In this document: piece by piece, positions 1-64,000 of the stretch | Numbering within the stretch: position 1 is the first letter of the stretch | How the letters are laid out: each line of letters starts with the position of its first letter | From: a virus | Taxonomy: Duplodnaviria > Caudoviricetes | DNA: 64,000 nucleotides | Strand: one strand, 5' to 3' | Virus record (IMG/VR): IMGVR_UViG_2901966883_000003 | Position numbers and translations under genes: made by a program | Notes under the pieces: generated by a model | What the model was told of the DNA's origin: nothing | Seen by the model: the letters and a program-made list of their open reading frames with translations, nothing else | Databases searched by the model: none

Positions 1-165
1 TAATGCACCTTCTAAATCGCATGCTAGTAATTCAAGGTTTTTGTCTTTAGTGCGATAATTATCGTAATAGAAGTGTCTATGGTCTAAACCTAAATCGTAA
101 TCAATGTATCGTAACTCACCAACAGCTTTTCCTTTTACATACACTTTAAAAATTCTTTCTTTCAT
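1..165 (-). CDS. hypothetical early protein (partial, runs off window)
   Basis: ATG at 165 with AAGGTGG RBS; frame MKERIFKVYVKGK... open to window edge. Confidence 0.6.
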   Translation of the reverse strand, partial: MKERIFKVYVKGKAVGELRYIDYDLGLDHRHFYYDNYRTKDKNLELLACDLEGAL

Positions 166-194
166 TTCAATTACCACCTTTTAATTCTTAATTT

Positions 195-434
195 TTATTC
201 ATAATCAACTGTAATGATTGTCTGATTGTCTATATAATCCATATCCCACGCTTTGCTTACTCTACCGTTTAGACTTCGTGGTATTGCATAAGCAACAATA
301 TTACTTGCTAATGCAAAACTTATTTTTTCACTTACAACAATATCTACACGCTTTCTAAAAGTTGGTTTATATACTACCAACTCAACAACCATTGGATATT
401 CACTGTTTAATTCTTTAAAATTTCTTACTTTCAT
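195..434 (-). CDS. hypothetical early protein
   Basis: ORF track; GAGGAG RBS; co-directional operon. Confidence 0.75.
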   Translation of the reverse strand: MKVRNFKELNSEYPMVVELVVYKPTFRKRVDIVVSEKISFALASNIVAYAIPRSLNGRVSKAWDMDYIDNQTIITVDYE

Positions 435-448
435 AATTAACTCCTCCT

Positions 449-709
449 CTAGTTTTCCATATATTCTTTAAAATTATTTTTGTACATATCTTCGTATAGT
501 TGATTGTCATCAGTTAAAATTATTTTGTTTGCATTACTCAAAACAATAATGTATTTCATTGGTTTCATACCTAGAATTTTTTCTTTTACTCCATAGAAGA
601 TGAAGTCTACAAAATAACTGGTATCAAAAGAATACTTATTTTCAAAATCATCTACCAACATTTCTAAAACCTTATTACTTACATTGTTTACTTGAATTGT
701 GTTTTTCAT
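449..709 (-). CDS. hypothetical early protein
   Basis: ORF 449-721; start moved to the ATG downstream of the AAGGGTGG RBS. Confidence 0.75.
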   Translation of the reverse strand: MKNTIQVNNVSNKVLEMLVDDFENKYSFDTSYFVDFIFYGVKEKILGMKPMKYIIVLSNANKIILTDDNQLYEDMYKNNFKEYMEN

Positions 710-724
710 TTTTGTTACCACCCT

Positions 725-1111
725 TTATAAACCTAATAATTCTGAAAATTCTTTCCATTCATTAAATTTTTCTAACTCTTCTTCATTGTCAAAGTAAAAG
801 TTATTGTCTGCATAGTTGTACCAACCTTGCATACTTTCATGTACTAAATCATCAAATTCATTAAATTTTTCTGATTTCTCTATTTGACCTAATGCACTAT
901 CAACCGCCATGCAGTCTAAAGCCTCCATTAAATCGTTAAAACCATATTCACTACCAAACATAAATTTTGTTTCTTCGATTAATTTTTGATATGAAAAATC
1001 ATCATCATTCAAAAATACTGTATCTTCGTAACCATCTAATTTTTCAAAAAAGATATTTAAATCATAAGTGCCACAGCCCAACATTGTTGCTACAAATAAA
1101 TTATTTTCCAT
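725..1111 (-). CDS. hypothetical acidic early protein
   Basis: ORF 725-1123; same RBS block; D/E-rich. Confidence 0.75.
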   Translation of the reverse strand: MENNLFVATMLGCGTYDLNIFFEKLDGYEDTVFLNDDDFSYQKLIEETKFMFGSEYGFNDLMEALDCMAVDSALGQIEKSEKFNEFDDLVHESMQGWYNYADNNFYFDNEEELEKFNEWKEFSELLGL

Positions 1112-1184
1112 TTTTGTTACCACCCTTTTTAACTTGAATTATTTTTATCTTCGATTTTCTTAATAAAGTTTCTTTATTTTTCTA

Positions 1185-1997
1185 CTATTTAAATGCTCGC
1201 ATTGGTGCTAATACACCGATGTAATTATCTAAACCGTTATATGTTACTTGAATTGGTCTGACGTTTTGACTATTCATAAATTCTTTTTCAACAAAAGCTA
1301 ATGTGATTGTTTTGTTACCAACTAAGAATTTATTTACGTGTTTTTCTAATTCATAGATATTGAGATTAATATCATAATCATCAGTAAACCCTTCAGTTAC
1401 ATCACAGTTAATATTTTCTTTTTTGTAGTAGACACTACCTTCTTCATCTTCGTATTCATAACTAAACACGAATTGACCTTTGATAAATTTAATATTTGAT
1501 TGAATTGTTTTGTTATTCCAATTCTTTCTATGGTATCCAGTTTCTTTAATGTGTTTGATAAATTCTTTTAATTCACGAATGTTAAAAGTAATATTTCTAT
1601 CTTCGTTTACCACTGGTAAAATTCTTTCAACACTTGGATAATTACTTTCTGTCATTGAGCTAATAAATTCTTTACCATTCACAATGTAATTGATTTTGTT
1701 ATCAGAAAATTCAAGGATAATTTCTTTATCAACTAATTCTTTATTTTTTAACTTTGCTACTGCTTGAATTGCTTTTCTAGGTACTGCAAACTCAACATCA
1801 TTGTTATTTTCACAATCAAGCGTTAATTTACCTAGTGAATGTGTATCAGTAGCAACTAAAGTTAATTTATTGTTTTCTACTACATGATTAAGTGTTGCTA
1901 ATATAGGTCTGAAACTTGATTTTGAAACATGTACTAAAATTTCTTTGTATCCTTTTACTAATTCTTTTGCATTTACTTTAATTTCTGTTTTTGTCAT
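1185..1997 (-). CDS. DNA polymerase III beta-clamp-like protein (N-terminally truncated)
   Basis: Motifs SFRPILA...LVATDTHSL and NYPSVERILP resemble DnaN domain 2 (RPILTG, VATDSHRL, YPDxxRLIP). Confidence 0.7.
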   Translation of the reverse strand: MTKTEIKVNAKELVKGYKEILVHVSKSSFRPILATLNHVVENNKLTLVATDTHSLGKLTLDCENNNDVEFAVPRKAIQAVAKLKNKELVDKEIILEFSDNKINYIVNGKEFISSMTESNYPSVERILPVVNEDRNITFNIRELKEFIKHIKETGYHRKNWNNKTIQSNIKFIKGQFVFSYEYEDEEGSVYYKKENINCDVTEGFTDDYDINLNIYELEKHVNKFLVGNKTITLAFVEKEFMNSQNVRPIQVTYNGLDNYIGVLAPMRAFK

Positions 1998-2025
1998 GAT
2001 AATTACCACCCTTTAAAATCATTTT

Positions 2026-2223
2026 TTATATTCTATTATTTAATGCTTTGATACCGACTAATAATAAAGTCAAAATTGTGTATGGTATGAATAACATTAG
2101 TTTTAAAAGAAATCTTCTTTTCTTAAATAACCAACAAACAGCATGATAGCTACCCATCAGAATTATTACCAACGCAACAAAACTCATCATGAAAAGCCCT
2201 CCGTAAAATTCCTGATTGTACAT
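2026..2223 (-). CDS. small membrane protein, two hydrophobic segments
   Basis: ORF track; hydrophobic helices separated by KKRR. Confidence 0.65.
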   Translation of the reverse strand: MYNQEFYGGLFMMSFVALVIILMGSYHAVCWLFKKRRFLLKLMLFIPYTILTLLLVGIKALNNRI

Positions 2224-2284
2224 ATTGATTACCACCCTTTTTACTTAATTTATTTTTGTTACTGAAATTCTTATAAATTTTTCT

Positions 2285-2917
2285 TTATTTTGTAACTTCT
2301 ATTGCATTGTATTTTTCAAACATGTATCTATCCAACATGTTTGAATTATCCAATGAAAATTCTTTTACGTTTCCTTCTTCATCTTCGATTGTGTACCATT
2401 CATCAAAAAATTCTTTTTCTAAATTATCTTTATCTACCAACAAATCATTTTCTAAATTTGTTAGTGGATGATATTCAATCAAATCATAAAATCCAGTATC
2501 ATAAATTCTATTTACTGTTACATAAGTGAAAAATCTATTTTTACTATCTAACCATTCCAAAAAATCATATGCGTCTTCGTTAATTGCCTCCATTACGCAA
2601 TCACTATAATAAAAGCTAGTTGCTAACTCTTTATCGAAAGGTTCGCCCATGTCTTTCCACCCACTATCTACCCACTTTTGCATTAATTCTTCTTGAGTTG
2701 GTAGTCTGAAATAATTTCTTTCTTCTTCTAAGTCATCAACTATTTCAAGAAAAGCATCCGTAATATCTTCTAAAGAATCTGTATAATCAGCTAACTCAAT
2801 ATTACTTACTACATGAATACCTTCGCATTCTAACTTGTCTATAAAATTATCAACATGATACAATTCTTCACTTACCAACAATTCTTTTTTATTTACTGTA
2901 TCTATAAACTTTTTCAT
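2285..2917 (-). CDS. acidic hypothetical protein (paralogue of 4463-5155)
   Basis: GGAGGT RBS; shares EGxHxVS and YMxEKYNA motifs with 4463-5155. Confidence 0.8.
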   Translation of the reverse strand: MKKFIDTVNKKELLVSEELYHVDNFIDKLECEGIHVVSNIELADYTDSLEDITDAFLEIVDDLEEERNYFRLPTQEELMQKWVDSGWKDMGEPFDKELATSFYYSDCVMEAINEDAYDFLEWLDSKNRFFTYVTVNRIYDTGFYDLIEYHPLTNLENDLLVDKDNLEKEFFDEWYTIEDEEGNVKEFSLDNSNMLDRYMFEKYNAIEVTK

Positions 2918-2967
2918 AATAGATACCTCCTATATAAAATTATTTTTCTATCCTGATTAGGATATAT

Positions 2968-3024
2968 AAGGTAGTAAGGACTCGAACCTTACAAGTTGTA
3001 AACTTTCTACCGACTAGATACCTT
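2968..3024 (-). ncRNA. tRNA-like structured element 1
   Basis: Minus strand AAGGTA...GTAAGG-TTCGAGT-CCTTAC-TACCTT: acceptor-like stem, T-arm with T-loop and two mini arms. Confidence 0.5.
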
Positions 3025-3055
3025 TTTTTATTTCTTCTCTAGACTCTTGACTGTT

Positions 3056-3700
3056 TTAAAATACGTGTTTTTGAAATTGTTTTACCGCCTCATCCTTCTT
3101 ACCTTGAGTCCACAACTCAGTTATTAAGTAATCCCTTTTCACAATGCTAAAGAAATTAACGTCATAATAATCAGCATCACTCATATCAATATTTTTTTCT
3201 TTCATATACTCATAAATTTCATTTGACCATCTAACTCTTGAAATATCCACAGCATAACTAGCTACCATACCAGGATAAACTTCATCATTCATAAGTTGAC
3301 CTAGTTTTTGTAATTCATGTGTCAAAGCCAATTCAAAACTTGACACTTCTTTACCTTTTTGTTTTTGTTCATACATCCACACCGTTTCTTTAAAATCTTT
3401 TTCATCAAGCTTCATGTTTTCTAAAATTCTTGTGTCATTCAAGTCTAGATTTTCAAACTCTTCTTCGGCATCGAAATCTTCTAGTGTTTCAATAAGTTGC
3501 TTTTCTAAACTTGCAAAAATTTCTTTTTCTGACTTACCTTCTAATTCATCTATATCGTTGTAAGTGTAGTAAATTCTACTGTCGTATTGACCTACAATAG
3601 TAGCCTCTAGGTCATTGGTATATATATTTATATCTTCGATATATAAACCCCACGCATTAACCACGTCATCCATAATTCCAAAAATTTCTTCGTTTGTCAT
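3056..3700 (-). CDS. acidic hypothetical protein
   Basis: ORF track; GAGGT RBS. Confidence 0.8.
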   Translation of the reverse strand: MTNEEIFGIMDDVVNAWGLYIEDINIYTNDLEATIVGQYDSRIYYTYNDIDELEGKSEKEIFASLEKQLIETLEDFDAEEEFENLDLNDTRILENMKLDEKDFKETVWMYEQKQKGKEVSSFELALTHELQKLGQLMNDEVYPGMVASYAVDISRVRWSNEIYEYMKEKNIDMSDADYYDVNFFSIVKRDYLITELWTQGKKDEAVKQFQKHVF

Positions 3701-3772
3701 AATAAATTACCTCTATTCTTAAATTATTTTTTGTTATCAAGTTATTCTCTATACCCTTAACTTGATAACTGA

Positions 3773-3801
3773 ATTATAACTTCTTAATTCTTACTTGTCA
3801 A
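3773..3801 (-). promoter_or_regulatory. consensus sigma-A promoter
   Basis: TTGACA-17-TATAAT on minus strand. Confidence 0.75.
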
Positions 3802-3816
3802 CACTAAAATTTATTT

Positions 3817-4197
3817 TTATTTTATTATTGTAGTAGTACCTTTAAAATCACTTGGTACACTTTCAATTTCAATACCCTTAGCACCCACACCTTGCTCACT
3901 AACCACTCTTAAATTCTTGTCGTTAGGATAGACAACCATATGAAAATCTTTTTTATTGTCATCATAGTATTCTAACGTGAACTTTTTAGTTTTGAGTATG
4001 TTACCACTTTGCAAGTCTAAATTCTTGACGTTATAAGTCAATTCTTGACGTTGCTTTTTGATAACTTTTTCTTGACGTAAATTTTCTTTTTTGAGTTGCT
4101 TATTTTGTTTAATGTATTCATGATTAGATACACCTAAGCACACCACACCTATTATTGTTATTACATTAGTTATTTTTAAAATATTTATTTTATTCAT
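3817..4197 (-). CDS. membrane-anchored or secreted hypothetical protein
   Basis: N-terminal hydrophobic segment followed by coiled coil. Confidence 0.7.
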   Translation of the reverse strand: MNKINILKITNVITIIGVVCLGVSNHEYIKQNKQLKKENLRQEKVIKKQRQELTYNVKNLDLQSGNILKTKKFTLEYYDDNKKDFHMVVYPNDKNLRVVSEQGVGAKGIEIESVPSDFKGTTTIIK

Positions 4198-4227
4198 TTT
4201 AATTACCTCACTAAAATTATTTTTTTG

Positions 4228-4437
4228 TTATGCAAATATTTCTTCTTTGAATTTCTCAAAATATGTTTCTAGTATCGTATCTACATCTTCGGATTCTTGA
4301 TAATCCATAAAGGTTAGAATATCTTCTACACCTTTACTGTAGATATATAAATTCTTTTTCACACCATTAACAATAAATTCAACTTCTATATCATCTAAGT
4401 TGTAAGCAAATCCTACATATTCAATATTATTTTTCAT
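4228..4437 (-). CDS. hypothetical early protein
   Basis: ORF track; GGAG RBS. Confidence 0.7.
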   Translation of the reverse strand: MKNNIEYVGFAYNLDDIEVEFIVNGVKKNLYIYSKGVEDILTFMDYQESEDVDTILETYFEKFKEEIFA

Positions 4438-4462
4438 GATTAATACACTCCTAAAAATTCTT

Positions 4463-5155
4463 TTATTGTTTATAAGTCACTTCATAATCAGCAAGCCAAG
4501 CGTTATATTTTTCTTTCATATATTCATTTAAATATACATCCGCACCTTCGTTACTGATATAGTACCCTGGCAAGTCTTCTAAATTGTCTAATATATCGCC
4601 TTCTTCGTTGCTAGTGTAAATATTTATCCAACTATCAAAACATACACTTTCTAAATATTCTTTTTTGAGTTTTAACGTGGTATCGGTATTCCATACGTAT
4701 GCTATGTCGCCTTGACTATAGCCTCTTAATTCATAGAATAGAAATTCTTTTTTGTATTGCATTAGATACTCACAAACTGTTTCTATATCATGCCAATCTA
4801 GATCTAATCTTTCTGGTATAACTTCTTCTTGTAACCATTCATTAAATTCTTCTTGGTCAAAATAACCGTACCATTCTATAAATTCTTCTTGGTGGCTTTC
4901 AAGGTCAAAGCTAAATTCTTTCATTACTCTAGCTTTTTCTTCTACTAATTCCAGTAATTCTATTTGCTTATCAATAGGTAAAGTTTTTATTTCTTCTAAC
5001 AAACTTTCTTCATCTTCTTTTGTCATGCAATCACTCACAAAATGAAAGCCCTCAACTTTTAAGTTTTCTATTTCAAAATATCCGTAATCTTCATCGTTTA
5101 GCACTACATAAAAATTGTTTTTGTCATCTACATATACATTGTTATTGTTTATCAT
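4463..5155 (-). CDS. very acidic hypothetical protein (RGYSQGD motif)
   Basis: ORF track; GAGGT RBS; paralogue of 2285-2917. Confidence 0.8.
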   Translation of the reverse strand: MINNNNVYVDDKNNFYVVLNDEDYGYFEIENLKVEGFHFVSDCMTKEDEESLLEEIKTLPIDKQIELLELVEEKARVMKEFSFDLESHQEEFIEWYGYFDQEEFNEWLQEEVIPERLDLDWHDIETVCEYLMQYKKEFLFYELRGYSQGDIAYVWNTDTTLKLKKEYLESVCFDSWINIYTSNEEGDILDNLEDLPGYYISNEGADVYLNEYMKEKYNAWLADYEVTYKQ

Positions 5156-5221
5156 AATTAATTTACCTCTATTCTTATTAATTCTTTTCTTGATTGCATT
5201 TACTACCTAAAATTTCTTTTT

Positions 5222-5476
5222 CTATATAATGTTTGTGTAAATTGTAAAAGCATTATCATTAAATTTTTCTATCAAGTGTTTAGCTACTACAAAATTAAAT
5301 TCACTTTCAGTTATTACACCTCTTTTTAAGTGTCTGTTTAGTCTGTCTATATAATCAAATGCTTTTGATAGTGTCCACACGTTCAAATCGTCAAGGTTTT
5401 TCAATTCTTCGTGGCAGTCTATGAAATTCCAAGCCCTTCTAAAATTAGTTTGTTTGTCTATAGTACTTATATACAT
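5222..5476 (-). CDS. hypothetical early protein
   Basis: ORF track; GGAGGT RBS. Confidence 0.75.
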   Translation of the reverse strand: MYISTIDKQTNFRRAWNFIDCHEELKNLDDLNVWTLSKAFDYIDRLNRHLKRGVITESEFNFVVAKHLIEKFNDNAFTIYTNII

Positions 5477-5527
5477 TATTAGTACCTCCTAAAATTTATT
5501 TTTTTCACTGTAATTTTACAGTGATAT

Positions 5528-5583
5528 AGGATAGCAAGGAGTCGCACCTTGAAAGCGTCCACTTCGTACTAACTACCTACCCT
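5528..5583 (-). ncRNA. tRNA-like structured element 2
   Basis: Minus strand AGGGTAG...CAAGG-TGCGACT-CCTTG-CTATCCT: 7-bp acceptor plus 5-bp T-stem; covaries with element 1. Confidence 0.5.
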
Positions 5584-5606
5584 CAGTTTCTTCTCTAGAC
5601 TCTTAA

Positions 5607-5771
5607 CTAATCAAACAATTCTGTTTCTCTCATGCGGTCTATATACTCTAGATTTTCTTGTAACTCATTGCTACTCATTGCAAGTGCCAAGTCCTCAAGT
5701 ACTGTTTCAGCACCTAACATTTCTACCATTTCATCCATCTTTACCATTAGTTCGTTTTTATCTAGTCTCAT
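5607..5771 (-). CDS. 54-aa acidic hypothetical protein (not in ORF track)
   Basis: AAGGAGG RBS; MRLDKNELMVKMDEMVEMLG...ETELFD*. Confidence 0.7.
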   Translation of the reverse strand: MRLDKNELMVKMDEMVEMLGAETVLEDLALAMSSNELQENLEYIDRMRETELFD

Positions 5772-5793
5772 TGTATTTTCCTCCTTAATTTTT

Positions 5794-6024
5794 CTATGCC
5801 ATTCTCACATTGATACCGTACTTTTTACCATCTAGGTATTGACGGTAGGTCAAAAACATTAGATTGCAATCTTCTAACCAACTGATAGCACTTTGCAAGT
5901 CGTTAAATTCTTCGGTGTAGTCTGTATAAAGTGAAGCTTCACTCAATACTTCATCAACACTATTGAACACTCTAAAAGAGTCATCCATCTTATCGTAAGC
6001 ATAAAATTTTCTAGTCTTTTTCAT
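5794..6024 (-). CDS. hypothetical early protein
   Basis: ORF track; AAGGAGG RBS. Confidence 0.75.
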   Translation of the reverse strand: MKKTRKFYAYDKMDDSFRVFNSVDEVLSEASLYTDYTEEFNDLQSAISWLEDCNLMFLTYRQYLDGKKYGINVRMA

Positions 6025-6040
6025 TGTTTGTTACCTCCTT

Positions 6041-6295
6041 TTATATTTCTTCTTGAAATTCTAGCAACTGATATTCAATATCAGACAATTCACTATGTTT
6101 AGGTGCTAGCTCAATCATTAGTCTAGCAATTCTACGCTTTCTTCTTCTTGGTTGAACCTTTACACCAACTCTAGCAAGGGTACGTGTTGTGTATATACTC
6201 TTACTATCCATTAGATTAGTGATGGTATTTTTACTATCACTATCAACTTTACGACTTATCATAATTGTGTCTAAATTTTGTACTATCTTTTTCAT
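6041..6295 (-). CDS. hypothetical basic protein, first gene of early operon
   Basis: ORF track; AAGGAGG RBS. Confidence 0.75.
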   Translation of the reverse strand: MKKIVQNLDTIMISRKVDSDSKNTITNLMDSKSIYTTRTLARVGVKVQPRRRKRRIARLMIELAPKHSELSDIEYQLLEFQEEI

Positions 6296-6309
6296 GATAA
6301 GTACCTCCT

Positions 6310-6790
6310 TAATTTAATTAGATTTTTATATTAAACACTACTGTTGAATAGTGCTTAATAACAAAATCTAATTCATAGATTTTGTTAAGTTAGTCTGTAT
6401 TCTTTTTCTTATCATAGGTTAGAATACAGTAAGATTATATTCTATGATAAGGAGAGTCTCTAGGTATGCACTTGCCCTCTCGTACCAGCTTATTACTAAG
6501 TACCTAGAGTCTGACAGGTCAACATGGTCACAGTATTCCACGTCAGAATGCACTTATTTCTAAGGGTGCTTTTTTAACTTTCACAAGTACCTTCTTACAC
6601 CCTACAAATGACTAGGATGTAAGCTGGTATCATACTCCAGCGACCGAGAGTCTCACTCCGTCTCTGCTGTTGCTACTAACGACTTTGCTATACTGGTATA
6701 GCAATACACGTACTCGCAACGGATAACGAGGGTTAGCATGTACCTCGTACTTCTTGAAGGATGACCTTCTTAAAGTAAAATAAATTATTG
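6310..6790 (-). ncRNA. large structured leader or non-coding RNA with pseudoknots
   Basis: Many helices (e.g. 6395-6403/6421-6429, 6408-6417/6442-6451, 6458-6466/6501-6509); GC-richer than flanks; lies downstream of tandem promoters. Confidence 0.6.
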
Positions 6791-6791
6791 A

Positions 6792-6804
6792 GTTTTGAAA
6801 GAAC
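6792..6804 (-). promoter_or_regulatory. boxA-like antitermination site
   Basis: GTTCTTTCAAAAC versus Firmicute rrn boxA GTTCTTTGAAAAC (1 mismatch). Confidence 0.5.
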
Positions 6805-6807
6805 GCC

Positions 6808-7211
6808 GTACCTATAAGGTACATTTAAATGATAACTTTTTGTTTCTCACTTGTCAAGTACTTTTTTATTTTCTTGACAAGTGAGAAGCTTTAAAAACTT
6901 ATCACTTAAATGTACTTTTTAAGTACATTTTCAATTTATCATACTTCTTCTAACTTGTCAACTCTTTTTTTTGAAAAACTTTTAAAAAAATTCTGAAGCC
7001 TTAATTTTTAAGGCTTTAAAGTTTAATCAAGTAGAAGAAGATATTAAATTTTCATAGAACGTGTACTTTTAAAGTACGCTTTTATAATAACCTTTATTTT
7101 TTAGCTTGTCAAGTCTTTTTTTTAAAAAACTTTTAAAAGCCTTTAAAGTATTAAAATCGCGTACCTAACAAGTACAATAAACACTTTAAACCCTTATTGT
7201 TAGCTTGTCAA
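6808..7211 (-). promoter_or_regulatory. four tandem leftward sigma-A promoters, each with a GTAC-N7-GTAC operator
   Basis: TTGACA (minus) at 6852-6857, 6956-6961, 7107-7112, 7206-7211; operators at 6808-6822, 6912-6926, 7063-7077, 7161-7175. Confidence 0.7.
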
Positions 7212-7366
7212 CAGTTTTTATAATATTTTTTGAAAAAAGATTGCTAACATCTAGTATAAAAACCCTTGAAAACCTTGATATAATAACGTTTGTAAGGTAT
7301 AATAAAAATAAGAAACTTGCTTGTTTCTTCTATTATATATAAAAATGAAAGGTTGAAATAATTTAT

Positions 7367-7723
7367 ATGTTGTATAATGAAAAATTAGTGCTAGATAATC
7401 TTAAGCTATTAAGGAATGAAAAAGGATATACACAAGATTATGTATCTAAATTTTTAGGTATTGCTCGTGGCTCTTATGCAAAAACAGAAAACGGTATTAA
7501 TAAAATAACCCTTGATATAGCTTTAAAATTAAGTAGATTGTATAATACAACTGTCGAGGAATTATTGTGCTTATCTAATAATAAAAATAATAAAAATCTT
7601 ATCAATGATAAAGAATTAGACACCATTTTGAAAACTGATGTTACATACAATGGTAAAACGCTTACAAGTACTGATATAATAGCATTGAAAGCCTTTTTAC
7701 AAGGCTTGACTTCTAGCAAGTAA
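7367..7723 (+). CDS. XRE-family HTH transcriptional regulator (probable repressor)
   Basis: LKLLRNEKGYTQDYVSKFLGIARGSYAKTENG HTH_3 signature; divergent from the early promoters. Confidence 0.9.
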   Translation: MLYNEKLVLDNLKLLRNEKGYTQDYVSKFLGIARGSYAKTENGINKITLDIALKLSRLYNTTVEELLCLSNNKNNKNLINDKELDTILKTDVTYNGKTLTSTDIIALKAFLQGLTSSK

Positions 7724-8304
7724 ATTATAAGATGGTATTATTCAATCACGATTAAACCCTTATTTAATAAGGCTTTAATCGTTTTCATTTACTTTATGAA
7801 AACATTGTGAAAGCTTGATATAATAATGTTTTTGAATTGGTGTATTTTGTGAAGCTTTATTTTATGCTTATGTTTTTGTTATAAGTGTTTTATTATAATC
7901 TTATGGTGGTATGGTGCTATAAATGCTATTATATAAGGCTTTTCATAGTGTTATATATGGTTAGTATTATAGGTGTCTTATACGTGTATATATATGCAGT
8001 TAGTATGTATAATCTATATAATGTAAGCGTGATAAACATTGATATATCAAGGGTTTGAGCGTATGCAGTTTGAGTGAATGGTACTAGATGTTAATATAAT
8101 GTTATGCTTATCGTTATTAGTGCTTATTGTGTTGTTTTCTACTATAATATACATTTATGAGTTAACTTAAAGCTTTGACGGCTTGCAATGTTGTTACATC
8201 TAGTTAATACGCTAACTTATTGTAAGTAAATAAGCAGCTGCATCAAGTAGATGTTATTACTAACTAAAAGTAAGTATATAAGAGTGTGTTTATATGGTTA
8301 GTAG

Positions 8305-8479
8305 TTTAGAATAGTTATAAATTAGTGAATGTTATAAGGTTGTAAGTGTTATTACTTTAGAATAATTACAAGTTAGTATATTTTATTGAATTGTATTCTT
8401 TATTGGTTTAGAAAAATTATAAGTTAGTAATTATTATTGGTTTCTTGAATTTATTAGTTTAGAATTGTTATAAATTATA
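8305..8479 (+). repeat. four ~22-bp direct repeats with exact 51-bp period
   Basis: TTTAGAAWWRTTAYAARTTA at 8305, 8356, 8407, 8458. Confidence 0.75.
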
Positions 8480-8481
8480 GA

Positions 8482-8497
8482 TGTTTCACGTGAAACA
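8482..8497. promoter_or_regulatory. chromosomal-type parS (Spo0J/ParB site)
   Basis: Perfect palindrome TGTTTCACGTGAAACA. Confidence 0.8.
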
Positions 8498-9831
8498 TAT
8501 TATTTTAAATATAGTATTGTGTTATTGTGTGGAGTGTGGTATAATAGAGGGTTTGGTGTAACTAATTTTATTAATAGTGCAAAATATAAGTTATTCTTAT
8601 AGATACCATAAATTTTACTTATGAATGTATCTTCACTCTATTAATTTAAAGAATGCTTGATTTTATTCTGAAAACGCTTTCATTTTTAATCTTTTTCAAG
8701 CAGCTAAACATCTACTTTTTTAGCATTCATAAAATAACTAGAATTATTTTACATAGAGGAAGCCCCCTATTTATCTCAAATCTTTTAAATTTTGCACAAC
8801 CTTTCAGATACAGTAGCTCTCCCCACACACCCCAAATTCCTACCACACACCACAAATTCCATTCCCACACACCCCCATTCTAACTGTCTTACATTGCGTT
8901 TTTACTCCTAATTTAGCGGTGTTAGCAGCCTTAAAAGGCTATTCACCATCCCCTTCTTACATAAAATGATACTAACACCCCTTATTAAGCTCAAAAACAC
9001 TATAATCTCACACCTATACTTCTCATATCACTCATACACTACAACCAATACATTACATAACACAAATCTTATAATTCACAAACTCAATTCCAGCCATCAC
9101 AATCACTCCAATTATAATCTTCACAAAATCTTCACAATTTCCAGCTGCAAATTCACTCTACTTTTATAAAATATTTTGCTTTTTCATAGATTTTGACCTT
9201 TTTAGCTCGCTATAATTGCACTCAAAAATCACTCAAAATACAAGCTAAGACACATCAAGTTTTGTCTATAAATCATTGACAAAAGTCCCTGTGAGCTACA
9301 CCCTTGCAACAATACACTCGCAGCCACTCTACTGGTACGAAAATGGAAAGTTCTGATTTCTCTTTCATTCTTCCAAAAAATCTACCTTAATATGCCCATG
9401 TAAACAGTGAATTTTTCACTCACTCCAATTTACTTTTCTCCATACTTTACTATAACTTTATCTTATCTTTATAACATTATTACCTAGTTTTTATTCAGAT
9501 TTTATATTCATGCCTCTAAAATTACCCTTAATAAGCGACACATCTATATCTAGCTTTACAAGGTGGTAAACTTTATGTTTTTACCCCTAAAATCACTCAT
9601 TTCAGAAGTTATCATATTAGCCCCTTATTATCACGCTTACATTGAGTTTTCAAAACAAAATCCTAAAAATAGAATACCCACAAATGCTAAACAGACCTTA
9701 TTTATATGGTTTTTAAGACTTATATGACAATCACTCCCTTATCATGCGTTAAAATACCGTATGTAAATCTATAATGCTGCTTATTATGGTGTAATTCATG
9801 ATACGACTATGATATTGTTCCTTAATTAAGA

Positions 9832-10006
9832 CAAAATAAAAGACCGATACAAATTAATGTAACGGTCTGGAACTCAATTTAGTAACAAACTATGGAGTGT
9901 GATGTTACTAGTATTTTAAGACTAACTCTATAGGCAGAAGGGTTAGTCGGAAAAATATCACATTGGTGACACAGGCGGGCAAAAAGGAGAAAGCCCCTGT
10001 ATCACC
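9832..10006 (-). ncRNA. candidate small RNA with four hairpins
   Basis: Extended -10 TGaTATAAT (minus, 10011-10019); three hairpins; terminator-like hairpin 9841-9868 followed by a U-rich tract. Confidence 0.4.
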
Positions 10007-10032
10007 TTTTATTATATCACTATTTAGCTTGA

Positions 10033-10479
10033 TTAGATAGGTCTTAAGCTCTTATCTCTATCAAAATACATTCTGACAATATCATCTAACTTGTCGATTT
10101 TATACGCCTTAGTGTCGGGATGTGTAGTCCAATAATTCACCAATGAAAATGTAGCCTCGTTATCGTATTTGATATTCTCTACAATCTTATATCCGTCAAA
10201 CACTCTTCTTGTAAGGTCTTTTAACCTTGCTGATGTGTATCTCTTGTCATCTAATACTAATGGGTCGTCAATGTATTCGCATAAATCATTAAACTTCGCA
10301 CTCTTCTTGCTCTTGTTTGCGTCTAATTCCATATACGTATCAATCACTTCGTCGAAACGAACTAGGTTTTTACTACCACATACACAGCACATATTCGCAT
10401 AATCTGGGTTTTCTGTTCTACATTCTTTACAAAGTTTCATATTAACCATTCTCCCTAAGTAATTTCCTAAAGTTTTCAT
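10033..10479 (-). CDS. zinc-ribbon protein with ParA-partner-like C-terminal domain
   Basis: CKEC...CCVC; C-terminus aligns with 10980-11426; likely start at MKLCKEC (10440). Confidence 0.7.
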   Translation of the reverse strand: MKTLGNYLGRMVNMKLCKECRTENPDYANMCCVCGSKNLVRFDEVIDTYMELDANKSKKSAKFNDLCEYIDDPLVLDDKRYTSARLKDLTRRVFDGYKIVENIKYDNEATFSLVNYWTTHPDTKAYKIDKLDDIVRMYFDRDKSLRPI

Positions 10480-10843
10480 ATAAATCCTTTTCGTCTTGAG
10501 GTATATGATTAGACCAAAATTCTAACAACCATGCAATAGCTTCGTAATCGTATTTAACTTGTTCCATTCTCTTGAATATCGTTAAATCACCCTTAACACC
10601 TTCATTAACTTTAATATTAACAGCTTGATTTTGGTTCTTAGGTTTATCTTCGGTTACCTTATCTTCTGGTTCTGGTGGTAGAATATCTAAATCATTGCTG
10701 TCAAGCTGCTGCTCGCTAGGATTTATATCAACAACACCAAATGTTTCGGTTAGCTTATACGCACAAAATTTACAATATATTGAGTCATTATCGTTATTGT
10801 TATGACAATTTGGACAAATCATAGTTATACCTCCTATAATCAT
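10442..10843 (-). CDS. zinc-ribbon protein with ParA-partner-like C-terminal domain
   Basis: CPNC...CKFC; C-terminal KYDYEAIAWLLEFW matches KFDYEALARLLDFW of the adjacent gene. Confidence 0.75.
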   Translation of the reverse strand: MIIGGITMICPNCHNNNDNDSIYCKFCAYKLTETFGVVDINPSEQQLDSNDLDILPPEPEDKVTEDKPKNQNQAVNIKVNEGVKGDLTIFKRMEQVKYDYEAIAWLLEFWSNHIPQDEKDLYENFRKLLRENG

Positions 10844-10979
10844 TCGGTTTATACTAAAATTACAACGTAGTGTTAATTATATCGCTGTAATAGTTAATAT
10901 TACGTGATAATTACATGTAAGTTGTAATATATCTTAGGCTTTAATTAACTTATAACAACGTAGGAATAATTAATATCTG

Positions 10980-11426
10980 TTACTTAATCATATTCCTATT
11001 TAGTTCTGATAGTTGTTTGTATAAAGCTCTTTGGCTTTCATCAGCATTAGCTACCCAGAAGTCTAGTAGTCTTGCTAAGGCTTCGTAGTCAAACTTAATA
11101 CCTACAACAGACTTAAAAGCTGTTATGTCTGCTTTAAGACCTTTGTTAATTCTAAAGCCAGCTTGTTGGTTAACTAGATTCTTGCGTTGTTTCTTGGCAG
11201 CACCTTCTTTTTCCAAGATGTTCTTCTGCAATTCAACCATAGACATTTCGTTAACATCTTTTACTGGTTCTTTTTCTACTACCTCTTCTTTTTCCTCAGC
11301 CTTAACAGGTGTTTCTTTCACTTCTTGTTCTTCTTCCTTGTAAGCCTGTTGTGGAATAGAGTTCTTATCCATTTGCCTAGACTTAGCCATCTTAGTTAAA
11401 AATCCACTTTGTTTCTTCTCTGCCAT
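10980..11426 (-). CDS. putative centromere-binding partition protein (type Ib ParB-like)
   Basis: Directly downstream of parA; flexible N-terminus plus compact C-terminal domain. Confidence 0.6.
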   Translation of the reverse strand: MAEKKQSGFLTKMAKSRQMDKNSIPQQAYKEEEQEVKETPVKAEEKEEVVEKEPVKDVNEMSMVELQKNILEKEGAAKKQRKNLVNQQAGFRINKGLKADITAFKSVVGIKFDYEALARLLDFWVANADESQRALYKQLSELNRNMIK

Positions 11427-11442
11427 GATAATTCCTCCAATA

Positions 11443-12333
11443 TTATCCTAAAAAGTCGTTAATTCTTTGAGCAAATTCAGTAGATACTTTGCGGTATACG
11501 TTCAATACTTGAGTATCGAATCTATCATCTTCACCAATACCTTGAATATGGAATCTCTTTATACGTTCCATGTTAGGCACTACATCAGAAAATACTATTT
11601 CTTCACCCATGTCATTCTTTACTTGTTCCATAATAGCCAAATCAACAGAACCACGTCTGTTATTTAATACAGCTAATAGACCCAACAATTCGATAGATAG
11701 ATTATACTTAACTTTCAAGTCAACCAACTTATCTATATATACCTCAGCACCTTTTAGTGAACCACTTTGTGTTTGCAAAGAGATTAATACAAAATCTGCA
11801 AATACGATAGCATTATCTCTGACTTCACCAATTTGAGGTGGCATATCCAAAATAATGACATCATAATCTTTTGTTAATGGGTCTAACAATGGTTTCAAGA
11901 AATGACTTTCTTCTTCTTCTGTATCTGCGTGTTTGTATAGGTACTTAACAAATCCTTCAAAGTCTGCGTAGCTTGGCAGCAAATACAAGTTATCCTTTAT
12001 TCTAACTGGAAGGTCTGTTAAATCACCGTCAGCAATACCAGACATAATAGTCTTCCCTACCATAGGATATTCTGTTGATGGTGCTTTCCTACTTACAGCG
12101 TCCCTAATACCAGTATGTATTAATGTTTGACTAGCATTTGCCTGTGGGTCTAAGTCGATTACAAGTGTTTTAACACCATTCTCGGCTAATATATAGGAAA
12201 TCAAAGTTGAGTTAGCAGTCTTACCAACCCCACCCTTTTGATTACCAACAACGACTGAAACAGCCTTGCCTCTTTTTGCAACAACATCTTTTAGTTTATT
12301 AAATACAGTTTTATCGTACTCCATGTTTTTCAC
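11443..12333 (-). CDS. parA: ParA/Soj-family partition ATPase
   Basis: Deviant Walker A KGGVGKT, IDLDPQAN, YDVIILDMPP. Confidence 0.95.
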   Translation of the reverse strand: MKNMEYDKTVFNKLKDVVAKRGKAVSVVVGNQKGGVGKTANSTLISYILAENGVKTLVIDLDPQANASQTLIHTGIRDAVSRKAPSTEYPMVGKTIMSGIADGDLTDLPVRIKDNLYLLPSYADFEGFVKYLYKHADTEEEESHFLKPLLDPLTKDYDVIILDMPPQIGEVRDNAIVFADFVLISLQTQSGSLKGAEVYIDKLVDLKVKYNLSIELLGLLAVLNNRRGSVDLAIMEQVKNDMGEEIVFSDVVPNMERIKRFHIQGIGEDDRFDTQVLNVYRKVSTEFAQRINDFLG

Positions 12334-12360
12334 CTTCCAGTACTCCTATTTACATCTTTC

Positions 12361-12388
12361 ATTATATCTCTAAAAAAGTTTTTGTCAA
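12361..12388 (-). promoter_or_regulatory. parA operon promoter
   Basis: TTGACA-16-TATAAT on minus strand. Confidence 0.6.
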
Positions 12389-13099
12389 CTACTGATGAAT
12401 TAAATTTCACGTAAGATATATTAACTCTTTAACTCTTTTATCTTGCGTGAAAATTAACACTTTAACACCTACATGATATTATCACATAATATAAAATAAC
12501 TCTTTAACTCGCAGATGTTTTTAATTTTTATATCCTACGTTGTAAATTTTTAAAGAAATGCCTTTATATCAGTACTTAGAATTAGGTTAATTACAACGTG
12601 GCTTTATTTATATTATATCAACGTATATCTTAGGCTGATATAAACTCTTTAATCTATTTGACTGTTAGCTCCTAGATATTAATTAATTCATAATAACCAA
12701 CTATTAAAAATATAATTAAACTATATCCTTACCCTTGCTAAAGATGTAAAAAGTTAATTACTATCTCCTAATTTAACCCTACTATTCCGCTTTCTTTTGT
12801 GTTATATTGAACATAAGAAGTAGGGTAGGGCGGTTATATATACTACGTACGCTGCGTACATATCTCACATCTTATAACTCTCCGCCAGACTTCATATAAT
12901 CGCTTGTGAGCAACTTTAAAAATACATGAGTGTAATTAGCCAGACTTCGTGTAAAGTGCTCAAAACGATTTAAAACATGAAAAAACTTAACATGTCTTCA
13001 TTTTCCTGGTAAGATATATTATGCTAAAGAAATAACCCACGTAATTACCTTAGATAACTACGTGAGTATATATCCAAATAAATTGATAGAATTTTAGAC

Positions 13100-13197
13100 A
13101 AAAAAAATAACCGTTAGTTTTGGCGAACTACGGTTGATAAACAAATTAAATAAATCTATTAAATTATCAAATAGCTTACGTTTTGGCGAACGCAAGC
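13100..13197. promoter_or_regulatory. two TTGGCG-loop hairpins in rep leader (probable antisense copy-number control)
   Basis: Hairpins 13109-13135 and 13174-13197; A-run to the left makes a minus-strand terminator. Confidence 0.55.
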
Positions 13198-13472
13198 AAC
13201 ACAACAAAAAAAAAGAAACGAAGGTGATATTAAAATCATTAACCACAGAACGAAAATTATAAAGAAAACCTTAAACAAAAACAGAAGGGTATTCTTATAT
13301 GACTAACACTTAATAAAAATCAACTAAATGAAATCAGATGACAATCAATTAGGTGGAAATCAAAAAGTATTCAAATGTGATTAACGCTTCTTTATTGCGT
13401 TACCTATATTATAGCACATTGCTTTTTGGTTTTCATCATAAAAATACTTAGTACGGAAGAAGGAAAATAATT

Positions 13473-14522
13473 ATGATGGAATTAAAAGGCGAAGATACAA
13501 TGGGACGTGCATTCGTTTCTATAAACACAGATTTAGTTAACAATCCAAAGTATAGAAGTTTAGGAACAACAGGTTGGTTTTTATATTCCTTGTATGAACA
13601 ACGTCAACAAGTATCACAATATCATAGTTTGAACGGGGATAAGACATTTACAGACAACAATGGTGCATTTATCTACTTCTCCAATGAAGAGGCTGCAGAT
13701 ATCTTAGGTGTTTCTTTGCGTAAATTAACACAACTACGCAAGCAACTTATCGAATGTGGTCTTATTAAAGTAGTTCGTCATGGTTTAAGAAACTTCAAGA
13801 TTTATGTAAATCAACCAGAACTTACACCAGATGATGTTGAACTAAAAATGAAATGGTCTAACTTTAGTTTTGAAAAGAAAGAAATGGCTCAAAACGTTGA
13901 TACTACGCTAGTAGCAAATAATGCTAGTGACTACTCGCAAAATATGCCAATAAATCAATCTAACAATAATCAATCTAAATCTAATATTACAAGAGAAACA
14001 AATGAAACAGACACTCCCGCACAAAAATCTGGTGTACAACCTGTTTCTCAACCCACTGAACAAGATTTGGACGATATGGCAATTAAATCATTGGAAGAAA
14101 AGGTAGCTCCTGTATTAACTAAATCTACATTTGGACGTATTAAGACACTATCACAAGGTAGTTACAGCAAAGCTAAGTGGTTTGTAGACACTATCTTCAA
14201 GGCAAAGAGCCAAGTTGAAAGCAAGTTATTATCTAGTGATACATGGTTGTATTCACCAGCAAGTAAGGACGCTACACGTTTTGAAACTAATGAATTGTTG
14301 TCTAAAGGGTTGGAATCTGCATTATTACAAATCGCTGAACATGTATATCGTGGCAAAGAAACTATCAGAAATGCCAGCAGCTTTATCTATGTTTATATCC
14401 GTAACTTCATGGCTAGTGCTGTAAGAAACTACATCAAAGACAACTATGAACTCGTAGAAGATGATGAAATTGAATTAAATATGCTCATGAATTTCAAAAC
14501 ACCAGCAGCTTTTGTAGCCTAA
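13473..14522 (+). CDS. repA: RepA_N-family plasmid replication initiator
   Basis: LVNNPKYRSL...LYSL...FIYFSNEEAADILG...KQLIECGLI...KIYV pattern typical of RepA_N; adjacent par locus. Confidence 0.85.
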   Translation: MMELKGEDTMGRAFVSINTDLVNNPKYRSLGTTGWFLYSLYEQRQQVSQYHSLNGDKTFTDNNGAFIYFSNEEAADILGVSLRKLTQLRKQLIECGLIKVVRHGLRNFKIYVNQPELTPDDVELKMKWSNFSFEKKEMAQNVDTTLVANNASDYSQNMPINQSNNNQSKSNITRETNETDTPAQKSGVQPVSQPTEQDLDDMAIKSLEEKVAPVLTKSTFGRIKTLSQGSYSKAKWFVDTIFKAKSQVESKLLSSDTWLYSPASKDATRFETNELLSKGLESALLQIAEHVYRGKETIRNASSFIYVYIRNFMASAVRNYIKDNYELVEDDEIELNMLMNFKTPAAFVA

Positions 14523-14726
14523 AACACTAAAGTTTTATACCGAAAACGTGAATATATATTGACTTCTGTTTAATTTTTGATACAATAACAGGTATAGAGC
14601 GTTGTTAAAAATGACAATAAACAGTTTATGTATATGTGCGAAATATACATAAAAACATCAAAAGTGTTAAAAATAACTACGCTTAAATCACGAAAAACTA
14701 GCATAATAAGCTAAATTTATCTTAAA

Positions 14727-15635
14727 GTGAGGCATATCTATTTGGAACAAATTAGTAAAACAGAACGAAAAATCGATGCGATTAAAAGCAAATACAAAGT
14801 TGGAAAACCGAATGGTGTACTTGAAAGCTATTCACGCTTACCATTCTTTAAAATTCATAGGTTCTTCCTTGAAGCAGATGGTCGTGTTATCTACTATGGT
14901 GACGAAGGTAGATGTTTCTTAAAAATGCAAGATGTTGGTTTGTATTTTTATCTCAACATGATTGCCACAGAAAATGGTGTAGATAGTTTTTCAAGAGTTC
15001 AATTATTTAATAGTGACGAGATAAGAAACTCTATTAAGGATTTATTAAGCAAATCCAGTGGTGACTCACGTGCTTCAAAAACTATTCGTGACTCCTTTAT
15101 GAGATTAAAGGCTGCTGAATTAATAGTGTGTGACATTGATAACAGTACAAGCATAGAAAGTTACCACAATATCAAAATACCACATAAACATAATACGTAT
15201 AAAACTAAAGGGTTCTTCCGTTTCTACTATGTTGACATACAAAAAGCCATAGAGAAAATTAAAGACGGTGTGATAGACCTAAGTACTAGAGATTTCTTGA
15301 ATTTGCTAGGTGTTTATACAGTTTCATCATTAATATTCTATAACGAGCATGGGAGTAATTATCTTGGCAACGGTATTGTTACAGTTGACAGCTTTTCTGT
15401 GTCTAGGTATGCCAACAGAATTGACTTTACATTTGGCTTAAAACTAACAGGTGGTGTAAGAAAAAAAGGTGTAAAGGAATATATGGATATTTTAGAGGAG
15501 CTTGGGTTAATGGTATCTATGGGAGTGAACTCTAAAATGTACGAAAATCGTTTCACGCTTTATACATTTCCAAAGAATATTGGACAATTCTATAAGATTA
15601 TTGAAGATATTTATGAACAAATGGGTGAAGAGTAG
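14727..15635 (+). CDS. hypothetical protein, probable winged-helix DNA-binding or replication protein
   Basis: ORF track; motifs shared with 16012-16872. Confidence 0.6.
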   Translation: MRHIYLEQISKTERKIDAIKSKYKVGKPNGVLESYSRLPFFKIHRFFLEADGRVIYYGDEGRCFLKMQDVGLYFYLNMIATENGVDSFSRVQLFNSDEIRNSIKDLLSKSSGDSRASKTIRDSFMRLKAAELIVCDIDNSTSIESYHNIKIPHKHNTYKTKGFFRFYYVDIQKAIEKIKDGVIDLSTRDFLNLLGVYTVSSLIFYNEHGSNYLGNGIVTVDSFSVSRYANRIDFTFGLKLTGGVRKKGVKEYMDILEELGLMVSMGVNSKMYENRFTLYTFPKNIGQFYKIIEDIYEQMGEE

Positions 15636-16011
15636 TCATTAACATAATGTACCCTTGTTTATCAATTTTAAAAGTTTAGTAGGAAAAAAATCCTACTTAA
15701 AAAAAATTACGGTATTTAATTTGAACACAAAAGAAAATAAAATGTTAAAATTAACGACACTTATTTTTCTAAAACCGTTGATACGACTGGATTTCTAAGG
15801 GGAAAAGAAGAAAGTAAAAGAAGAAATATATAAACATAAGAACCTATAAATAGGTTTATAATATCTGGAATAGAAGGGAGAGATTAATATCTCTAAATAC
15901 TATACTACTACTCCTAATACTAAAAAATATATAGAAGCTACTACTCATTATCTTAATGCTAAATACTTTCACCTCTTAAAGAGAGGAAAGTATGACTATA
16001 CTAATTCTAGT

Positions 16012-16872
16012 ATGTTTAAACTACCTAAGATTAAATACAATAAATATGATGATATAACCTTATTTGATTTTGGAGTTTACACCTATATTAACTCATTAAC
16101 AACCAGATATTATGATTACACTAATTATATTGAAATGACTAATAAGAAAATGTTACTCCAAAGCATTAAGATGATTTTTGCCAAAAGCAATAATCACAAT
16201 CTTCGTATCATGCCAAAGGTAAAAGAAACCATTGACAAATTAGAGAAGTATAGACTGCTTGATTTTGAACGTAATAGGGTAGCAATACCTCTTGTACAAG
16301 AAAGATATACTTATATCCCACATATTGATATTGAGCATATCACCAATGCAATGCTTGAAACGAACTACAAACACATGAAGTATTTCGAGGCATTAGGTAC
16401 TTATGCGTTAATGTGTTCAACCAACTTCTCAGAAAATACTAATAGGCTTAACTCATCAGCAAATGGTATTGTCATTGCCCCACGTTCAGTAAGAGCTTGG
16501 ACAGCAGCGAAGATTAATGTAATTAAGTCTGATATTCCAAGCAAAAGGAAGCTGGATAAGGAGGAGCAAGACAAGTATTCAAATCAAGTCATTGATAATG
16601 CTCTTGACTGGTTAGAAGATAACAATCTCGTAGCAACTGTTCATATTTACGACTATCATCCCAAATTCCAAGATTTTAGAGAAACAACCTACTACACTTC
16701 ATTCAGAAACATAGAAGGCTTATATTATTTTTATGAAACATATGCTAATTCAGAGTATAATAAGTATATAAAGCTGGATGAAGTTGACGCAATGAAGAAC
16801 TATAACGGTTCTGTAAACGTCATAACAGAAGAATACTGCCAGCAGATGAACGATATTATCCAAACAATCTAA
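16012..16872 (+). CDS. hypothetical protein, probable winged-helix DNA-binding or replication protein
   Basis: ORF track; distant paralogue of 14727-15635. Confidence 0.6.
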   Translation: MFKLPKIKYNKYDDITLFDFGVYTYINSLTTRYYDYTNYIEMTNKKMLLQSIKMIFAKSNNHNLRIMPKVKETIDKLEKYRLLDFERNRVAIPLVQERYTYIPHIDIEHITNAMLETNYKHMKYFEALGTYALMCSTNFSENTNRLNSSANGIVIAPRSVRAWTAAKINVIKSDIPSKRKLDKEEQDKYSNQVIDNALDWLEDNNLVATVHIYDYHPKFQDFRETTYYTSFRNIEGLYYFYETYANSEYNKYIKLDEVDAMKNYNGSVNVITEEYCQQMNDIIQTI

Positions 16873-17057
16873 GAGTCTAGAGTATAAACACTATAACATG
16901 TTCGAGAGTAGCCCTAAAATCATTTCTAAGACGTTTTAAATCATTTCAAGTATAATTATATTAAAAATGGTTAAGATGTCTTAAAACGTAAATTAAACGG
17001 TAATTCAAATTCAACAAATAAAACACCAAAACTTCATACCAAAATCGTGAATACATC

Positions 17058-17140
17058 TTGACTTTATTTAGATACAATGATATAATTAAGTTGTTAAATG
17101 CGTAAGGACACATTACTAATAGCGGTAGTGTGTCCTTTTT
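17058..17140 (+). promoter_or_regulatory. sigma-A promoter immediately followed by an intrinsic terminator
   Basis: TTGACT-17-TATAAT with TG extension; hairpin AAGGACAC...GTGTCCTT plus T tract at 17105-17141. Confidence 0.6.
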
Positions 17141-17262
17141 TGGTTGGTCTGAATGAATAAATAATAAGGTGGGTAGTTCCTAGTATTTTTAAGTTTGATA
17201 ATGATTTAAAGTCTTACGCTGATAAAGCTAAGTACATAGAAGATACATTTGATGTAAATAAA

Positions 17263-17841
17263 TTGAATAAAGTGGTAACTAATAAAGTTAAAGGTGGAGA
17301 AAACATATCTGACACAAGTTTTGGGAACTTCTTAGATGATGTAGCCAACTACCTTTTGGAAAGTAAAGACATTGACTCGGGTAGAAAAATTGAAGATACA
17401 TTCTACCGTAATGAAAAACATTATAAGAGTTCATATGCAATGGGAAAAAACACAGCTGTTGATACGGATTTGACTGAATGGAAGATGAATGAACAAACCA
17501 TTGAGGATAGCGTGTTAGATGATTACTCCAGTGTCAATGGTTACCTGAATAGATTGTTTAGCACAGATAATCTTGACAGAATGGAAATTAGAAAATTAAT
17601 AATGAACATAGGTAAACTCGAAAAAGTTACAAGTAAAGAGTTACTATCAGCATTTGAATGGTTTGAAGATGTTTTGAAAGATAGGCTTAGTGAAAAAGAC
17701 TTAGATTTCGTTTCTCTATTCAAAAAATACGACAAGATAGCTGATATTTCAAAAGAATTAAATGTATCATCACAAGCAGTAAGCAATAAGCTGACTAGAG
17801 TATGTGACAAAATTAAGAAAAATCTACAAGAAAAACAGTAA
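17263..17841 (+). CDS. sigma-factor-like (region 4 HTH) transcriptional regulator
   Basis: C-terminal IADISKELNVSSQAVSNKLTRV HTH; frame is open back to 17161, so the true start may be upstream. Confidence 0.65.
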   Translation: MNKVVTNKVKGGENISDTSFGNFLDDVANYLLESKDIDSGRKIEDTFYRNEKHYKSSYAMGKNTAVDTDLTEWKMNEQTIEDSVLDDYSSVNGYLNRLFSTDNLDRMEIRKLIMNIGKLEKVTSKELLSAFEWFEDVLKDRLSEKDLDFVSLFKKYDKIADISKELNVSSQAVSNKLTRVCDKIKKNLQEKQ

Positions 17842-17864
17842 GTAGGGTAGGTGGTGAGTGATAA

Positions 17865-18176
17865 ATGACAGAACAAATCATCAAAGATTGGCAAGTTCCA
17901 AGTAGGGAAGAAAGAGAAACGATTTTAACCTACGAAGAAGAAACTAATCAATGGCACATCTACAGTGATGTTCCAAAACATGCTCGAAAGTATGAGAAAT
18001 TCATTGATGAAAGTAAGAATCACAGAAAAGGCTACAATATCAATGGCGGTCAATTAGCAATGATAGATGGATATGTTATTGGTGGAAATGTTGGAATAAG
18101 AAAGAAAATGAGTGATAAAGAAAGAAAAGCAATTTCTGAAAGAATGAAAAAATTACGAGAAGAAAACAAGTTATAA
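17865..18176 (+). CDS. conserved phage hypothetical protein
   Basis: ERETILTY...W.IYSDVPKH and KMSDKERKAISERM pattern seen in Firmicute phages. Confidence 0.75.
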   Translation: MTEQIIKDWQVPSREERETILTYEEETNQWHIYSDVPKHARKYEKFIDESKNHRKGYNINGGQLAMIDGYVIGGNVGIRKKMSDKERKAISERMKKLREENKL

Positions 18177-18324
18177 TTCGTTCTAATTTCCAAAGAAATC
18201 AAGGCTGGGCTTTATTAGAATAACGTAACATACCTTTCAAGTATAATTATACTCAATCGGTGTGTAGTCCATAGAATGTACAATAGGTTGGAAGAAAGAA
18301 CATAACAGTAAAGGGTGTAAAGTA

Positions 18325-19368
18325 ATGAGCAACAAAATAGCCGACAAACAACGTGCAAAAGAAGCAAAGATGGCTGAGAGTATACATGATTTCCTAAAAA
18401 GTGACGAGATGATTAGGTCATTTGTATTCGATGAAGGTGATTATGATGAGGAAATATTGGCATTATTAAAAATGCAAGTGCTTGATGATGAAGGAAAAAT
18501 TGTAGATGGTGTTTACACTATTCTTACCGTAGAATATCTTAGCAATCTCAAAACAAACCTTAATATGCGTTTTGCTGGTATCTATAATGTCCAAAAAGAT
18601 GTATTATATATGGAATATTATAGAACTGTATTTAAACCATTAGATATATTTACGAGTAATGATTTTTGGGTAAAATGGACAAATGAAATTTCACGAAAAT
18701 TCGACTTTGAGCTTAAAAGAAAAGCGGTAGAGCGTGCCGCTGATATGTTTAAAGCTGGTAAGTGGAAAGAGGATTATAAAAACAAGAAAAAAGTTGAGAA
18801 AATAATCATGGATAGAACTGTTGCCGAAATAGTTCATGGTGAAATGGAACAAAGCCATAACGCTTTTAGGCAGTATTTCGGCGAATATTATCAGCCATCT
18901 GATAGACTTTTAGCGCTTGCGAGTGTTAATGAAGACTATGTCGACAATTATGTTGATAGATTATTGGACGAAAACACAAGTTTCGTGATAGAAGAACTAA
19001 AAGAAAAGATATATCAAGATTTGAAGGATAATTTCGTATTGAGTTTTGACTCTGAGAGAAATTTGAATATGTTTTCTGAGATTAATTCCAAGTTGAAGCG
19101 CAATGAAATAAAGAAAAGCTCAATGCTGGATATAATCTACGTAAATAATAAAGGCACAGAGGAGATTTTAAACAATATCAACCCAGAAATTTTCCAACAA
19201 TATTTTGAAACAAAACGGTTGTCAGATTTAGTAAACTATAATGTTCGCACCCTACCAGCTGACAAAGCAGATAAACTATGGAAAAATGAGATTAATATTA
19301 ATGATATCCAGAAACTTATTCTAAACGGTCAAGTCATTTGGACAAGATATAAGGCAGACATGGAATAG
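18325..19368 (+). CDS. hypothetical protein
   Basis: Long ORF, RBS, followed by terminator at 19375-19413. Confidence 0.8.
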   Translation: MSNKIADKQRAKEAKMAESIHDFLKSDEMIRSFVFDEGDYDEEILALLKMQVLDDEGKIVDGVYTILTVEYLSNLKTNLNMRFAGIYNVQKDVLYMEYYRTVFKPLDIFTSNDFWVKWTNEISRKFDFELKRKAVERAADMFKAGKWKEDYKNKKKVEKIIMDRTVAEIVHGEMEQSHNAFRQYFGEYYQPSDRLLALASVNEDYVDNYVDRLLDENTSFVIEELKEKIYQDLKDNFVLSFDSERNLNMFSEINSKLKRNEIKKSSMLDIIYVNNKGTEEILNNINPEIFQQYFETKRLSDLVNYNVRTLPADKADKLWKNEININDIQKLILNGQVIWTRYKADME

Positions 19369-19506
19369 TAACCCTAGAATAGTCATGATTTTTCGTGATT
19401 ATTCTATTTTTTTTGAAAAAATTTGGCAAAAATGTCCTAAAAAAGTGTATATATTACACATAACTTTGCAAAGTATATAGAAGGAGGGTTTGCTTACTTC
19501 CAATAA

Positions 19507-19520
19507 TGTAAGCGTTTCCA
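19507..19520. promoter_or_regulatory. cre-like (CcpA) site
   Basis: TGTAAGCGTTTCCA; similar sites at 27938, 36040, 46332. Confidence 0.6.
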
Positions 19521-19575
19521 ATAATAATTAAAGTGCCTCACGAGAGAGTGTGAGAGCGAGAAAGAGGTAAATTTT

Positions 19576-19854
19576 ATGTCAGTAGAAACATTAAATAAAG
19601 CAGATTTTGTAGCTAAGTTAGCTCAAGATAACCAAATTACAAAGAAAGTTGCAGCAGAAGCATTAGAAATCGTTATTTCTGGTGTTAAAGATGTTTTAGC
19701 GGAAAACAAGACATTACGCTTAACAGGTTTTGCAACTTTTGAAACAGTATACCAAGAAGAACATGAACGTAAGTTAGGCTTCACAGGTGAAACTGTTACA
19801 GTACCAGCTGGTTATCGTCATAAAGTTAAGTTAGCTGAAAAGTTGAAGAAATAA
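19576..19854 (+). CDS. hup: HU-family histone-like DNA-binding protein
   Basis: LNKADFVAKLA...LRLTGFATFE...TGETVTVPA. Confidence 0.9.
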   Translation: MSVETLNKADFVAKLAQDNQITKKVAAEALEIVISGVKDVLAENKTLRLTGFATFETVYQEEHERKLGFTGETVTVPAGYRHKVKLAEKLKK

Positions 19855-20095
19855 GAATACTTGAAAATACTCCTTTATCTTATGGCTACAACATAGCATG
19901 AGATAAGAAAACCAACGTGAGAGCTGTGAGAGGGTTTAGGGTTCAAATCATAGCCATATTTAATATATCGCAGTCCTTCTGCGATTTCATGAGCATAGAC
20001 CAGTAGTTGAAGACACCTCCTTTTAAATAAAAACAGCTTAGCAATTAACTGGATTCTATGTTTTTGAAATCGTAGAAGAAAGGAGAAGAGAATAT

Positions 20096-20284
20096 TTGAA
20101 AGAAATTATTCAGCTCCGTTGCGACATTAAGAAAATTATGAATAAAATATCAGTTTTAGCAAATAAGGCTGACTTAGATATTCATGATATGGCAGACCTA
20201 GAACGTTACGCAAAAACTTTGAATAACCTAGTAAATGCACTACATACATTAGAATTGAGAGAGAGTGATAGCTATGGCGAATAG
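20096..20284 (+). CDS. small hypothetical protein
   Basis: AAAGGAG RBS, TTG start. Confidence 0.6.
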   Translation: MKEIIQLRCDIKKIMNKISVLANKADLDIHDMADLERYAKTLNNLVNALHTLELRESDSYGE

Positions 20285-21062
20285 AGAAGGTATATGCGTA
20301 TTCTGCCACAATAAAAAGAGTTTGATTGATAGCAACAATACTCTTTTATCTGAAAATGGTTTCGGAGTTTGTCGAAGTTGTTCAAATCGAAATGTTGAAC
20401 TAGAAAACAAACAATCATTTATTGATATGTGTCTTCTACTCAACATGCCTTTCTTGATTGACAAATACGAAAATACGGTAGAAAGCGGAAAGAAAAATGT
20501 AGCATGGTCTACTTACAAATCACGCATTAGCAAGGTTTGGACGGATGGCTTTGCTAGTTCCATTTTTGAATACGAAGACCAAGATAAACAAGAAGGATTC
20601 GTAATAACTGATGAAATGAAAGCTCGTTGGGGTACGGGCTATGAAACTAGCGAAATTGAAGTTTTGGAATTGTCACTACGAAACCTTTATGCAATTAAAG
20701 AACCAGCAACCAAGTTTGAGGTTGAAAAATACATCTCCAATGTCAAGTTAAAGATTGCTTTAGATAGAGCGTTTGAAGAAAATGATGTGAAGGCTATCCC
20801 AGCGTTACGTAAAGCGTACGAAGATGATTGTAAGACATTGGGACTAGAGGCAGTATTAAATACCAAAGAAGATAAGATTGAAAGCGTGGGCGAAAGCATT
20901 AGACACTGGGAAGCAACAAAGCCTGTTCCTACTCGTAAAGAGTATGAAGACGTAGATGGATATGCCGAATACTTAACTAAGTGGTATATCACCCCACTCA
21001 AACGCAACTTCGGTATGGCAAGCGAAGAAGAGGTGAATGAATTGTATGCAGGGACAGAGTAG
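20265..21062 (+). CDS. zinc-finger protein upstream of terminase (possible small subunit, SPbeta YonG-like position)
   Basis: CVFC...CRSC; overlaps the start of terL. Confidence 0.55.
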   Translation: MIAMANREGICVFCHNKKSLIDSNNTLLSENGFGVCRSCSNRNVELENKQSFIDMCLLLNMPFLIDKYENTVESGKKNVAWSTYKSRISKVWTDGFASSIFEYEDQDKQEGFVITDEMKARWGTGYETSEIEVLELSLRNLYAIKEPATKFEVEKYISNVKLKIALDRAFEENDVKAIPALRKAYEDDCKTLGLEAVLNTKEDKIESVGESIRHWEATKPVPTRKEYEDVDGYAEYLTKWYITPLKRNFGMASEEEVNELYAGTE

Positions 21063-23331
21063 TTATCTCCAAAAGAAAGCCGAAAATTTCGCTGAATGGA
21101 TAGGTTTTTACAGACAAAACCCACATCGTTTCATGGAAGACTATTTTGGTACTCATCTGCATCCATTTCAACGTTTCTTATTCTATATGATGAATAAGGA
21201 CGATAAATTTATGTATATCGCAGCACGTGGTCGATTTGGTCGTCTAGTCAAGTAATTGGTTAGATTATTAGTGCGAAATTAAGCTGGAAACCTAAGTCGA
21301 AAGATATGGTAATCAGAACCGAAGGCTAGTTTTAAAAGACTAGACAGGGGCAGAGCATAGCAACTGAAACTCACTGAGAATATAATGTTGCCACGAGGTC
21401 GCACCACCCTAGCAAGTCAAGTTGTGGGTGAAAAGATATGCCATTCCTAGTCGAAAGATTAGGGCTGAGAGATAAAAAACTCTCAAGCTCATATGAGTAA
21501 ATAGCAAGGTGAATTGATTTGCCTAGTTTAGTAGAAATATTAAACCGTAATCGCAATAGAAAACTGGAAGCCTAAGTCATTTGATAAGGTAATCAGAGTG
21601 GAAGGTTAAAGGTAATATGTTAACCACACGCAGAGCATAGTGGCTGAAACTTGTAAAAGAATATAATGCCACCAAGAGATTGCGACATCTAAACAAGTTA
21701 AGTTGTAGATGAAAAGATATGCCGAACTTATAGGAAACTATAAGAAATAAGAGATAAAAAGCTCTTATGGTAACAAACTGAAATCGTTCTTGATTGCGTG
21801 GTATTGCATTGTTCGCTGTGTTTTATATCCAGGAACGAACATTGCACTTGCCGCTGGTACAAAAGGACAGGCTGCAAAAATAATATCTGAAAAGATTGAC
21901 AAATTCTATGATGAAAATGCAGCGTTGCGATTTGAAATAGGGAATAGACGAGATAATATCAAAACAAGTTATAACGAAGCATACGTTAAGTTTAAAAACG
22001 GTTCTAAGATACAAGCTGTAACTTCTAACGATAATTCACGTGGTATTCGTGCCAATATCTTAATTGTTGATGAGTTCCGTATGGTTAACAAAACAGTATT
22101 AGACAAGGTTTTAAAGCCATTCTTGAACGTAGTTAGACAACCAAGATATTTAACTTTGCCAGAATACAAAGATTATCCAAAAGAAGAAAACAAGCAGATT
22201 TATATTTCATCTGCATGGTGGAAATCACATTGGTCTTGGGACGAATTTCAAGCATATTTAAAGAAAATGCTTAAAGGCGACAAATATTTCGTAGCAGATT
22301 TGCCATATCAGTTATCAATACATCATGGTTTGTTAACAAAACAGATTGTTAATGATGAAAGAACCAGTGATAGTTTCGACCAAAATGGTTTTGATATGGA
22401 ATATGAGGCTATATTTGTTGGTGAAAATGACAAGGCTTACTTCAAATTAGACAAGTTAAATAAGATTAGAACATTAAATAAGGCTTTTATTCCACCTACA
22501 AGTCGAGAATATTTAGAGAATAAGAACTTATCACAACCTAAAAAGTTGTCAAATATGCCTAAACGTAGGGATATTGATGAAATAAGAATTATCTCACTAG
22601 ATATTGCTCTTATGGGTGGTAATAAAAACGTTAAAAATGATACTTCCGCATTTACATGTTTCAGATTAATAAGAGATGGTGATAGCTATCGTAGAGAGGT
22701 TGTTTACCTTGAAAGTATTAACGATAGTATCTCCAGTCAGAATTTAGCTATTAGATTGAAACAACTATATAACGACTTCCAAGCCGATTATGTAGTAATG
22801 GACGCAAACGGAAATGGTTTAGGTGTTTTTGACGCATGTGCAACAGTTCTACACGACCAAGAACGTGATGAAGATTATCCAGCTTGGGCAAGTATGAACG
22901 ATGAAGCAACTAATGAACGTACAAAAACACATGGTTTACCTATTGTATATACGGTTAAGGCTTCCGCAGCATTTAACAATGAAATTGCTCAATCACTAAA
23001 TTCAGCTATTGAAAGTGGGAAATTGAGATTACCAATTAACCACATTGAAAAGCGTGAAGATTTAGTTAACTCTGGTGGTTTCTTAAAGAAGTCAGTAGAG
23101 GAGCAACAAAAAGAATTGTATTCATTTAACCAAGCAACAGCTCTAGTTAATGAGTTGGTTAACCTAGAATACGAGGTGCGTGAAGGTAAAATCCGTATCA
23201 AAGAAGTAGGTACAACAACAAAAGATAGATATAGTTCTATCGCATACGGTAACTTCTATGCTAATGAGTTGGAAAAAGATTTGAGAGCAGAAGAAGCTAG
23301 TCGTAATTTATTGGATTTTATATTTGTATAA
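21037..23331 (+). CDS. terL: terminase large subunit; three exons 21037-21231, 21505-21510, 21781-23331 (583 aa spliced)
   Basis: Splicing restores Walker A IAARG-QG-KSFLIAW; Walker B LIVDEF; nuclease-domain acidic motifs SLDIA, MDANG, KDRYS; start may be ATG 21046. Confidence 0.92.
21232..21504 (+). ncRNA. group I intron 1 (273 nt, no ORF)
   Basis: Exon ends in U, intron ends in G; P3 GTGCGA/TCGCAC; P7 GAGCATA/TATGCC; Q-like GGTAATCAG. Confidence 0.88.
21511..21780 (+). ncRNA. group I intron 2 (270 nt, no ORF)
   Basis: U|...G boundaries; IGS GATTT-GCCT pairs the 3' exon AAATC and the 5' exon AGGT; P3 TCGCAAT/ATTGCGA; P7 GAGCATA/TATGCC. Confidence 0.9.
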
Positions 23332-23344
23332 GGTAGGTGAAGAT

Positions 23345-24832
23345 GTGAGAGGACAAAGAAAAAAGCCAAGACGTAATTTTAGAGCTAACCAAGCAAAACG
23401 TGAAGAATTTGCAAATATTGTAGCTGACCCTAAAGCTGGGTTAAAACCTACAACCACTGGAGCTACTGAAAAGAGTAACGTTGCTACTTATCTGCAACGA
23501 CCATATGATAATGCACCACAGATAGCTGCGACTATCCGAGATAGTGTTAATAAGTATGGTGTTTTGGCTAAAGTAATTGATTACTATCAATCATTACCCA
23601 CATACAATTTCGCAATTAAACCTATCTTAGGTAATAAAGTCTATGACATAGACACAGTGAACATGCGTAATGATTATATAGATATTGCATACGCATTAGA
23701 ACAATACAATATCAAGTATTACGCACCAATATTCTTTAGGGACACACTTATAGAAGGAGTTACTTTCTACTACAAAATAGAAGACTCAGACGGAATATCA
23801 TTTATGAAGTTTCCTATTGAATGGTGCAAAATTCGTGGTATTGAAAATGGTGTTTATCGCTTTATGATAGACGTCACAAAATTCAAACAAGACTTTTTAA
23901 CAACATTACCAGAAGAATTGCAAACAGCTTATGAGCAATATCAAAATGGTAATGCAACTGATGAAAACTCTTGGTACAACAACAGATATTACTTTGTATC
24001 AGAAAAAGGTGTGGCATTTACATTTGACTCTAGTGCATTAGATTATGGTGGCTTAGCAGTTTCACCGTTTGCTGGTGTATTGCTAGATATTATGTCTGTG
24101 GCACAAGCTAAAAACAACGTCGATATTAAAGATGGTATTGACACCACTCGTATTTTACATTCTAAAATTCCAGTCGATAATGACGGTCGTATTCTTATGA
24201 CAGCTAAGGAAGCTAAAGTTTACGACAGTGCAATTCGTTCAAGACTTCCAAAGGGTGTAGTCAATGTTACAACCCCTACTAAATTGGAAAACGTTCCTTT
24301 AACCAATTCTGGTAATACAAATGCTCTTGATACAGTTAAAAAATCAACCGAGCAACTATTCTTTGATGTTGGTACACCAGCCCCATTATTCGGTGGCGAT
24401 ACAACAAGTGCCAACATTGTCAAAACTTCCATTCAAAAAGACGCAAATTGGGTTTATACAAACCTATTCCCATTATTAGAGAACTATTACAACAGTGAAA
24501 TAGCACAAGTTAAGACAAAAGGTAAGGTTAAGTGGGCTATTAAGTTCGTAAGACAAACAACTTTCACCTTAAAAGATGATGTGGCATTACAAAAAGACCA
24601 GTTGTCTTATGGTGGTTCACGCTTGAATTACCTTGCTGCTAATGGTTTCTCACCTTCTGAAATAGTTTCCCAATTAAGTTTTGAACAACAAGCACTAGGT
24701 ATTGACGATTTGATGATTGTAAAACCAACATCTAACACAATCTCGGCTAATGAAGTGAGTGAGCAGGGTCGAGGTAGACCAGAAACGGATAATCCGACTG
24801 ATGATACTGATAGGTTAGATGGCGAGAAATGA
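23345..24832 (+). CDS. portal protein
   Basis: ~495 aa directly after terL; C-terminal GRP motif; GTG start after AGGTAGGTG. Confidence 0.8.
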   Translation: MRGQRKKPRRNFRANQAKREEFANIVADPKAGLKPTTTGATEKSNVATYLQRPYDNAPQIAATIRDSVNKYGVLAKVIDYYQSLPTYNFAIKPILGNKVYDIDTVNMRNDYIDIAYALEQYNIKYYAPIFFRDTLIEGVTFYYKIEDSDGISFMKFPIEWCKIRGIENGVYRFMIDVTKFKQDFLTTLPEELQTAYEQYQNGNATDENSWYNNRYYFVSEKGVAFTFDSSALDYGGLAVSPFAGVLLDIMSVAQAKNNVDIKDGIDTTRILHSKIPVDNDGRILMTAKEAKVYDSAIRSRLPKGVVNVTTPTKLENVPLTNSGNTNALDTVKKSTEQLFFDVGTPAPLFGGDTTSANIVKTSIQKDANWVYTNLFPLLENYYNSEIAQVKTKGKVKWAIKFVRQTTFTLKDDVALQKDQLSYGGSRLNYLAANGFSPSEIVSQLSFEQQALGIDDLMIVKPTSNTISANEVSEQGRGRPETDNPTDDTDRLDGEK

Positions 24833-24856
24833 TAGTGGAGAAAAGGAAAGTTAGAA

Positions 24857-26452
24857 ATGATTAGATTAAAAAACATTAACCTTCCCACTCACTTTGAAAT
24901 TGGTGAGGTTGAGCCCGATACCAGATTTCAAAAGGTTAAAATCTATATCGCTCATACAGGGGAGAACCTTAATAATTCAGTCTTTTCAAAAGAAGTATTA
25001 GAAAAGATGAGCCCTACTCTAGCTCATGTTCCTATCTTAGGTGTTATCGGCAAAAACGGTAATGATGAAGATGATTTTAGAGGACATGGCAAAGAGATTA
25101 CATGGAACGGTCATGACATAGAAATCAATTTTAAGACCAATGCTTATGGTTTTATCGGCGAAGACCACAATGCTCACTTTGAAGTAACGGGTGGCAAGGA
25201 ATGGTTGGTAGCAGATGGTTATCTATGGACTAGATTTGATGAAGTTATGGAATTGTTTGAAAACTCAAATGGTTCTAAAGGTCAATCTATGGAAATTATT
25301 GACACTGACGGATATATAGACAATCAAGGACGTGTAGTTTTTGAAGATGGCAAGTTTGCTGGTTTATGTATCTTGGGTGATGATGTTCCACCAGCTATGA
25401 CAGGTTCAACAATCTCAACAGAGTTTGAAAGAAATAAAATTAAAGAAACAATCAAAACCATGATGGCTGAATTTGCAGCCCAGAAAGGAGAAATGGTCTT
25501 GGCTGAAAGCAACAAGAAGGAAAACAACGAAGAAGTTGTTGAAGACACAGAAAAGCACGAAGAAAAAACAGCTGAAAAAGAAACAGTTGAAAAAGAACCA
25601 GCAAAGGCTGATGTTGGTGGCAAGTCTGAACTAGAACCCAAAGATGATGGCGAAGAAAAAGATAGTCATGACTCTGGTACAGACGACCACGCAGAAATGT
25701 CCACAGAAGAACCTAAATCAGATGACGATAAAGATGAAAAAGAAGACGTTACTGATGAAGATGATGAGGATTTTTCATGTGGTGGTTCAAAGAGTAAGAA
25801 AAAGAAAGACTTTGCAGATGATGAAAAAGACCCAGAAGACACAGAAGATGAGGGTAGCGAAGATGATGAAAAAGAAAAAGGCAAGTCAGAATTTGAATTA
25901 TCTCTTAGAAATAAAATTGGTGCTGTTGAAAGTGCTGTGGACGCTGCAACAGATTATTGTGCGTCTGTAGTTGATGTATTTGATACACACGCAATCATTC
26001 GTTCATGGGGCGAAGATGACAAATACTACGACTATAACTACTCATTGAATGCTGATGGTTCAGTTAAATTGGGTGAATACACAGAAGTAGTTCCAACTTA
26101 TTTAACACTTGAAGAAGTGGCAAAAGTAGAAGCTCAACGTCAAGAAGTAGCAGCATTGCAAGCACGCTTGGCAGAACTTGAACAATATCAAGCTGACAAT
26201 GAAAAAGATAAAAAACAAAAAGAATTGGATAAATCCAAATCATTGATGAGCAAGGAAGCATACGAAAGTATTCAAAATAACTTCTCTGCTATGTCATTTG
26301 AAGACGTGCAAAAGGAAATTGCTCTTACTCTTTACAAGTCTGGAGCAAACTTTAGTGCAAATACAGAAAACAACAAAAAGGTAGCAGTACAAGCCCATAA
26401 CTTTAGTGAAGATTTTGGTTACGGTGCTGCAAACGCTTTATTCCATAATTAG
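24857..26452 (+). CDS. prohead protease/scaffold (SPbeta YonD-like)
   Basis: AHTGENLN...GQSMEI...GLCILG..PAM N-terminal domain; acidic and coiled-coil C-terminal half. Confidence 0.75.
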   Translation: MIRLKNINLPTHFEIGEVEPDTRFQKVKIYIAHTGENLNNSVFSKEVLEKMSPTLAHVPILGVIGKNGNDEDDFRGHGKEITWNGHDIEINFKTNAYGFIGEDHNAHFEVTGGKEWLVADGYLWTRFDEVMELFENSNGSKGQSMEIIDTDGYIDNQGRVVFEDGKFAGLCILGDDVPPAMTGSTISTEFERNKIKETIKTMMAEFAAQKGEMVLAESNKKENNEEVVEDTEKHEEKTAEKETVEKEPAKADVGGKSELEPKDDGEEKDSHDSGTDDHAEMSTEEPKSDDDKDEKEDVTDEDDEDFSCGGSKSKKKKDFADDEKDPEDTEDEGSEDDEKEKGKSEFELSLRNKIGAVESAVDAATDYCASVVDVFDTHAIIRSWGEDDKYYDYNYSLNADGSVKLGEYTEVVPTYLTLEEVAKVEAQRQEVAALQARLAELEQYQADNEKDKKQKELDKSKSLMSKEAYESIQNNFSAMSFEDVQKEIALTLYKSGANFSANTENNKKVAVQAHNFSEDFGYGAANALFHN

Positions 26453-26471
26453 AAAGGACAGAGTATTAAAT

Positions 26472-26918
26472 ATGGCACAAGTATTTTTAGATAGAGTAGC
26501 TGCAACAGCTCACGTAGAATCTATCGCAATCAAAGAAGAAGTTAAGCCAGGACAATTCTTCAAATTAGGTGTGTTAGACGCTGATGGAGAACGCCGCTTG
26601 GTAGAAAAAGCAACAGGAAATGCAGACGCAAATGTATTCTTAGCACCAGAAGTAATTAGCTATGGTGACCCACACTTTGACGTAGCAAACGTTACATTGA
26701 AAGACGGAGATACAGGACGTGCATACCACAAAGATGAAGGTACAATCATTTCTGTAACAGCAGACCTAGCTAAAGGTGTATCAGTTGGCGACCATGTTGA
26801 CGTTGGTGACGCTGGTTTAGGTTTCAAGAAAGCTTCATCTGGTAACGGTGTTGGTTTAGTAATCGGCAAAGAAAATCATGGTGTAGATGGCGAAGTATTC
26901 GTTATCGCATTTGGTTAA
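26472..26918 (+). CDS. capsid decoration or cement protein
   Basis: Between scaffold and capsid genes; ATG 26472 after AGAAAGG. Confidence 0.65.
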   Translation: MAQVFLDRVAATAHVESIAIKEEVKPGQFFKLGVLDADGERRLVEKATGNADANVFLAPEVISYGDPHFDVANVTLKDGDTGRAYHKDEGTIISVTADLAKGVSVGDHVDVGDAGLGFKKASSGNGVGLVIGKENHGVDGEVFVIAFG

Positions 26919-26940
26919 TGAAAGGTAGGAATTAGATTAT

Positions 26941-27933
26941 ATGGCAATCGAAATGAAAGATTTAGCAAAATTAGCTAAAGACGCTTATCATAATCGCAAC
27001 CTTGAATTTAACAACGTTTCTGCTTCTGACGCAATGCGTAACGCTGTTAAAGACGCTTTGGGTGGCGAATTTACATCAGTATCTTGGGGAAAGAACAAAT
27101 GGGAAGTATTTAGTATCTTACAAACAGCTTTAGATGTTGTTATCCCAGAACGTTTGAAGAACCAATTAGACGGTTTCGCAGACTACCGTACAGCTAACTT
27201 GGGCGACAAACCATTGTTCACATACAATGACCCTAAAGCAGTTCGTGTAGGACGTATCGCTGGTGGTGCAAACGACATGCGTAGACAAACAATTACAGGT
27301 CGTTCATTCACAATCGAAACAGAATGGTATGGAGCAGCTGTATATGCTGAATTTGAACAATTCATGGCTGGAGATATTGATTGGACAGACCTTGTAAATC
27401 GTGTCGCTGACGGTTTCGTATCATTTATCGAAGAACGTATTGCAGAAGGTTTGGAACAATCATACACACTATTAGGTGCAAACGACAAAATTGAAGGTAG
27501 CTTAACACTTGATGGTCTTGTTAAGTTAGCACAACGTATCAAGATTAAGTCTGGTGGTAAAGAAGTTGCTATCTATGGTACAGCTGCTGCATTAGCTAAA
27601 ATCGCTGCTTTAGACAATGTTCAATTATACAGTGGCGACATGAAGAACGAACTTAACCAAAAAGGTTACTTAGGAATGGTTCGTGGCTTGAAATTAATTG
27701 AAATTCCACAAGCATTTAAGACAAACTCAGATGAATTTGCTATTGGTGATGACAAAGTTATTGTATTACCAGCTGGCGAAAAGATTGTTGGTGTTGTTAC
27801 AGAAGGTACAACAGAAGTGTACGAAGCAGACCAAACATCTAACACATCTATGCAATTAGGATTTGCAACACGTAGAAAACTCGGTGTTGGAGTATTGCAA
27901 ATGCGTGTTTACGGTATGGCTAAATTAGCTTAA
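26941..27933 (+). CDS. major capsid protein
   Basis: 330 aa, position in head module, codon usage typical of highly expressed genes. Confidence 0.85.
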   Translation: MAIEMKDLAKLAKDAYHNRNLEFNNVSASDAMRNAVKDALGGEFTSVSWGKNKWEVFSILQTALDVVIPERLKNQLDGFADYRTANLGDKPLFTYNDPKAVRVGRIAGGANDMRRQTITGRSFTIETEWYGAAVYAEFEQFMAGDIDWTDLVNRVADGFVSFIEERIAEGLEQSYTLLGANDKIEGSLTLDGLVKLAQRIKIKSGGKEVAIYGTAAALAKIAALDNVQLYSGDMKNELNQKGYLGMVRGLKLIEIPQAFKTNSDEFAIGDDKVIVLPAGEKIVGVVTEGTTEVYEADQTSNTSMQLGFATRRKLGVGVLQMRVYGMAKLA

Positions 27934-27948
27934 TTATTGTAAGCGATT

Positions 27949-27979
27949 ACATGGTAAAGGTTCGACTCCTTTATCATGT
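27949..27979 (+). other. 12-bp hairpin capped by a tRNA T-loop
   Basis: ACATGGTAAAGG-TTCGACT-CCTTTATCATGT. Confidence 0.6.
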
Positions 27980-28022
27980 TTAGAGATTTTGGCAAAACTA
28001 AGAGATAGGAGAGTGAGCTGTT

Positions 28023-28580
28023 TTGGCTAGAAATCATGAAAGAAAAAAGAGAGTAAGAAAACAAATTCCAGCAGACGTAGAAGTCACTGTGGCAAATAAC
28101 ACAGATGGAATGTTTGAATATCAATCACCTAACAAGGTTTTAACCTTGAGCATGGAAAAATATGGTGATGAAGAATTTGTAAATTTTGAAGATTTACGTC
28201 AGTTAAAGAGGTATTTAGAAGACTTTTCATTAGTCATTGTGGACGTAAATTCTGATGAATATTCAGTTATTGATATTGCACGTAGTTTACGTGTGAACCG
28301 TAGTTATGAAGAATATTTTAAGTCTATTCTTGGACTTTCAGATGAAGAAATGGAAGAAGAATATGACATTGACCTAGAAGAACTTGACGACTTTATCAAA
28401 GATAGCACTTTGGAAGAATACAAGGTGCAATTAGAAGGTCGTATCAAGAAAACTATCATTGAACGTTCTGTTGCATTATATCGTGAAGGTGAATTAAACG
28501 ATTATAGTAAGCTACAAGCATTGAAAGCAACAAGACCAGTAGATGAACGAGAAACATTTCTGGACTATGTTAAAGGCTAA
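28023..28580 (+). CDS. head-module hypothetical protein
   Basis: ORF track; position after capsid gene. Confidence 0.75.
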   Translation: MARNHERKKRVRKQIPADVEVTVANNTDGMFEYQSPNKVLTLSMEKYGDEEFVNFEDLRQLKRYLEDFSLVIVDVNSDEYSVIDIARSLRVNRSYEEYFKSILGLSDEEMEEEYDIDLEELDDFIKDSTLEEYKVQLEGRIKKTIIERSVALYREGELNDYSKLQALKATRPVDERETFLDYVKG

Positions 28581-28596
28581 TCTTCCATTGGAAAGG

Positions 28597-30151
28597 AAGT
28601 GTTGAACCATTAATAAAAATTATAATAAATTAAATAAAAGTCTATCAGAAAGCGTAAAAATATAGGTAGTCTTTAAGACAATAAATCCAAAACCATAAAA
28701 CGTCTTCATTTTAATATGAATATATATTGGCTTACTTCTATAAAATTAGTATAATATAGAAGATAAAATTATTATACCAATTTAGTGAAATAAAGTGAGG
28801 TGGCATATATGATTAGAACGCAAAAAGTAAGACTTTATCCAAATCAAACCATGAAGAAAGTTCTTGATGATTTATGTGATTATCGTAGATATTGTTGGAA
28901 TCAAGGGTTGGCTTTATGGAATGATATGTATGATAGTTCCTTAATTTTAGATGATAAAAAGCTGAGACCTAATGAGTACAAGGTGAGGAAAGAGTTGGTA
29001 GCTAATAAAGAAGATTGGCAATATCAATTATCTTCCAGATGTTTGCAGTTAGCGAGTGTAGACTTGGGCAAAGCGTGGGATAACTTTTTTAATAAGGCAT
29101 TACCAGATTGGGGCAAACCTAAATATAAGTCTAAAAAAGCTCCTAGACAAGGTTTTAAAACTGATAGAGCCAAGATTGTCAACGGGAAACTAAGACTTGA
29201 CAAACCACACAGAATCAAAACTTGGTATGATATTAAGTTTAAAGGTGCTAAGAGCTTAGATGGTGATTTAAAAGTTGTATCAATCTATCGTGAAAATGGT
29301 AAATACTGGGCTAGTTTACCTTTTGAAGTTGAAATAGCTAAGAAAGATAAAACTTGTAAGAAAACAGCAGTTGATGTTAATGTAGGTCATTTCAACTATA
29401 CCGAAGGTAAAGTTAATACATTGCCTAATCATCTAAAGAAACTCTATAAACGTATCAAACATTACCAACGTCAGTTGGCTAGAAAACGTGTTGTTAATGG
29501 AAAGAAAGCTACTCAATCGCATAATTATGTTAAAACGAGAGCCAAGTTACAACGTGATTATCGTAAAGTGGCTAATATCCAACATGATATTATTCATAAA
29601 TTTACAACTAAATTAGTAAGTGATTACGACAAAATCGTAATCGAAGATTTAGATGTGAAGAAAATGCAGATGACACACGTTGCTTCTAAAGGTTTACACC
29701 GTTCACAATTTGGTTATTTTAGGCAAATGTTGACCTATAAAGCTGATTGGTATGGTAAGGAAATAGTCTTAGCAGACCAATATTATCCAAGCACACAAAG
29801 ATGTTCTGAATGTGGATATATCAAGACTGGCGAAGATAAAGTTGGTCTTAATGGTAATCGTAAGCATGGAACAAAACATAACGAATATATTTGTTATGAA
29901 TGTGGTTCGATTATGGATAGAGATGAAAATGCAGTTATGAATTTATTAAATTTAGTAGCATAAAAATACAACGGGGTGGGCTACACCCTTATGCTATCAG
30001 AGCTAGTCAATGTCATTACCCTTTAGTTAGGATATGGGAATACTAGCGTTGACGGTAGTAAATAAAATCTAGGAAAGGAAAAACTATATTTCTTTCTAAT
30101 AATATAGAACTAATAACTATTGGTCTATATTATTCTACATTTTATATAGCG
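28597..30151 (+). mobile_element. tnpA-less TnpB element including probable omegaRNA region (29964-30151); ends inferred
   Basis: Non-coding 190 nt after tnpB; joining the flanks recreates an AAAGGAGGTG RBS for the next gene. Confidence 0.5.
28800..29963 (+). CDS. tnpB: TnpB RNA-guided endonuclease (IS200/IS605/IS607 family)
   Basis: N-terminal HTH, RuvC triad AVDVN/IEDL/DRDENA, zinc ribbon CSECG...CYECG. Confidence 0.93.
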   Translation: MAYMIRTQKVRLYPNQTMKKVLDDLCDYRRYCWNQGLALWNDMYDSSLILDDKKLRPNEYKVRKELVANKEDWQYQLSSRCLQLASVDLGKAWDNFFNKALPDWGKPKYKSKKAPRQGFKTDRAKIVNGKLRLDKPHRIKTWYDIKFKGAKSLDGDLKVVSIYRENGKYWASLPFEVEIAKKDKTCKKTAVDVNVGHFNYTEGKVNTLPNHLKKLYKRIKHYQRQLARKRVVNGKKATQSHNYVKTRAKLQRDYRKVANIQHDIIHKFTTKLVSDYDKIVIEDLDVKKMQMTHVASKGLHRSQFGYFRQMLTYKADWYGKEIVLADQYYPSTQRCSECGYIKTGEDKVGLNGNRKHGTKHNEYICYECGSIMDRDENAVMNLLNLVA

Positions 30152-30163
30152 AGGTGTTAGTCA

Positions 30164-30703
30164 TTGGATAACGAAGAAGAAAAAGTAGTAGATGGACAAC
30201 CTACTACAAATGAAGAAGTAACAGCTAATGAGAATGAAACGGTGGTTGAGGAAGAAAAGCCACATACAAGTTTTGAAGAAGTATATAAGCTGTTTCTAAA
30301 TTCTATAGACAGTTATGAACTAGCTGCGATTGCTCAAAATGGTGATGATGAACTAGACGAGGTATTACAAGGTTTTCTGAGTAATGCTTTGGGTAGATTT
30401 GTAAATTATATTGCTAAAGATTTACTTGATGTTGATTACGAAAAAGGTCAATTCAATGTTGAGCTTACAAGATATGAAGAAATCATGTTGGCTAAGGCTA
30501 TGAAACTGGAATGGGTACTTAACAAAAAGTATTCAGAAGAATTAATGGTTAAAGCTATTGGTGATAGAGATTATGCAGCTGTTCAAGGTTATAAATATTT
30601 AGAGCAACTACAATCTATGGAAAAACAATTAGTTAAAGAAATTGATATTATGGTACAACGAGTTGAGTTTGGAAATCCAGATGTGTTAGGGGATATGGCT
30701 TAA
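30164..30703 (+). CDS. head-tail adaptor or completion protein
   Basis: Position and size in SPbeta-like head-tail module. Confidence 0.6.
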   Translation: MDNEEEKVVDGQPTTNEEVTANENETVVEEEKPHTSFEEVYKLFLNSIDSYELAAIAQNGDDELDEVLQGFLSNALGRFVNYIAKDLLDVDYEKGQFNVELTRYEEIMLAKAMKLEWVLNKKYSEELMVKAIGDRDYAAVQGYKYLEQLQSMEKQLVKEIDIMVQRVEFGNPDVLGDMA

Positions 30704-31824
30704 TGGGATATTCAGATATGTATCTTAGAAGAATGAAATCTCTAGGTGACAATACTTATGAGCGTAACTTTAAGCGTAAAGCACACGAATATAAGATTTA
30801 TTCAGAAAATACATTGAATAGATTTCCTTGTTACATTGACGGTCGTAAAGAATATGCTATATTCCAAGACCATTCACAAGCTAACAATAAAGACTTGTCA
30901 GATGATAAGTATCTTATCTTAGACAATGATGTTGAATGTAACGTTGGTAGTTATCTTCAATGGGACGTACCACAATGGGGGAAGTCTGAATGGCTTGTAT
31001 TTACAGAAGAACATAAAACAATTCCAACTCATCAACAGTTAAAGATTAAAGAAGTAAACCAAAGATTGAAATGGATTGTAGATTATAACGGTCATAAGGT
31101 ATGTAACAACGGTGAAGGCTGGGGAGCATACGTACAAAACCAGACATTATATACACTGGGTGTTAGCTTTGCTGGTAACTATACTTCATTGGTTAATGCC
31201 AAGATGATGTTATATCTACAAGACAATGAAGAAACAAGAAAATTAGGTATCGGGACTAGATTATTTATCGGTAGTAACGTTTATAAGATTGAATTTGCCG
31301 ATAATATCTCTCGTGTAGGGTTGATTAACTTCTTACTTGATGAAGATACTAAGAACCCAGAAATAGATAACTATGAACTAGGGATAGCTGATTATTGGCA
31401 AAAAGATGATTACAAAGATAAAGATAAGGGTGGAAAAGATACGACACCTACAAATCCAGATACAGATGATAAGACTAAAGATGATGAAAATCATGATAAT
31501 ACAGGCGATACACCAGAAGAACCTAACCAGCCACAAATTGACTGGAAGATAGTCGGTGAAGATAGGGCTAAGTTAGGTAGAAGTTATATATATAAGACTG
31601 TTTACACTGATGAACAAGGTGTGGAACAACCTTATAACGTAACAGAATGGGTAGCTGCTGATATTGAAGATTTACCATTCACTATCCAAGATAGAACAGA
31701 AAATACCTTAGCAATTAGGGTTAAGAAAGATAGAAGATTGGTAGGTCAGAAATCAAATATCATGGCAAAAGACGCTAATGGTGTAGTTAAGAATTTAGCA
31801 ATAACTATTGTAAACATGTTCTAG
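30703..31824 (+). CDS. head closure or neck protein
   Basis: Position; C-terminal Ig-like beta domain. Confidence 0.55.
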   Translation: MGYSDMYLRRMKSLGDNTYERNFKRKAHEYKIYSENTLNRFPCYIDGRKEYAIFQDHSQANNKDLSDDKYLILDNDVECNVGSYLQWDVPQWGKSEWLVFTEEHKTIPTHQQLKIKEVNQRLKWIVDYNGHKVCNNGEGWGAYVQNQTLYTLGVSFAGNYTSLVNAKMMLYLQDNEETRKLGIGTRLFIGSNVYKIEFADNISRVGLINFLLDEDTKNPEIDNYELGIADYWQKDDYKDKDKGGKDTTPTNPDTDDKTKDDENHDNTGDTPEEPNQPQIDWKIVGEDRAKLGRSYIYKTVYTDEQGVEQPYNVTEWVAADIEDLPFTIQDRTENTLAIRVKKDRRLVGQKSNIMAKDANGVVKNLAITIVNMF

Positions 31825-31836
31825 GAGGAAGTTTAA

Positions 31837-32922
31837 GTGAAAAGTTTAAAGATTAAACCACAAGTATTTAAACATTTAGATAGCAATACGGAACTAACCA
31901 TCAATTTGATTAGTGGTATTAAAGAAGTTCAGTTAAACCCAGAACATAGTTATAAATTAAAAATCAAAAACAATACAGGGTATCTAACTGAATATAACTT
32001 AGAAATTAAGGATAATCAGTTAGTCCTAACAACAGATAAACTAAAAGACTTTACACCAGATGATTACGAGGTTGAAGTTTGGGATAGTTACAAAGATAAA
32101 GACAGTATCTACCCAGATGAAGACTATGGCACATTCAAGATTGATAAGAACGTAGCCGAAGTTGACGGTAAAACCATTCCTGTTATCACAATCGAAGAAT
32201 TTAACAAACGCATTGATGAGGCTCTTAAAAAGGTTGAGAGTATAGAACAAATCAAGGGTGAAAAAGGTGATAAGGGCGAAAAAGGCGACAAGGGCGATAC
32301 TGGTGAACGTGGTGCTGATGGCAAAGACGGTGCTGACGGTAAAGATGGTATAAATGGCACTAATGGTCGTGATGGGGTTGATGGAAAGAATGGACAAGAT
32401 GGTAAATCAGCTTACCAAATTTGGTTAGATTTAGGCAATTCTGGTTCAGAACAAGATTTCATCAATTCATTAAAGGCAAAAGTCGAAAGACACGCACCAA
32501 CTGGGTATGTGCTAGACACAAGCACTAAACCATGGAAACTTCTATTTGATAATGGTTGTATTGTATATAATTCTTTGTATTGGAATAACGATGCAATATT
32601 TAGACCAGACTCACCAAATCAACTTAGGAAAGGTGGTTTTCCAATATATTCAATTCCAGATACAATTATGAATGTACTAAAAGGATTGATTTTATATTCG
32701 GGATTTAAAAATTCTAACTGGGAAGGTGGCTTTTTCAGTGGTACAACAGTCGAAAATCCAATTAATAATGGAGATAAATATAACTGGGATGGGACTAAAA
32801 TAAAAAAAGATGGTACCAGTGCCAAAAATCGTGCTATATTTGCTCGAACAATCTATGAGTTGGGTATATGGAGCGACGAAATCGTTGAAGAACTTGGTGC
32901 AGTTAGAAAGGGTGGTAATTAA
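31837..32922 (+). CDS. collagen-like (Gly-X-Y) fibre protein
   Basis: ~17 GXY triplets followed by GKSAYQIWL. Confidence 0.85.
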   Translation: MKSLKIKPQVFKHLDSNTELTINLISGIKEVQLNPEHSYKLKIKNNTGYLTEYNLEIKDNQLVLTTDKLKDFTPDDYEVEVWDSYKDKDSIYPDEDYGTFKIDKNVAEVDGKTIPVITIEEFNKRIDEALKKVESIEQIKGEKGDKGEKGDKGDTGERGADGKDGADGKDGINGTNGRDGVDGKNGQDGKSAYQIWLDLGNSGSEQDFINSLKAKVERHAPTGYVLDTSTKPWKLLFDNGCIVYNSLYWNNDAIFRPDSPNQLRKGGFPIYSIPDTIMNVLKGLILYSGFKNSNWEGGFFSGTTVENPINNGDKYNWDGTKIKKDGTSAKNRAIFARTIYELGIWSDEIVEELGAVRKGGN

Positions 32923-33272
32923 TGATATATATATTCTTTTATAATAAAGAAACATTTAAATACATTGGTGCAGATACCATTGCTGATGACACTCAAGTGC
33001 CAGCTAATGCAACTTTAGTTGAACCTGTTGATGAAAATGGTGTTGGATTGTATGACCCAGTATGGAATACAGAAACACAAACATGGACTGGTATTTCCGA
33101 AAGTGAATGGTTAAAGAAACATGGTGTGGTTGAAGAACCGTCCCTAGAACAAAAGTTACAAGCTAAGCAAACGGTATTAATTGCTGGTTTAGCTAAAGAT
33201 GTTAAAACGCTACAAGGTGCAGTTAAAACATTGGTAATGCAAAATGCAATGAATGCTAAGGGGGACAAGTAA
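32922..33272 (+). CDS. tail fibre assembly-type protein
   Basis: VPANATLVEP...YDPVW..W motif after the fibre gene. Confidence 0.6.
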   Translation: MIYIFFYNKETFKYIGADTIADDTQVPANATLVEPVDENGVGLYDPVWNTETQTWTGISESEWLKKHGVVEEPSLEQKLQAKQTVLIAGLAKDVKTLQGAVKTLVMQNAMNAKGDK

Positions 33273-33273
33273 A

Positions 33274-33402
33274 ATGCAATACAGTTATGAGTTCGTAAAA
33301 GAGTTCTATGATTTAGGGCTATTCACAAAAGAAGATATTCAGTTATTGATAGATGTAAACCAATTTAGTAAAGATGATTATTTAAAAATGTTCCCACAAT
33401 AA
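33274..33402 (+). CDS. XkdX-family small protein (not in ORF track)
   Basis: MQYSYEFVKEFYDLGLFTKEDI...FSKDDY. Confidence 0.7.
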   Translation: MQYSYEFVKEFYDLGLFTKEDIQLLIDVNQFSKDDYLKMFPQ

Positions 33403-33426
33403 AAACAAGGGATAGGAGGGTAAATT

Positions 33427-34101
33427 TTGACAAACATAGGTATTGATACTAGAGAAGACAGAATGAAAGATGTACGTGCTAAGTCAGAAGAAAACTACAA
33501 TCCTATGATTGTTGACCCTAGCACAGTACCAGATGAAAAACGTGTAAAACAACTTGGCGACTCTGGTATGACAATGGACAGACGTTATCCATTTCAACAT
33601 CAAAACTCAATTATGAAGATAGTTGATTGGCGACAAAAGATTATGGAAACGTTGTGTTTGGATAAACAAATCGGTAAGTTGTTGAAATATAACACACCAG
33701 ACGCTTTGGATAGACCAGACTTAACCGAAGATGAAAGTTACGATTTAATTAATCAGAACATCTTTAGTTATAGATATATTCCACAAACGGTAGAAACACA
33801 AAAAGCATTTATTAGTTTGGGTATATCTGGTTTTATCCCACAAGAGTCATGGCGACAATTCTCACAACAATTCACAATGGGTTACATTTGGTTCTATATT
33901 TTGAACGATATATCAATTATGAATACCGATTATGGCGATAGACGTGACCTATTACTAATGCGTGTATATGACTTGTTCCAAGACTCTGATGATTATGGTA
34001 TGGGACATATTAAAGAAGGTAACTTAACAGAACTATTCGACCAAAACAATAAATTCGGTGGTTATGTATTACAGATGAAAGTTATTGACTTGATGAGGTA
34101 A
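33427..34101 (+). CDS. tail completion or terminator-like protein
   Basis: Position upstream of the major tail gene. Confidence 0.55.
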   Translation: MTNIGIDTREDRMKDVRAKSEENYNPMIVDPSTVPDEKRVKQLGDSGMTMDRRYPFQHQNSIMKIVDWRQKIMETLCLDKQIGKLLKYNTPDALDRPDLTEDESYDLINQNIFSYRYIPQTVETQKAFISLGISGFIPQESWRQFSQQFTMGYIWFYILNDISIMNTDYGDRRDLLLMRVYDLFQDSDDYGMGHIKEGNLTELFDQNNKFGGYVLQMKVIDLMR

Positions 34102-34904
34102 TGACTATGGGGATTAACTATACAAAGTTGATTTTAGGTCGAGATGTTGAGTATGAGGATAAGTTCAAGATACACGTACCAAAGATTAAGGAAATTATAG
34201 AGAATGGCGAAAGCGAGTTTATGATGAAGGCTAGACCTTTCACAGACTCAGTACGAAAGATATTCTCTGGTATGCCAGAAATCGTAGATGAAATGGAGAA
34301 ACAATTTCCATCACTATTACTACTGGCATTTGATGAAGAGGCAAATAATGAAGTAGGCGAATTGCTTACTGGTAACAAGATTTTGCTTAGTGATTATATA
34401 ATTGAGAGCTTAGCTTATTGGGTAGAATGTGACCCAGAAGATTTCCAACTCTTACCAGCTAGTAAAAAGATAGTTAGTGAGAAATTAGATTGGATTATAG
34501 ATGTAGAAGAATATGAGAAGTTCGCTGACTACATCAAGGTTATAACCCTTTATCAAGAGAACCCAGATTTGATTGCTCCTAAGAATGTAGCAAGCAATGA
34601 TAGGAAACTTGATATATGGAAGAAAGTTTACGCTGGTCGTTTACAGAAACAACAGAATGATAGTGGCGGTGAGTTCGGGGATAAAATATTGATTTTACAA
34701 ATCTCAACTGGCTCATTTATGACAGCAGACGTGATTGAAAACCTAACTTACTACCAATTCGTAAATATGCTAAATGGCTATATGGAACGTGAGGCACATA
34801 TGGAAGAATTAGCATTCTACACATCAAGCAAGTTCGATACTAAAAATATGAAATTAACTAGCTGGCAATCTAAAGTCAAGCTAATTAAAAATAATAAAAA
34901 TTAA
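34101..34904 (+). CDS. virion morphogenesis protein or tail chaperone
   Basis: ORF track; SPbeta-like position. Confidence 0.55.
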   Translation: MTMGINYTKLILGRDVEYEDKFKIHVPKIKEIIENGESEFMMKARPFTDSVRKIFSGMPEIVDEMEKQFPSLLLLAFDEEANNEVGELLTGNKILLSDYIIESLAYWVECDPEDFQLLPASKKIVSEKLDWIIDVEEYEKFADYIKVITLYQENPDLIAPKNVASNDRKLDIWKKVYAGRLQKQQNDSGGEFGDKILILQISTGSFMTADVIENLTYYQFVNMLNGYMEREAHMEELAFYTSSKFDTKNMKLTSWQSKVKLIKNNKN

Positions 34905-34925
34905 TACCAAAGGTGGTTATATTAT

Positions 34926-36026
34926 ATGGCAACATACGCTATGAAAGACGCTGCTAACTTTACAGTGATTGATAAAGCAACAGGTCGTATCTTCTTCTAT
35001 GCAGATTACGCAAACGCAACAAACGCTGAATATAAGGCAGACCGAGTATACGCAAAGAAGAAAAATAACAACGCAGTAGCATTTGACTCTGGACGTCAAG
35101 GTACATTAACAATCGAAAGTGAAATCTTTGACAACAAGTTACTTGCTATGGTTATGGGTAGTGATATTGAAGAAGGAGAAGGCGACATCTTCAAGAAAGA
35201 ACGTCTACAAAGTTCTGTTTCTAAACAATTAAAACTATCATTTGTTCCTAAAGAAGGTACATTGTCTGTATTCCAATTAGATAGCGATGGAATTTCACAC
35301 AAAGTTGAAGTTCTTGAAAAGGTAGCAAGTGGCGACCAAGCATTAGCTATGCCACAAGAAGTTGCTGTTACAGCAAAAGATAAGACAACTACAATCACAT
35401 GGAACAAAGTTGATGGTGCTGCTACTTATATCCTATATCGTGATGGTTCTAAAGTTGCTGACGTTGCTACAAACAGCTATAACGATACAGATTTAGTTCC
35501 AGAAACAAAATACAAGTACACAGTACGTGCTACAAGTCCAGAAAAAGGACAATCAGCTTTATCTGCAGAAGTTGAAGTAACAACAACAGCTTTAGGTACA
35601 GAAGAAGCTGGTGCAACAGTTAAAGCAACAGAACCAGCTAAGCAAGCTGCACAAAAAGCTGCTACAGCTACAACAGAAGCTGCATTGACATACGAATTAA
35701 AAGAAGGCGGTTTGGTACAATTATCAGACGCAGCTCCAATCAATGCAGACTTCGTTGCATACTACGAAACAAAAGTACAAGGTGCAAGCAAATTAACTGT
35801 TTCTGCTGACAAGTTCCCTAAGAGCTTTGAAATCTACGCAGACGCACAAATTCGTCAAGTTGAAACTGGTGAAGACCACTTTGCACAAGTTCACTACATG
35901 AACGCACGTCCACAATCTGACTTCACATTCAACCAATCATCTAAAGAACCAACTTCCTTATCTATTAAGGTTGACTTGTTCCCAGATGAAAACAACTCAA
36001 TCGCTGAATACACATTTGTTGACTAA
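34926..36026 (+). CDS. major tail protein with inserted fibronectin type III domain
   Basis: FN3 motif ITWNKVDGAATY.LYRDG...DTDL.PETKYKYTVRA. Confidence 0.8.
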   Translation: MATYAMKDAANFTVIDKATGRIFFYADYANATNAEYKADRVYAKKKNNNAVAFDSGRQGTLTIESEIFDNKLLAMVMGSDIEEGEGDIFKKERLQSSVSKQLKLSFVPKEGTLSVFQLDSDGISHKVEVLEKVASGDQALAMPQEVAVTAKDKTTTITWNKVDGAATYILYRDGSKVADVATNSYNDTDLVPETKYKYTVRATSPEKGQSALSAEVEVTTTALGTEEAGATVKATEPAKQAAQKAATATTEAALTYELKEGGLVQLSDAAPINADFVAYYETKVQGASKLTVSADKFPKSFEIYADAQIRQVETGEDHFAQVHYMNARPQSDFTFNQSSKEPTSLSIKVDLFPDENNSIAEYTFVD

Positions 36027-36161
36027 TTAAGTCATAAAATGTAAGCGCTATCATAAATAGTTTCTATCATTGCGATAGGAACTATCGTACATATTAGAAA
36101 ATTGAATAGAAAGTATTCATGAAATAAGAGAGATTAATACGTAGAGGAGAGATTTCGTTGA

Positions 36162-39100
36162 ATGGCTAAGAAGACTATTAAATATTTAGAAAACGGAGAA
36201 TACCATGACGCTACCGTAAAAGACGTTGGGGTTATCGAGGAATTAAAGACCGAAAGCAAGGATAATTTAGTAGAAGCCATCAACGAAATCTTTTTAGGTG
36301 GTGGCAAAGGTTTTAGCGACCTACAACAAAAGGTAGATGAGAGTACGCAAGCCGCACAAAATGCTCAACAAGCTGCTGATAATCTTCAACAAAAACTTGA
36401 TGAAGTGGCTCAAAATGTTGGGTTAAGTGAAGAAGAAGCACAAAAGATTATCAATCAAGCTGTGGAAGACGCTAAGAGAGCACAGGCAGAGGCATTACAG
36501 GCTTATAAGGATGCTCAAAAAGAATTAGATGATAGCATGGCTCAATTCATGGAAGAACAAAAAGCTATCAATAAAGAGCTAGAACAAGCTAAAACCGATA
36601 TTCAAGGCGACATAAACCAAAAGAATACTGAAATTGAACAAATTAATGCGGTTATTGAAAGCACTAAGAGTGATTTAACTGCTACGTCAGCTCAATTAGC
36701 TAGTGTTAGAAATGACCTAACCAATGCACAAATGGACTGGGGTAAGGTTAGAACAGAAATCACTAACATCAATGGAAAGTTAGATAGTAAGATGTCTAAC
36801 ACAGACTTTGATGAATATAAAGAACGCATTGAACATAACGAAACTGAAATTACTCAAACTAAAAATGAATTACAATCAAAAGCCACAAAGCAAGACTTAG
36901 ATGTATTGACAGGTACTGTTACAACTCAAGGAAGTAATATCATACAGTTGGCTGGCAAGATTGAACAGAAAGTATCTAAGGACACTTTAGCCAATGATAT
37001 TGATGATTTCCAAGTCAAGAAAGCCAATATCTTTACAGGTACAAGAGAGTTCATGGGTTGGGAATTTAGCGACAAGGCTTTAGGTAGAGTTAATAATGAT
37101 AGTTATAATCATACTAAAGTAGCTGAATTGCATAACGGTTCTAATCTAAGTATTACAGTAGATGGATTGGAAGTTGGTAAGACATATTCTGTTTCTATCT
37201 TTGCAAAGGTAAGTACTAATAGTAATACAAGTGGTGTAAGAGTTACAGTAGATAATGGGAAGTCATATTCGGGGCTTATGAAGACTGTATACACTCCACA
37301 TGATACTAAAGTTACAACTGATTGGCAAAGATACTACGCAACTATTGTGGCTAGTGCAACCACAATGAAGTTTGTTTTTGATAGAAGTGGTATGACAAGT
37401 GATATTACGTTGTATCTAAATAGACCTAAGCTAGAAGTTGGTGAAACTGTTTATGCTTGGGAAGACAATGCACAAGATATATACAAGCGTGTAGAACACA
37501 CAGAGGCACAGTTTGATGTGTATAACGACCAAATTAGTGGAATTATAAAGAAACAAACTGAAACAGATAAGAAAATAGAAAACGTAAGTAGCACATTCAC
37601 ACAAAGAGCAGATGGAATTGAGGCTAATTCTAAAAAGTATACAGATGATAAGGCTACTGGTTTAGCAGGAGAATTTAGTGGCAAGTTAAGGGCTACATCA
37701 GAACAGTTAAGTACTGAATATGAAAAGCAAACAAATGCTAAGATAGGTGCTTTATCTGACGGGGGTAGCAACTTAATTCTAAACAGTTCATTCCTTGTCA
37801 CAGATGATAATGGCAATGCTACGCTTGAAAACTGGAGAGATGTAAGCTCTAAGGTTAGTTTAACAAAGTCTAATGGACTAGATGGCACATGGATAAAGAT
37901 TAATAGAGCCACAACTGGTACTGTATTAGGTGCAAGGAGTAACTATTTCCCAGTCAAACAAGGAAAGCTAGTTGTCGGTGTAGATGTGGCATTAGACGGG
38001 ACAGGTAATATATCACCATATGTTTTGAGGATTGAATACTATGACGTTTCAAACAATAGAGTAAATTATGAGGATATTACATTACAAAAATTAGGTTTAT
38101 CCGCAAGTCAAATTACTAAATCTGGTAGCAATTTTAGATATGCACGTGGTATATATAAGACAAGTAATGATAGAAGTGATGTAGCTAAAGCATGTATCGT
38201 AGTTCCAGAAACAATCACTGGATATGATATGTATCTAACTAATTTCTTTGCTAAGTTTTCTGATGTAAATGATGGGACTTATGAAGTAAACCCATTAGAC
38301 CAACAAGCTAGTTTAATTAAGCAAAGAACAAAGATTGAACAAGACTCTGAAAAGATTAACTTGCTCAATACACAAACAGAAAAACTAGGGAATGATATTA
38401 AAGCTACTAATACAAGCGTGAATATATTAAAAGGGGAAGTTAACTTAAAGGCTTCACAATCGACAGTAAATGATTTAACAAATAGAGTTGCCAAAAACGA
38501 GGCAGATATTAAGGTATTCCCAGATAAAATCAAGAGTGAAGTTAGTGAAGTAAGTAAAAAAATTGATGGGGTTAATAACAAGGTAGATAACATCAAGGTT
38601 GGTGGAACTAACCTAATTCCACATTCAGAAGTTGATACTATCAGGGGTGATACAGATTATTGGGTATTCAGTACAGGAAACATCAATAATTATGGTGGTA
38701 GATATAATCCAACAGACAAGTCCCTTGAACTAGAAGCCCATATCAAAGATACAAACTATCAATTTTTGCAATGGCAACAACAAAATAATGTGTTAATGAA
38801 TACGGAATTAGCACATTTACAAGTTGGCGATGTATTAACTATTAGTGCAGAAGTATATATACAAAATCCTAACATGAGTGGAAATATCACTCTCGGTTTT
38901 AGGGTCAACCCTAGAACAAATTATAACGACTATTTCTCTACTGAAAGAGCAATTAATTTACGTGACTTAAAATCTGGTTGGCAAAGAGTTAGTGCAACAG
39001 GAACGATTACGCAAAAGTATCTTGATTGTATGAATGACGTTCAATTAATGCGTATTTTATTAGCTGCTAACGGTTTGAAAGAGAACAATAAGGTTGCTTT

Positions 39101-41255
39101 CCGTAAGATTAAAGTAGAGAAAGGCACTATCGCAACAGATTGGTCGCCAGCTCCAGAGGATACAGACGCAAACATTGAGTCGGTTAAAACAGTTGCAACG
39201 CAAACTAAAGATGGATTTGACAGATTAACTGAAAAGACTGGCTACAACGCAAGCACAGGCGAGTTCTCTAAAGTTACTACACAAATTAATGAAGGTATTA
39301 AAGGTGTAAGTACACAGGTAAGTAGTGTAAGTAATAGGCTGGATAACTTGAGTGTTGGTGGAATAAATCTATTAAAAGACAGTTTAATACCATTAACTGC
39401 AAGTGATGTTTGGATAAATAACAATGTATCTAGTCAAATAGTTAATGATTATGTAAGAATACGTGGAATTGACGATAACGATAACAATCGTATTTATCAA
39501 TCGTTCTCAAATAATGGATTAAATGCTGACGACTATTATTCAATTAGCTTTTGGGCTAGTAACGATGGCAATGATGAAGAATTTGATGTACAAGTAGGTA
39601 CATGGGGTTCATTACAAACAGTTCATATTACTGGTAGTACGTTGAAATTATATAAGTTAGAAAATGTATGGTTAGGTGGAAATCCCATATTCTCGGTTGT
39701 AGTACCATTTGATAAAGTAGTTAGACTAAAGAAAATTAAGCTAGAAAAGGGAACTATAGCAACAGATTGGTCGCCAGCACCAGAAGATTTAGCAACCAAA
39801 TTACAACTCAATGATATTAGTAGTCGTACCGAGTTCTTACAAGATAATGAAAAGTTCTTGTTAAGGGTAACACAGGCTGGTGGAGCAACAAAAGCCGATG
39901 TCAATAGTGCTAACTCTAAGATTGGAGATTTATCAACCAGAGTTAAAAATACAGAAGTTGCAATTACATCTGGTGGGGTAACCATAAATGGTGATACAAA
40001 GATAGGTGAAGGCTTTACGTTAAGTGCCGATAGAATTAAAGCTGGGACTATGCAGACCAAAGGTCTTGTTATGAGTAATGAACTTGGTTCAAAAATAGAG
40101 TTTACACAAGACGGATTAGAAATTCAAAAAGCTGACAATAGAGAAGCGTACTATACATTTGGTGGGCAAGGCATGGACTTTTGGCGAATGTCACGTGACG
40201 AAGCTATGGATGATTATCCCGACCATCACAAACCAGGGTATGTTCATCTGGGTAGCATGATTGCTCTTGATAATGAGTATACAAAATCGGTAAACAGACC
40301 AGACCAACAGCATACGAACACTCCAAGTAATAACAATGGTATTGGTTTTGTTCTTGATATTACGGGTGGTGCTGATAATTTTGCTATTTTGCAAAAAGGT
40401 GCTGAATACCGTAAAGGAGAAAAATGGGGAAGAATTAACTTTAACGAAACAGTTAATAACAGTCATTTTCCAATATGGGAAATAAATGCGACTGGTTATG
40501 GTAGTCATGCTTGGCTACAATCTGGTTATAACAGAGGTCGTGGAATATTCAATTATAGTAACTTATATTTCTATACAGACCCAGTAATTGGTACAGAACA
40601 TGACCCAGGTGGAAAAGACTATTTCCCAATAGAGCGTATAGGTCTAGTTGGTAATGATGGCTGGGGTGGCTTAGCTGTATGGGCTGACAATAAAAATACA
40701 GTATCCATTGGGACAAATGATGAATACCCAGTAGTAGCGAATGGAATGATTATATCTAGGCATGCTGGTGCTGACGATTCTGTTTTTGTTGGTGGAGATG
40801 GAAGACAGTGGCTTAGATTTATTAATAGAAGAAATGTTAGAGCTGATGTAGACAAAAAAAATGGCTCTCATTATACAAACTTTTTAGGTAGTGTAGAACT
40901 ATGGGAACTTAAATATGGTACATTAACTCATACTTCTCAATTAAGTAGAAAAACAGATGTTTCACCGATAGATATTAACGACCTTTCATCTAAACTATTG
41001 AGTATAGATTTGTTTAAGTACAAATACAAGTCACAAAAGGAAAATGAAAAATATCGTTATGGTGGAATTATTGATGACGTAAACGAAGTTAAGAAATACA
41101 ATTTGCCACAGGAATTTATATCTACTAATGGTGAAGGAATTGATGATAGCAACTTAATTACTGGTTTGATTGCAACAGCTAAAATACAAGCAAGAGAAAT
41201 TGAAAAATTGAATTTTAGAATATTAGAGCTTGAGAGAGGGAAGATTGATGGATAA
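36162..41255 (+). CDS. long tail fibre or receptor-binding protein with repeated carbohydrate-binding-like modules and C-terminal S74-type chaperone
   Basis: Coiled coils; repeated GGxNL...KxEKGTIATDWSPAPED; C-terminal SQLSRKTD...YGGII. Confidence 0.8.
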   Translation: MAKKTIKYLENGEYHDATVKDVGVIEELKTESKDNLVEAINEIFLGGGKGFSDLQQKVDESTQAAQNAQQAADNLQQKLDEVAQNVGLSEEEAQKIINQAVEDAKRAQAEALQAYKDAQKELDDSMAQFMEEQKAINKELEQAKTDIQGDINQKNTEIEQINAVIESTKSDLTATSAQLASVRNDLTNAQMDWGKVRTEITNINGKLDSKMSNTDFDEYKERIEHNETEITQTKNELQSKATKQDLDVLTGTVTTQGSNIIQLAGKIEQKVSKDTLANDIDDFQVKKANIFTGTREFMGWEFSDKALGRVNNDSYNHTKVAELHNGSNLSITVDGLEVGKTYSVSIFAKVSTNSNTSGVRVTVDNGKSYSGLMKTVYTPHDTKVTTDWQRYYATIVASATTMKFVFDRSGMTSDITLYLNRPKLEVGETVYAWEDNAQDIYKRVEHTEAQFDVYNDQISGIIKKQTETDKKIENVSSTFTQRADGIEANSKKYTDDKATGLAGEFSGKLRATSEQLSTEYEKQTNAKIGALSDGGSNLILNSSFLVTDDNGNATLENWRDVSSKVSLTKSNGLDGTWIKINRATTGTVLGARSNYFPVKQGKLVVGVDVALDGTGNISPYVLRIEYYDVSNNRVNYEDITLQKLGLSASQITKSGSNFRYARGIYKTSNDRSDVAKACIVVPETITGYDMYLTNFFAKFSDVNDGTYEVNPLDQQASLIKQRTKIEQDSEKINLLNTQTEKLGNDIKATNTSVNILKGEVNLKASQSTVNDLTNRVAKNEADIKVFPDKIKSEVSEVSKKIDGVNNKVDNIKVGGTNLIPHSEVDTIRGDTDYWVFSTGNINNYGGRYNPTDKSLELEAHIKDTNYQFLQWQQQNNVLMNTELAHLQVGDVLTISAEVYIQNPNMSGNITLGFRVNPRTNYNDYFSTERAINLRDLKSGWQRVSATGTITQKYLDCMNDVQLMRILLAANGLKENNKVAFRKIKVEKGTIATDWSPAPEDTDANIESVKTVATQTKDGFDRLTEKTGYNASTGEFSKVTTQINEGIKGVSTQVSSVSNRLDNLSVGGINLLKDSLIPLTASDVWINNNVSSQIVNDYVRIRGIDDNDNNRIYQSFSNNGLNADDYYSISFWASNDGNDEEFDVQVGTWGSLQTVHITGSTLKLYKLENVWLGGNPIFSVVVPFDKVVRLKKIKLEKGTIATDWSPAPEDLATKLQLNDISSRTEFLQDNEKFLLRVTQAGGATKADVNSANSKIGDLSTRVKNTEVAITSGGVTINGDTKIGEGFTLSADRIKAGTMQTKGLVMSNELGSKIEFTQDGLEIQKADNREAYYTFGGQGMDFWRMSRDEAMDDYPDHHKPGYVHLGSMIALDNEYTKSVNRPDQQHTNTPSNNNGIGFVLDITGGADNFAILQKGAEYRKGEKWGRINFNETVNNSHFPIWEINATGYGSHAWLQSGYNRGRGIFNYSNLYFYTDPVIGTEHDPGGKDYFPIERIGLVGNDGWGGLAVWADNKNTVSIGTNDEYPVVANGMIISRHAGADDSVFVGGDGRQWLRFINRRNVRADVDKKNGSHYTNFLGSVELWELKYGTLTHTSQLSRKTDVSPIDINDLSSKLLSIDLFKYKYKSQKENEKYRYGGIIDDVNEVKKYNLPQEFISTNGEGIDDSNLITGLIATAKIQAREIEKLNFRILELERGKIDG

Positions 41256-41490
41256 TGCGTTAGACAACATATTGTTTGGCAGTATGTTATTTACAACAGA
41301 TAATAGATTTGTAAGCATGACTTATACAATTACGAAACTAAATATTCATGGTGAAATAGATATACCTATTGAAAAATATAGCAAGGCTATTGCTGATGAA
41401 GGTTTAGTTGGTGTGAAAAAGTTATTGGTAACAATGCTAAAAGAACAATTAGAAGATTTAGAAAAAAGTTTATCAGTAGTTGAAAAATAG
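41248..41490 (+). CDS. hypothetical protein
   Basis: ATG overlaps the fibre stop region; ORF track 41230-41490. Confidence 0.65.
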   Translation: MDNALDNILFGSMLFTTDNRFVSMTYTITKLNIHGEIDIPIEKYSKAIADEGLVGVKKLLVTMLKEQLEDLEKSLSVVEK

Positions 41491-41499
41491 GAGGTTAAT

Positions 41500-41649
41500 A
41501 TGACAAGAGAAGAAATTATTGGAAAGCAATTAGCAAATAAGGTAGCAATGTTGGAATACGAAAACACATTATTATTTGCTGAAAAATTAGAATTGCAAGA
41601 AAAATTAGCACAATACGAAAATCAAAACCAAGACAATAATAAAGAATAG
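41500..41649 (+). CDS. 49-aa coiled-coil protein (not in ORF track)
   Basis: AGGAGG RBS; MTREEIIGKQLANKVAMLEYEN... Confidence 0.65.
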   Translation: MTREEIIGKQLANKVAMLEYENTLLFAEKLELQEKLAQYENQNQDNNKE

Positions 41650-41661
41650 AGGTAATGAATT

Positions 41662-41886
41662 ATGGAATTTCGTACAACACAAATGAGTTACAACTTCGGT
41701 CAAGATGGTGTAACAGATAGTATTAATATCACTATCACAGGTCAAGAAGACACAAACTATATTACTGGTTCATTCAAAATCGTTAAGGAAGATTTGGCAG
41801 GTCAAGAAGCTGAAACTTTAGATGATTTAACACGTAAAGAAGCATTTAATATTTGCAAGAAGAAGTTTACAGCATACTTGGCATAG
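41662..41886 (+). CDS. hypothetical protein
   Basis: ORF track; GAGGT RBS. Confidence 0.7.
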   Translation: MEFRTTQMSYNFGQDGVTDSINITITGQEDTNYITGSFKIVKEDLAGQEAETLDDLTRKEAFNICKKKFTAYLA

Positions 41887-41900
41887 GATAGTGAAGTACT

Positions 41901-42356
41901 ATGAAAGGAAAACTCATGGTCTATGATATTGGGGGCTATATCGGTATGATAATGGGAGCAGTTAGCTTTTTAATCGGAGGATTTACCCCAGCAACAGTGT
42001 TTTTCCTTGTGTTTAATCTAATTGATTTGTTTACAGGACTTGCAAATGCCACTAATAATGGTGAAATAGAGTCTAAGATATTTACAAAAGGTATCTTTAA
42101 AAAGGCTGGAATGTGGTGCGTAATTATCGTAGCTCATGGTCTTGATATGGTAGTCTTTGGTGGTGCTGATATAACCAGACTCCCAGTATTAATGACATTA
42201 CTAGCAAACGAAGGTATTTCTATTGTAGAAAATGCTGGTAAGTTAGGTGTAACTATACCAAAATCATTAGTTAAGTATCTAGCTCAATTAGAAGACAAGT
42301 CTAATAATGAGTTAAAAGAAAAGTTAGATAATAACAAGGACGACAATAAGGAATAA
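41901..42356 (+). CDS. holin (toxin secretion/phage lysis holin family)
   Basis: IDLFTG...KGIFKK...NEGISIVENAGKLGVTIP signature. Confidence 0.9.
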   Translation: MKGKLMVYDIGGYIGMIMGAVSFLIGGFTPATVFFLVFNLIDLFTGLANATNNGEIESKIFTKGIFKKAGMWCVIIVAHGLDMVVFGGADITRLPVLMTLLANEGISIVENAGKLGVTIPKSLVKYLAQLEDKSNNELKEKLDNNKDDNKE

Positions 42357-42366
42357 ACATTGAAGA

Positions 42367-42389
42367 AGTAAGGTTTTGCCTTGCTTTTT
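42367..42389 (+). terminator. intrinsic terminator after holin
   Basis: AGTAAGG-TTTTG-CCTTGCT plus T tract. Confidence 0.6.
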
Positions 42390-42425
42390 GTACATAATTT
42401 AATGAAAATATTTTGTTAAAATATA

Positions 42426-42454
42426 TTGACATATTATTAATAATATGATATAAT
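42426..42454 (+). promoter_or_regulatory. consensus sigma-A promoter
   Basis: TTGACA-17-TATAAT with TG; a similar promoter lies at 60309-60337. Confidence 0.7.
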
Positions 42455-42496
42455 ATTAAAGTTAAAATAATAATTAATAAGGTGGGATAACGTTTA

Positions 42497-43249
42497 TTGG
42501 TTAAACTCCAAAGTTTAAAGAATGACCCAAAGAAACGAGTGGTTTATCGAATTGTAGATACTCCAACAGGACAAATTACAATTTACGAACCAACAAAAGA
42601 TGATATTAAAAAGATTATTGAGTTACAAGATGAAATTGCAAGATATAACGAAGACAACGAAATGGAATTAGAAATCGCTGGCTACACAGTTATGCGTGAG
42701 TTAATTCCTATGCTGACTGATATTGAGATTGACCCAGAAATGTCTGATGATGAAGTTAGAGAAATTGCTGACAATCCTACACTTGCATTGCTTACAGTAA
42801 CACATGTCTTAGAAGGTATTGTATCTGACGTTTACAAGATGTTAATTCTACAAACAGTTAATGGTATCAAGAATGATGATATTGAAGTGTTAGTAGATGA
42901 AATGAAAGACCAAGTATCTGGCTCATTGATTGAACGTATGAGTAAGACTGAAGATGGTCGTGAAGCTGCAGCAGAAGTGGCACAAGAAACAATGCGATTA
43001 GTCAATGCAAAACAAAATGAATATATTGAAGATGAAATGACTAAAGCAGAAGTAGCTAAGGAATTAGAAGAAGACCAAGCTGTTGAAGAAATCGTAAATG
43101 AAGATGATGATACATCTGATGTTGAACCAACTGAACCAGCAGAACTTGTTGACGCTGTTGTGGTAGACGAACCATCTACATCTTACGAAGAACGTATTAA
43201 GAGCAAATTCCAAGCAAACTATTCTGAACTAAACGGTGAAACTGAATAA
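42497..43249 (+). CDS. hypothetical acidic protein (possible tail assembly chaperone)
   Basis: ORF track; position. Confidence 0.65.
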   Translation: MVKLQSLKNDPKKRVVYRIVDTPTGQITIYEPTKDDIKKIIELQDEIARYNEDNEMELEIAGYTVMRELIPMLTDIEIDPEMSDDEVREIADNPTLALLTVTHVLEGIVSDVYKMLILQTVNGIKNDDIEVLVDEMKDQVSGSLIERMSKTEDGREAAAEVAQETMRLVNAKQNEYIEDEMTKAEVAKELEEDQAVEEIVNEDDDTSDVEPTEPAELVDAVVVDEPSTSYEERIKSKFQANYSELNGETE

Positions 43250-43264
43250 GTGAGATGATATAAT

Positions 43265-43747
43265 ATGGTAATGTTAGAGGCAAGAGCTAATGTTGAGATA
43301 CCCGACTATATGGGAAAGGTCAAGTCTATTAGTCGTAAGGCTTTGGCTACTACCATAAGAGAAACAGCTGTAAATATCATGAAGAATATTCTGGAGTATG
43401 AATTTCCAGCATATGTATCTACCAGCTCGTATATCACAACTGGTGAAATGGTTAATACGGTAATGTTTCGTGTAAGTGGAGACACTTTGGTTATCTACAT
43501 TGATGGTGGTGCATTATCCGCTATGCCATATGACGCTGCTAATCATGAGTTTGGTATTCATGAAGGTGTTTCTGGGCAAGATTTCAGACATGAATTACCT
43601 GGAGTATTGAATGATGGCGGTGGTGGTATTGTTCCACACAAGGGTAGAAAATTCATGGACACCGCTTTCGACCAATATCAAGTCATTCTGATTGAGTTGT
43701 TGGCACAAGAACTAGCTGCGGCTGGCTTTGAAGTATCAACTGGCTAA
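43265..43747 (+). CDS. tail completion protein (HK97 gp10-like)
   Basis: TGEM.NTV...GRKFMDTA pattern. Confidence 0.55.
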   Translation: MVMLEARANVEIPDYMGKVKSISRKALATTIRETAVNIMKNILEYEFPAYVSTSSYITTGEMVNTVMFRVSGDTLVIYIDGGALSAMPYDAANHEFGIHEGVSGQDFRHELPGVLNDGGGGIVPHKGRKFMDTAFDQYQVILIELLAQELAAAGFEVSTG

Positions 43748-43836
43748 TTCATAAAATTTGAATTTTAAAAGTGATTATTTGACTTCACACGCTTTTTGTA
43801 TTACAGTTGTAATACAAAGGTAAGGGAGTGACTGTA

Positions 43837-44124
43837 ATGAGTATAAATTTAAAAAGCGACAAAGCTATTGTTACCGTTAGAGTTAAGCCAGAAGTGAAAC
43901 AGGAAGCCAAAGATATTTTGGAGAGTTCTGGAGTAACATTGTCAGATTTCATTAGAATGTCTTTAGCAAAGGTTGTTGAAGATGGCAGAATATCGTTTCT
44001 AAATACACCAGAAGCATTAGAGGCTAAACGACAAGCTGACAATGGTGAGTATGAAGTAATAGGCGATATTGGTGATTTTAAAGAATATGTTAGGAATGTA
44101 ATAGATGAAAGTAGCAAGAACTAA
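43837..44124 (+). CDS. type II antitoxin, RelB/DinJ family
   Basis: VTVRVKPEVKQEA..IL...GVTLSDFIRM; palindromic operator TTTGTATTACA-N2-TGTAATACAAA upstream. Confidence 0.85.
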   Translation: MSINLKSDKAIVTVRVKPEVKQEAKDILESSGVTLSDFIRMSLAKVVEDGRISFLNTPEALEAKRQADNGEYEVIGDIGDFKEYVRNVIDESSKN

Positions 44125-44404
44125 GATATTCGACCGTAACTTTAGAAAATTGGCTAAAAAGAATTATCCAGTTGATTTAGTAACGGATTGTGTCACAGCT
44201 GTTATCAACAAAGACAAAGAAACATTAATTAAAATACACGACCATGCTTTGAGGGGTAAGTGGAAAGGCAAAAGAGCATTTCACCCCGCAAGATTGGGAG
44301 ATAAAGGTCGGAAACAATATGATGGCTGGGTCGTTATCTATGAGATAAGAAAAAAGGAACTTATTTTAGTTCTGGTCGATACTGGCGACCACAGCAGATA
44401 TTAA
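44105..44404 (+). CDS. type II toxin, RelE/YafQ family
   Basis: HDHALRGKWKG.RAFH...WVVIY...TGDH; overlaps the antitoxin. Confidence 0.85.
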   Translation: MKVARTKIFDRNFRKLAKKNYPVDLVTDCVTAVINKDKETLIKIHDHALRGKWKGKRAFHPARLGDKGRKQYDGWVVIYEIRKKELILVLVDTGDHSRY

Positions 44405-44564
44405 TTTCATTAACCACAAACAATAACAAAAATTGCGTTTTTATTTTTAAGGAGGAAATTATCAATCAAGCTATAAGGGAGATAATTTCATAAAACATAA
44501 AGAAGGATTAAAATACCAAAGTAACGAGCAACGTATCATTAAAAGGTACGCTACAAAGGCTCGT

Positions 44565-45527
44565 ATGGATAAGGTAAATCCAGATAATATTAAAATTTAT
44601 AACAAGTATCTCCGTAGCCGAAAGGTAAAGAATACTGATGTTAAAGATACAACATATAAGGTGTACCAATCATATATGAACATCTTTATGTGTTATATCA
44701 TGGAACGTTGGGATAACTTTTACCTATTAGACGAGGAGGTACTAGAAGAAGACATGTTAGACATTATGGAGTCTTTCATGTTATTCCTACAAGATGAATG
44801 TGGGAACGGTAAAAAAGTAATCAATACTAAGTTGAGTGCTGTTTCTAGTTTCTATCATTGGGCTACTAAACGTAGATTAATTAAGGCTCATCCTTTTGCG
44901 GGAAGACTTGAACGTATACAAAATGCTCAAGAAGAAAAGAAAATAGCAGTACACTTCTTAACTCAAGAACAAATAGATAAGATAACAGAAGAATTGTCCA
45001 AACCAAAAGATAGTCTTAACCGTTATGATTGGCAAGATGAAATCTTATGGCGAATTGCATATGATAGTGCAGCACGTATTGGGGCAATTCATCAATTATC
45101 CTTGTCTAATCTTGATTTAGACAAACGTCAATTTACTAATATTCGTGAAAAGCGTAGTAAGATTGTGAATGTACCATTCTTAAAAGCTACGCAAGAAAGA
45201 TTACGTGAATATTTACAATGGCGAGAAGAAAATGGTATTGATTGTGACGCTTTATTCTTTGCCCGTAAGAATGGTGAATGGACTAGAATGAGTAAACAAT
45301 CACTTACATTACGTATTCGTAAGATTGGTGAAATCATTGGTATAGGTGATTTCAGACCACATAGTATACGTAAGAGTAGATTGAATATCATAGGTAAGAA
45401 GAATATTAAGAAGGCTGCTACTCTAGCACATCATAAAAGCATTGATACTACTGTTAGGTTCTATACGGAAAAGGAAGACGAAACAGCTACTTTGGATAGT
45501 ATAGAAGAAGAACTAGCCAACGAATAA
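44565..45527 (+). CDS. tyrosine recombinase (XerC/D-like, SPbeta YomM position)
   Basis: Catalytic R (AARIG), HSIRK, AHH, RFY; frame open upstream of the ATG. Confidence 0.9.
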   Translation: MDKVNPDNIKIYNKYLRSRKVKNTDVKDTTYKVYQSYMNIFMCYIMERWDNFYLLDEEVLEEDMLDIMESFMLFLQDECGNGKKVINTKLSAVSSFYHWATKRRLIKAHPFAGRLERIQNAQEEKKIAVHFLTQEQIDKITEELSKPKDSLNRYDWQDEILWRIAYDSAARIGAIHQLSLSNLDLDKRQFTNIREKRSKIVNVPFLKATQERLREYLQWREENGIDCDALFFARKNGEWTRMSKQSLTLRIRKIGEIIGIGDFRPHSIRKSRLNIIGKKNIKKAATLAHHKSIDTTVRFYTEKEDETATLDSIEEELANE

Positions 45528-45581
45528 TAAGTATGCACCGATAGAACGGTGTATATAATACATATACAAGGGGAGATAGGT

Positions 45582-46289
45582 ATGTTTTGTACTAAATGTG
45601 GAGCAAAGAATCCAGAAGACGCAATTTTCTGTTATAAATGTGGTAGTGAAATAAGAGCGGTTAAAGATAAGGAAATGACAGAAAAACCAAAGTCATTTCA
45701 TGACAATGTACAAAACAAAACAGCTCTTTTGAAAAACAAAAAATGGTTATACGGAATTATTGCTGTTGCAGTATTGCTACTAGGTTTCGGTGGATATAAG
45801 TGGTATAACAAAAATGCTTTTGCCAAAGCTGTTAACGGACATATATATAAAGTAACAGACAAGACCGTAGCACCTAAAAACAGTAGTACATTACATTATT
45901 ATGTTGCATATAAAATAAAAGACGGTTCTCTATACATGCTTACATCTTTTGACAAACGTGGACAGAGCATATTAAAACAAGCACTTAATAATAAGCATAT
46001 TTACAATTTTGATAGTGACGGATATAACGAATATAAAAATCAATACACTATGCGATATAAAACATCATGGGGAGATTATTATGACTATGATGGAGATTAC
46101 GATTATGATAAAGAAGACATTGATGTTACCAAATATTCGGTAAATTCAAAGAGGTATTATGACGCATATCATAATGGCTGGGTTGGCTCTGACGAAAAAT
46201 ACAAGGTAAAAATAACAAAAGATGGATATAAAAAATCCCTAAAGGACATTGATGAGATAAGTTCCATTACAGCAACAAGAGTAGATTAA
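45582..46289 (+). CDS. zinc-ribbon membrane protein (moron, possible superinfection exclusion)
   Basis: MFCTKCG...FCYKCG, single TM helix, own terminator at 46297-46317. Confidence 0.75.
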   Translation: MFCTKCGAKNPEDAIFCYKCGSEIRAVKDKEMTEKPKSFHDNVQNKTALLKNKKWLYGIIAVAVLLLGFGGYKWYNKNAFAKAVNGHIYKVTDKTVAPKNSSTLHYYVAYKIKDGSLYMLTSFDKRGQSILKQALNNKHIYNFDSDGYNEYKNQYTMRYKTSWGDYYDYDGDYDYDKEDIDVTKYSVNSKRYYDAYHNGWVGSDEKYKVKITKDGYKKSLKDIDEISSITATRVD

Positions 46290-46374
46290 TTAATTAAGCC
46301 CAATAAAATGGGCTTTTACATAGCACCAATATGTAAGCGTTTACAAATAAAATAATAAGGTGGTATTAAAATGA

Positions 46375-49300
46375 TTGGCTAGTCAAAACTTAAACATAAA
46401 AGTCAAGTTAGACTTTGACGAAACGAGCTTAAAGAATTTAAATCTAGGCACAGTAAGAGTAGACCCAGATGTAAATCACTTTAAGAGTAAGTTAAGGTCT
46501 GCTTTGAATGGTAATTTTAAGATTACCCCAAAGATAAACACAAAGGGTATATCTAACCAACTAAACAACATCAAGAACGATATGAGGGAATTTAGAAACG
46601 CTGCTAAAGACCCTATCAAGATTAATTTTGATGTTGATAAAGATATACTTAGTGATTTAGCTGTTGTATCAAGACAATTAGAGAAGATACAAAAAGCTAG
46701 TGCCAGTGCAACTAAGATGAAGTTGTTTGGCATGAGTGGGATTAGTAAAACTGGTGATGACCTATCAACATTGGTTACTGCCGCTCGTAAAGCTAATAAG
46801 GAAATTACAGCCTTAGAAGCTAAAAAGAAAGCATTAGAGTCAACAGGTCGTTCATTAAGTGATAAGGACGCTCTTAAATTAGGTGATTTCCAAAAGCAAG
46901 CTCAAGAATATAGCAATGCGATAGAGAAAATCATATCAAGTAGAGAGCGTTTAGAAAAGCAAGCTCTACAAAGTACATTTAAAAACCCCAACAAACCAAC
47001 TGGGGAAGAAAAGCAAGCGTTAAATGCTTTAAATGAAAAGTATGCAGCGTTAAAGGCTCAAGCACAAGAGTATCAAAAGATAAGTGCTTCTCAAAAAATT
47101 GTTACAGAAAACAATGCTATACAAAAAGCCCAATTAGAAGCCCAAACACAATTTACAAAAGAGCGTGCAAGAGCTGAGAAGGATTTAATCAAGTCTGGTG
47201 AAAGGCTGATTAAACTCAAACAGGAAAGAGTTAAATTAGACCAACTAGAAAAGGAAAGTCAGCAGACAGTTCGTGAAGAAGATAGGAAAGCTGCTCTCGA
47301 ACGTGAAATCGGACATAAGCAAGAAGAATATAATGAACTAGCTAAAAAGGTTAAAGAATACAACCCAGACCTAGTTAAAGAAATGGGTCGTAGACAACAT
47401 GGTAATAGTTCTGAAATTCAATCAGCTAGGGCAGAAGGTACTATTGTAGCTGGCATACGTGGTAGAGAAGAGGCATATAAGGAACTTGAGGGAAGTTTAA
47501 AACGTCAAGTATCTTTATACAAGCAATTAGCTAACGCTGAAAACTCACAAGCTAAACGTCAAGCTAGACGCAATATTGAAGATGAAAGAAATAAAGAGGC
47601 TAACCTTAGACAAAGAATTAAGGACGAAGGTTGGACAAGTGCCGCTCATGAAAGACGAGTTAGTGCTTTATCAGAACAAGTAGGTGTAACTGGTAGACAA
47701 GCTAGAAGACAACGTAGAACACGAGTTGGGTTTAATGCGACAATGGACGTTTACAACATGGCACAACAAGGTGCTTATGCTGTTGCTAGTGCTGTTCAAG
47801 GTATTAGTGAAGTTGACGCTGCTATTACTCGTGTTACTAAAGTTGCTAATGCACCACAAAAAGAGATAGAAGCATTTAGTAAATCAATCTACAAAAATGC
47901 TTCTGCGGTAGGTAAAACAGCACCAGAATATGCTGACGCTGTTGAACAATGGATTACAACTGGTAAGTCATTAAAACAATCTATCGGTTTGGCTAAAGAC
48001 TCTGTTATGGGTTCTTTCGTTGGTAATGTAGATGTTAATGACATGGTTAAGTACATGGCTGTTCCATTGAACTCATTTAGAAAAGAAGGACTTAAATCTA
48101 AAGATGTTATCAATAGTATGAACCAAGTTTCTAACAAGAACGCTATTGAAATGGAAGATTTAGGGCAAGCATATTCTAAGGCTAGTTCTGTTGTAGCAAG
48201 TACGGGTACTACATTTAGTCAGTTGACTGGTATGATTACTGGTGCTCAAACAGCTACTCGTGCTGGTGGTGATGTTGTTGGACGTTCCATCAAGGCAATC
48301 TCACTTAACTTCTCTAAGATGAGTTCTGGTGTTACAGCAACAGATAAGAAACGTTCCGAGTTCTTTCATGGATTGGGTGTCGATTTAAAGACATCTGATG
48401 GAAAGATGAAATCCACATATCAAATTATGAATGATTTATCTAAGGTATGGGGCAAGTTAAGTAAACAACAAAAATCTGACGCTGCTTTATATGCTGCTGG
48501 TAAGGAACATTCCAACCAATTTACAGGTATGCTAGATAATTGGAAAACAGTTCAAAAGGCTATGCGTGAGTCACAAGGACAAGTAAATCTTGTTGATAAA
48601 GGGCATGGTTCTGCTTTCCAAGAATTTGAGAAACAACAACAATCAGTTCAAGCTCATTTAGCTACGTTGAAGAACACATGGGGTAGCTTAATCAATGATA
48701 TATTTGGTGGTAGAAAAGGTACTAATAATATTATTGATGGTGCTACTGGGTTGTTAAGTACATTGGATAACTTAGCTAATAATAAGATATTCAGAAACAC
48801 GGCTATGTTTACAGCTGCAGCGGTTGGTATTGGCACATTGCACAAGGCAATTTCTGGTTTGGCTTTATCTGCTAGAGAATTAACCGCAAGTAAATGGGAC
48901 GGTCTAATCGCTATGATGAATGGCGAAGGTATATCTGGATATGGCAAAGAAGTTCAAGCACGTTGGCATGAATTTCGTGGTATTAAAGACGATTACTCTA
49001 CAAGACGTAAGAAACAAGAAGAAACTTATCGCAAACAAAAGGTTCGTGATGAACTAGACGATGTCCTTGATAGAAACGGTTATGTCGGAAGTGGATATAC
49101 ATCTGGTAGAAAAGAAAAGCCTAAGAAACAAAAAGTTAAGGTTGTAGATACCCAAGAAGTAGAAAATGAAGGAAAAGCTATCAAGAAAACCGCACGAGAA
49201 ACAGAAAGTTTTGTAGCTACCACTTCAAATGCGGCTCGTGAAGGAACTAAGTTTGGTAGGGTTTTAGGTAAGGTCGGTAGTTTTGCTGGTTTAGCCTTAA

Positions 49301-52300
49301 CTGCACTTGGCCCAATAGGTACAATCCTTGATGTAGTTGGTTTGTCTTTAGGTTTATTAGAATTAACTGGTGCAAAACCATTTGAGAAAATTCAAAAAGC
49401 AATAGCACCAGCTAAAGCTGCACAAGATAGCTTTAACAGAAGTGTTAACGATAGTTTGTCTTCGTTCCAAAAGGCAAGCAATCAAGTCGACAAGAACCGT
49501 TTAGTTAATGGCAAGGCTGTTGAAACATTAAAGAGTTTCAAGGATATTCAAGATGAAGTTAGCAAAGCTGGAAAAGATGGTAACAATAAGTTTGATAAAG
49601 AGTCATTTGAAAAGATTAAGAGTGATTACAACGCTTTAGCAAAAGCTAATGGCATTAGTCTACGAATTGATGCAAACAACATTCAAATGGCTAATGAGCA
49701 ATTAGATGAGTTGCAACGTAGATTGCGTGAATTAGACTTTAGTTCTATTGGAAAAGTTACTGACAAGATAAGTGATGAATTAAAAGCAATAGATAAGGCT
49801 AACAACGCAAAAGATGACGCAATAAAAGGTAGCGGTGCTGTTGATAAAGCCAAGAAACAGGCAATTTCTGACTTAGAAAAACAGAAGAAACAAGCTATAA
49901 AAGACCTGGGTGCTGTACCTAGTTCTTTCGATAAAGAGGCAAAAGACAGATATGACTCTCGAAAACGTCAAATAGAAACAGATTTTGCGGAAAAAGAGGG
50001 TGACGTTAATAATAGGTCTAACGCTTCTTATCTAAAGAACGGATATTGGGCTAAACAATTCTGGGATAGCAAAGAGGGTAGAGATTATAATGGAACTGTT
50101 GCACAAGAACGTGCTAAGGTTCGCTCCCAATTAGAAAGTATGGGAGATTACATTAATCAAGGTAATTTCACCAAGTCTGACTATCAAAGAATGACTACTG
50201 CTCAATTAAAAGACGCAGAAGTGGCACAAGCTAGTAAGGTGTTTAAAGGCAATAGAAACGAACAGATATTACAACGTGCCTTGAACAATATAAAGAATGG
50301 TCGTAATCTAACCAAAGCACAACAAAAAGCGTTAGTTAATAGTGGTGTAGATGGATTAGAAAGTATTTCACGAAATTCTAGTGATTGGTCTGGAAATGAA
50401 GCTGATTTAGCTAGTCAAGCTGTAAAGAATAGTCAAAAGAGCAACAAACAGTCTGAAAAGCAATTAAAGAACATTCTATCTGCTGCTGGATTGTCAGATA
50501 AGCAAGTTAAGTCAGCTATGAACGCATATAAGAAGAGTCCATCCAGTTATATTACTGAAATGGGTAAGAATGGTGAAGTTGGTAAGTCAATGCTTAACCT
50601 TTCTGCTAAGTATGAAAATGCTTATGGCAAGAATTGGAACAAGGCAATGGCAGAACAACAAAAGATTTTGAGTAGCATGTATGGCTCAAAAAACACTGCG
50701 TTTGCTGAGGATTTAACAGACGAAACCACTGGATTACTTGATACAGCTAAGGTTGCCGACTTGTCCAATAACTTTATGAACAAGAATGGTAAGATTGACA
50801 AGGGATTAAGTGGTTATGGTTTCAAGACTGATAAATATGGTAACTTCGACATATCCGCCATTCAAAAACTTTCAAACATAAAAGGTAAGTACATGACTGA
50901 CGCAAGTGGTTCTGCTTATAAGTCAGTTGAAGACCTATTGAGTGATTTAGAAAGTGGTAAAGCTACTGGTACTGTACAAGCCTTAACAGCTGCCTCAATG
51001 GGTAATGGTGCTAAAACTTTAGCTGGTAAAAATGCCACAAAGAAAGGTCGTCAATCACTTGCTAACATGGTATTGGATAAGGGTGAAACAGCTGCTAATA
51101 GCATTTTATCTGATAGTGGTTATGAAAGTGAAGATACAAAAGCTGCTACAAAAGCTATTCAATCATTCAAATCAAGTCTAAAGAATGGTTTTAGTTCTAA
51201 GAGCAAGAAAGATAAGAGTGCTTTAAAAGACGCTATATCTGCTCTTGGTGGTAAAGACAACTTCAAAGACTGGTTAAAAGATAATAAAGACAAGTTCGGC
51301 GAAGATGATACGAAAGCTATTAATAAATATTTGAAGAATAGTGGCAAGTCTGGCAAAGGTAGCAAGAATAAATCGACCCATAATGATGGTTCACGTAAAC
51401 CAGGCGACAACAGCGTTAACGGTGATACAATCCAAGCTGCTATGGCTCGTGACGCTGTTCGCAGAATGAATAAAGGTAAGTCTGATAAGAACCTTGATAA
51501 AGCTACTTACAACATGTTAAAACAGGCTGCTAAGCAAGGTGACGCCAGCTCTAAATCAGCTTTAAAGGCATACGACAAGGCTCTTAAAGACTTTAAGAAA
51601 GCTGATAAGAACAATGATGGTAAGCTAAGCAAAGCAGAACAAAAGAAATATGAACAGTTAGGTAAGAAGAAAGCTGACGCTGAAAATAAAGGTAGACAGG
51701 CTGAAAACAAAAAGAATAAGAAAAAAGAAGACAAGGAAGATACAAAGTCTAATAAGTCTACTAAATCCAGTAAGTCTAAGAAGAAAGATTACTCAGATGA
51801 AAATGGTAAAAAGCGTAAACTCAGCGACTCAAAAGGTAGTAGACTAACAGCCAAAGAGAAACGTGACCTTGACAAGAAAGTTCAAGCTAGACAGAAAGAA
51901 ATGGCAAGGCTTGCCAAGAAGTATAACGCAGCCGATAAGAATAATGACGGTAAGTTATCTGCTAAAGAAAAGCGTAATTTAGCTAAGAAATTAAATGAAG
52001 AAGCTAAGATTGAGGCACAGGCAGCCAAGAAGAAGAGTAGTAAGTCTAGTTCTAGTTCCAAGTCTGCATCAAGTAAAGCCAAATCTAACAGTAAACAAAA
52101 GGCTATTAAAGTGCCTATCAAGGGTGAAGACAAAACCAAAGATACACTTAATAAAATTAAGTCTAAGGGTAAAAAGTCTAATATCAAAGTACCTATTAAA
52201 GGCGAGGATAAAACTAAGGATACGCTTAGCAAAATTAAATCTAAAGGCAAAAAAGCAAATATCAAAGTCCCTATCAAAGGTGAAGATAAAACTAAAGGTA

Positions 52301-55300
52301 CGATGGATAAGATTAAGTCCAAAGGTAAGGGGCAAAAGATAAAGATACCTGTTACTGCCGAAGACAAAACTGGTGATGGTATAAGCAAGATTAAATCTAA
52401 GGTTCAAAATATCAAGGCTAAGATACCTATTACTGCAGAAGATAAGACTGGTGATACAATTTCAGGTATCAAGAGTAAAATCACTGGTGTTAAGGCTCAA
52501 ATTAGTATTACAGCCAAAGATGATACAGCCTCAACAATATCTAGTATTCAAAGTTCGGTACAAGGACTTAAGGCAGAAGTAACCATCACCGCTGACGACC
52601 AAGCAAGTTCTGTTATTGATACTGTTAAGAGTGCGATTGACTCAATTCCACCTAGCCATAATACGGTTATTAGTGTTACTGGTGCAGAGGCAGCCGCAGC
52701 TGCAGCGACAAACGTAGCTAATGCTGTTAATAGTATTCCATCAGAAAAGAGTGTGTCAATTAGTGTTACAAAATCTGAAACAGTGACTGTAACAAAGAAA
52801 AACCATTCTGTTGGTATTAGTAGCTCGCTTGGTATATTGGGTAATGTTGACGCAAGCTACGCTGTAAATCCAAATCCATTCCGTTCTATGTCTGTGGCAA
52901 CCGATAATCCAGATGTGGTAAGTGCCATGAATGGTACTGCTGCTAATATGGGAATTAGAGATTATTCTGACGCTTCCGATGATACAAAGGTAAATGAAGA
53001 TTACTGGAGATACATGGGTAAGGAACTCTACAAAGGTTTACCATTAGATGAACAAGCGTCTAAATTGGAAAATGCTGTAACGCAAGCTGACGAAGATATG
53101 AATAAATTGATTAATATCGCACGTCAAAAGATTGATGTAGATAGAAAGCAATTAGCATATCAAAACGAAATGCGTGGTGCATATCAAAACCAATTAAATG
53201 ATGTTATGGGTAAATTACGTGGATATGGTTTCCGTACGAATGGTAACCAAATCACTAACTTAGACATCGCTAAGAACTTCAAAGGTGATAAGGCAAGTAA
53301 GGTTGATGAGTTGTTGAGTACCTACCAAAATGTATATCAAAACCTATCTGATGTAACTAAGAAGATAGATGAATTGAATACAGATATTTGGCAACAAAAC
53401 AAGAACATTAAAGATTACCAAGAAGAAATTGAGTCACAAGCTATTGAAAAGGCTCAGCGTGAATTGGAAATGGTGCAACGTTCAGTTGAATACTCCAAGA
53501 ATTTGGCAGATAGGGTAATCGATTCCTTGAGTGAAAAAGATTACGCTATGAAGTTAGGTTTCAGTGCAAAGGAAATTAATGAACAATCAGCTGGTTTAGA
53601 GAAATTAATAGGTCAATTCAATAAACTATCTGCTATGACATTCTCAAAGAAGGAACAAGCAGAGAAGATTGAAGATAGCTTAAATGATTTAAGACAAACT
53701 ATCTTAGATACTGCTGATAGCGTATTGGAATTACAAAACAATATGAAACAAGCAGAAATCGACCAATATACAGAAAACCTAACATCATTCACTGATACGA
53801 TTAATAACAATATTGACCGTTTGAAGTCTAATGTACAACAATTACAAGATGGATTGTTGAGTGGTACAACGTTTGATGATTTATTGAGTTCTAATCTAGC
53901 TGTTACTGATTTTGAGCAACAATCTGCTTTATCAAGACAAATGCAACAACGTATTGATTTAGAAAAGCAATTAGATAGTGCTATGGACGCTTTTGCCAAG
54001 AAGAATGTTGATAGACAAAACAATGTTGCTGCAGCTCAATTAAGAGTTGAACAAAATAAATATGCTCAAATGCTTAACCTTGCAAAAGATTATGCTAAAG
54101 GGTATGTAGGTGAAATCAATACTAAGTTTGCTACTTATGCAACACCAACGGGTCAAGCTAACTTAAATGATATTACTATTGGTGGAGGTCAACGTAGTGT
54201 TGAATATACCAAAGCAATGGTTAAATACCAAGATGAGTTAGTTAAATTGCGTGAAGAATACAATAAGCAACTTAAAGCTGCTGCAAATGACGAGCAACGT
54301 TCAAGAATTAATCAGAAGTTTGCTGTTCAACAAATGGATATGCAACGTGAGTTATACCAACAAATTATTAATAGTAATTTACAAGCTATTGATGATATGC
54401 AAAAGAAACTCAAGACGGAAGATTTGACAACAGAACAACGTCAAACATTAAAAGAAAGTATTGCACAATATGAAAAAGATAATATTGACGCTCAAAACAA
54501 TATTAAGGATATTATCAAGGAAAGATTTGAGTATGAAAATACACTTATTCAAGACCAATTAGATAAATACCAAAAGGTTACAGATACAGTAAGCAACTTA
54601 GTAACATTGGCTAAGACCTTACAAATGCAACCAGCAACTCAAGCTAAGTTGTTAGAGCAACAATACAAGTCTATTGAAAAGCAATACAACACCTATATTG
54701 CATTAGCTAACAAGCTAAGAGAGCAACAATCTGGATATGGTGTAAACTCATTTGAATGGAACACATTGCAAAAACAAATTGATGAAATGGACTCAAGAGT
54801 AAATCAATCTATTGCTGATTTATTGGAGGCTTCACGTTCACAATTTGAAAATACAATGGAGGCTACATCTAAGGAATTTGAAAAATCTATCAATGGTGGA
54901 CGTACTGCTGATAGAACTAAATTTGAAGATGACATCTGGATTGATGGTGTATCTAAGCAACTTAAACTAGAACAATTAAGACAAAAGTCTATTGAGTTAG
55001 AAAATGAAGTTGTGAAGAAACGTATTGAGGCTTTGGACGCTCAATCAAGAATGTCTAAGATACAAGCTGATTACGTAGATAAACAAATAGATGTGTTAAA
55101 TGCACAACAGGCTTTGGATAATACGTTAGGTAAACGTGATACTAAGGTATTAACACAAGGGGAAGACGGCAAGTTTAATTGGACTTACATGGCTAACCAA
55201 GATGATGTTGATACTGCACGAGAAAACTTAACACAAGCTAAAGTAGACATGGAAGATTACAAGAAACAGATGAAATCACAATTTGTTGACGCTGTTGAGA

Positions 55301-55794
55301 AAGTAATTGACGGTGCAAAGACAGGCGAATTGAATATTGATGAAGTTAAGACACGACTACAGCAATTACAAGACGCTTATGGTGTTGGTATTTTAGATGA
55401 TATTCCAGAATACAACGCTGGACAGCTTGAAAACATTATCCAACAATATACTGATTATGTGAATAGAAATAAGGACATTTTAGGCAAGTATGGTGACTCT
55501 AAAGCTGTTGGTAGCTTAACAGGTTACCAAGAAATCTTACAAGGGTTCACAGACCAATTCAAAGTGGTTGGTAAGGAAATCAGTGAAATGTTCGGTCAAC
55601 AATTAAGAGACGCTCTTAAATTAGACCCTAACCTTTCACCTAGAATACCTAACGCACCAACACAAACATTGTCTATGGTTATTCAACATCAAACATTAGA
55701 GTTCCCTAATGTAACAGACCCAACAGGATTTGAAGAAGCTATTAAGAACTTACCACAGATTGCTAAGCAACAAGTTCAATCTAAATCACTATAA
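46375..55794 (+). CDS. tail tape measure protein (TP901-type core)
   Basis: 3139 aa, largely helical; core ITRVTKV...MNQVSNK..I...DLGQA...GRSIKAI. Confidence 0.92.
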   Translation: MASQNLNIKVKLDFDETSLKNLNLGTVRVDPDVNHFKSKLRSALNGNFKITPKINTKGISNQLNNIKNDMREFRNAAKDPIKINFDVDKDILSDLAVVSRQLEKIQKASASATKMKLFGMSGISKTGDDLSTLVTAARKANKEITALEAKKKALESTGRSLSDKDALKLGDFQKQAQEYSNAIEKIISSRERLEKQALQSTFKNPNKPTGEEKQALNALNEKYAALKAQAQEYQKISASQKIVTENNAIQKAQLEAQTQFTKERARAEKDLIKSGERLIKLKQERVKLDQLEKESQQTVREEDRKAALEREIGHKQEEYNELAKKVKEYNPDLVKEMGRRQHGNSSEIQSARAEGTIVAGIRGREEAYKELEGSLKRQVSLYKQLANAENSQAKRQARRNIEDERNKEANLRQRIKDEGWTSAAHERRVSALSEQVGVTGRQARRQRRTRVGFNATMDVYNMAQQGAYAVASAVQGISEVDAAITRVTKVANAPQKEIEAFSKSIYKNASAVGKTAPEYADAVEQWITTGKSLKQSIGLAKDSVMGSFVGNVDVNDMVKYMAVPLNSFRKEGLKSKDVINSMNQVSNKNAIEMEDLGQAYSKASSVVASTGTTFSQLTGMITGAQTATRAGGDVVGRSIKAISLNFSKMSSGVTATDKKRSEFFHGLGVDLKTSDGKMKSTYQIMNDLSKVWGKLSKQQKSDAALYAAGKEHSNQFTGMLDNWKTVQKAMRESQGQVNLVDKGHGSAFQEFEKQQQSVQAHLATLKNTWGSLINDIFGGRKGTNNIIDGATGLLSTLDNLANNKIFRNTAMFTAAAVGIGTLHKAISGLALSARELTASKWDGLIAMMNGEGISGYGKEVQARWHEFRGIKDDYSTRRKKQEETYRKQKVRDELDDVLDRNGYVGSGYTSGRKEKPKKQKVKVVDTQEVENEGKAIKKTARETESFVATTSNAAREGTKFGRVLGKVGSFAGLALTALGPIGTILDVVGLSLGLLELTGAKPFEKIQKAIAPAKAAQDSFNRSVNDSLSSFQKASNQVDKNRLVNGKAVETLKSFKDIQDEVSKAGKDGNNKFDKESFEKIKSDYNALAKANGISLRIDANNIQMANEQLDELQRRLRELDFSSIGKVTDKISDELKAIDKANNAKDDAIKGSGAVDKAKKQAISDLEKQKKQAIKDLGAVPSSFDKEAKDRYDSRKRQIETDFAEKEGDVNNRSNASYLKNGYWAKQFWDSKEGRDYNGTVAQERAKVRSQLESMGDYINQGNFTKSDYQRMTTAQLKDAEVAQASKVFKGNRNEQILQRALNNIKNGRNLTKAQQKALVNSGVDGLESISRNSSDWSGNEADLASQAVKNSQKSNKQSEKQLKNILSAAGLSDKQVKSAMNAYKKSPSSYITEMGKNGEVGKSMLNLSAKYENAYGKNWNKAMAEQQKILSSMYGSKNTAFAEDLTDETTGLLDTAKVADLSNNFMNKNGKIDKGLSGYGFKTDKYGNFDISAIQKLSNIKGKYMTDASGSAYKSVEDLLSDLESGKATGTVQALTAASMGNGAKTLAGKNATKKGRQSLANMVLDKGETAANSILSDSGYESEDTKAATKAIQSFKSSLKNGFSSKSKKDKSALKDAISALGGKDNFKDWLKDNKDKFGEDDTKAINKYLKNSGKSGKGSKNKSTHNDGSRKPGDNSVNGDTIQAAMARDAVRRMNKGKSDKNLDKATYNMLKQAAKQGDASSKSALKAYDKALKDFKKADKNNDGKLSKAEQKKYEQLGKKKADAENKGRQAENKKNKKKEDKEDTKSNKSTKSSKSKKKDYSDENGKKRKLSDSKGSRLTAKEKRDLDKKVQARQKEMARLAKKYNAADKNNDGKLSAKEKRNLAKKLNEEAKIEAQAAKKKSSKSSSSSKSASSKAKSNSKQKAIKVPIKGEDKTKDTLNKIKSKGKKSNIKVPIKGEDKTKDTLSKIKSKGKKANIKVPIKGEDKTKGTMDKIKSKGKGQKIKIPVTAEDKTGDGISKIKSKVQNIKAKIPITAEDKTGDTISGIKSKITGVKAQISITAKDDTASTISSIQSSVQGLKAEVTITADDQASSVIDTVKSAIDSIPPSHNTVISVTGAEAAAAAATNVANAVNSIPSEKSVSISVTKSETVTVTKKNHSVGISSSLGILGNVDASYAVNPNPFRSMSVATDNPDVVSAMNGTAANMGIRDYSDASDDTKVNEDYWRYMGKELYKGLPLDEQASKLENAVTQADEDMNKLINIARQKIDVDRKQLAYQNEMRGAYQNQLNDVMGKLRGYGFRTNGNQITNLDIAKNFKGDKASKVDELLSTYQNVYQNLSDVTKKIDELNTDIWQQNKNIKDYQEEIESQAIEKAQRELEMVQRSVEYSKNLADRVIDSLSEKDYAMKLGFSAKEINEQSAGLEKLIGQFNKLSAMTFSKKEQAEKIEDSLNDLRQTILDTADSVLELQNNMKQAEIDQYTENLTSFTDTINNNIDRLKSNVQQLQDGLLSGTTFDDLLSSNLAVTDFEQQSALSRQMQQRIDLEKQLDSAMDAFAKKNVDRQNNVAAAQLRVEQNKYAQMLNLAKDYAKGYVGEINTKFATYATPTGQANLNDITIGGGQRSVEYTKAMVKYQDELVKLREEYNKQLKAAANDEQRSRINQKFAVQQMDMQRELYQQIINSNLQAIDDMQKKLKTEDLTTEQRQTLKESIAQYEKDNIDAQNNIKDIIKERFEYENTLIQDQLDKYQKVTDTVSNLVTLAKTLQMQPATQAKLLEQQYKSIEKQYNTYIALANKLREQQSGYGVNSFEWNTLQKQIDEMDSRVNQSIADLLEASRSQFENTMEATSKEFEKSINGGRTADRTKFEDDIWIDGVSKQLKLEQLRQKSIELENEVVKKRIEALDAQSRMSKIQADYVDKQIDVLNAQQALDNTLGKRDTKVLTQGEDGKFNWTYMANQDDVDTARENLTQAKVDMEDYKKQMKSQFVDAVEKVIDGAKTGELNIDEVKTRLQQLQDAYGVGILDDIPEYNAGQLENIIQQYTDYVNRNKDILGKYGDSKAVGSLTGYQEILQGFTDQFKVVGKEISEMFGQQLRDALKLDPNLSPRIPNAPTQTLSMVIQHQTLEFPNVTDPTGFEEAIKNLPQIAKQQVQSKSL

Positions 55795-55948
55795 TTAGTT
55801 GGCTCATATCTCTACTGTAAAAGGTGGGGATATGGGAGTACATATAATAAGTATTTTGATAATTGCAAATAAGTAATTTGATATTTTTGCAATATAAAAT
55901 ACGGATTTTATTAATCACAAATTTTTGAAGAAAGGAATGATATTAAAT

Positions 55949-57076
55949 TTGACACAACCAATTTTAAATATGGTGTCGAACTTTGACGCTACTGAAGAAC
56001 ATACATTAACTTATATGTATCTAGGGACAGAACGTTCGACAGTCAATCAAGTATCTATCCGTCCAGATGAACCTAATTCATCGCCAGTCTATACAGAAAC
56101 TAGAACAAGTTTTGACAAAGTTCATATTGTTCCTAGAAATGCTTTGAAGAATGGACTGAGTTATTTAGCTAAGGTTCGTGTTCAATTAGACAATGGGACA
56201 TGGACTGAATGGTCTGCTGAAATAGAATTTATGTGTTTGACTAAACCAAACTTCTATTTTGAACAAATTGGTAATAGCAAGTATGTCTATACAAATGAAA
56301 TGATGTTAAGTGTATTGTATGCACAAGAACAATCAGAAAAAGTAGAAACATACCAATTTATCTTACAAGACTATAACCATGTCAACATTCAAGAATACCC
56401 AGTACGTATTCCAACAGCAGATGACCCATTCAGATTTTCAGAACATATTAAAGGTTTACAAAAGGGTAAATTGTATTATGCAATAGTTAGAGTAACTACA
56501 AAGCATGGTATGGTCTGGGAAAGTCAAGGCAAGGAATTTGTTCCACAATATGTTATACCTACACTTAATTCAGTTGTACAGCCAGAATTAAATGAAGATG
56601 AAGGACAAATACAAGTTCATGCGTTCTTGAAACAAATCTTAGGTACACCAGCTAAACCTTACATTCCTAATCGTGCTACTGATAGTGATTATCACTATGA
56701 TTATTGGAGTCCAAGCGGTCAAACAGACGCTCATTACGTCATAATTCCAAAGGATAATCCATTAATGTTTACTCGTTTGGGCATGGCTAAGTCAAGTGAT
56801 TTTATAGCTAAATTATGGTGTGCTGGAGTAGATAATGGCTTATTCCTTCAATTTTCTACTAAGACAGATGAAAAGAACCCAACTGGTACTGGGGTGCAAA
56901 TCAATTTTGTTAAGCATGATGATTACATCACTATGGAAAAGAGCTTTGGTAGAGTTAAATCTCGTGCTAGGTCTAATGTAGTTCAAGGTCTAGGGCAACA
57001 ACCATTCTATCTCTATATCAAAGTAACAGAATATAGGGTGCAGATGATAATCGAAAAGATAGGTTACGGAGGTTAG
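55949..57076 (+). CDS. baseplate or distal tail protein with FN3-like domains
   Basis: After tape measure; TTG start after GAAAGGA; W.EWS and YYA.VRV motifs. Confidence 0.65.
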   Translation: MTQPILNMVSNFDATEEHTLTYMYLGTERSTVNQVSIRPDEPNSSPVYTETRTSFDKVHIVPRNALKNGLSYLAKVRVQLDNGTWTEWSAEIEFMCLTKPNFYFEQIGNSKYVYTNEMMLSVLYAQEQSEKVETYQFILQDYNHVNIQEYPVRIPTADDPFRFSEHIKGLQKGKLYYAIVRVTTKHGMVWESQGKEFVPQYVIPTLNSVVQPELNEDEGQIQVHAFLKQILGTPAKPYIPNRATDSDYHYDYWSPSGQTDAHYVIIPKDNPLMFTRLGMAKSSDFIAKLWCAGVDNGLFLQFSTKTDEKNPTGTGVQINFVKHDDYITMEKSFGRVKSRARSNVVQGLGQQPFYLYIKVTEYRVQMIIEKIGYGG

Positions 57077-57080
57077 AAAA

Positions 57081-58100
57081 ATGATAGTAGGACATACGTT
57101 TTTTGGTAGAGGAATGGAGGGAGTAGTATATGACACAGCAATCCCAACAGATGAACTTGATGAAGTATGGCTCGGAGAAGGAATGTATGACGAAGTGTTT
57201 GTGTCCGTTGATACCAGCATTAATTCCACAAATGAAAAGCCAACTGGATGGCAACTCAAAACTATCATGGACGCAAAGTTTAATGGTAGCTTGGAAGCTG
57301 GTTCGATTGATGGTGGTGGGCATAAAGTAGTTAAACTCCAATGTTATAGACGTGAATACAAAGCAGTTGATAGTGATTGGACACTTATTGCTCAATGGGA
57401 TTACGACCAAGATTACAATACTTATACAATCACAGATAGGTTTATTCAAAATGGTAAGACATATCAATATGCTATTGTTCCTTTATCTAAGGATATTCAA
57501 GGGGATAAGGTTATGTCAGAACCAATCGCAGCAGTGTTTAAAGGGAACTTCATATCAGATTTGCAACACAATTATGCTATGAACTTAAACTTTAGATTTG
57601 GTGATTTAAGATATAACAAAAACTCAAGCATTCAAACAACTCTTTCGGGACAATTTCCTATCGTAACACAAGGGGCTCAAAATTACCGTTCTGGTACAGC
57701 AACATTCCTCCCATTAACAAAACAACAAGAATTAGGCTTGAGAAATAGCCTAGATACAAAAGAAGAATTGAGAAATAGAAATCAAATTATCGAGTTCTTA
57801 AACAATGGTAAGATTAAGGTTATTAGACGTGATGACGGTGATATTATGGCAGTTGCTACAAATGATATTAACTTACAACCATTATCAGATAGCTTTGATG
57901 AATTATCTAACGTCACATTCTCATTCACAGAAGTAGGTAAATTAGATTACAATACAATGGAAAAATCTGGTTTAATTGCAACAGCTGGTTTGTCTAACTT
58001 TACTTATGATGAACATGGCGAAATCATCTTTGACGATACAAACTTGATTAAAGATGTGAATAAGAGTAGAAATGCTCAAAAGGTTTTAAATGATATTTAA
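57081..58100 (+). CDS. baseplate or distal tail protein
   Basis: TDRF....TYQYAIVP FN3-like motif; position. Confidence 0.65.
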   Translation: MIVGHTFFGRGMEGVVYDTAIPTDELDEVWLGEGMYDEVFVSVDTSINSTNEKPTGWQLKTIMDAKFNGSLEAGSIDGGGHKVVKLQCYRREYKAVDSDWTLIAQWDYDQDYNTYTITDRFIQNGKTYQYAIVPLSKDIQGDKVMSEPIAAVFKGNFISDLQHNYAMNLNFRFGDLRYNKNSSIQTTLSGQFPIVTQGAQNYRSGTATFLPLTKQQELGLRNSLDTKEELRNRNQIIEFLNNGKIKVIRRDDGDIMAVATNDINLQPLSDSFDELSNVTFSFTEVGKLDYNTMEKSGLIATAGLSNFTYDEHGEIIFDDTNLIKDVNKSRNAQKVLNDI

Positions 58101-58116
58101 GGTGGTGTAAGTTTTA

Positions 58117-60279
58117 TTGGATTTTACAGATAGGGAATTAATGAAAGGTAGTAACAACCACGTTCTACCTAATATCATTAGTGATTTAAGTGTAAAACCA
58201 GATAGTAGAATTGGTGAAGTTCTAAGACAACCAATCAGAAATATTGATACAGTTGTACAGGTTATTAATCGTGATGGGTCTGTATATCAAACAATCGAAG
58301 GTAAGGCTATATCTGGTAATATCTCAATAGACGCAACATCGCTTACTAGACGTACAGGTTCACTTACTTTAGCGGTTGATAAAGACTATCTACCTAAATC
58401 TGGAGGTATAGCATGGTTTGATAAGCAGTTTAAGTTATATCAAAGCATTATTGATATGGGGTCTTATAATAAAGAACCTATCAACTTCCTATTAGGTACG
58501 TTCGTTATCACAAATGAAAATCTAAGTATCAATACCACAAATAGTACGATTACCTTTACTTTAGAAGATAAGATGTCATTGTATGAAAATGCTACAACAG
58601 CATATCGAGTAAAGATACCTAGAGGACAAAAGATTGATAGTGCTATCCGTTCTGTTATGGAAGAAATGGGCGAAACAGTCTTTGGTAAAATGCACGAAAG
58701 TTCAGAACAAGAAGTAGTTCAATACGATTATATTAAGGAAATTGGGACAAGTAAACTTGATATAATTACAGACTTACGTGATATGTATATGGACTACACT
58801 TGTGGTTTTAATGTGCGTGGTGAGTTTGAATTTACTAAGATTGATGTACAAAAGGAAGATGAAGTTACACCAGCTAAATGGGACTTTGACCCAACAGGAG
58901 CAGATAGGTCTGATTTAATGGTTTCATTTTCAGAAGATTATAACTTTAAAGGGTTATATAATCATATTGTTGTATTTGGTGGTACATCATCTAAGACAAG
59001 GTACACTCCTTATGCAGAAGTTGGTTTAACCGACCCTAGTGTTCCTTACAATATTGACGCTATTGGTATGAGAACTAAAGTTGTGCAAAACAATGATTTA
59101 AGTGATGATATTCAATGCGTATCAGAAGCTAAGTATCATTTATGGCAAACAGCCCATTTACAAGAAACATGTGATATAACAACAGTTCCTATTTATGTAT
59201 TAGATGGCAAGGATATTATTACCATTGTTAATCCAGTAACCAAAGAAAAGAACAGATACATTATTGATAAGATAGGTATTGATTTTGGTGTAGACGGTAT
59301 TATGACTATTAATACACATAAATTACACTATGTACGTACTTCTTATGGAGATGTTGAGTCACCATTTGTTAAGACAATCAAGAACGGTATTGATAAGTTG
59401 GGTTGGTTATCGCTTGGCGAACAACGTATCAAAGATTGTTATGGTATCAGTGGTTCTGGTAAGAATATCATTCGTGTTCGTTTCTTCTCAGAAGAAGAAG
59501 GTGGCGAACAGGCTTATGTTCAAGGCTATCCAACAACTAAAGTTCAAACACTTGGTATTGATATACGAGATTTCAGAAATATCATTAAGAACAGCCAAAA
59601 TGGTGAAGTTCCTAATCGTTCTCGTGGTGACTATTTAGATAGAGTTCTAGCTCATGAAATGTTTCATGGTGTTTGCAATGATTACTATGGCTTTGACAAG
59701 GCTGCGGATATGCCACAATGGTTTAAAGAAGGATTTGCTGAATTTATTCATGGCGGTCGTGAACGTTACGAGTCATTAGATTATGATAGCTTTGCACAAA
59801 AGAAAAAGGCTTTAGTAGATAGAGCTGAATTGCAATTAAAAGGTGCATGGGGACAAAAGAATGGTTCGCAAACCATCGCTGTTTCAGAAGATTATACCAG
59901 TGCATTCTTGTTAGCTGCGACAATTTGGAAATTAGTTGGTAAAGACGGTATCAAGAAGATGTTTGAAGGCTTGCATGGAGAAGGTAACTTATGGTCTATA
60001 TTCCCTGTTAAGATATTAGAATTAGGTGGATATTTGGAAGTGCCTAAGAACCAAGAAGATAGAAATAATGATAAAGCTATACAAATCATTATTAATACCT
60101 TAAACAACTGGAATGATATTTGGAACTGGTTACAAGATAGTAAAGATAGAGATACTGTTTCAGTAGGTGGTATTCACTTTAATAACCTTTATGGAAAAGC
60201 ATTAGACGCTGATGAAGTATTTAATGAAGGTGAAGCTAAGACTGATAGTATTGGTTTTAAAATTGAATATGAATATTAA
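58117..60279 (+). CDS. tail/baseplate hub protein fused to a C-terminal gluzincin (flagellinolysin-like) metallopeptidase
   Basis: N-terminal hub-like domain (TRRTGSLTL); HEMFH...WFKEGFAE zinc motif. Confidence 0.8.
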   Translation: MDFTDRELMKGSNNHVLPNIISDLSVKPDSRIGEVLRQPIRNIDTVVQVINRDGSVYQTIEGKAISGNISIDATSLTRRTGSLTLAVDKDYLPKSGGIAWFDKQFKLYQSIIDMGSYNKEPINFLLGTFVITNENLSINTTNSTITFTLEDKMSLYENATTAYRVKIPRGQKIDSAIRSVMEEMGETVFGKMHESSEQEVVQYDYIKEIGTSKLDIITDLRDMYMDYTCGFNVRGEFEFTKIDVQKEDEVTPAKWDFDPTGADRSDLMVSFSEDYNFKGLYNHIVVFGGTSSKTRYTPYAEVGLTDPSVPYNIDAIGMRTKVVQNNDLSDDIQCVSEAKYHLWQTAHLQETCDITTVPIYVLDGKDIITIVNPVTKEKNRYIIDKIGIDFGVDGIMTINTHKLHYVRTSYGDVESPFVKTIKNGIDKLGWLSLGEQRIKDCYGISGSGKNIIRVRFFSEEEGGEQAYVQGYPTTKVQTLGIDIRDFRNIIKNSQNGEVPNRSRGDYLDRVLAHEMFHGVCNDYYGFDKAADMPQWFKEGFAEFIHGGRERYESLDYDSFAQKKKALVDRAELQLKGAWGQKNGSQTIAVSEDYTSAFLLAATIWKLVGKDGIKKMFEGLHGEGNLWSIFPVKILELGGYLEVPKNQEDRNNDKAIQIIINTLNNWNDIWNWLQDSKDRDTVSVGGIHFNNLYGKALDADEVFNEGEAKTDSIGFKIEYEY

Positions 60280-60375
60280 ATAATATTAAAAAAGTTTACT
60301 AATATCTATTGACTTTTAGTAAGTAATATGTTATAATAATTAAGTTAAATTTATGATAAGGTGGGGTAAGGCTTC

Positions 60376-61077
60376 GTGAGTAGAAGTGTGTTTCCTAATG
60401 GGATAGATACATTCCCAGAATTATTTGACCTACCTAGTGATAAGGTTAATGACGCTAACAGATTAACCGAATTGAAAGGTAAGGCAAGCTTAGATACAAA
60501 TGAACAAAATGAAATTAAAGCTCTAACAGCAAAATTACAAGACTATATGATTACTCCAGAACAATGGAATAGAATTACAGATTGTATGACTGCTTTAGAA
60601 ACATTTTTCGATAAAAATGTAAGGGGTTACATCTTGCAAAAGCAAGAAGAATGGCGACACTATGTTGACTCATTTAGATTTGTTGGTAATTGGACTAACC
60701 AAACTAAATACAGTTTCCAAAACTTAGTTAACTATCGTGGACATCTATTCTTAGTATTAAAAGATGTGGTTGCTGATAATAATCATACTCCAGATTTAAC
60801 CCCAGATACTTATCGTCAAGTTGCTTTTAAGGGCGATAAGGGTGATGTAGGTTTAAATGCTACATTCAAAGGCGATTGGAATGGTAGTACAACATATCAC
60901 TTAGGTGACGCAGTATTCAAAGATGGTATTGTGTTTGTAGCAAAGAATGATAGCACAGGTAAAGAACCTAATATCAATTCAGCAAACTGGTTTCCATATC
61001 CTCAATCTATTATTGTTGGGGATAGTAAGCCACAAAACCTACATCCAGCTATTAGCTATTTAGAAGTCTATAACTAA
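60376..61077 (+). CDS. baseplate protein with small carbohydrate-binding-like repeats
   Basis: G.W...T.Y..(N/G)xV repeated twice. Confidence 0.65.
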   Translation: MSRSVFPNGIDTFPELFDLPSDKVNDANRLTELKGKASLDTNEQNEIKALTAKLQDYMITPEQWNRITDCMTALETFFDKNVRGYILQKQEEWRHYVDSFRFVGNWTNQTKYSFQNLVNYRGHLFLVLKDVVADNNHTPDLTPDTYRQVAFKGDKGDVGLNATFKGDWNGSTTYHLGDAVFKDGIVFVAKNDSTGKEPNINSANWFPYPQSIIVGDSKPQNLHPAISYLEVYN

Positions 61078-61084
61078 AAAGTAG

Positions 61085-61483
61085 GTGAAACTCTTGAATG
61101 ATTTACAAAAAGGAATTATTGATACAGTAGATGTAGTAGTTGACTCTAAGGTTAGCCGACTAAACATTCCACAAACTTATGTAGGTGTAGTTGTACAAGA
61201 CCCAGAAGGCTACAAATGTATCGTAGAGATAAATAAAGTAGAAAGGACATGCACACTTCCCGAACACTTGCATAATTGGATTAGTAAAGATGACATTGTG
61301 TATGTACAAGACGCAATGGGCAATGGACAGGAATGGGTAGTAACTGGCTCATCTGGTTCAACACGTAAACAAACTATGGTTATCAGTAACAATCAAGAGG
61401 GTAAAGGTGATTTAGTAAGTGGAGTTACTAAATTTGCTGATGATAATGGTAATTTAACAGATAATGATTTAGTGATTAATTAA
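61085..61483 (+). CDS. hypothetical virion protein
   Basis: ORF track. Confidence 0.65.
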   Translation: MKLLNDLQKGIIDTVDVVVDSKVSRLNIPQTYVGVVVQDPEGYKCIVEINKVERTCTLPEHLHNWISKDDIVYVQDAMGNGQEWVVTGSSGSTRKQTMVISNNQEGKGDLVSGVTKFADDNGNLTDNDLVIN

Positions 61484-61502
61484 TAAGTAGGTGAAGAAAT
61501 AG

Positions 61503-62828
61503 TTGACCTTAATTAAGCGAACAAGGTACAGAATGGGAGATGATATCTTCTATTTTGATAATGACGCAGTAACAACTAAAGTATTAGACAATAATAAAAA
61601 TGAGTTAGGGACATTACAAGAGTATTTATTTGAAGGCAAGACTGTTACAAGTGGCAGCGTTACTGATATAAAGCACTCTGGAGTGTACAAAGTTAAAGGG
61701 TTGAGTGATTTACCTAGTGAAATTCCTAGCAACCAATACTCAATTCTTGAAGTAAAAGCCATTGGTAACCAAGATAACCCAGACGTAATCTTCTATAAAG
61801 TTACATCGCCATCTGGTGTATCTAAAGAAATGACCGTTTCTGGTTCTAATCGAAGTGGTTGGACTTTAGGTGGGGTTCAATTACAAAATGCTATTAATAG
61901 TTTAGATAGCCAAGTAGGTGAGTTGCGTGATTTAGAAACAGGGAACAAGTCTAGTTTGGTTAATGCTGTGAATGAATTGCAAAGCAAAATTGACACAGTA
62001 AACGACAATACGGACAGCGTTAATAGTGCTTTAAATGAATATAAAAAACACAACCATGATGACAGATATATCCGTAAAACAGGTACAGGTGATAGTTTCA
62101 AAGGCACATTAGTATTTGAAAATGGGGCTAACCTAGCATTTAGAAGTTCTACAGGTACAGCACCTAGTGTAATTAGTCGTAACGGTAATAACCTTGTATT
62201 TGGTAATGGTGAAATGGGATTGAATATTCAATCCAAAGGTGATGTTTACCTTAATGGACAAAAGGTTGTTACAACAGGTACGAACGGTTTAAATGCTGAT
62301 AAGGTTGGTGGAGTTGACGCTAACCTATATGCTCGTAAAGACCAAAATAATGATTGGTCTGGTGTTCAAACATATAGTAATGCAGCACCATTAAGATTTG
62401 TTGTAGGCAATGTACAAGGTTCTGCTATACCAATTCAATTCATGAGTGCCAAGAGTAACAAAGGTAATGTAGGTTATATTTCCAAGTCTGATGGTGATGG
62501 CATGTCTATTAGCCCAGATGGGAACAACGAATTGCTTGGTTTGTATAGCGATAGAACATATACAACAGGTCATTTGGTATTTGCTGGAGGTACTGAAAAG
62601 GATATTCGATTTGGTAACGGTCATATGGGCTTCTATTTCAAAGAAGATGGGAATGGTCGTTTAGGTGCATGGGACTGGAATAAGAACCGTCTCATCTGGC
62701 GATATGACACAGATACAAACTATATGGAAATGGGTGAAGCTCCTAAGTGGCAAGGACGTAGAATGTTCTTACAAGACCCACAACCACAAGGTGATGTTCC
62801 ATATGGTTCTATCTGGATTGGTTTCTAG
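61503..62828 (+). CDS. tail fibre or minor structural protein
   Basis: LET.NKSSLV.AVNE, HNHDDRY and GLNADKVGG fibre motifs. Confidence 0.75.
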   Translation: MTLIKRTRYRMGDDIFYFDNDAVTTKVLDNNKNELGTLQEYLFEGKTVTSGSVTDIKHSGVYKVKGLSDLPSEIPSNQYSILEVKAIGNQDNPDVIFYKVTSPSGVSKEMTVSGSNRSGWTLGGVQLQNAINSLDSQVGELRDLETGNKSSLVNAVNELQSKIDTVNDNTDSVNSALNEYKKHNHDDRYIRKTGTGDSFKGTLVFENGANLAFRSSTGTAPSVISRNGNNLVFGNGEMGLNIQSKGDVYLNGQKVVTTGTNGLNADKVGGVDANLYARKDQNNDWSGVQTYSNAAPLRFVVGNVQGSAIPIQFMSAKSNKGNVGYISKSDGDGMSISPDGNNELLGLYSDRTYTTGHLVFAGGTEKDIRFGNGHMGFYFKEDGNGRLGAWDWNKNRLIWRYDTDTNYMEMGEAPKWQGRRMFLQDPQPQGDVPYGSIWIGF

Positions 62829-62840
62829 GAGGTTGACGTA

Positions 62841-63524
62841 TTGGGAAAGGTAAAGATATGGAATAGTAGGGCTAATGACTGGTGGGACGTAGCTCATAAC
62901 ACTAGAATATGGAACGGTCATAACTGGCAAAAAGCTAAGATACGTGGCTGGGACGGACATAGATGGGTTATGTTGAGTGAAGAACGTCATGTAGACACAT
63001 GGGAAGCAACAGGAACGTGGAGTTTTTGGTCTGAATTGCATGGAAGACAAGCTAAAGGCTGGAGTGCTTTAGTCGCCCCCAACAAATTAGTTCAGGGTGA
63101 TTACTCGCCCTTTAGAGATAGCTGGGATTGGTCTTGCGAAACAAGTATGATGTGGTTTAATGATGGCGACATAAGAAGCAAGTTGGCTGGAGCTAGAATT
63201 GAGTCAGTTAAATTATATCTACACAATGAACACTGGTACTATTATGCTGGTGGCGTAGCTGTTGTTGGTACGCATAATAACCGTTCTGGTTGGGCTAACA
63301 CATTCCAAGAAAGTAACGCAGCAGTAGCACAAAAACGTATAGGCTATGGCGAAGGTTCATGGATAGACTTGCCAACTTGGGTAGGAGATAATTTTAGAGA
63401 TAATAAGTTATCTGGTCTAACCTTAGACGGTAATTATAGTAAAAATGGTCTGTATTATGGATTTTTCTCTGGTGCTAAAAGTGGTTGGAAAAGCCCTAAA
63501 TTACAAATAACTTATTGGAAGTAG
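62841..63524 (+). CDS. Trp-rich virion or receptor-binding protein
   Basis: KIWN...W N-terminus and PKLQITY C-terminus typical of fibre-tip proteins. Confidence 0.6.
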   Translation: MGKVKIWNSRANDWWDVAHNTRIWNGHNWQKAKIRGWDGHRWVMLSEERHVDTWEATGTWSFWSELHGRQAKGWSALVAPNKLVQGDYSPFRDSWDWSCETSMMWFNDGDIRSKLAGARIESVKLYLHNEHWYYYAGGVAVVGTHNNRSGWANTFQESNAAVAQKRIGYGEGSWIDLPTWVGDNFRDNKLSGLTLDGNYSKNGLYYGFFSGAKSGWKSPKLQITYWK

Positions 63525-63622
63525 CAAAAAACTTTATACCCAAAATATGAAGATTGATTGACTTTAGGTAATTATTCGAGGTAATATATTTATACCAAAT
63601 AATTACTAAGAGGTGACCGCTA

Positions 63623-64000
63623 TTGAGCAAAAAGAAGACACAAGAACAATGGGAAAAGGAATACAAAGCACTTGTGGGTGATGAGTACACATTCTTAGAA
63701 CCTTATCAAAAAGGGAATGTAAAAATCATGTGTAGGCATAACAAGTGTGGCAATGAGTGGAAAGTGACTCCACACCATTTCTTACATGACGTACGTTGCC
63801 CCAAGTGTAGGGTTGGTAGCAAGAAAAGCAACGAAAAATGGTTGAGTAAAGTTGAAGAACTTGTGGGAAATGAATATACTTTTTTAGAAGAATATGTAAG
63901 TAATAGAACTAAACTAAGATGTATTCATAATAAGTGTGGTAATGAATTTAAAATGTCGCCACATGATTTCTTAGACCCTAGAAGAAAATACAGATGTCCT
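63623..64000 (+). CDS. zinc-finger repeat protein, probable free-standing homing endonuclease (partial)
   Basis: TTG after GAGGTG; repeated H.KCGNE(W/F)..(T/S)P..FL....CP modules; nuclease domain not visible in window. Confidence 0.6.
   Translation, partial: MSKKKTQEQWEKEYKALVGDEYTFLEPYQKGNVKIMCRHNKCGNEWKVTPHHFLHDVRCPKCRVGSKKSNEKWLSKVEELVGNEYTFLEEYVSNRTKLRCIHNKCGNEFKMSPHDFLDPRRKYRCP

Follow-up and report, generated by a model that had tools for sequence, protein, structure and literature searches.

A densely folded, boxA-bearing leader RNA predicted at the head of the early operon of a Ligilactobacillus salivarius phage-plasmid

Our comparative sequence analysis indicates that the minus strand from 6823 to 6296 encodes a real, densely folded non-coding RNA of ~528–530 nt, counted from a predicted transcript start. 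We think that this RNA probably serves a Ligilactobacillus salivarius phage-plasmid as the untranslated 5' leader of its leftward early operon, and the label that best describes it is a Nus/boxA-loaded structured leader, lying between four strong, predicted repressor-controlled promoters and the first early gene. The original prediction of a ~500-nt structured non-coding RNA heading this operon is supported by fold z scores, covariation and the intergenic position of the element. It had placed the RNA at 6310–6790; the helices of that interval stand, but the strand that it implied does not, the RNA being on the minus strand and extending from ~6823 to 6296. Positions are those of the window, by which we mean the whole 64-kb stretch of DNA that was analyzed. 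The transcription unit comprises the following features.

6296–6823, minus strand: whole leader RNA, from the predicted start at promoter P1 to the base before the first ATG (promoter scan, fold z, covariation, no conserved ORF)
6790–6807, minus strand: boxA-like element GGCGUUCUUUCAAAACUC, directly 3' of the operator O1 hairpin
6857/6829, 6961/6933, 7112/7084 and 7211/7183 (–35/–10), minus strand: predicted tandem sigma-70-type promoters P1–P4 (promoter scan)
6808–6822, no strand assigned: putative operator O1, GTAC-N7-GTAC, starting 7 nt past the –10 of promoter P1
6912–6926, 7063–7077 and 7161–7175: putative sister operators
6304–6310, minus strand: Shine-Dalgarno (SD) sequence AAGGAGG of the first early gene
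6293–6295, minus strand: ATG of the first early gene
6041–6295, minus strand: first early gene, 84 aa, no family
7367–7723, plus strand: divergent XRE-type HTH gene, 118 aa (PHROG transcription regulator/repressor families, E 1e-14)
7275–7303: predicted promoter of the XRE gene (promoter scan)

The RNA occupies part of an intergenic region (6296–7366) and overlaps a GC island (6439–6836) that reaches 45% GC against a window mean of 34%. The region folds more stably than its shuffled versions, with z scores of –5.6 and –6.6 for the two strands, which bears out the proposal that the helix density is beyond chance, and the full minus-strand leader gives z –6.5. No ORF is conserved across the leader, and a 64-aa minus-strand ORF (6630–6824) was rejected as a gene, having no ribosome-binding site and no conservation in two relatives, L008 and L096. 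Covariation was assessed against metagenomic relatives and plasmid pMP1046B, in alignments of 6 and 13 distinct sequences that are related by descent and recombination. In the alignment of relatives, 97.6% of cells are paired and 11 pairs are doubly changed, a level reached by 0/500 shuffles, and slid controls give 0–2 doubly changed pairs. One of the other leader types, type D, independently shows 22 compensatory changes in 121 pairs. The non-Watson-Crick cells of the six fully paired helices are all G.U on the minus strand, equivalent to A.C on the plus strand, with no case of the reverse; GAAA tetraloops in types A–D and a UUCG loop in type E likewise appear on the minus strand only. Because these tetraloops and G.U pairs fit the minus strand alone, we assign the RNA to that strand. 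The signs expected of a structured RNA are therefore all present: compensatory changes, strand-specific G.U pairs, RNA tetraloops and no conserved reading frame.

The ends of the RNA are predicted. Three Logan contigs start within ~10 nt of the predicted start site, but we rejected contig ends as evidence for a transcript start, since other contigs break at the borders of the shared terminal hairpins and branching of the assembly graph where mosaic modules meet is a better explanation. A promoter/terminator scan found no minus-strand terminator between the leader and the first gene.

Relatives share the layout of this region, with one to four promoters of the same kind at the same position, and they differ in what the leader contains. 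There are at least five interchangeable leader types, which have in common only the boxA and two terminal hairpins; the leader cores and the operators are mosaic and type-specific. The existence of at least five interchangeable core versions suggests that the core carries a type-specific function. On the other hand, ~400 nt of the leader core are missing from one relative (L015), which implies that the core may be dispensable for expression of the operon. BLAST searches of GenBank phages with the leader and with the leader of one relative gave no match, the conserved terminal motif retrieved only two already known relatives from IMG/VR, and the window holds no second (paralogous) copy. A search of 185,579 genomes and JGI metagenomes with a 19-base motif of the terminal hairpins H1 and H2 returned 74 matches, 71 by chance and 3 from true relatives, all metagenomic; the motif plus both hairpins was found in 0/185,579 representative genomes.

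From 5' to 3', the structural elements of the leader are the following.

6588–6776, minus strand: 5' domain, type A-specific (centroid fold)
6749–6776, minus strand: hairpin Pa (centroid fold)
6727–6747, minus strand: hairpin Pb (centroid fold)
6669–6720, minus strand: hairpin Pc, three-tier, with ACCAG in the apical loop
6638–6666, minus strand: hairpin Pd (centroid fold)
6588–6629, minus strand: hairpin Pe (centroid fold)
6550–6569, minus strand: hairpin P1, a covarying stem with a GAAA tetraloop cap and a conserved A6 run before it
6510–6547, minus strand: hairpin P2 (UCUGAC/GUCAGA) around the invariant UGUGACCAUG, closing pair U-A, A-U or G-C
6458–6509, minus strand: hairpin P3, stem 6458–6466/6501–6509, 5/9 pairs covary, 100% paired
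6452–6481, minus strand: pseudoknot PK, GAGAG 6477–6481 (P3 loop) with CUCUC 6452–6456, 2 covarying pairs, 100% paired
6395–6451, minus strand: switch-like module, in which stem S2 (6442–6451/6408–6417) has 2 covarying pairs
6319–6385, minus strand: terminal module, common to all leader types (13 sequences, 100% paired)
6376–6385/6361–6370, minus strand: hairpin H1
6348–6360/6329–6341, minus strand: hairpin H2, 2 covarying pairs and invariant G.U pairs (A.C on the plus strand)

Within the 5' domain, compensatory changes are seen in Pa, Pc and Pd, and a U.G to U-A change in Pe, among the window, L008 and L096. A 6-bp loop-loop contact, CUGGUA/UACCAG, involves the Pc loop in 3/3 type A sequences but is absent from types B and C. 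Hairpins P1 and P2 were assessed by eye rather than with a counting tool because the MAFFT columns lose pair register there; the P1 stem takes the states CUUA/UAAG, CUUG/CAAG, CACGU/ACGUG and CAUGC/GCGUG (with a U.G pair), its loop is a GNRA on the minus strand only, and L096 carries an extra hairpin inserted in P2. The stem of P3 was part of the original prediction and is substantiated by five covarying pairs across relatives, and the P3 loop contains an invariant AAUAAGCUGGUACG (6481–6494). The same loop forms PK with a partner that lies 1 nt past P3, and this pairing exists in three states (GAGAG/CUCUC, GGGUG/CACCC and GGGAG/CUCCC).

The 3' part of the leader offers alternative pairings. 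In the switch-like module, UGUAUUCU (6421–6428) can pair with the upstream AGAAUAUA, forming a nested hairpin (6436–6441/6423–6428), or with the downstream AGAAUACA (stem S1, 6395–6403), and both alternatives remain compatible with the relatives through C-G to U.G changes. In the terminal module, AAAAUCUA (6319–6326) is an alternative partner of the 3' arm of H1, and the three strands covary together, from CUA/UAG/CUA to CAA/UUG/CAA. The two terminal hairpins end ~20 nt 5' of the ribosome-binding site. Type D has an anti-SD, UACCUC, that reaches across the H1–H2 region to pair with its SD, GAGGUA.

These alternatives bear on two pseudoknots that had been proposed from the window alone, where the three listed pairings are all exact. 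The first was an H-type knot built from 6395–6403/6421–6429 and 6408–6417/6442–6451. Its second stem is upheld by two covarying pairs, and its first is plausible, being invariant bar one G-C to G.U change, but competes with the nested hairpin. Only a 4-nt loop is available to cross a 10-bp helix; given this geometry and the competing nested hairpin (6436–6441/6423–6428), the knot is more likely to be one state of a switch than a static structure. The second pseudoknot, 6483–6492/6620–6629, is not supported: the pairing is exact only in the window and in L096 and is broken in L008, the closest relative, types B and C offer nothing equivalent in spite of an invariant loop, and its partner overlaps the conserved local hairpin 6588–6629.

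On the minus strand, the boxA GGCGUUCUUUCAAAAC (6792–6807), ~16 nt past the predicted start, matches the rrn consensus of Bacillus subtilis, AUGAUCUUUGAAA. A small hairpin, GUACCUUAUAGGUAC (6808–6822), lies just 5' of it (≤2 nt), in the position of boxB. Direct evidence that B. subtilis NusB (BsNusB) binds such a boxA, located right after a small hairpin, has been available only since 2026; in E. coli the consensus reads UGCUCUUUAACA (PMC13753749). Across the leaders the boxA takes the forms GCGUUCUUUCAAAAC, UUGAUCUUUCAAAAC, UGGCUCUUUGAAAAC, UGGAUCUUUGAAAAC and ACGUUCUUUGAAAAC, types A, B, C and E all have a variant of it, and a hairpin precedes it in every leader type for which upstream sequence is included. 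The boxA of type D is weaker, CGUUCUUUGGACAA, and is altered in relative L019. The window contains four copies of the core motif where 0.59 are expected; the other boxA-like matches (2100–2110, inside an ORF, 17671–17681 and 21329–21339) were set aside. By RNAalifold, the segment that follows boxA forms only a weak, G.U-rich pairing with the SD region. Neither the leader nor the 6.3-kb part of the operon that the window covers yielded an intrinsic terminator, so any need for antitermination would rest on Rho or polarity.

All four promoters have the form TTGACA-17-TAnnnT with A/T-rich upstream tracts, match 10–11/12 consensus positions and point into the leader. Each has its own GTAC-N7-GTAC operator 7–8 nt 3' of its –10, over the start site, and O1 doubles as the 5' hairpin of the RNA, the one in the boxB-like position. 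The palindromes vary among relatives (GTTCC..GGAAC, TTGTCGA..TCGACAA), a divergence that is expected for repressor specificity. The divergent XRE-type HTH protein is the candidate repressor, which may bind the GTAC operators. A model that brings these elements together is that, when the repressor leaves the operators, host RNA polymerase would fire from the promoter array, and NusB and S10, once bound to boxA in the emerging transcript, would turn the enzyme into an rrn-like, termination-resistant complex with RNA-chaperone activity. Polymerase modified in this way could traverse the ~500 nt of folded, untranslated RNA and go on to transcribe the long early operon. The folded domain may shield and insulate the 5' end of the message, and the 3' module, with its two mutually exclusive helix sets, could set the stability, processing or translation of the first gene.

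The RNA had been said to fit no family, and this proved correct. Against Rfam 15, the window gave no match at gathering thresholds (ROOL RF03087, GOLLD RF01998 and all others), positions 6100–7500 on both strands with E up to 10 gave only chance-level miRNA and snoRNA matches, and leader types B–E gave none. The suggested kinship with ROOL and GOLLD thus found no covariance-model match. Those RNAs are alike in being large (400–800 nt), multi-helix and pseudoknotted, in lying on mobile elements and prophages of Lactobacillales and in having no known function, but they are stand-alone genes, often near tRNAs, rather than boxA-led operon leaders. A put-like antiterminator had also been considered. 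HK022 put and B. subtilis EAR resemble the leader in being cis-acting structured RNAs just 3' of promoters, and the leader could in the same way keep polymerase elongating. However, put consists of two hairpins in ~70 nt and EAR of ~120 nt, both acting without boxA, whereas the leader is 4–7 times larger, bears a Nus-type boxA and has no downstream terminators that we could find. The idea was therefore roughly right about the direction, antitermination, and wrong about the means, since the signal is a Nus-factor boxA behind a small hairpin rather than a factor-independent RNA of the put type.

A close parallel in design is the rRNA operon leader (P1/P2, boxB, boxA, Nus-factor antitermination complex), which has the same tandem strong promoters with A/T-rich upstream tracts and the same hairpin directly before a Firmicute-consensus boxA, followed by a long untranslated, folded RNA. 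It differs in that the phage-plasmid RNA is not rRNA and continues into protein-coding early genes, and in that every promoter carries an operator. Among phages, T7 carries a boxA downstream of its early host promoters A0–A3 (Savalia et al., 2010, cited in PMC3709561). The T7 early control region and the lambda nut sites are like the leader in that a host-type boxA closely follows tandem early promoters for host polymerase. Neither phage has, as the phage-plasmid does, a folded RNA of ~450 nt separating boxA from the first gene; lambda requires N protein and a boxB that binds N, whereas we identified no N-like protein in the phage-plasmid, and the host here is a Firmicute.

An untranslated leader does not by itself explain why five unrelated, equally ornate cores occupy one slot. 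In an alternative that we consider unlikely, the folded core would be cut out near the two terminal hairpins as a stable, abundant, trans-acting RNA, for instance one serving plasmid maintenance or copy number, a decoy against host defense or a self-assembling 'ornate' RNA, and the boxA and rRNA-like promoters would serve bulk output of untranslated RNA, as they do for rRNA. The copied layout of the rRNA operon (tandem strong promoters, hairpin and boxA, large folded RNA) argues for it, as does a core much more elaborate than 5' stabilizers require; with no spacer between them, H1 and H2 could stack to ~23 bp, possibly creating an RNase III-type site. There is also a precedent in the host species. 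Next to an HTH gene, the L. salivarius megaplasmid pMP118 encodes an extremely abundant and very stable 520-nt lncRNA whose function is unknown (Cousin et al., 2017, PMC5643018). Its deletion lowers plasmid copy number, its ends were mapped by circular RACE and its published members are ≥96% identical (PMC5643018). It is like the leader in host species, plasmid location, proximity to an HTH regulator gene, length and non-coding nature; it differs in being a discrete RNA with mapped ends that lies upstream of its HTH gene in the same orientation, whereas the leader is divergent from its regulator gene and predicted from sequence. We rejected kinship between the two, as blastn at word size 7 of the pMP118 intergenic region (LSL_1885 locus) against all leader types and the whole window gave only chance matches of 14–24 nt; none of the leader types has sequence in common with the megaplasmid RNA, which contains no boxA motif. 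No terminator or mapped cleavage site separates core from mRNA, and the natural deletion variant L015 also counts against a core that acts on its own.

Rather improbable, in our view, is that the leader is a sensor, in which the loops AAUAAGCUGGUACG and UGUGACCAUG and the pseudoknot bind a protein, an RNA or a small molecule, and binding picks the 3' helix set and gates translation or decay of the first early genes. Two loops that are invariant in types A–C amid covarying stems speak for such a sensor, and two X-X'-X arrangements permit exclusive helices, one of them with three-way covariation. Judged as a riboswitch or attenuator, the leader matches no known aptamer family and contains no terminator to act as expression platform, yet it does have two mutually exclusive helix sets and, in type D, the anti-SD/SD helix (UACCUC/GAGGUA). 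Against gating, the SD is free in both alternatives in types A–C, and five unrelated cores argue against one conserved ligand.

We give still less credence to sense/antisense control of the kind known from plasmid copy control or phage immunity, whereby a short plus-strand countertranscript would modulate the early operon by base-pairing to the leader at complementary loops, the variable cores being determinants of incompatibility or immunity specificity. Such a transcript would start near 6455 and end at a plus-strand hairpin and T-run at 6550–6575 or, in type D, at a hairpin and T-run at the 5' edge of the leader. These terminator-like sites inside or at the edge of the leader, the –10-like hexamers on both strands at ~6434–6448, the mosaic, type-specific cores and operators and the plasmid-like nature of the replicon argue for it. 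But the promoter scan did not pick up the candidate plus-strand promoter, whose –35 is poor, a U.G pair of the type B minus strand would become a C.A mismatch in the plus-strand 'terminator' stem, every strand-informative pair favors the minus strand, and the conserved A-run may equally belong to the minus-strand RNA. Finally, that the region acts as DNA (an origin of replication, a segment for attachment or of host derivation, or clustered inverted repeats that bind proteins) is scarcely credible: it forms a GC island within an AT-rich replicon, near partition and replication genes, with many inverted repeats and with H1 arms and a third copy that could be protein half-sites, but strand-specific pairing already largely refutes it, the G.U versus A.C asymmetry, GNRA/UUCG loops and pseudoknot covariation being meaningless for DNA, and 0/185,579 representative genomes contain the 19-base terminal motif with both hairpins.

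A structured leader of the early operon remains the reading that we prefer. The element represents a well-supported, previously undescribed family of large structured RNAs that comes in at least five modular versions and features GNRA and UUCG loops as well as a covarying pseudoknot, in a region that is unannotated in the published plasmid record. It would be the first Firmicute mobile element known to us with an rRNA-type hairpin-boxA before its early genes, and the promoter/operator array is a candidate strong, repressible expression module for lactobacilli. A cultured strain, JCM1046 (pMP1046B), carries leader type D, which makes experiments possible at once. A bolder and quite unlikely proposal is that L. 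salivarius phage-plasmids copy the design of the rRNA operon so as to make, in bulk and at the start of the early or lytic program, a large ornate RNA that is freed at the terminal hairpins and acts by itself. If this were true, it would constitute a new class of large functional phage RNA, and the five cores would be type-specific effectors, for example in replicon maintenance or incompatibility, or decoys deployed in conflicts of phage with host or with other phages.

The folded element lies in the 1,071-bp intergenic region 6296-7366, where a GC island (6439-6836) reaches 45% GC compared with a window mean of 34%. We propose that it is a leader RNA of about 528 nt, running on the minus strand from about 6823 to 6296 ahead of the leftward early operon. 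The original prediction of a non-coding RNA with two pseudoknots at 6310-6790 was largely right, although its strand and extent had to be corrected and one of its pseudoknots was rejected, another being found instead.

Features of the locus (window coordinates)
6295, minus: first ATG of the leftward small-gene block
6792-7303: control region with tandem leftward promoters and operators
6808-6822, 6912-6926, 7063-7077, 7161-7175: GTAC-N7-GTAC operators, predicted from sequence
7275-7303, rightward: promoter of the XRE gene, TTGATA-17-TATAAT
7367-7723, rightward: XRE-type HTH gene, candidate repressor of the GTAC operators
6501-6509/6458-6466, minus: helix P3, five covarying pairs
6442-6451/6408-6417, minus: S2, 10-bp pairing, two covarying pairs
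6477-6481/6452-6456, minus: pseudoknot GAGAG/CUCUC, missed by the original prediction, two covarying pairs
6421-6429/6395-6403, minus: S1, 9-bp stem, invariant apart from G-C to G.U
6376-6385/6361-6370: hairpin H1
6348-6360/6329-6341: hairpin H2, one covarying pair in the six-sequence set and two among all 13 sequences

The nearest IMG/VR record is a 127-kb virus with terminal repeats, and a portal-region protein search matched SPbeta-like large siphophages of Firmicutes. Because a DNA search of plasmids identified a close relative (locus L005) as the circular plasmid pMP1046B (129,218 bp) of Ligilactobacillus salivarius JCM1046, we assign the window to an L. salivarius phage-plasmid. In the relevant passages of its 2014 publication, pMP1046B is an extrachromosomal circle by experiment and a 'putative chromid', with no description as a phage-plasmid (PMC4165912). 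The same 129,218-bp sequence (NZ_CP007648.1, locus L099) is entered as a virus in IMG/VR. In the public plasmid record the leader's intergenic region carries no annotation. Beyond the XRE gene, 7724-10033 (about 2.3 kb) holds short ORFs only and includes a GC island (8747-9020) whose GC skew is very strongly negative.

Four agreeing lines of sequence evidence indicate that the leader is read from the minus strand. Four minus-strand promoters (7211, 7112, 6961 and 6857) match TTGACA-17-TATAAT at 10-11 of 12 positions, each with a GTAC-N7-GTAC palindrome 7-8 nt past its -10. Hairpin caps, GAAA in leader types A-D and UUCG in type E, appear in the minus-strand reading only, and their stems covary. 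Across the six helices with complete pairing, the cells that depart from Watson-Crick pairing are all G.U when read on the minus strand (A.C on the plus strand), with no converse case. The fourth line is GGCGUUCUUUCAAAACUC (6790-6807), directly 3' of the first hairpin. Relatives have an equal promoter-palindrome layout but different palindromes, as expected of repressor operators; the operator sequences also recombine independently of leader type. The stretch 6826-6908 is a large imperfect palindrome in which two TTGACA hexamers face each other around P1, and it accounts for spurious plant-miRNA matches in the permissive Rfam scan. Within the leftward operon, a perfect 12/12 consensus promoter, TTGACA-17-TATAAT (3773-3801, minus), sits between genes 3817-4197 and 3056-3700.

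The rrn boxA of B. subtilis, AUGAUCUUUGAAA, lies directly 3' of a small hairpin and is bound by B. subtilis NusB (2026; PMC13753749); in E. coli the consensus reads UGCUCUUUAACA (PMC13753749). A boxA-like sequence follows a hairpin at once in each leader type with upstream sequence to compare, judged against these B. subtilis and E. coli forms.

boxA-like sequences by locus
Window: CGUUCUUUCAAAAC
L008: UGAUCUUUCAAAAC
L096: UGUUCUUUCAAAAU
L010: GGCUCUUUGAAAAC
L014: GGAUCUUUGAAAAC
L016: UGUUCUUUUAAAAC
L020: CGUUCUUUGAAAAC
Type D, weaker: CGUUCUUUGGACAA, altered in L019

The window contains four copies of the core motif where 0.59 would be expected; the copy at 2100-2110 is inside an ORF.

We gathered 22 related loci (L and G numbers) through the HTH gene, the 84-aa first gene and its contigs, a motif scan of metagenome DNA and the plasmid record. 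Every one, in leftward-operon orientation, carries 450-600 nt of GC-rich sequence between promoter array and first gene, and this leader stretch is a mosaic among them.

Leader types
Type A: window, L008/L009, L096; 87% identity over 570 nt
Type B: L010-L013, L016, L018, L066; only the last ~270 nt common to type A
Type C: L014; only the last ~270 nt common to type A
Type D: G001, L005, L019, L086, L094, L098; only the last ~95 nt in common
Type E: L020; only the last ~95 nt in common

The cores of types D (L004/L005/L019/L086/L094/L098) and E (L020:1-581, its hairpins capped by UUCG) are unrelated to that of the window, and equally GC-rich and folded. L094 lacks 78 nt of the leader, GC hairpin included, and L096 has an additional hairpin within the P2 loop. 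No reading frame is conserved across leaders, and the window's 64-aa ORF is missing from its closest relatives.

Compared with shuffled sequence, both strands fold far better (z -5.6 and -6.6), and the complete minus-strand leader reaches z -6.5. For the 3' domain common to types A-C (window 6321-6575, minus), a hand-drawn structure scored over six distinct sequences had 97.6% of its cells paired, and 11 of its pairs had changed at both positions; the mean for shuffles was 5.1 (0/500 at the observed value) and slid controls gave 0-2. All three pairings of the original prediction are exact in the window, and covariation favours P3 and S2 among them. The newly found pseudoknot occurs in three states, GAGAG/CUCUC, GGGUG/CACCC and GGGAG/CUCCC. 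Of the predicted H-type pseudoknot, S2 covaries but S1 competes with a nested alternative, UGUAUUCU being common to S1 and a pairing with upstream AGAAUAYA. The nested form is the one preferred by RNAalifold and in the minimum-energy fold of 6310-6830; the full-length leader fold forms S1. As S1 and S2 both at full length would leave a 4-nt loop to cross a 10-bp helix, we infer a pair of exclusive states rather than a static knot.

The long-range pairing 6483-6492/6620-6629, the second pseudoknot of the original prediction, was not supported. It is perfect in the window and L096, but the partner in L008 is UACUA-CUUA, nothing complementary exists in types B and C though the loop AAUAAGCUGGUACG is invariant there, and 6620-6629 overlaps Pe, a hairpin that each of the three type A leaders retains. 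The invariant loop probably serves some other purpose. In the 5' half of type A (6588-6776), the window, L008 and L096 differ by compensatory changes in Pa, Pc and Pd, and by a U.G to U-A change in Pe. Type D, folded independently, has 121 pairs, 22 of them with compensatory changes.

All leader types end with H1 abutting H2. The invariant AAAAUCUA (6319-6326), 3' of H2, pairs equally well with the 3' arm of H1, and the change of H1 from CUA/UAG to CAA/UUG is accompanied by a change in this third copy. This is suggestive of two mutually exclusive helices, short of proof because there are only two, tightly linked states. The Shine-Dalgarno (SD) sequence of the first gene is free in both states in types A-C; in type D an anti-SD UACCUC, 5' of H1, can pair with it.

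The layout has four strong promoters with an operator apiece, followed by a hairpin and boxA, a large covarying fold with a pseudoknot, two conserved hairpins and the SD; from it we infer a four-step mechanism. Derepression would fire the promoter array; NusB/S10 loading on boxA would protect polymerase from terminating early along some 500 nt of untranslated RNA; the leader fold would stabilise and insulate the message; and the 3' module would tune processing, stability or translation. The second step would work as in rrn operons and as at the phage T7 boxA, which lies behind that phage's early promoters (PMC3709561).

This mechanism leaves five different ornate cores in one slot without explanation, and that diversity therefore keeps three other readings alive: a stand-alone functional RNA, a sensor, or cores that act as antisense specificity determinants. 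We think it unlikely that the leader RNA acts on its own. Locus L015 (Logan ERR11869360 contig, L015:1-233, set against L010:1876-2500) lacks some 400 nt, either through a genuine natural deletion or as an artefact of assembly. It joins the 5' GC-rich hairpin to the P3 3' arm at a GTATA microhomology, losing boxA and most of the core and keeping the switch module and H1/H2; the core may thus be dispensable for simply expressing the operon. No terminator was found between leader and first gene and no convincing one in 6.3 kb of the operon within the window, which argues against a classical attenuator and leaves the put-like element of the original prediction without an obvious target.

Searches of every leader type against Rfam 15, at gathering and permissive thresholds, gave zero matches, which excludes the suggested ROOL/GOLLD kinship as well as OLE, known riboswitches, tmRNA and RNase P. 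Elsewhere in the window, Rfam's Transposase-1 RNA (RF03014, 71 bits; 29994-30052, plus) lies directly 3' of a transposase/TnpB-like gene (28800-29963). Next to an HTH gene, the L. salivarius megaplasmid pMP118 encodes a 520-nt lncRNA that is stable, extremely abundant and of unknown function (PMC5643018). Lying upstream of that gene (NC_007930.1 178186-179024, locus L101:2687-3525), it is a striking biological neighbour of the leader, yet its locus lacks a boxA and resembles none of the leader types in sequence. Homologues of the XRE gene and promoter of the window (7265-7777, 70-78% identity) do occur on several L. salivarius megaplasmids. The leader belongs to an undescribed RNA family, for which the safest classification is a boxA-led structured leader.

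Follow-up and report, generated by a model that had tools for sequence, protein, structure and literature searches.

How can a phage make an active DNA-packaging motor when terL, the gene for the large subunit of its terminase, is broken inside the codons of the Walker A motif? In the window analyzed here (the whole 64,000-nucleotide stretch of phage DNA), the terL frame is lost after a GGT codon that ends at position 21231, and the remaining 516 codons can be read only from position 21781 on. The initial annotation, made from the letters alone, had placed at this point two group I introns without open reading frames, set around an exon of only 6 nt in the P-loop. All of its coordinates hold, the covariation within the introns is strong, and the arrangement goes beyond chance. 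The features to which we refer are, along the strand:

21037–21231, plus strand: terL exon 1, 65 codons, translated as M...FMYIAARG and ending ...GCA CGT GGT
21232–21504, plus strand: intron 1, 273 nt, group I without an ORF, ends in G, inserted after the GGU of Arg-Gly
21235–21243, plus strand: internal guide of intron 1, UUUG then GUCGU, for P10 then P1
21353–21359, plus strand: 5' strand of P7 in intron 1, GAGCAUA, pairing with UAUGCC at 21437–21442 with an A bulged
21505–21510, plus strand: micro-exon CAAGGT, 6 nt, Gln-Gly of the Walker A motif
21511–21780, plus strand: intron 2, 270 nt, group I without an ORF, ends in G, inserted after the GGU of Gln-Gly
21515–21524, plus strand: internal guide of intron 2, UGAUUU then GCCU, for P10 then P1
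21633–21639, plus strand: 5' strand of P7 in intron 2, GAGCAUA, pairing with UAUGCC at 21708–21713
21781–23331, plus strand: terL exon 3, 516 codons plus stop, KSFLIAWYC..., starting AAA TCG TTC

Judged by its relatives, the broken gene is a terminase large subunit of the SPbeta YonF type. Exon 3 has 3084 homologs, the named ones being terminase large subunits of phages and prophages, and is 43% identical to YonF of the Bacillus phage SPbeta. Exon 1 is 61% identical to residues 1–62 of a full-length homolog, P0004, in an alignment that stops exactly at RG. P0004 passes both the Terminase_6N model (36.3 bits) and the TerL_ATPase model (30.7 bits); exon 3 alone matches them weakly, below their cut-offs, because the P-loop is absent from that piece. 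The Walker A motif is complete only once both introns are removed, with AARG-QG-KSF as its predicted sequence. The initial annotation had singled out the spacing between RG and KS as the place where homologs could contradict it, and they agree with it: among full-length homologs, which are 565–590 aa long, all 96 that could be read carry [A/S/T]RG-x-GKS, with exactly two residues separating RG from KS, and 67 of the 96 carry ARGQGKS itself.

That gene callers would truncate or drop such a terL had been foreseen, and they do. Protein P0003 is annotated as 521 aa with a called start that falls within intron 2, and in the record of plasmid pMP1046B exon 1 is a hypothetical protein and the body of terL has no CDS. 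Introns of this kind explain why annotators of these Lactobacillaceae "megaplasmids" miss terL or record it in shortened form. In related contigs, the upstream neighbor of terL is a YonG-like gene.

The nearest annotated record is that same plasmid, pMP1046B of Ligilactobacillus salivarius JCM1046 (97.8% across the region). We class the element as a pMP1046B-like, SPbeta-like phage-plasmid, and its host is probably Ligilactobacillus salivarius. Introns and terminase go unmentioned in the paper on pMP1046B, and we found no published report of introns in a pMP1046B-like element. A megablast search of the region against the phage collection returned no match. The SPbeta phage group is known to harbor group I introns and an intein, and Lazarevic et al. 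reportedly described in 1998 group I introns in the SPbeta genes bnrdE and bnrdF. Those introns come from the same phage group and differ in lying in ribonucleotide reductase genes.

The initial annotation had proposed a comparison with an intron-less terL, and such an allele exists in a close relative. The nearest virus record, G001 (127 kb, with terminal repeats), is 97% identical in exon 1 and 96% identical in exon 3, and it has exactly 13 nt in place of the window's 556. It reads GCA GCA CGT GGA CAA GGA AAG AGC TTT, or AARGQGKSF, without interruption, which at the P-loop is the same protein as that predicted from the window after dropping the introns and retaining CAAGGT. Precise removal of both introns restores the host frame and matches this allele.

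Sister elements carry the other allelic states. Both introns are absent from L003 and L004, with L003 identical to G001 at the site, and L005, which is pMP1046B, has intron 1 only (277 nt, 94% identical), followed by CAAGGT AAG AGC. L086 and L087, examples from 14 contigs carrying P0003, have both introns around the same CAAGGT; their introns are 95–98% identical to those of the window (95% for the intron 1 copy in L086, 98% for the intron 2 copy in L086/L087), and their exon 3 has diverged by about 4%. The exon-3 protein is 99–100% identical across alleles with no intron, intron 1 only, or both. Since sister elements have none or one of the two, the introns are dispensable, selfish inserts.

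The exon bases at the insertion sites differ between these alleles. The intron-less allele has GGA at both sites and the intron-bearing alleles have GGT, so that a U precedes the 5' splice site only where an intron sits or could sit (as in L005). Compared with the intron-1-only allele, exon 3 differs at +3, +4, +5, +6, and +9, with the next difference only at +102. In this tract AAA TCG TTC stands against AAG AGC TTT, with a change of serine codon family and an intron 2 P10 that is 6 bp long instead of 3. The tract appears to be a short segment that arrived together with intron 2.

We assign both introns, on sequence and modeled fold, to group I, subgroup IA. A search with a group I covariance model had been suggested as a check. 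In a local search of 801 nt, the full RF00028 model spans both elements end to end, with 28.7 bits (E-value 3e-5) for intron 1 and 22.7 bits (E-value 2e-3) for intron 2, and both scores fall below the gathering cut-off of 50 bits, which is a curated detection threshold and not a structural requirement. An Rfam search of the whole window at the gathering threshold returned no intron, the matches appearing only in the permissive local search.

The fold model was built on 15 family members with RNAalifold, after which P7 (the pseudoknot), P5a, and P7.2 were added. RNAalifold recovered P3, P4, P5, P6, P6a, P7.1, P8, P9, and P9.1 from these members, and the final model comprises P3, P4, P5, P5a, P6, P6a, P7, P7.1, P7.2, P8, P9, and P9.1, with the P3/P7 pseudoknot included. 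Standard pairs were found in 97.2% of its 836 cells, against 29–38% when partners were slid by 1–3 columns. Double-sided changes occur in 38 of the 58 pairs, and the observed covariation score was reached by none of 500 shuffles. Compensatory changes had been noticed in P3; they are seen there and also in P6, P7.1, P8, P9, and P9.1. The P7 pairing GAGCAUA/UAUGCC is present in both introns just as first described, and its core (G, bulged A, and GCAUA with UAUGC-C) is invariant in the 15 members, with the outer pair changed from G-C to A-U in L046/L047. An insert of P7.1 and P7.2 is a hallmark of subgroup IA; in this family all five pairs of P7.1 covary, and P7.2 is present in 12 of the 15 members and deleted in three.

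Other properties of the two introns concern their stability, coding content, and ends. Minimum-free-energy z-scores are -2.6 for intron 1 and -3.4 for intron 2. Neither contains a sense ORF of at least 30 aa, and there is no intron-encoded endonuclease in either. Each is preceded by U and has G as its terminal nucleotide (21504 and 21780), the boundaries that had been claimed, and GTP-dependent self-splicing would be the chemistry expected of both. Some relatives outside the window appear to be without the omega-G: for L008, L025, L015, L019, and L021, no shift of both splice sites that gives a terminal G also gives U/C at -1 and an RG-x-GKS product.

Each intron carries a guide near its 5' end, with P10 and P1 strands contiguous and at homologous positions in the two, and the guide pairings are present as the initial annotation had drawn them. 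In intron 1, UUUG (21235–21238) pairs with CAAG of the micro-exon to form P10, and GUCGU (21239–21243) pairs with GUGGU of exon 1 to form P1. In intron 2, UGAUUU (21515–21520) forms P10 with AAAUCG of exon 3, and GCCU (21521–21524) forms P1 with AGGU of the micro-exon. P1 is short in both cases (5 bp with three wobbles, and 4 bp), and intron heads shuffled in 20,000 trials reached the observed P1+P10 total as often as 4% of the time for intron 1, and 0.5% of the time for intron 2. Relatives with introns at other sites have other guides, for example CCUU+GCCCC where the introns lie one base downstream, behind the C of the Gln codon. Such tracking of the insertion site supports the splice-site assignments.

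The six exon bases were correctly seen to serve both introns, C1 to G4 in P10 of intron 1 and A3 to U6 in P1 of intron 2, with an overlap at A3/G4. A nested twintron was ruled out: the introns lie side by side, each with its own complete core and guide, and intron 1 is found alone in L005.

Among related elements, those of Limosilactobacillus reuteri and L. ingluviei and some known from metagenomes also have introns of this family in terL. The insertions lie at site 1, after the GGU of Arg-Gly; at site 1b, one base later; at site 2, after the GGU of Gln-Gly; and at site 3, after the GGU of Ser-Gly, 84 nt downstream. L018 and L021 have two introns each, 84 nt apart, and relatives at sites 1, 2, and 3 contain LAGLIDADG endonuclease ORFs. 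The two introns of the window are 63% identical in a whole-length alignment and fall in separate, well supported clades of the family tree, intron 1 with its counterparts in L005 and L086 and intron 2 with that in L086; nearest to intron 2 are the site-1 introns of L. reuteri-type elements. This level of identity and the separate clades rule out a local tandem duplication of one intron. Rather, two related introns appear to have been acquired independently, one behind each of two consecutive glycine codons (GGU) in the Walker A segment.

The stretch is present in 20 public sequencing runs from 11 studies, mainly of chicken and pig gut, and six of these runs are RNA libraries; three RNA runs and one DNA-like run were examined by mapping. 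In the metatranscriptome X15, a 555-nt contig (depth 9.4, 0–1 mismatches) covers 21466–21780 and then 21232–21471, with nothing between. It joins position 21780 directly to 21232, giving intron 1, the micro-exon, and intron 2 as 549 nt head to tail, and the ends of this RNA coincide exactly with the 5' site predicted for intron 1 and the 3' site predicted for intron 2. Introns 1 and 2 have no 31-mer in common, so the joint must come from reads; it is seen in one assembled contig from one run, whose library may contain some DNA. The flanking exons are nearly uncovered in X15. X3, a DNA-like run from the same study, shows ordinary exon-intron junctions in contigs covering 20899–21320 and 21300–22103, and X17, from a second study, contains a 284-nt RNA contig that spans the micro-exon.

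We conclude that the 549-nt species is a circle or a head-to-tail RNA, and that processing at the level of the whole cassette occurs. Skipping of the exon or formation of a circle is therefore a real side reaction, which implies neither regulation nor the productive junction. No contig in the three RNA runs, where the exons of this allele are nearly uncovered, has the productive GGT-CAAGGT-AAA junction or the skipped one. Spliced, skipped, and circle junctions were likewise not found in JGI metagenome contigs, and the twin micro-exon junction is absent from IMG/VR; as both collections are mostly DNA, with little from chicken or pig gut, junctions missing from them are no evidence of absence. 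A divergent contig from X16, covering 21470–21777 and gapped at 15 bases close to the micro-exon, may represent an intron-2-only variant.

How might such a gene be expressed? Each intron would act as a complete ribozyme using its own P1+P10 guide, and an active TerL would need both introns out and CAAGGU retained, giving AARGQGKS. Comparison of exon 3 in the two twin-intron lineages gives 54 synonymous and 7 non-synonymous codon differences, so terL is under purifying selection. Because of this selection, and because both lineages keep CAAGGT, the guides, and the cores, we infer that productive double splicing with the micro-exon retained takes place. The sharing of exon bases had been taken to suggest ordered splicing, and part of that idea stands. 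The guides compete for micro-exon bases 3 and 4, so that their helices cannot coexist and the two splicing events are sequential; an obligatory order does not follow from the pairings, with which either order would be compatible.

The same pairings offer a route to the 549-nt RNA. Because both 5' splice sites lie behind glycine GGU codons, the guide of intron 2 can also pair with the end of exon 1, in an alternative P1 of 3 bp (GGU:GCC) that keeps the 6-bp P10, and the guide of intron 1 has no P10 with exon 3. For these reasons core 2 is likelier to be the catalyst of the 549-nt species. In such a side reaction, the 5' site of intron 1 would be used with the 3' site of intron 2 and 549 nt would be released as one, leaving either unligated exons, by the pathway of full-length circles, or an in-frame mRNA without Gln-Gly, the outcome that the initial annotation had correctly worked out for skipping. 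Group I introns form full-length circles when the 3' site is hydrolyzed and the terminal G then attacks the 5' site (PMC4238349); here the terminal G of intron 2 would attack the 5' site of intron 1.

We therefore consider it highly probable that the locus holds two independent, related ribozymes around a retained 6-nt exon, and that this arrangement is selfish and not regulatory. One alternative starts from the 549-nt RNA and gives it a role: the two ribozymes would act jointly often enough for the twin cassette to be a natural source of stable circles of 549 nt, and the share of transcripts keeping the exon would set the amount of active motor. If true, this would be a ribozyme-level brake that couples lytic packaging to cellular conditions, by way of a TerL without its P-loop or no TerL. 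We regard it as unlikely.

Quite improbable, in our judgment, is the switch on packaging that the initial annotation had raised, in which the phage would set the timing of packaging, or hold it back, through the ratio of retention to skipping of the 6-nt exon. A TerL without Gln-Gly might poison the motor, or active TerL might appear only when GTP or folding lets both ribozymes finish. Such a switch would draw on in-frame skipping, a cassette-level RNA with exact ends, and an intron 2 guide that can pair with the end of exon 1, and a 'molecular on-switch' has been voiced for phage introns, with exon skipping seen in SIOphi (PMC11878797). However, the sister elements with none or one of the introns, and 99–100% identical exon-3 protein, show that the arrangement is unneeded, and the family behaves as mobile DNA, with LAGLIDADG-bearing relatives, several insertion sites, and a converted exon flank. 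In addition, the guides now differ in sequence (GUCGU against GCCU), a divergence that favors exon inclusion in engineered tandem introns (PMC10136302), and no skipped mRNA was seen in the three RNA runs, with their nearly uncovered exons, or in the JGI contigs.

The preference for two working ribozymes also has to be weighed against a dead gene, in which a 6-nt exon is unmanageable, the twin allele yields no functional terL mRNA, and the element lives as a plasmid only. The productive junction is indeed unseen, and the sole processed RNA seen carries the micro-exon inside the excised piece; moreover, the element has plasmid functions (pMP1046B), and because it is able to live on as a plasmid, a terL that had died might last some time. 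Nevertheless, two twin lineages whose exon 3 DNA differs by about 4% have preserved CAAGGT, the two guides, and the two cores, their codon differences number 54 synonymous against 7 non-synonymous, and the arrangement is found in runs of 11 studies, all of which make a dead gene very hard to credit. Finally, a single composite intron of 549 nt, spliced solely as a unit like the fungal cox3-640 'twintron' and with CAAGGU as a pseudo-exon, would fit the 549-nt head-to-tail RNA and resemble fungal tandem modules that are spliced as one unit (PMC12308204), but it can be dismissed as extremely improbable, given that its product would be AARG-KS, against two residues in 96 of 96 homologs and CAAGGA in the intron-less allele, that both introns have separate guides fitting the micro-exon, and that intron 1 is found alone in L005.

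Several known systems resemble the arrangement of two ribozymes around a retained micro-exon. In orf142 of phage Twort (Landthaler & Shub 1999, as recounted in PMC10136302), exon skipping occurs across a 23-nt exon. As that account describes it, the likeness consists of several group I introns in one phage structural gene, with two highly similar introns of IA type around a short exon; the exon is 23 nt there and 6 nt here, the gene, site, and phage group differ, and splicing here is predicted. With 6 nt rather than 23, every exon base is used by one or both guides. In the Bastillevirinae phages SIOphi and phiAGATE, terL and pol have two to three group I introns per gene, and junctions between the 5' site of one intron and the 3' site of the following one have been observed (PMC11878797, NAR 2025). 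Those phages share with ours a terL split by several group I introns, but they are Herelleviridae of Bacillus, whereas the element here is an SPbeta-like phage-plasmid of Lactobacillaceae (PMC11878797). Their introns average about 800 nt and often bear an endonuclease, in contrast to 270 nt without an ORF here, and neither a 6-nt exon nor a P-loop site, both present here, is reported for them (PMC11878797).

Short exons between two group I introns are also described for the 23S rRNA of Coxiella burnetii, with skipping of a 34-nt exon (Hicks et al. 2011, as recounted in PMC10136302), and for engineered tandem Tetrahymena introns, whose 24-nt exon is both skipped and included, in part because the second intron uses the distal 5' site (PMC10136302). 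Products with and without the exon arise in these systems, where the second intron can use the distal 5' site, as it may in the window; by the same account the exons are longer, and one case is a gene for rRNA, the other a reporter made artificially. In the window, the alternative P1 (GGU:GCC) follows from the glycine GGU codon at each site. Tandem group I modules with very short spacers are known from fungal mitochondria, such as cox3-640 and cob-201 with its 18-nt 'pseudoexon' (PMC12308204), but those modules are organellar and protein-assisted, and here the intervening 6 nt are needed for function.

An exon of 6 nt is well below the natural cases that we found published, as far as the account of them goes (23 nt in Twort, 34 nt in Coxiella), and we found no publication in which group I introns of a phage or a bacterium enclose an exon of 6 nt. 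Phage terL genes with multiple introns, and exon skipping, are already published; the 549-nt composite head-to-tail RNA is new here.

The guide helices of group I introns call for a few exon bases at either end of the intron, and a 6-nt exon common to two ribozymes is about the shortest that leaves both functional. Closely matching elements that have neither intron, just one, or both serve as natural controls, and the locus lends itself to the study of how, in living cells, exon skipping and circle formation are kept in check or put to use by tandem ribozymes. With the composite head-to-tail RNA, the question of skipping becomes testable, while the switch idea stays speculation. More broadly, the intron family can be seen spreading among neighboring GGU codons of one essential motif, and the Lactobacillaceae "megaplasmids" concerned are SPbeta-like phage-plasmids.

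The published L. salivarius 'chromid' pMP1046B is an SPbeta-like phage-plasmid, with its terL locus at 2282–4300 of NZ_CP007648.1 (L107). Intron 1 of the window is present in this terL; the annotation lists exon 1 as a hypothetical protein, and the feature table has no CDS for the terL body.

Two more contigs from X3, a public DNA-like sequencing run, align to window 21272–21326 of intron 1 only and then continue into unlike sequence; further copies of the intron family are therefore present in this sample, in different contexts. Elsewhere in the window, the plus strand matches Rfam RF03014, 'Transposase-1 RNA', at 29994–30052 (71 bits against a cut-off of 42.8), at the end of a head-operon stretch that another note of the initial annotation had read as a solo TnpB.

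Assuming that the mature mRNA encodes RGQGKS, five terL introns of the same family in related elements seem to break the terminal-G rule:

L008:2745–2994, apparent last base A
L025:2745–2994, apparent last base A
L015:352–1452, apparent last base A
L019:2723–2995, apparent last base A
L021:1519–1793, apparent last base U

At site 1b, one base beyond the GGU of Arg-Gly, the introns of L007, L019, and L021 are preceded by C rather than U, even though their guides for P1 and P10 match these junctions closely. These relatives may be decaying copies, or their 3' site may be chosen unusually.

More distant terL genes carry a lone intron at site 2, between Gln-Gly and Lys-Ser:

L088:122–1518
L091:1203–1518

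A LAGLIDADG ORF is present in some of these introns and absent in others. Their core type differs from that of the window family. Their P1-P2 region and 3' tail resemble those of window intron 2, which hints at mosaic introns.

Paired terL introns of the window family, after Arg-Gly and after Ser-Gly, occur in two other elements:

L018:2395–2653 and 2738–3000, 84 nt apart
L021:1519–1793 and about 1878–3000, 84 nt apart

Every occupied site follows a GGU glycine codon, which suggests that the introns have spread to look-alike targets within this one gene.

Follow-up and report, generated by a model that had tools for sequence, protein, structure and literature searches.

The viral DNA analysed here, a stretch of 64,000 nucleotides referred to as the window, contains among its tail genes a reading frame whose product was initially described as a tail or baseplate hub protein carrying a flagellinolysin-like zinc metallopeptidase. 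The locus raises the question of what a protease-like domain does at the end of a phage tail hub, and what it might cut. The gene (tail hub, Tal-like, with a flagellinolysin-type metallopeptidase) is present as described at positions 58117-60279 of the plus strand; it encodes 720 amino acids from a TTG start codon and has a Shine-Dalgarno sequence, AAGGTGGTG, 9 nt 5' of that start. All of the motifs quoted in the preliminary description occur in the frame, and HEMFH lies at residues 513-517 (59653-59667, plus strand), exactly where it had been placed.

Genomic setting of the hub-protease gene

The source element, a phage-plasmid of 127-129 kb, belongs to Ligilactobacillus salivarius and shares ~99% identity with pMP1046B from L. 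salivarius JCM1046. The 129-kb pMP1046B was treated earlier as a plasmid or cryptic 'chromid' (PMC4165912). The genes of the element include those for capsid, portal and tape measure, and pMP1046B is read here as a phage-plasmid. Its relatives are phage-plasmids of 100-148 kb from Lactobacillales and Bacillus.

On its 5' side the hub gene is preceded by the genes for the tape measure and the distal tail, and on its 3' side it is followed by the fibre genes. The tape measure protein (3139 aa; 46375-55794, plus strand) matched PHROG 4211, 28 and 167 and PF10145 (PhageMin_Tail); at the rule-of-thumb value of roughly 1.5 A per residue, its length would predict a tail of about 0.45 um. Between it and the hub are two tail genes (383 and 339 aa; 55925-58100, plus strand) with matches to PHROG 27355 and weak Ig- or CBM-like matches, whose products are probably distal tail proteins; the 339-aa protein upstream of the hub had no phmmer match among PDB sequences. 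Four tail-fibre-like genes (233, 132, 441 and 227 aa; 60376-63524, plus strand) follow the hub, with matches to PHROG tail fibre families and a weak match to CBM_5_12. The gene order around the hub, including the two distal genes, is kept in elements of L. fermentum, L. salivarius and B. wiedmannii.

The N-terminal domain has a baseplate-hub fold

The first ~400 residues had been called hub-like, and profile and structure searches both agreed. The N-terminal domain matched PHROG 1887 'tail protein' with an E-value of 2e-43, and residues 310-401 matched the Pfam family DUF5048 (PF16467; E 1e-8). When residues ~20-404 (58174-59328, plus strand) of the AF2 model of the full-length protein (pLDDT 84.8) were compared with the PDB by Foldseek, more than 40 solved hubs were retrieved at E-values of 1e-15 to 1e-9, including Mu gp44, the phiCD508 needle, T4 gp27, VgrG, p2 ORF16 and 80alpha. 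TM scores were 0.65-0.72 relative to the targets, which are 305-330 residues long. At the level of the predicted model, this region is confirmed as a baseplate hub of the gp27/Mu gp44/VgrG type, the fold also of siphophage Tal. An interdomain linker (residues ~405-419; 59329-59373, plus strand), with pLDDT below 50 at residues 408-413 of the full-length model, separates the hub from the C-terminal domain.

The C-terminal domain is homologous to flagellinolysin

The C-terminal part of the protein (residues ~420-720; 59374-60276, plus strand) is a predicted gluzincin metallopeptidase domain resembling flagellinolysin (MEROPS M101). The NCBIfam model for flagellinolysin, NF033876, aligned its positions ~46-316 (of 384) with residues 423-716; the E-value was 1e-31 when the whole protein was searched and 1.7e-32 when the domain was searched by itself. 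This match spans the whole domain, confirming from sequence comparison that the HExxH motif is not a chance occurrence. Its score of 113 bits falls below the equivalog cut-off of 205 bits because the flagellin D0/D1 parts of the model are absent here. Outside the phage family, an exhaustive phmmer search gave mostly flagellins; of its 150 best matches, 110 had the matched domain flanked by N- or C-terminal domains of flagellin. The closest relatives beyond the phage family were flagellins of Clostridia with the NCBI name flagellinolysin (E 6e-16 and weaker, 35-44% identity), and a profile of the phage domain covered positions 2-277 of the 280 of the flagellinolysin hypervariable region (E 1e-40 to 1e-25). 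The resemblance to flagellinolysin that was first noticed in short motifs thus extends over the domain, with an NF033876 E-value of the order of 1e-32.

A direct match to peptidase M9 profiles, also considered in the preliminary description, did not materialize. The isolated C-terminal domain had no meaningful Pfam match, including to Peptidase_M9 (PF01752), even at E 10, and its likeness to M9 is confined to the fold; some flagellinolysins give sub-threshold M9 matches. The protease domain had no phmmer match among PDB sequences. A profile search of PDB sequences that returned only ordinary flagellins was discarded as uninformative on the protease domain, the profile having included D0/D1 columns. 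Megablast and tblastn searches of 50,697 deposited phage genomes gave no match to the protease domain, and distant relatives in that set matched the hub part only.

Pfam detected neither Flagellin_N nor Flagellin_C in the 720-aa protein. Because flagellin domains are missing, the N-terminus is a hub and the NF033876 score is below the cut-off, the protein is, by its sequence, not a flagellin or a flagellinolysin sensu stricto. The pMP1046B coding sequence that is 98.8% identical to the hub-protease gene has the RefSeq product name 'flagellin', which for this gene is a misannotation; the RefSeq/PGAP label should be corrected on the hub proteins of non-motile lactobacilli.

That flagellins and phage tails have exchanged the domain had been proposed in the preliminary description and is plausible. 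Secreted proteins of the RTX, LamG and S-layer types, which are not flagellins, carry the domain as well, so that transfer could have gone either way.

Predicted fold and active site

The AF2 model of the isolated domain (residues ~420-720) had a pLDDT of 93.6 and a pTM of 0.92. Foldseek of this model against the PDB gave weak gluzincin matches only (E 0.03-0.3), and fold matches were therefore ranked by an exhaustive VIA-align search. The best matches were ColT (Z 12.4), ColG (Z 12.1) and lugdulysin (Z 11.7); those to ColT and ColG aligned 227 residues at an rmsd of about 4 A with 11-12% sequence identity. After the M9 collagenases, the next structural matches were M30 and M1 gluzincins. No convincing relative was found by Foldseek among BFVD viral models (best E 6e-3, TM <0.3). 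The peptidase domains of M9 collagenases being the best structural matches, the model is consistent with the collagenase-related gluzincin proposed at the outset.

Conservation was assessed in a set of 49 family members, each sharing 41-59% identity with the query. H513, E514, H517, E538, E542, D482 and D485 were invariant in the set. The predicted zinc-binding and catalytic motif HEMFH (H513, E514, H517), unchanged in 49 of 49 members, aligned with the HExxH of flagellinolysins and is invariant across tail proteins and flagellinolysins. The sequence EGFAE (59728-59742, plus strand) holds the putative third zinc ligand E538, the 'basement' residue A541 and E542. E538-G-F-A541 aligned with W-F-x-E-G-x-A-E of flagellinolysins, the corresponding motif in the window being WFKEGFAEF with E538 and E542; in the joint alignment the E and G were invariant and the A nearly so. 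Of the 49 members, 44 have Ala at position 541, three have Ser and two have Gly. The third-ligand glutamate that had marked the domain as a gluzincin therefore has a conserved candidate in E538, with metal binding predicted from the alignment. FliA(H) has the same Glu-x-x-Ala arrangement as E538/A541 in its third ligand and 'basement' residue, E262/A265 (PMC5595980). The IDIRDF block contributes D482 and D485 (59560-59571, plus strand), either of them a candidate equivalent of the flagellinolysin Ca2+-site aspartate; they lie 31 and 28 residues before H513 and are nearly invariant in flagellinolysins too. In FliA(H) the Ca2+ site, Asp206, precedes the first His by 27 residues (PMC5595980).

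Mean pairwise identity was 54% for the protease domain and 50% for the hub, so that the two are conserved to a similar degree. All 31 IMG/VR loci had HExxH and W-x-x-E-G inside one ~700-aa frame, and in 27 of them that frame was confirmed to contain the hub domain too. The sequence evidence describes a zinc protease domain that is apparently intact. Tal C-terminal parts are often receptor-binding modules, according to reviews, and the protease fold could in principle be a binding or structural tip without catalysis. The catalytic and metal residues are, however, invariant down to about 30% identity, Bacillus-type members included, which would be unexpected for a purely structural domain and makes this explanation very improbable.

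Distribution of the domain and its possible substrates

Hub-only relatives without the protease domain include Geobacillus virus E3 GP45 (396 aa) and the Enterocloster phage PMBT24 protein (471 aa), which indicates that the domain is an accessory to the hub. These relatives bear on the idea that the domain is a maturation or trigger protease that processes the tape measure, hub or fibres during assembly or ejection. The hub is established to contact the C-terminal end of the tape measure in siphophage tips, and processing of tape measures or Tal is known in other phages, as for lambda gpH and Tuc2009 Tal. Recombinant flagellinolysin cleaves itself (PMC7643111). Against such a role, the hub-only relatives have similarly long tape measures and lack the domain, so that it is not needed to assemble tails of this type, and C-terminal hub extensions normally point away from the tube lumen. 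We therefore regard processing of phage proteins as unlikely to be its function.

The hosts of the family come from pig gut, human gut, marine sponge and rhizosphere, habitats so different that a bacterial substrate is more likely than an environmental one. Gut lactobacilli are numerous among the carriers, and matrix or biofilm degradation has been proposed for the family in flagellinolysin papers, including PMC5595980, both of which fit digestion of material outside the host (mucus, biofilm matrix or food proteins) in the manner of depolymerases or enhancin-type mucinases. The fusion is nonetheless kept in phage-plasmids of marine-sponge Vagococcus and soil or rhizosphere Bacillus, which have no matrix in common, and three axial copies of an enzyme would be badly positioned, and too small in number, to clear a matrix in bulk as depolymerases on fibres or spikes do. 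There seems little chance that such material is the substrate. A phage aimed at flagella or flagellin was also considered and rejected, L. salivarius, L. reuteri and L. fermentum being non-motile; the host species of some other carriers, in Liquorilactobacillus and Vagococcus, are motile.

A proposed role in adsorption or penetration

Among the tape measure, hub and adjacent tail proteins, Pfam found none with a peptidoglycan-hydrolase domain, a null result of little weight; in a relative, the endolysin (GH25 + LysM) is encoded by a separate downstream gene. The lack of another wall-hydrolase domain in these virion proteins would fit a peptidoglycan endopeptidase that cuts the stem peptide or cross-bridge as the counterpart of M23 or NlpC/P60 Tal domains, and in siphophages of Gram-positive hosts the Tal lysin domains occupy this same C-terminal slot of the hub. 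The closest folds are, however, those of collagenases and aminopeptidases rather than of LAS, M23 or M15 wall peptidases, and we know of no HExxH gluzincin that is an established peptidoglycan hydrolase. Characterised flagellinolysins are Zn/Ca-dependent, MMP-like endopeptidases that cut ordinary proteins and peptides and prefer large hydrophobic P1' residues (PMC5595980, PMC7643111). A murein substrate is accordingly a minority possibility, if the most credible of the alternatives to a protein substrate in the host envelope.

We favour, with moderate confidence, a zinc protease at the hub tip that cuts a proteinaceous component of the host envelope during adsorption or penetration. The 720-aa protein would be the central, Tal-type tail-tip hub of a phage-plasmid whose tail is long and apparently non-contractile. 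On the model of gp27, Mu gp44 and siphophage Tal, a trimer of the hub would close the tail tube at its distal end, beneath the tape measure, and would thereby place three protease domains at the very tip of the virion. Each hub would continue through the short flexible linker into a ~300-residue zinc endopeptidase of the M101 family, in which Zn2+ is predicted to be coordinated by H513, H517 and E538, with E514 as general base and the D482/D485 pair as a likely Ca2+ site. On adsorption, the tip protease would cut ordinary L-peptide bonds in the Gram-positive envelope, for instance in a protein layer anchored to the surface or associated with the wall, or in a protein receptor, and cleavage would clear the way for the tail tube and the tape measure, filling the role that peptidoglycan hydrolase domains have in other Tal proteins. 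The module would be an accessory of the hub that a single lineage of Bacilli phage-plasmids (100-148 kb) has fixed, and it is related by descent to the protease in the hypervariable region of clostridial proteolytic flagellins.

To our knowledge, tail-tip enzymes described so far are glycan or murein hydrolases. The phage lineage studied here probably carries, as read from its sequences, a protein-cutting enzyme where cell-wall hydrolases are usual. More tentatively, and with the balance somewhat against it, the protease may be needed for infection, cleaving a specific host surface protein either to remove a barrier or to process a receptor; the module would have been captured from a clostridial proteolytic flagellin and would be the first documented virion-borne, non-murein protein-cutting enzyme at a phage tail tip. 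We know of no S-layer in L. salivarius. The literature on tail or hub metallopeptidases yielded no paper describing a hub-flagellinolysin fusion, and none was found on DUF5048.

If the enzyme cuts proteins, proteolysis would join the known routes of phages through Gram-positive envelopes, and, if the proposed role is true, protein barriers or receptors would be indicated on lactobacilli, Vagococcus and Bacillus. The M101 family, described in the literature found only in flagellar filaments, would extend to a second extracellular nanomachine and offer a tangible example of flagellins and phages sharing a module.

Comparison with known systems

'Evolved' VgrG spikes of type VI secretion systems with C-terminal metallopeptidase effector domains are known. 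As in the protein described here, a gp27-type hub or spike carries a C-terminal zinc peptidase that is delivered to the surface of a target cell, but the machine (a phage-plasmid) and the peptidase family are different; neither a gp5-like needle nor an immunity gene was seen here.

The Tal proteins of Gram-positive siphophages, such as those of Tuc2009/TP901-1 with an M23 peptidase and the enterococcal Tal lysins (PMC10194240), likewise consist of a gp27-like hub followed by an enzymatic C-terminal module, and their genes follow those for the tape measure and distal tail proteins, as here. The enzyme at this locus differs in being an HExxH gluzincin akin to protein-cutting endopeptidases rather than a peptidoglycan or teichoic-acid hydrolase. 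A survey covering 506 tail modules of enterococcal phages and prophages contains no mention of such a metallo- or zinc protease (PMC10194240).

The gluzincin architecture is shared with the collagenases ColG, ColH and ColT (MEROPS M9). The activator domain of clostridial collagenases is absent here, and flagellinolysin does not cleave collagen (PMC5595980).

Flagellinolysin itself, as in FliA(H) of Clostridium haemolyticum and HgrFlaMP of Hylemonella gracilis, is homologous over the whole ~290-residue peptidase domain. HExxH, Glu-x-x-Ala, the upstream Asp block, DY, DTGSIGG and a terminal beta-strand are common to both proteins, and the nearest solved fold of flagellinolysin is M9 collagenase (PMC5595980), the same as for the tail domain. 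The loop from H517 to the third ligand is four residues shorter here (21 residues compared with 25 in FliA(H)). The flagellin D0/D1 helices of flagellinolysin are absent from the tail protein, and the peptidase, which in flagellinolysin is an insert in the flagellin hypervariable region, is here a C-terminal appendage of a tail hub that would be present in three copies per particle, compared with thousands per flagellar filament.

The hub-protease gene and its N-terminal domain

A single long open frame at 58117-60279 (+) of the window encodes 720 amino acids from a TTG start, with a ribosome-binding site (AAGGTGGTG) 9 nt upstream. All motifs quoted in the preliminary description were found in this frame, and the HExxH that it had placed at 59653-59667 matched exactly, as HEMFH at residues 513-517; WFKEGFAEF follows 18 residues after HEMFH. 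The N-terminus had been called hub-like, correctly so because both sequence and fold matched tail proteins and baseplate hubs. PHROG 1887 ('tail protein') matched residues 27-398 (E 2e-43) and DUF5048 was found at residues 310-401. The full-length AlphaFold2 model, which drew on 49 family members (mean pLDDT 84.8), gave more than 40 Foldseek matches to solved baseplate hubs (E 3e-15 to 1e-9; TM about 0.7 relative to hubs of 305-330 residues). These included Mu gp44, MuSo2, the phiCD508 needle, T4 gp27, VgrG proteins and the tips of lactococcal p2, staphylococcal 80alpha, T5 and NF5 Tal. The distant relatives Geobacillus virus E3 GP45 (396 aa) and Enterocloster phage PMBT24 (471 aa) have the hub without a long extension, so the C-terminal domain is an add-on to the hub.

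The C-terminal domain is related to flagellinolysin-type proteases

Pfam and PDB sequence searches of the C-terminal domain gave no matches. The NCBIfam model NF033876, 'flagellinolysin', matched residues 423-716 (E 1e-31; 1.7e-32 for the domain alone) over positions 46-316 of 384, the protease part of the model. An exhaustive phmmer search of the domain against 1.84 billion representative proteins yielded 180 matches, of which the best 150 were classified: 110 were flagellins (Flagellin_N and/or Flagellin_C flanking the match), nine were hub fusions and 31 had neither flank, being fragments or other secreted proteins. Some of the 10 among those 31 scanned with Pfam carried RTX repeats, LamG or an S-layer-type domain. 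A profile of the phage domain aligned to the hypervariable regions of flagellins at positions 2-277 of 280 (E 1e-40 to 1e-25), and therefore the homology covers the whole domain and not the active site alone. Residues W430, D508-R509, H513, E514, H517, W535, E538, G539, G546, R550, Y593, D679, G685 and F714 were invariant in a joint alignment of tail proteins and flagellinolysins. The isolated domain was modelled with high confidence (pLDDT 93.6, pTM 0.92), and in a structural search against representatives the peptidase domains of M9 collagenases ranked first or close to it (Z scores of 12.4 for ColT, 12.1 for ColG and 11.6 for Grimontia collagenase), together with M30 lugdulysin (11.7) and followed by M1 aminopeptidases and thermolysin. 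M9 collagenase is likewise the nearest structure that Eckhard et al. reported for flagellinolysin (PMC5595980). The preliminary description had suggested the resemblance to flagellinolysin and proposed profile and AlphaFold checks; both agreed with it, as did the phmmer matches to flagellins and the profile alignment. The protein is thus a tail-hub protein to which a flexible linker attaches an M101-type gluzincin domain of full length with its catalytic residues complete, and we regard its homology and architecture as nearly certain.

The domain was also seen in the non-flagellin secreted proteins P0146, P0148, P0201, P0218, P0143 and P0151. The M101 family is wider than 'proteolytic flagellins' because the domain occurs there beside RTX repeats, LamG or S-layer SbsC-type domains.

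Conservation and predicted activity

Forty-nine full-length family members, 41-59% identical to the query, were compared. H513, E514, H517, E538, E542, D482, D485, Y593 and D679 were invariant in all 49, and position 541 was Ala in 44, Ser in three and Gly in two. The protease domain was conserved no less than the hub (mean pairwise identity of 54% vs. 50%). Each of the 31 domain-bearing IMG/VR loci had HExxH and W-x-x-E-G within one frame of about 700 aa, a frame in which the hub could also be confirmed at 27 of them. Because the catalytic residues are invariant, the two domains similarly conserved and the motifs present at every locus, the pattern is the one expected of an enzyme, not of a decayed or purely structural module. 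The domain is likely an active protease, and a role in pure binding is less likely.

By homology to trimeric hubs, the virion tip would carry three copies of the protease, each a predicted Zn/Ca endopeptidase that may cut a host-envelope protein during adsorption or penetration. A rival reading is that the domain cleaves murein: the hub C-terminus is the slot of Tal lysins, and Pfam detected no other virion lysin domain in the tape measure, hub and adjacent tail proteins. A protein substrate is favored because of the fold neighbors and because characterized flagellinolysins are EDTA-sensitive and cleave ordinary proteins at sites whose P1' residue is large and hydrophobic (PMC5595980, PMC7643111). 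Self-processing and matrix digestion are less likely uses of such an activity. Action on an envelope protein during entry is tentative, its chances slightly short of even; a hub with a tip protease that cuts an envelope protein is, taken whole, the best explanation and a moderately probable one.

Genomic neighborhood

The structural module, assigned by PHROG and Pfam scans, lies on the + strand. It comprises a portal (23324-24832), a major-tail-like protein with an fn3 domain (34926-36026), a 1697-aa fiber/adhesin-like protein (36162-41255), a 3139-aa tape measure (46375-55794; PF10145), two unassigned tail genes (383 and 339 aa), the hub-protease gene and four fiber-like genes, one with a weak CBM5/12 match. 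Because none of the PHROG matches across the scanned tail module carried the name sheath, a non-contractile tail is probable; judging from the length of the tape measure, it would be roughly 0.45 um long. In a relative, a GH25 + LysM endolysin is encoded by a separate downstream gene.

Several other features were observed in this region. The gene for the 1697-aa protein falls between the major tail gene and the tape measure region. PblB-type, host-range and adsorption matches, with a C-terminal Peptidase_S74 intramolecular-chaperone motif, make this protein a probable large side fiber or adhesin. EF-hand-like motifs (Pfam EF-hand_5, EF-hand_6) lie near residue 1740 of the tape measure, and relatives' tape measures have 2900 aa or more. 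A holin-like frame lies at 41901-42356. A tyrosine recombinase/integrase gene (44565-45527, +; PHROG 1 and 216) is located inside the tail module a short way 5' of the tape measure and is kept in pMP1046B, a Ligilactobacillus salivarius plasmid. A near-consensus sigma-70-type promoter (60309-60337, +; TTGACT, 17 nt, TG-n-TATAAT), with 11 of 12 matches and an extended -10, was the top site in the 4.8 kb scanned; its position within the 96 nt that separate the hub-protease gene from the first fiber gene suggests that the fiber genes have a promoter of their own. After the fiber genes, an HNH endonuclease frame (63623-64000, +; PHROG 559 and 681) occupies the position of a 2.4-kb hypothetical gene in pMP1046B and may be a mobile insertion into the tail module.

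Distribution and origin of the fusion

The hub-protease gene shares 98.8% identity with a CDS of pMP1046B from the pig isolate L. salivarius JCM1046 (129,218 bp), and the closest IMG/VR record (127,335 bp, direct terminal repeats) is rated complete. pMP1046B has been treated as a largely cryptic 'candidate chromid' in a paper whose text mentions no flagellin or protease and uses 'tail' once (PMC4165912). The fusion was found in 'plasmids' or viral contigs of 100-148 kb from L. salivarius, Limosilactobacillus mucosae, L. reuteri and L. fermentum, Liquorilactobacillus mali and L. hordei, Vagococcus fluvialis, Enterococcus mundtii, Bacillus velezensis and B. wiedmannii. RefSeq names the CDS of pMP1046B (NZ_CP007648.1) 'flagellin', as NCBI does tail-hub proteins of L. 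salivarius, L. reuteri, Liquorilactobacillus, Vagococcus and E. mundtii; this naming seems to be a systematic error, with the flagellinolysin model as its presumed cause.

Maximum-likelihood analysis of 67 domains gave an unrooted tree in which those borne on tails formed one group (SH-aLRT 99), and a second split (99) separated this group plus nine flagellins from 41 other flagellin or secreted-protein domains. Eight of the nine were looked up, and all five with a source name were from Clostridia (Tepidibacter, Inconstantimicrobium, Clostridium oryzae, C. oceanicum and an unclassified Clostridia MAG). That the fusion arose once is well supported. Any root placed elsewhere than on or within the tail branch makes a flagellin-borne domain the ancestor of the tail domain; midpoint rooting is consistent with such an ancestor, short of proof. 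Direct transfer from flagellin to phage is plausible and fairly probable.

Comparison with known tail hubs

Phages are not mentioned in two flagellinolysin papers (PMC5595980, PMC7643111), nor are metallo- or zinc proteases in a survey of enterococcal tail lysins (PMC10194240), and DUF5048 was absent from the literature searched. No domain match was found in deposited phage genomes (INPHARED) and no convincing structural relative of the domain in BFVD; from these searches, we found no published description of the hub-protease fusion. The fusion is real, conserved, unexpected for phage biologists and directly testable, and its function is predicted. An enzymatic C-terminus is already known from Tal-type hubs; what is new is the class of enzyme found there.
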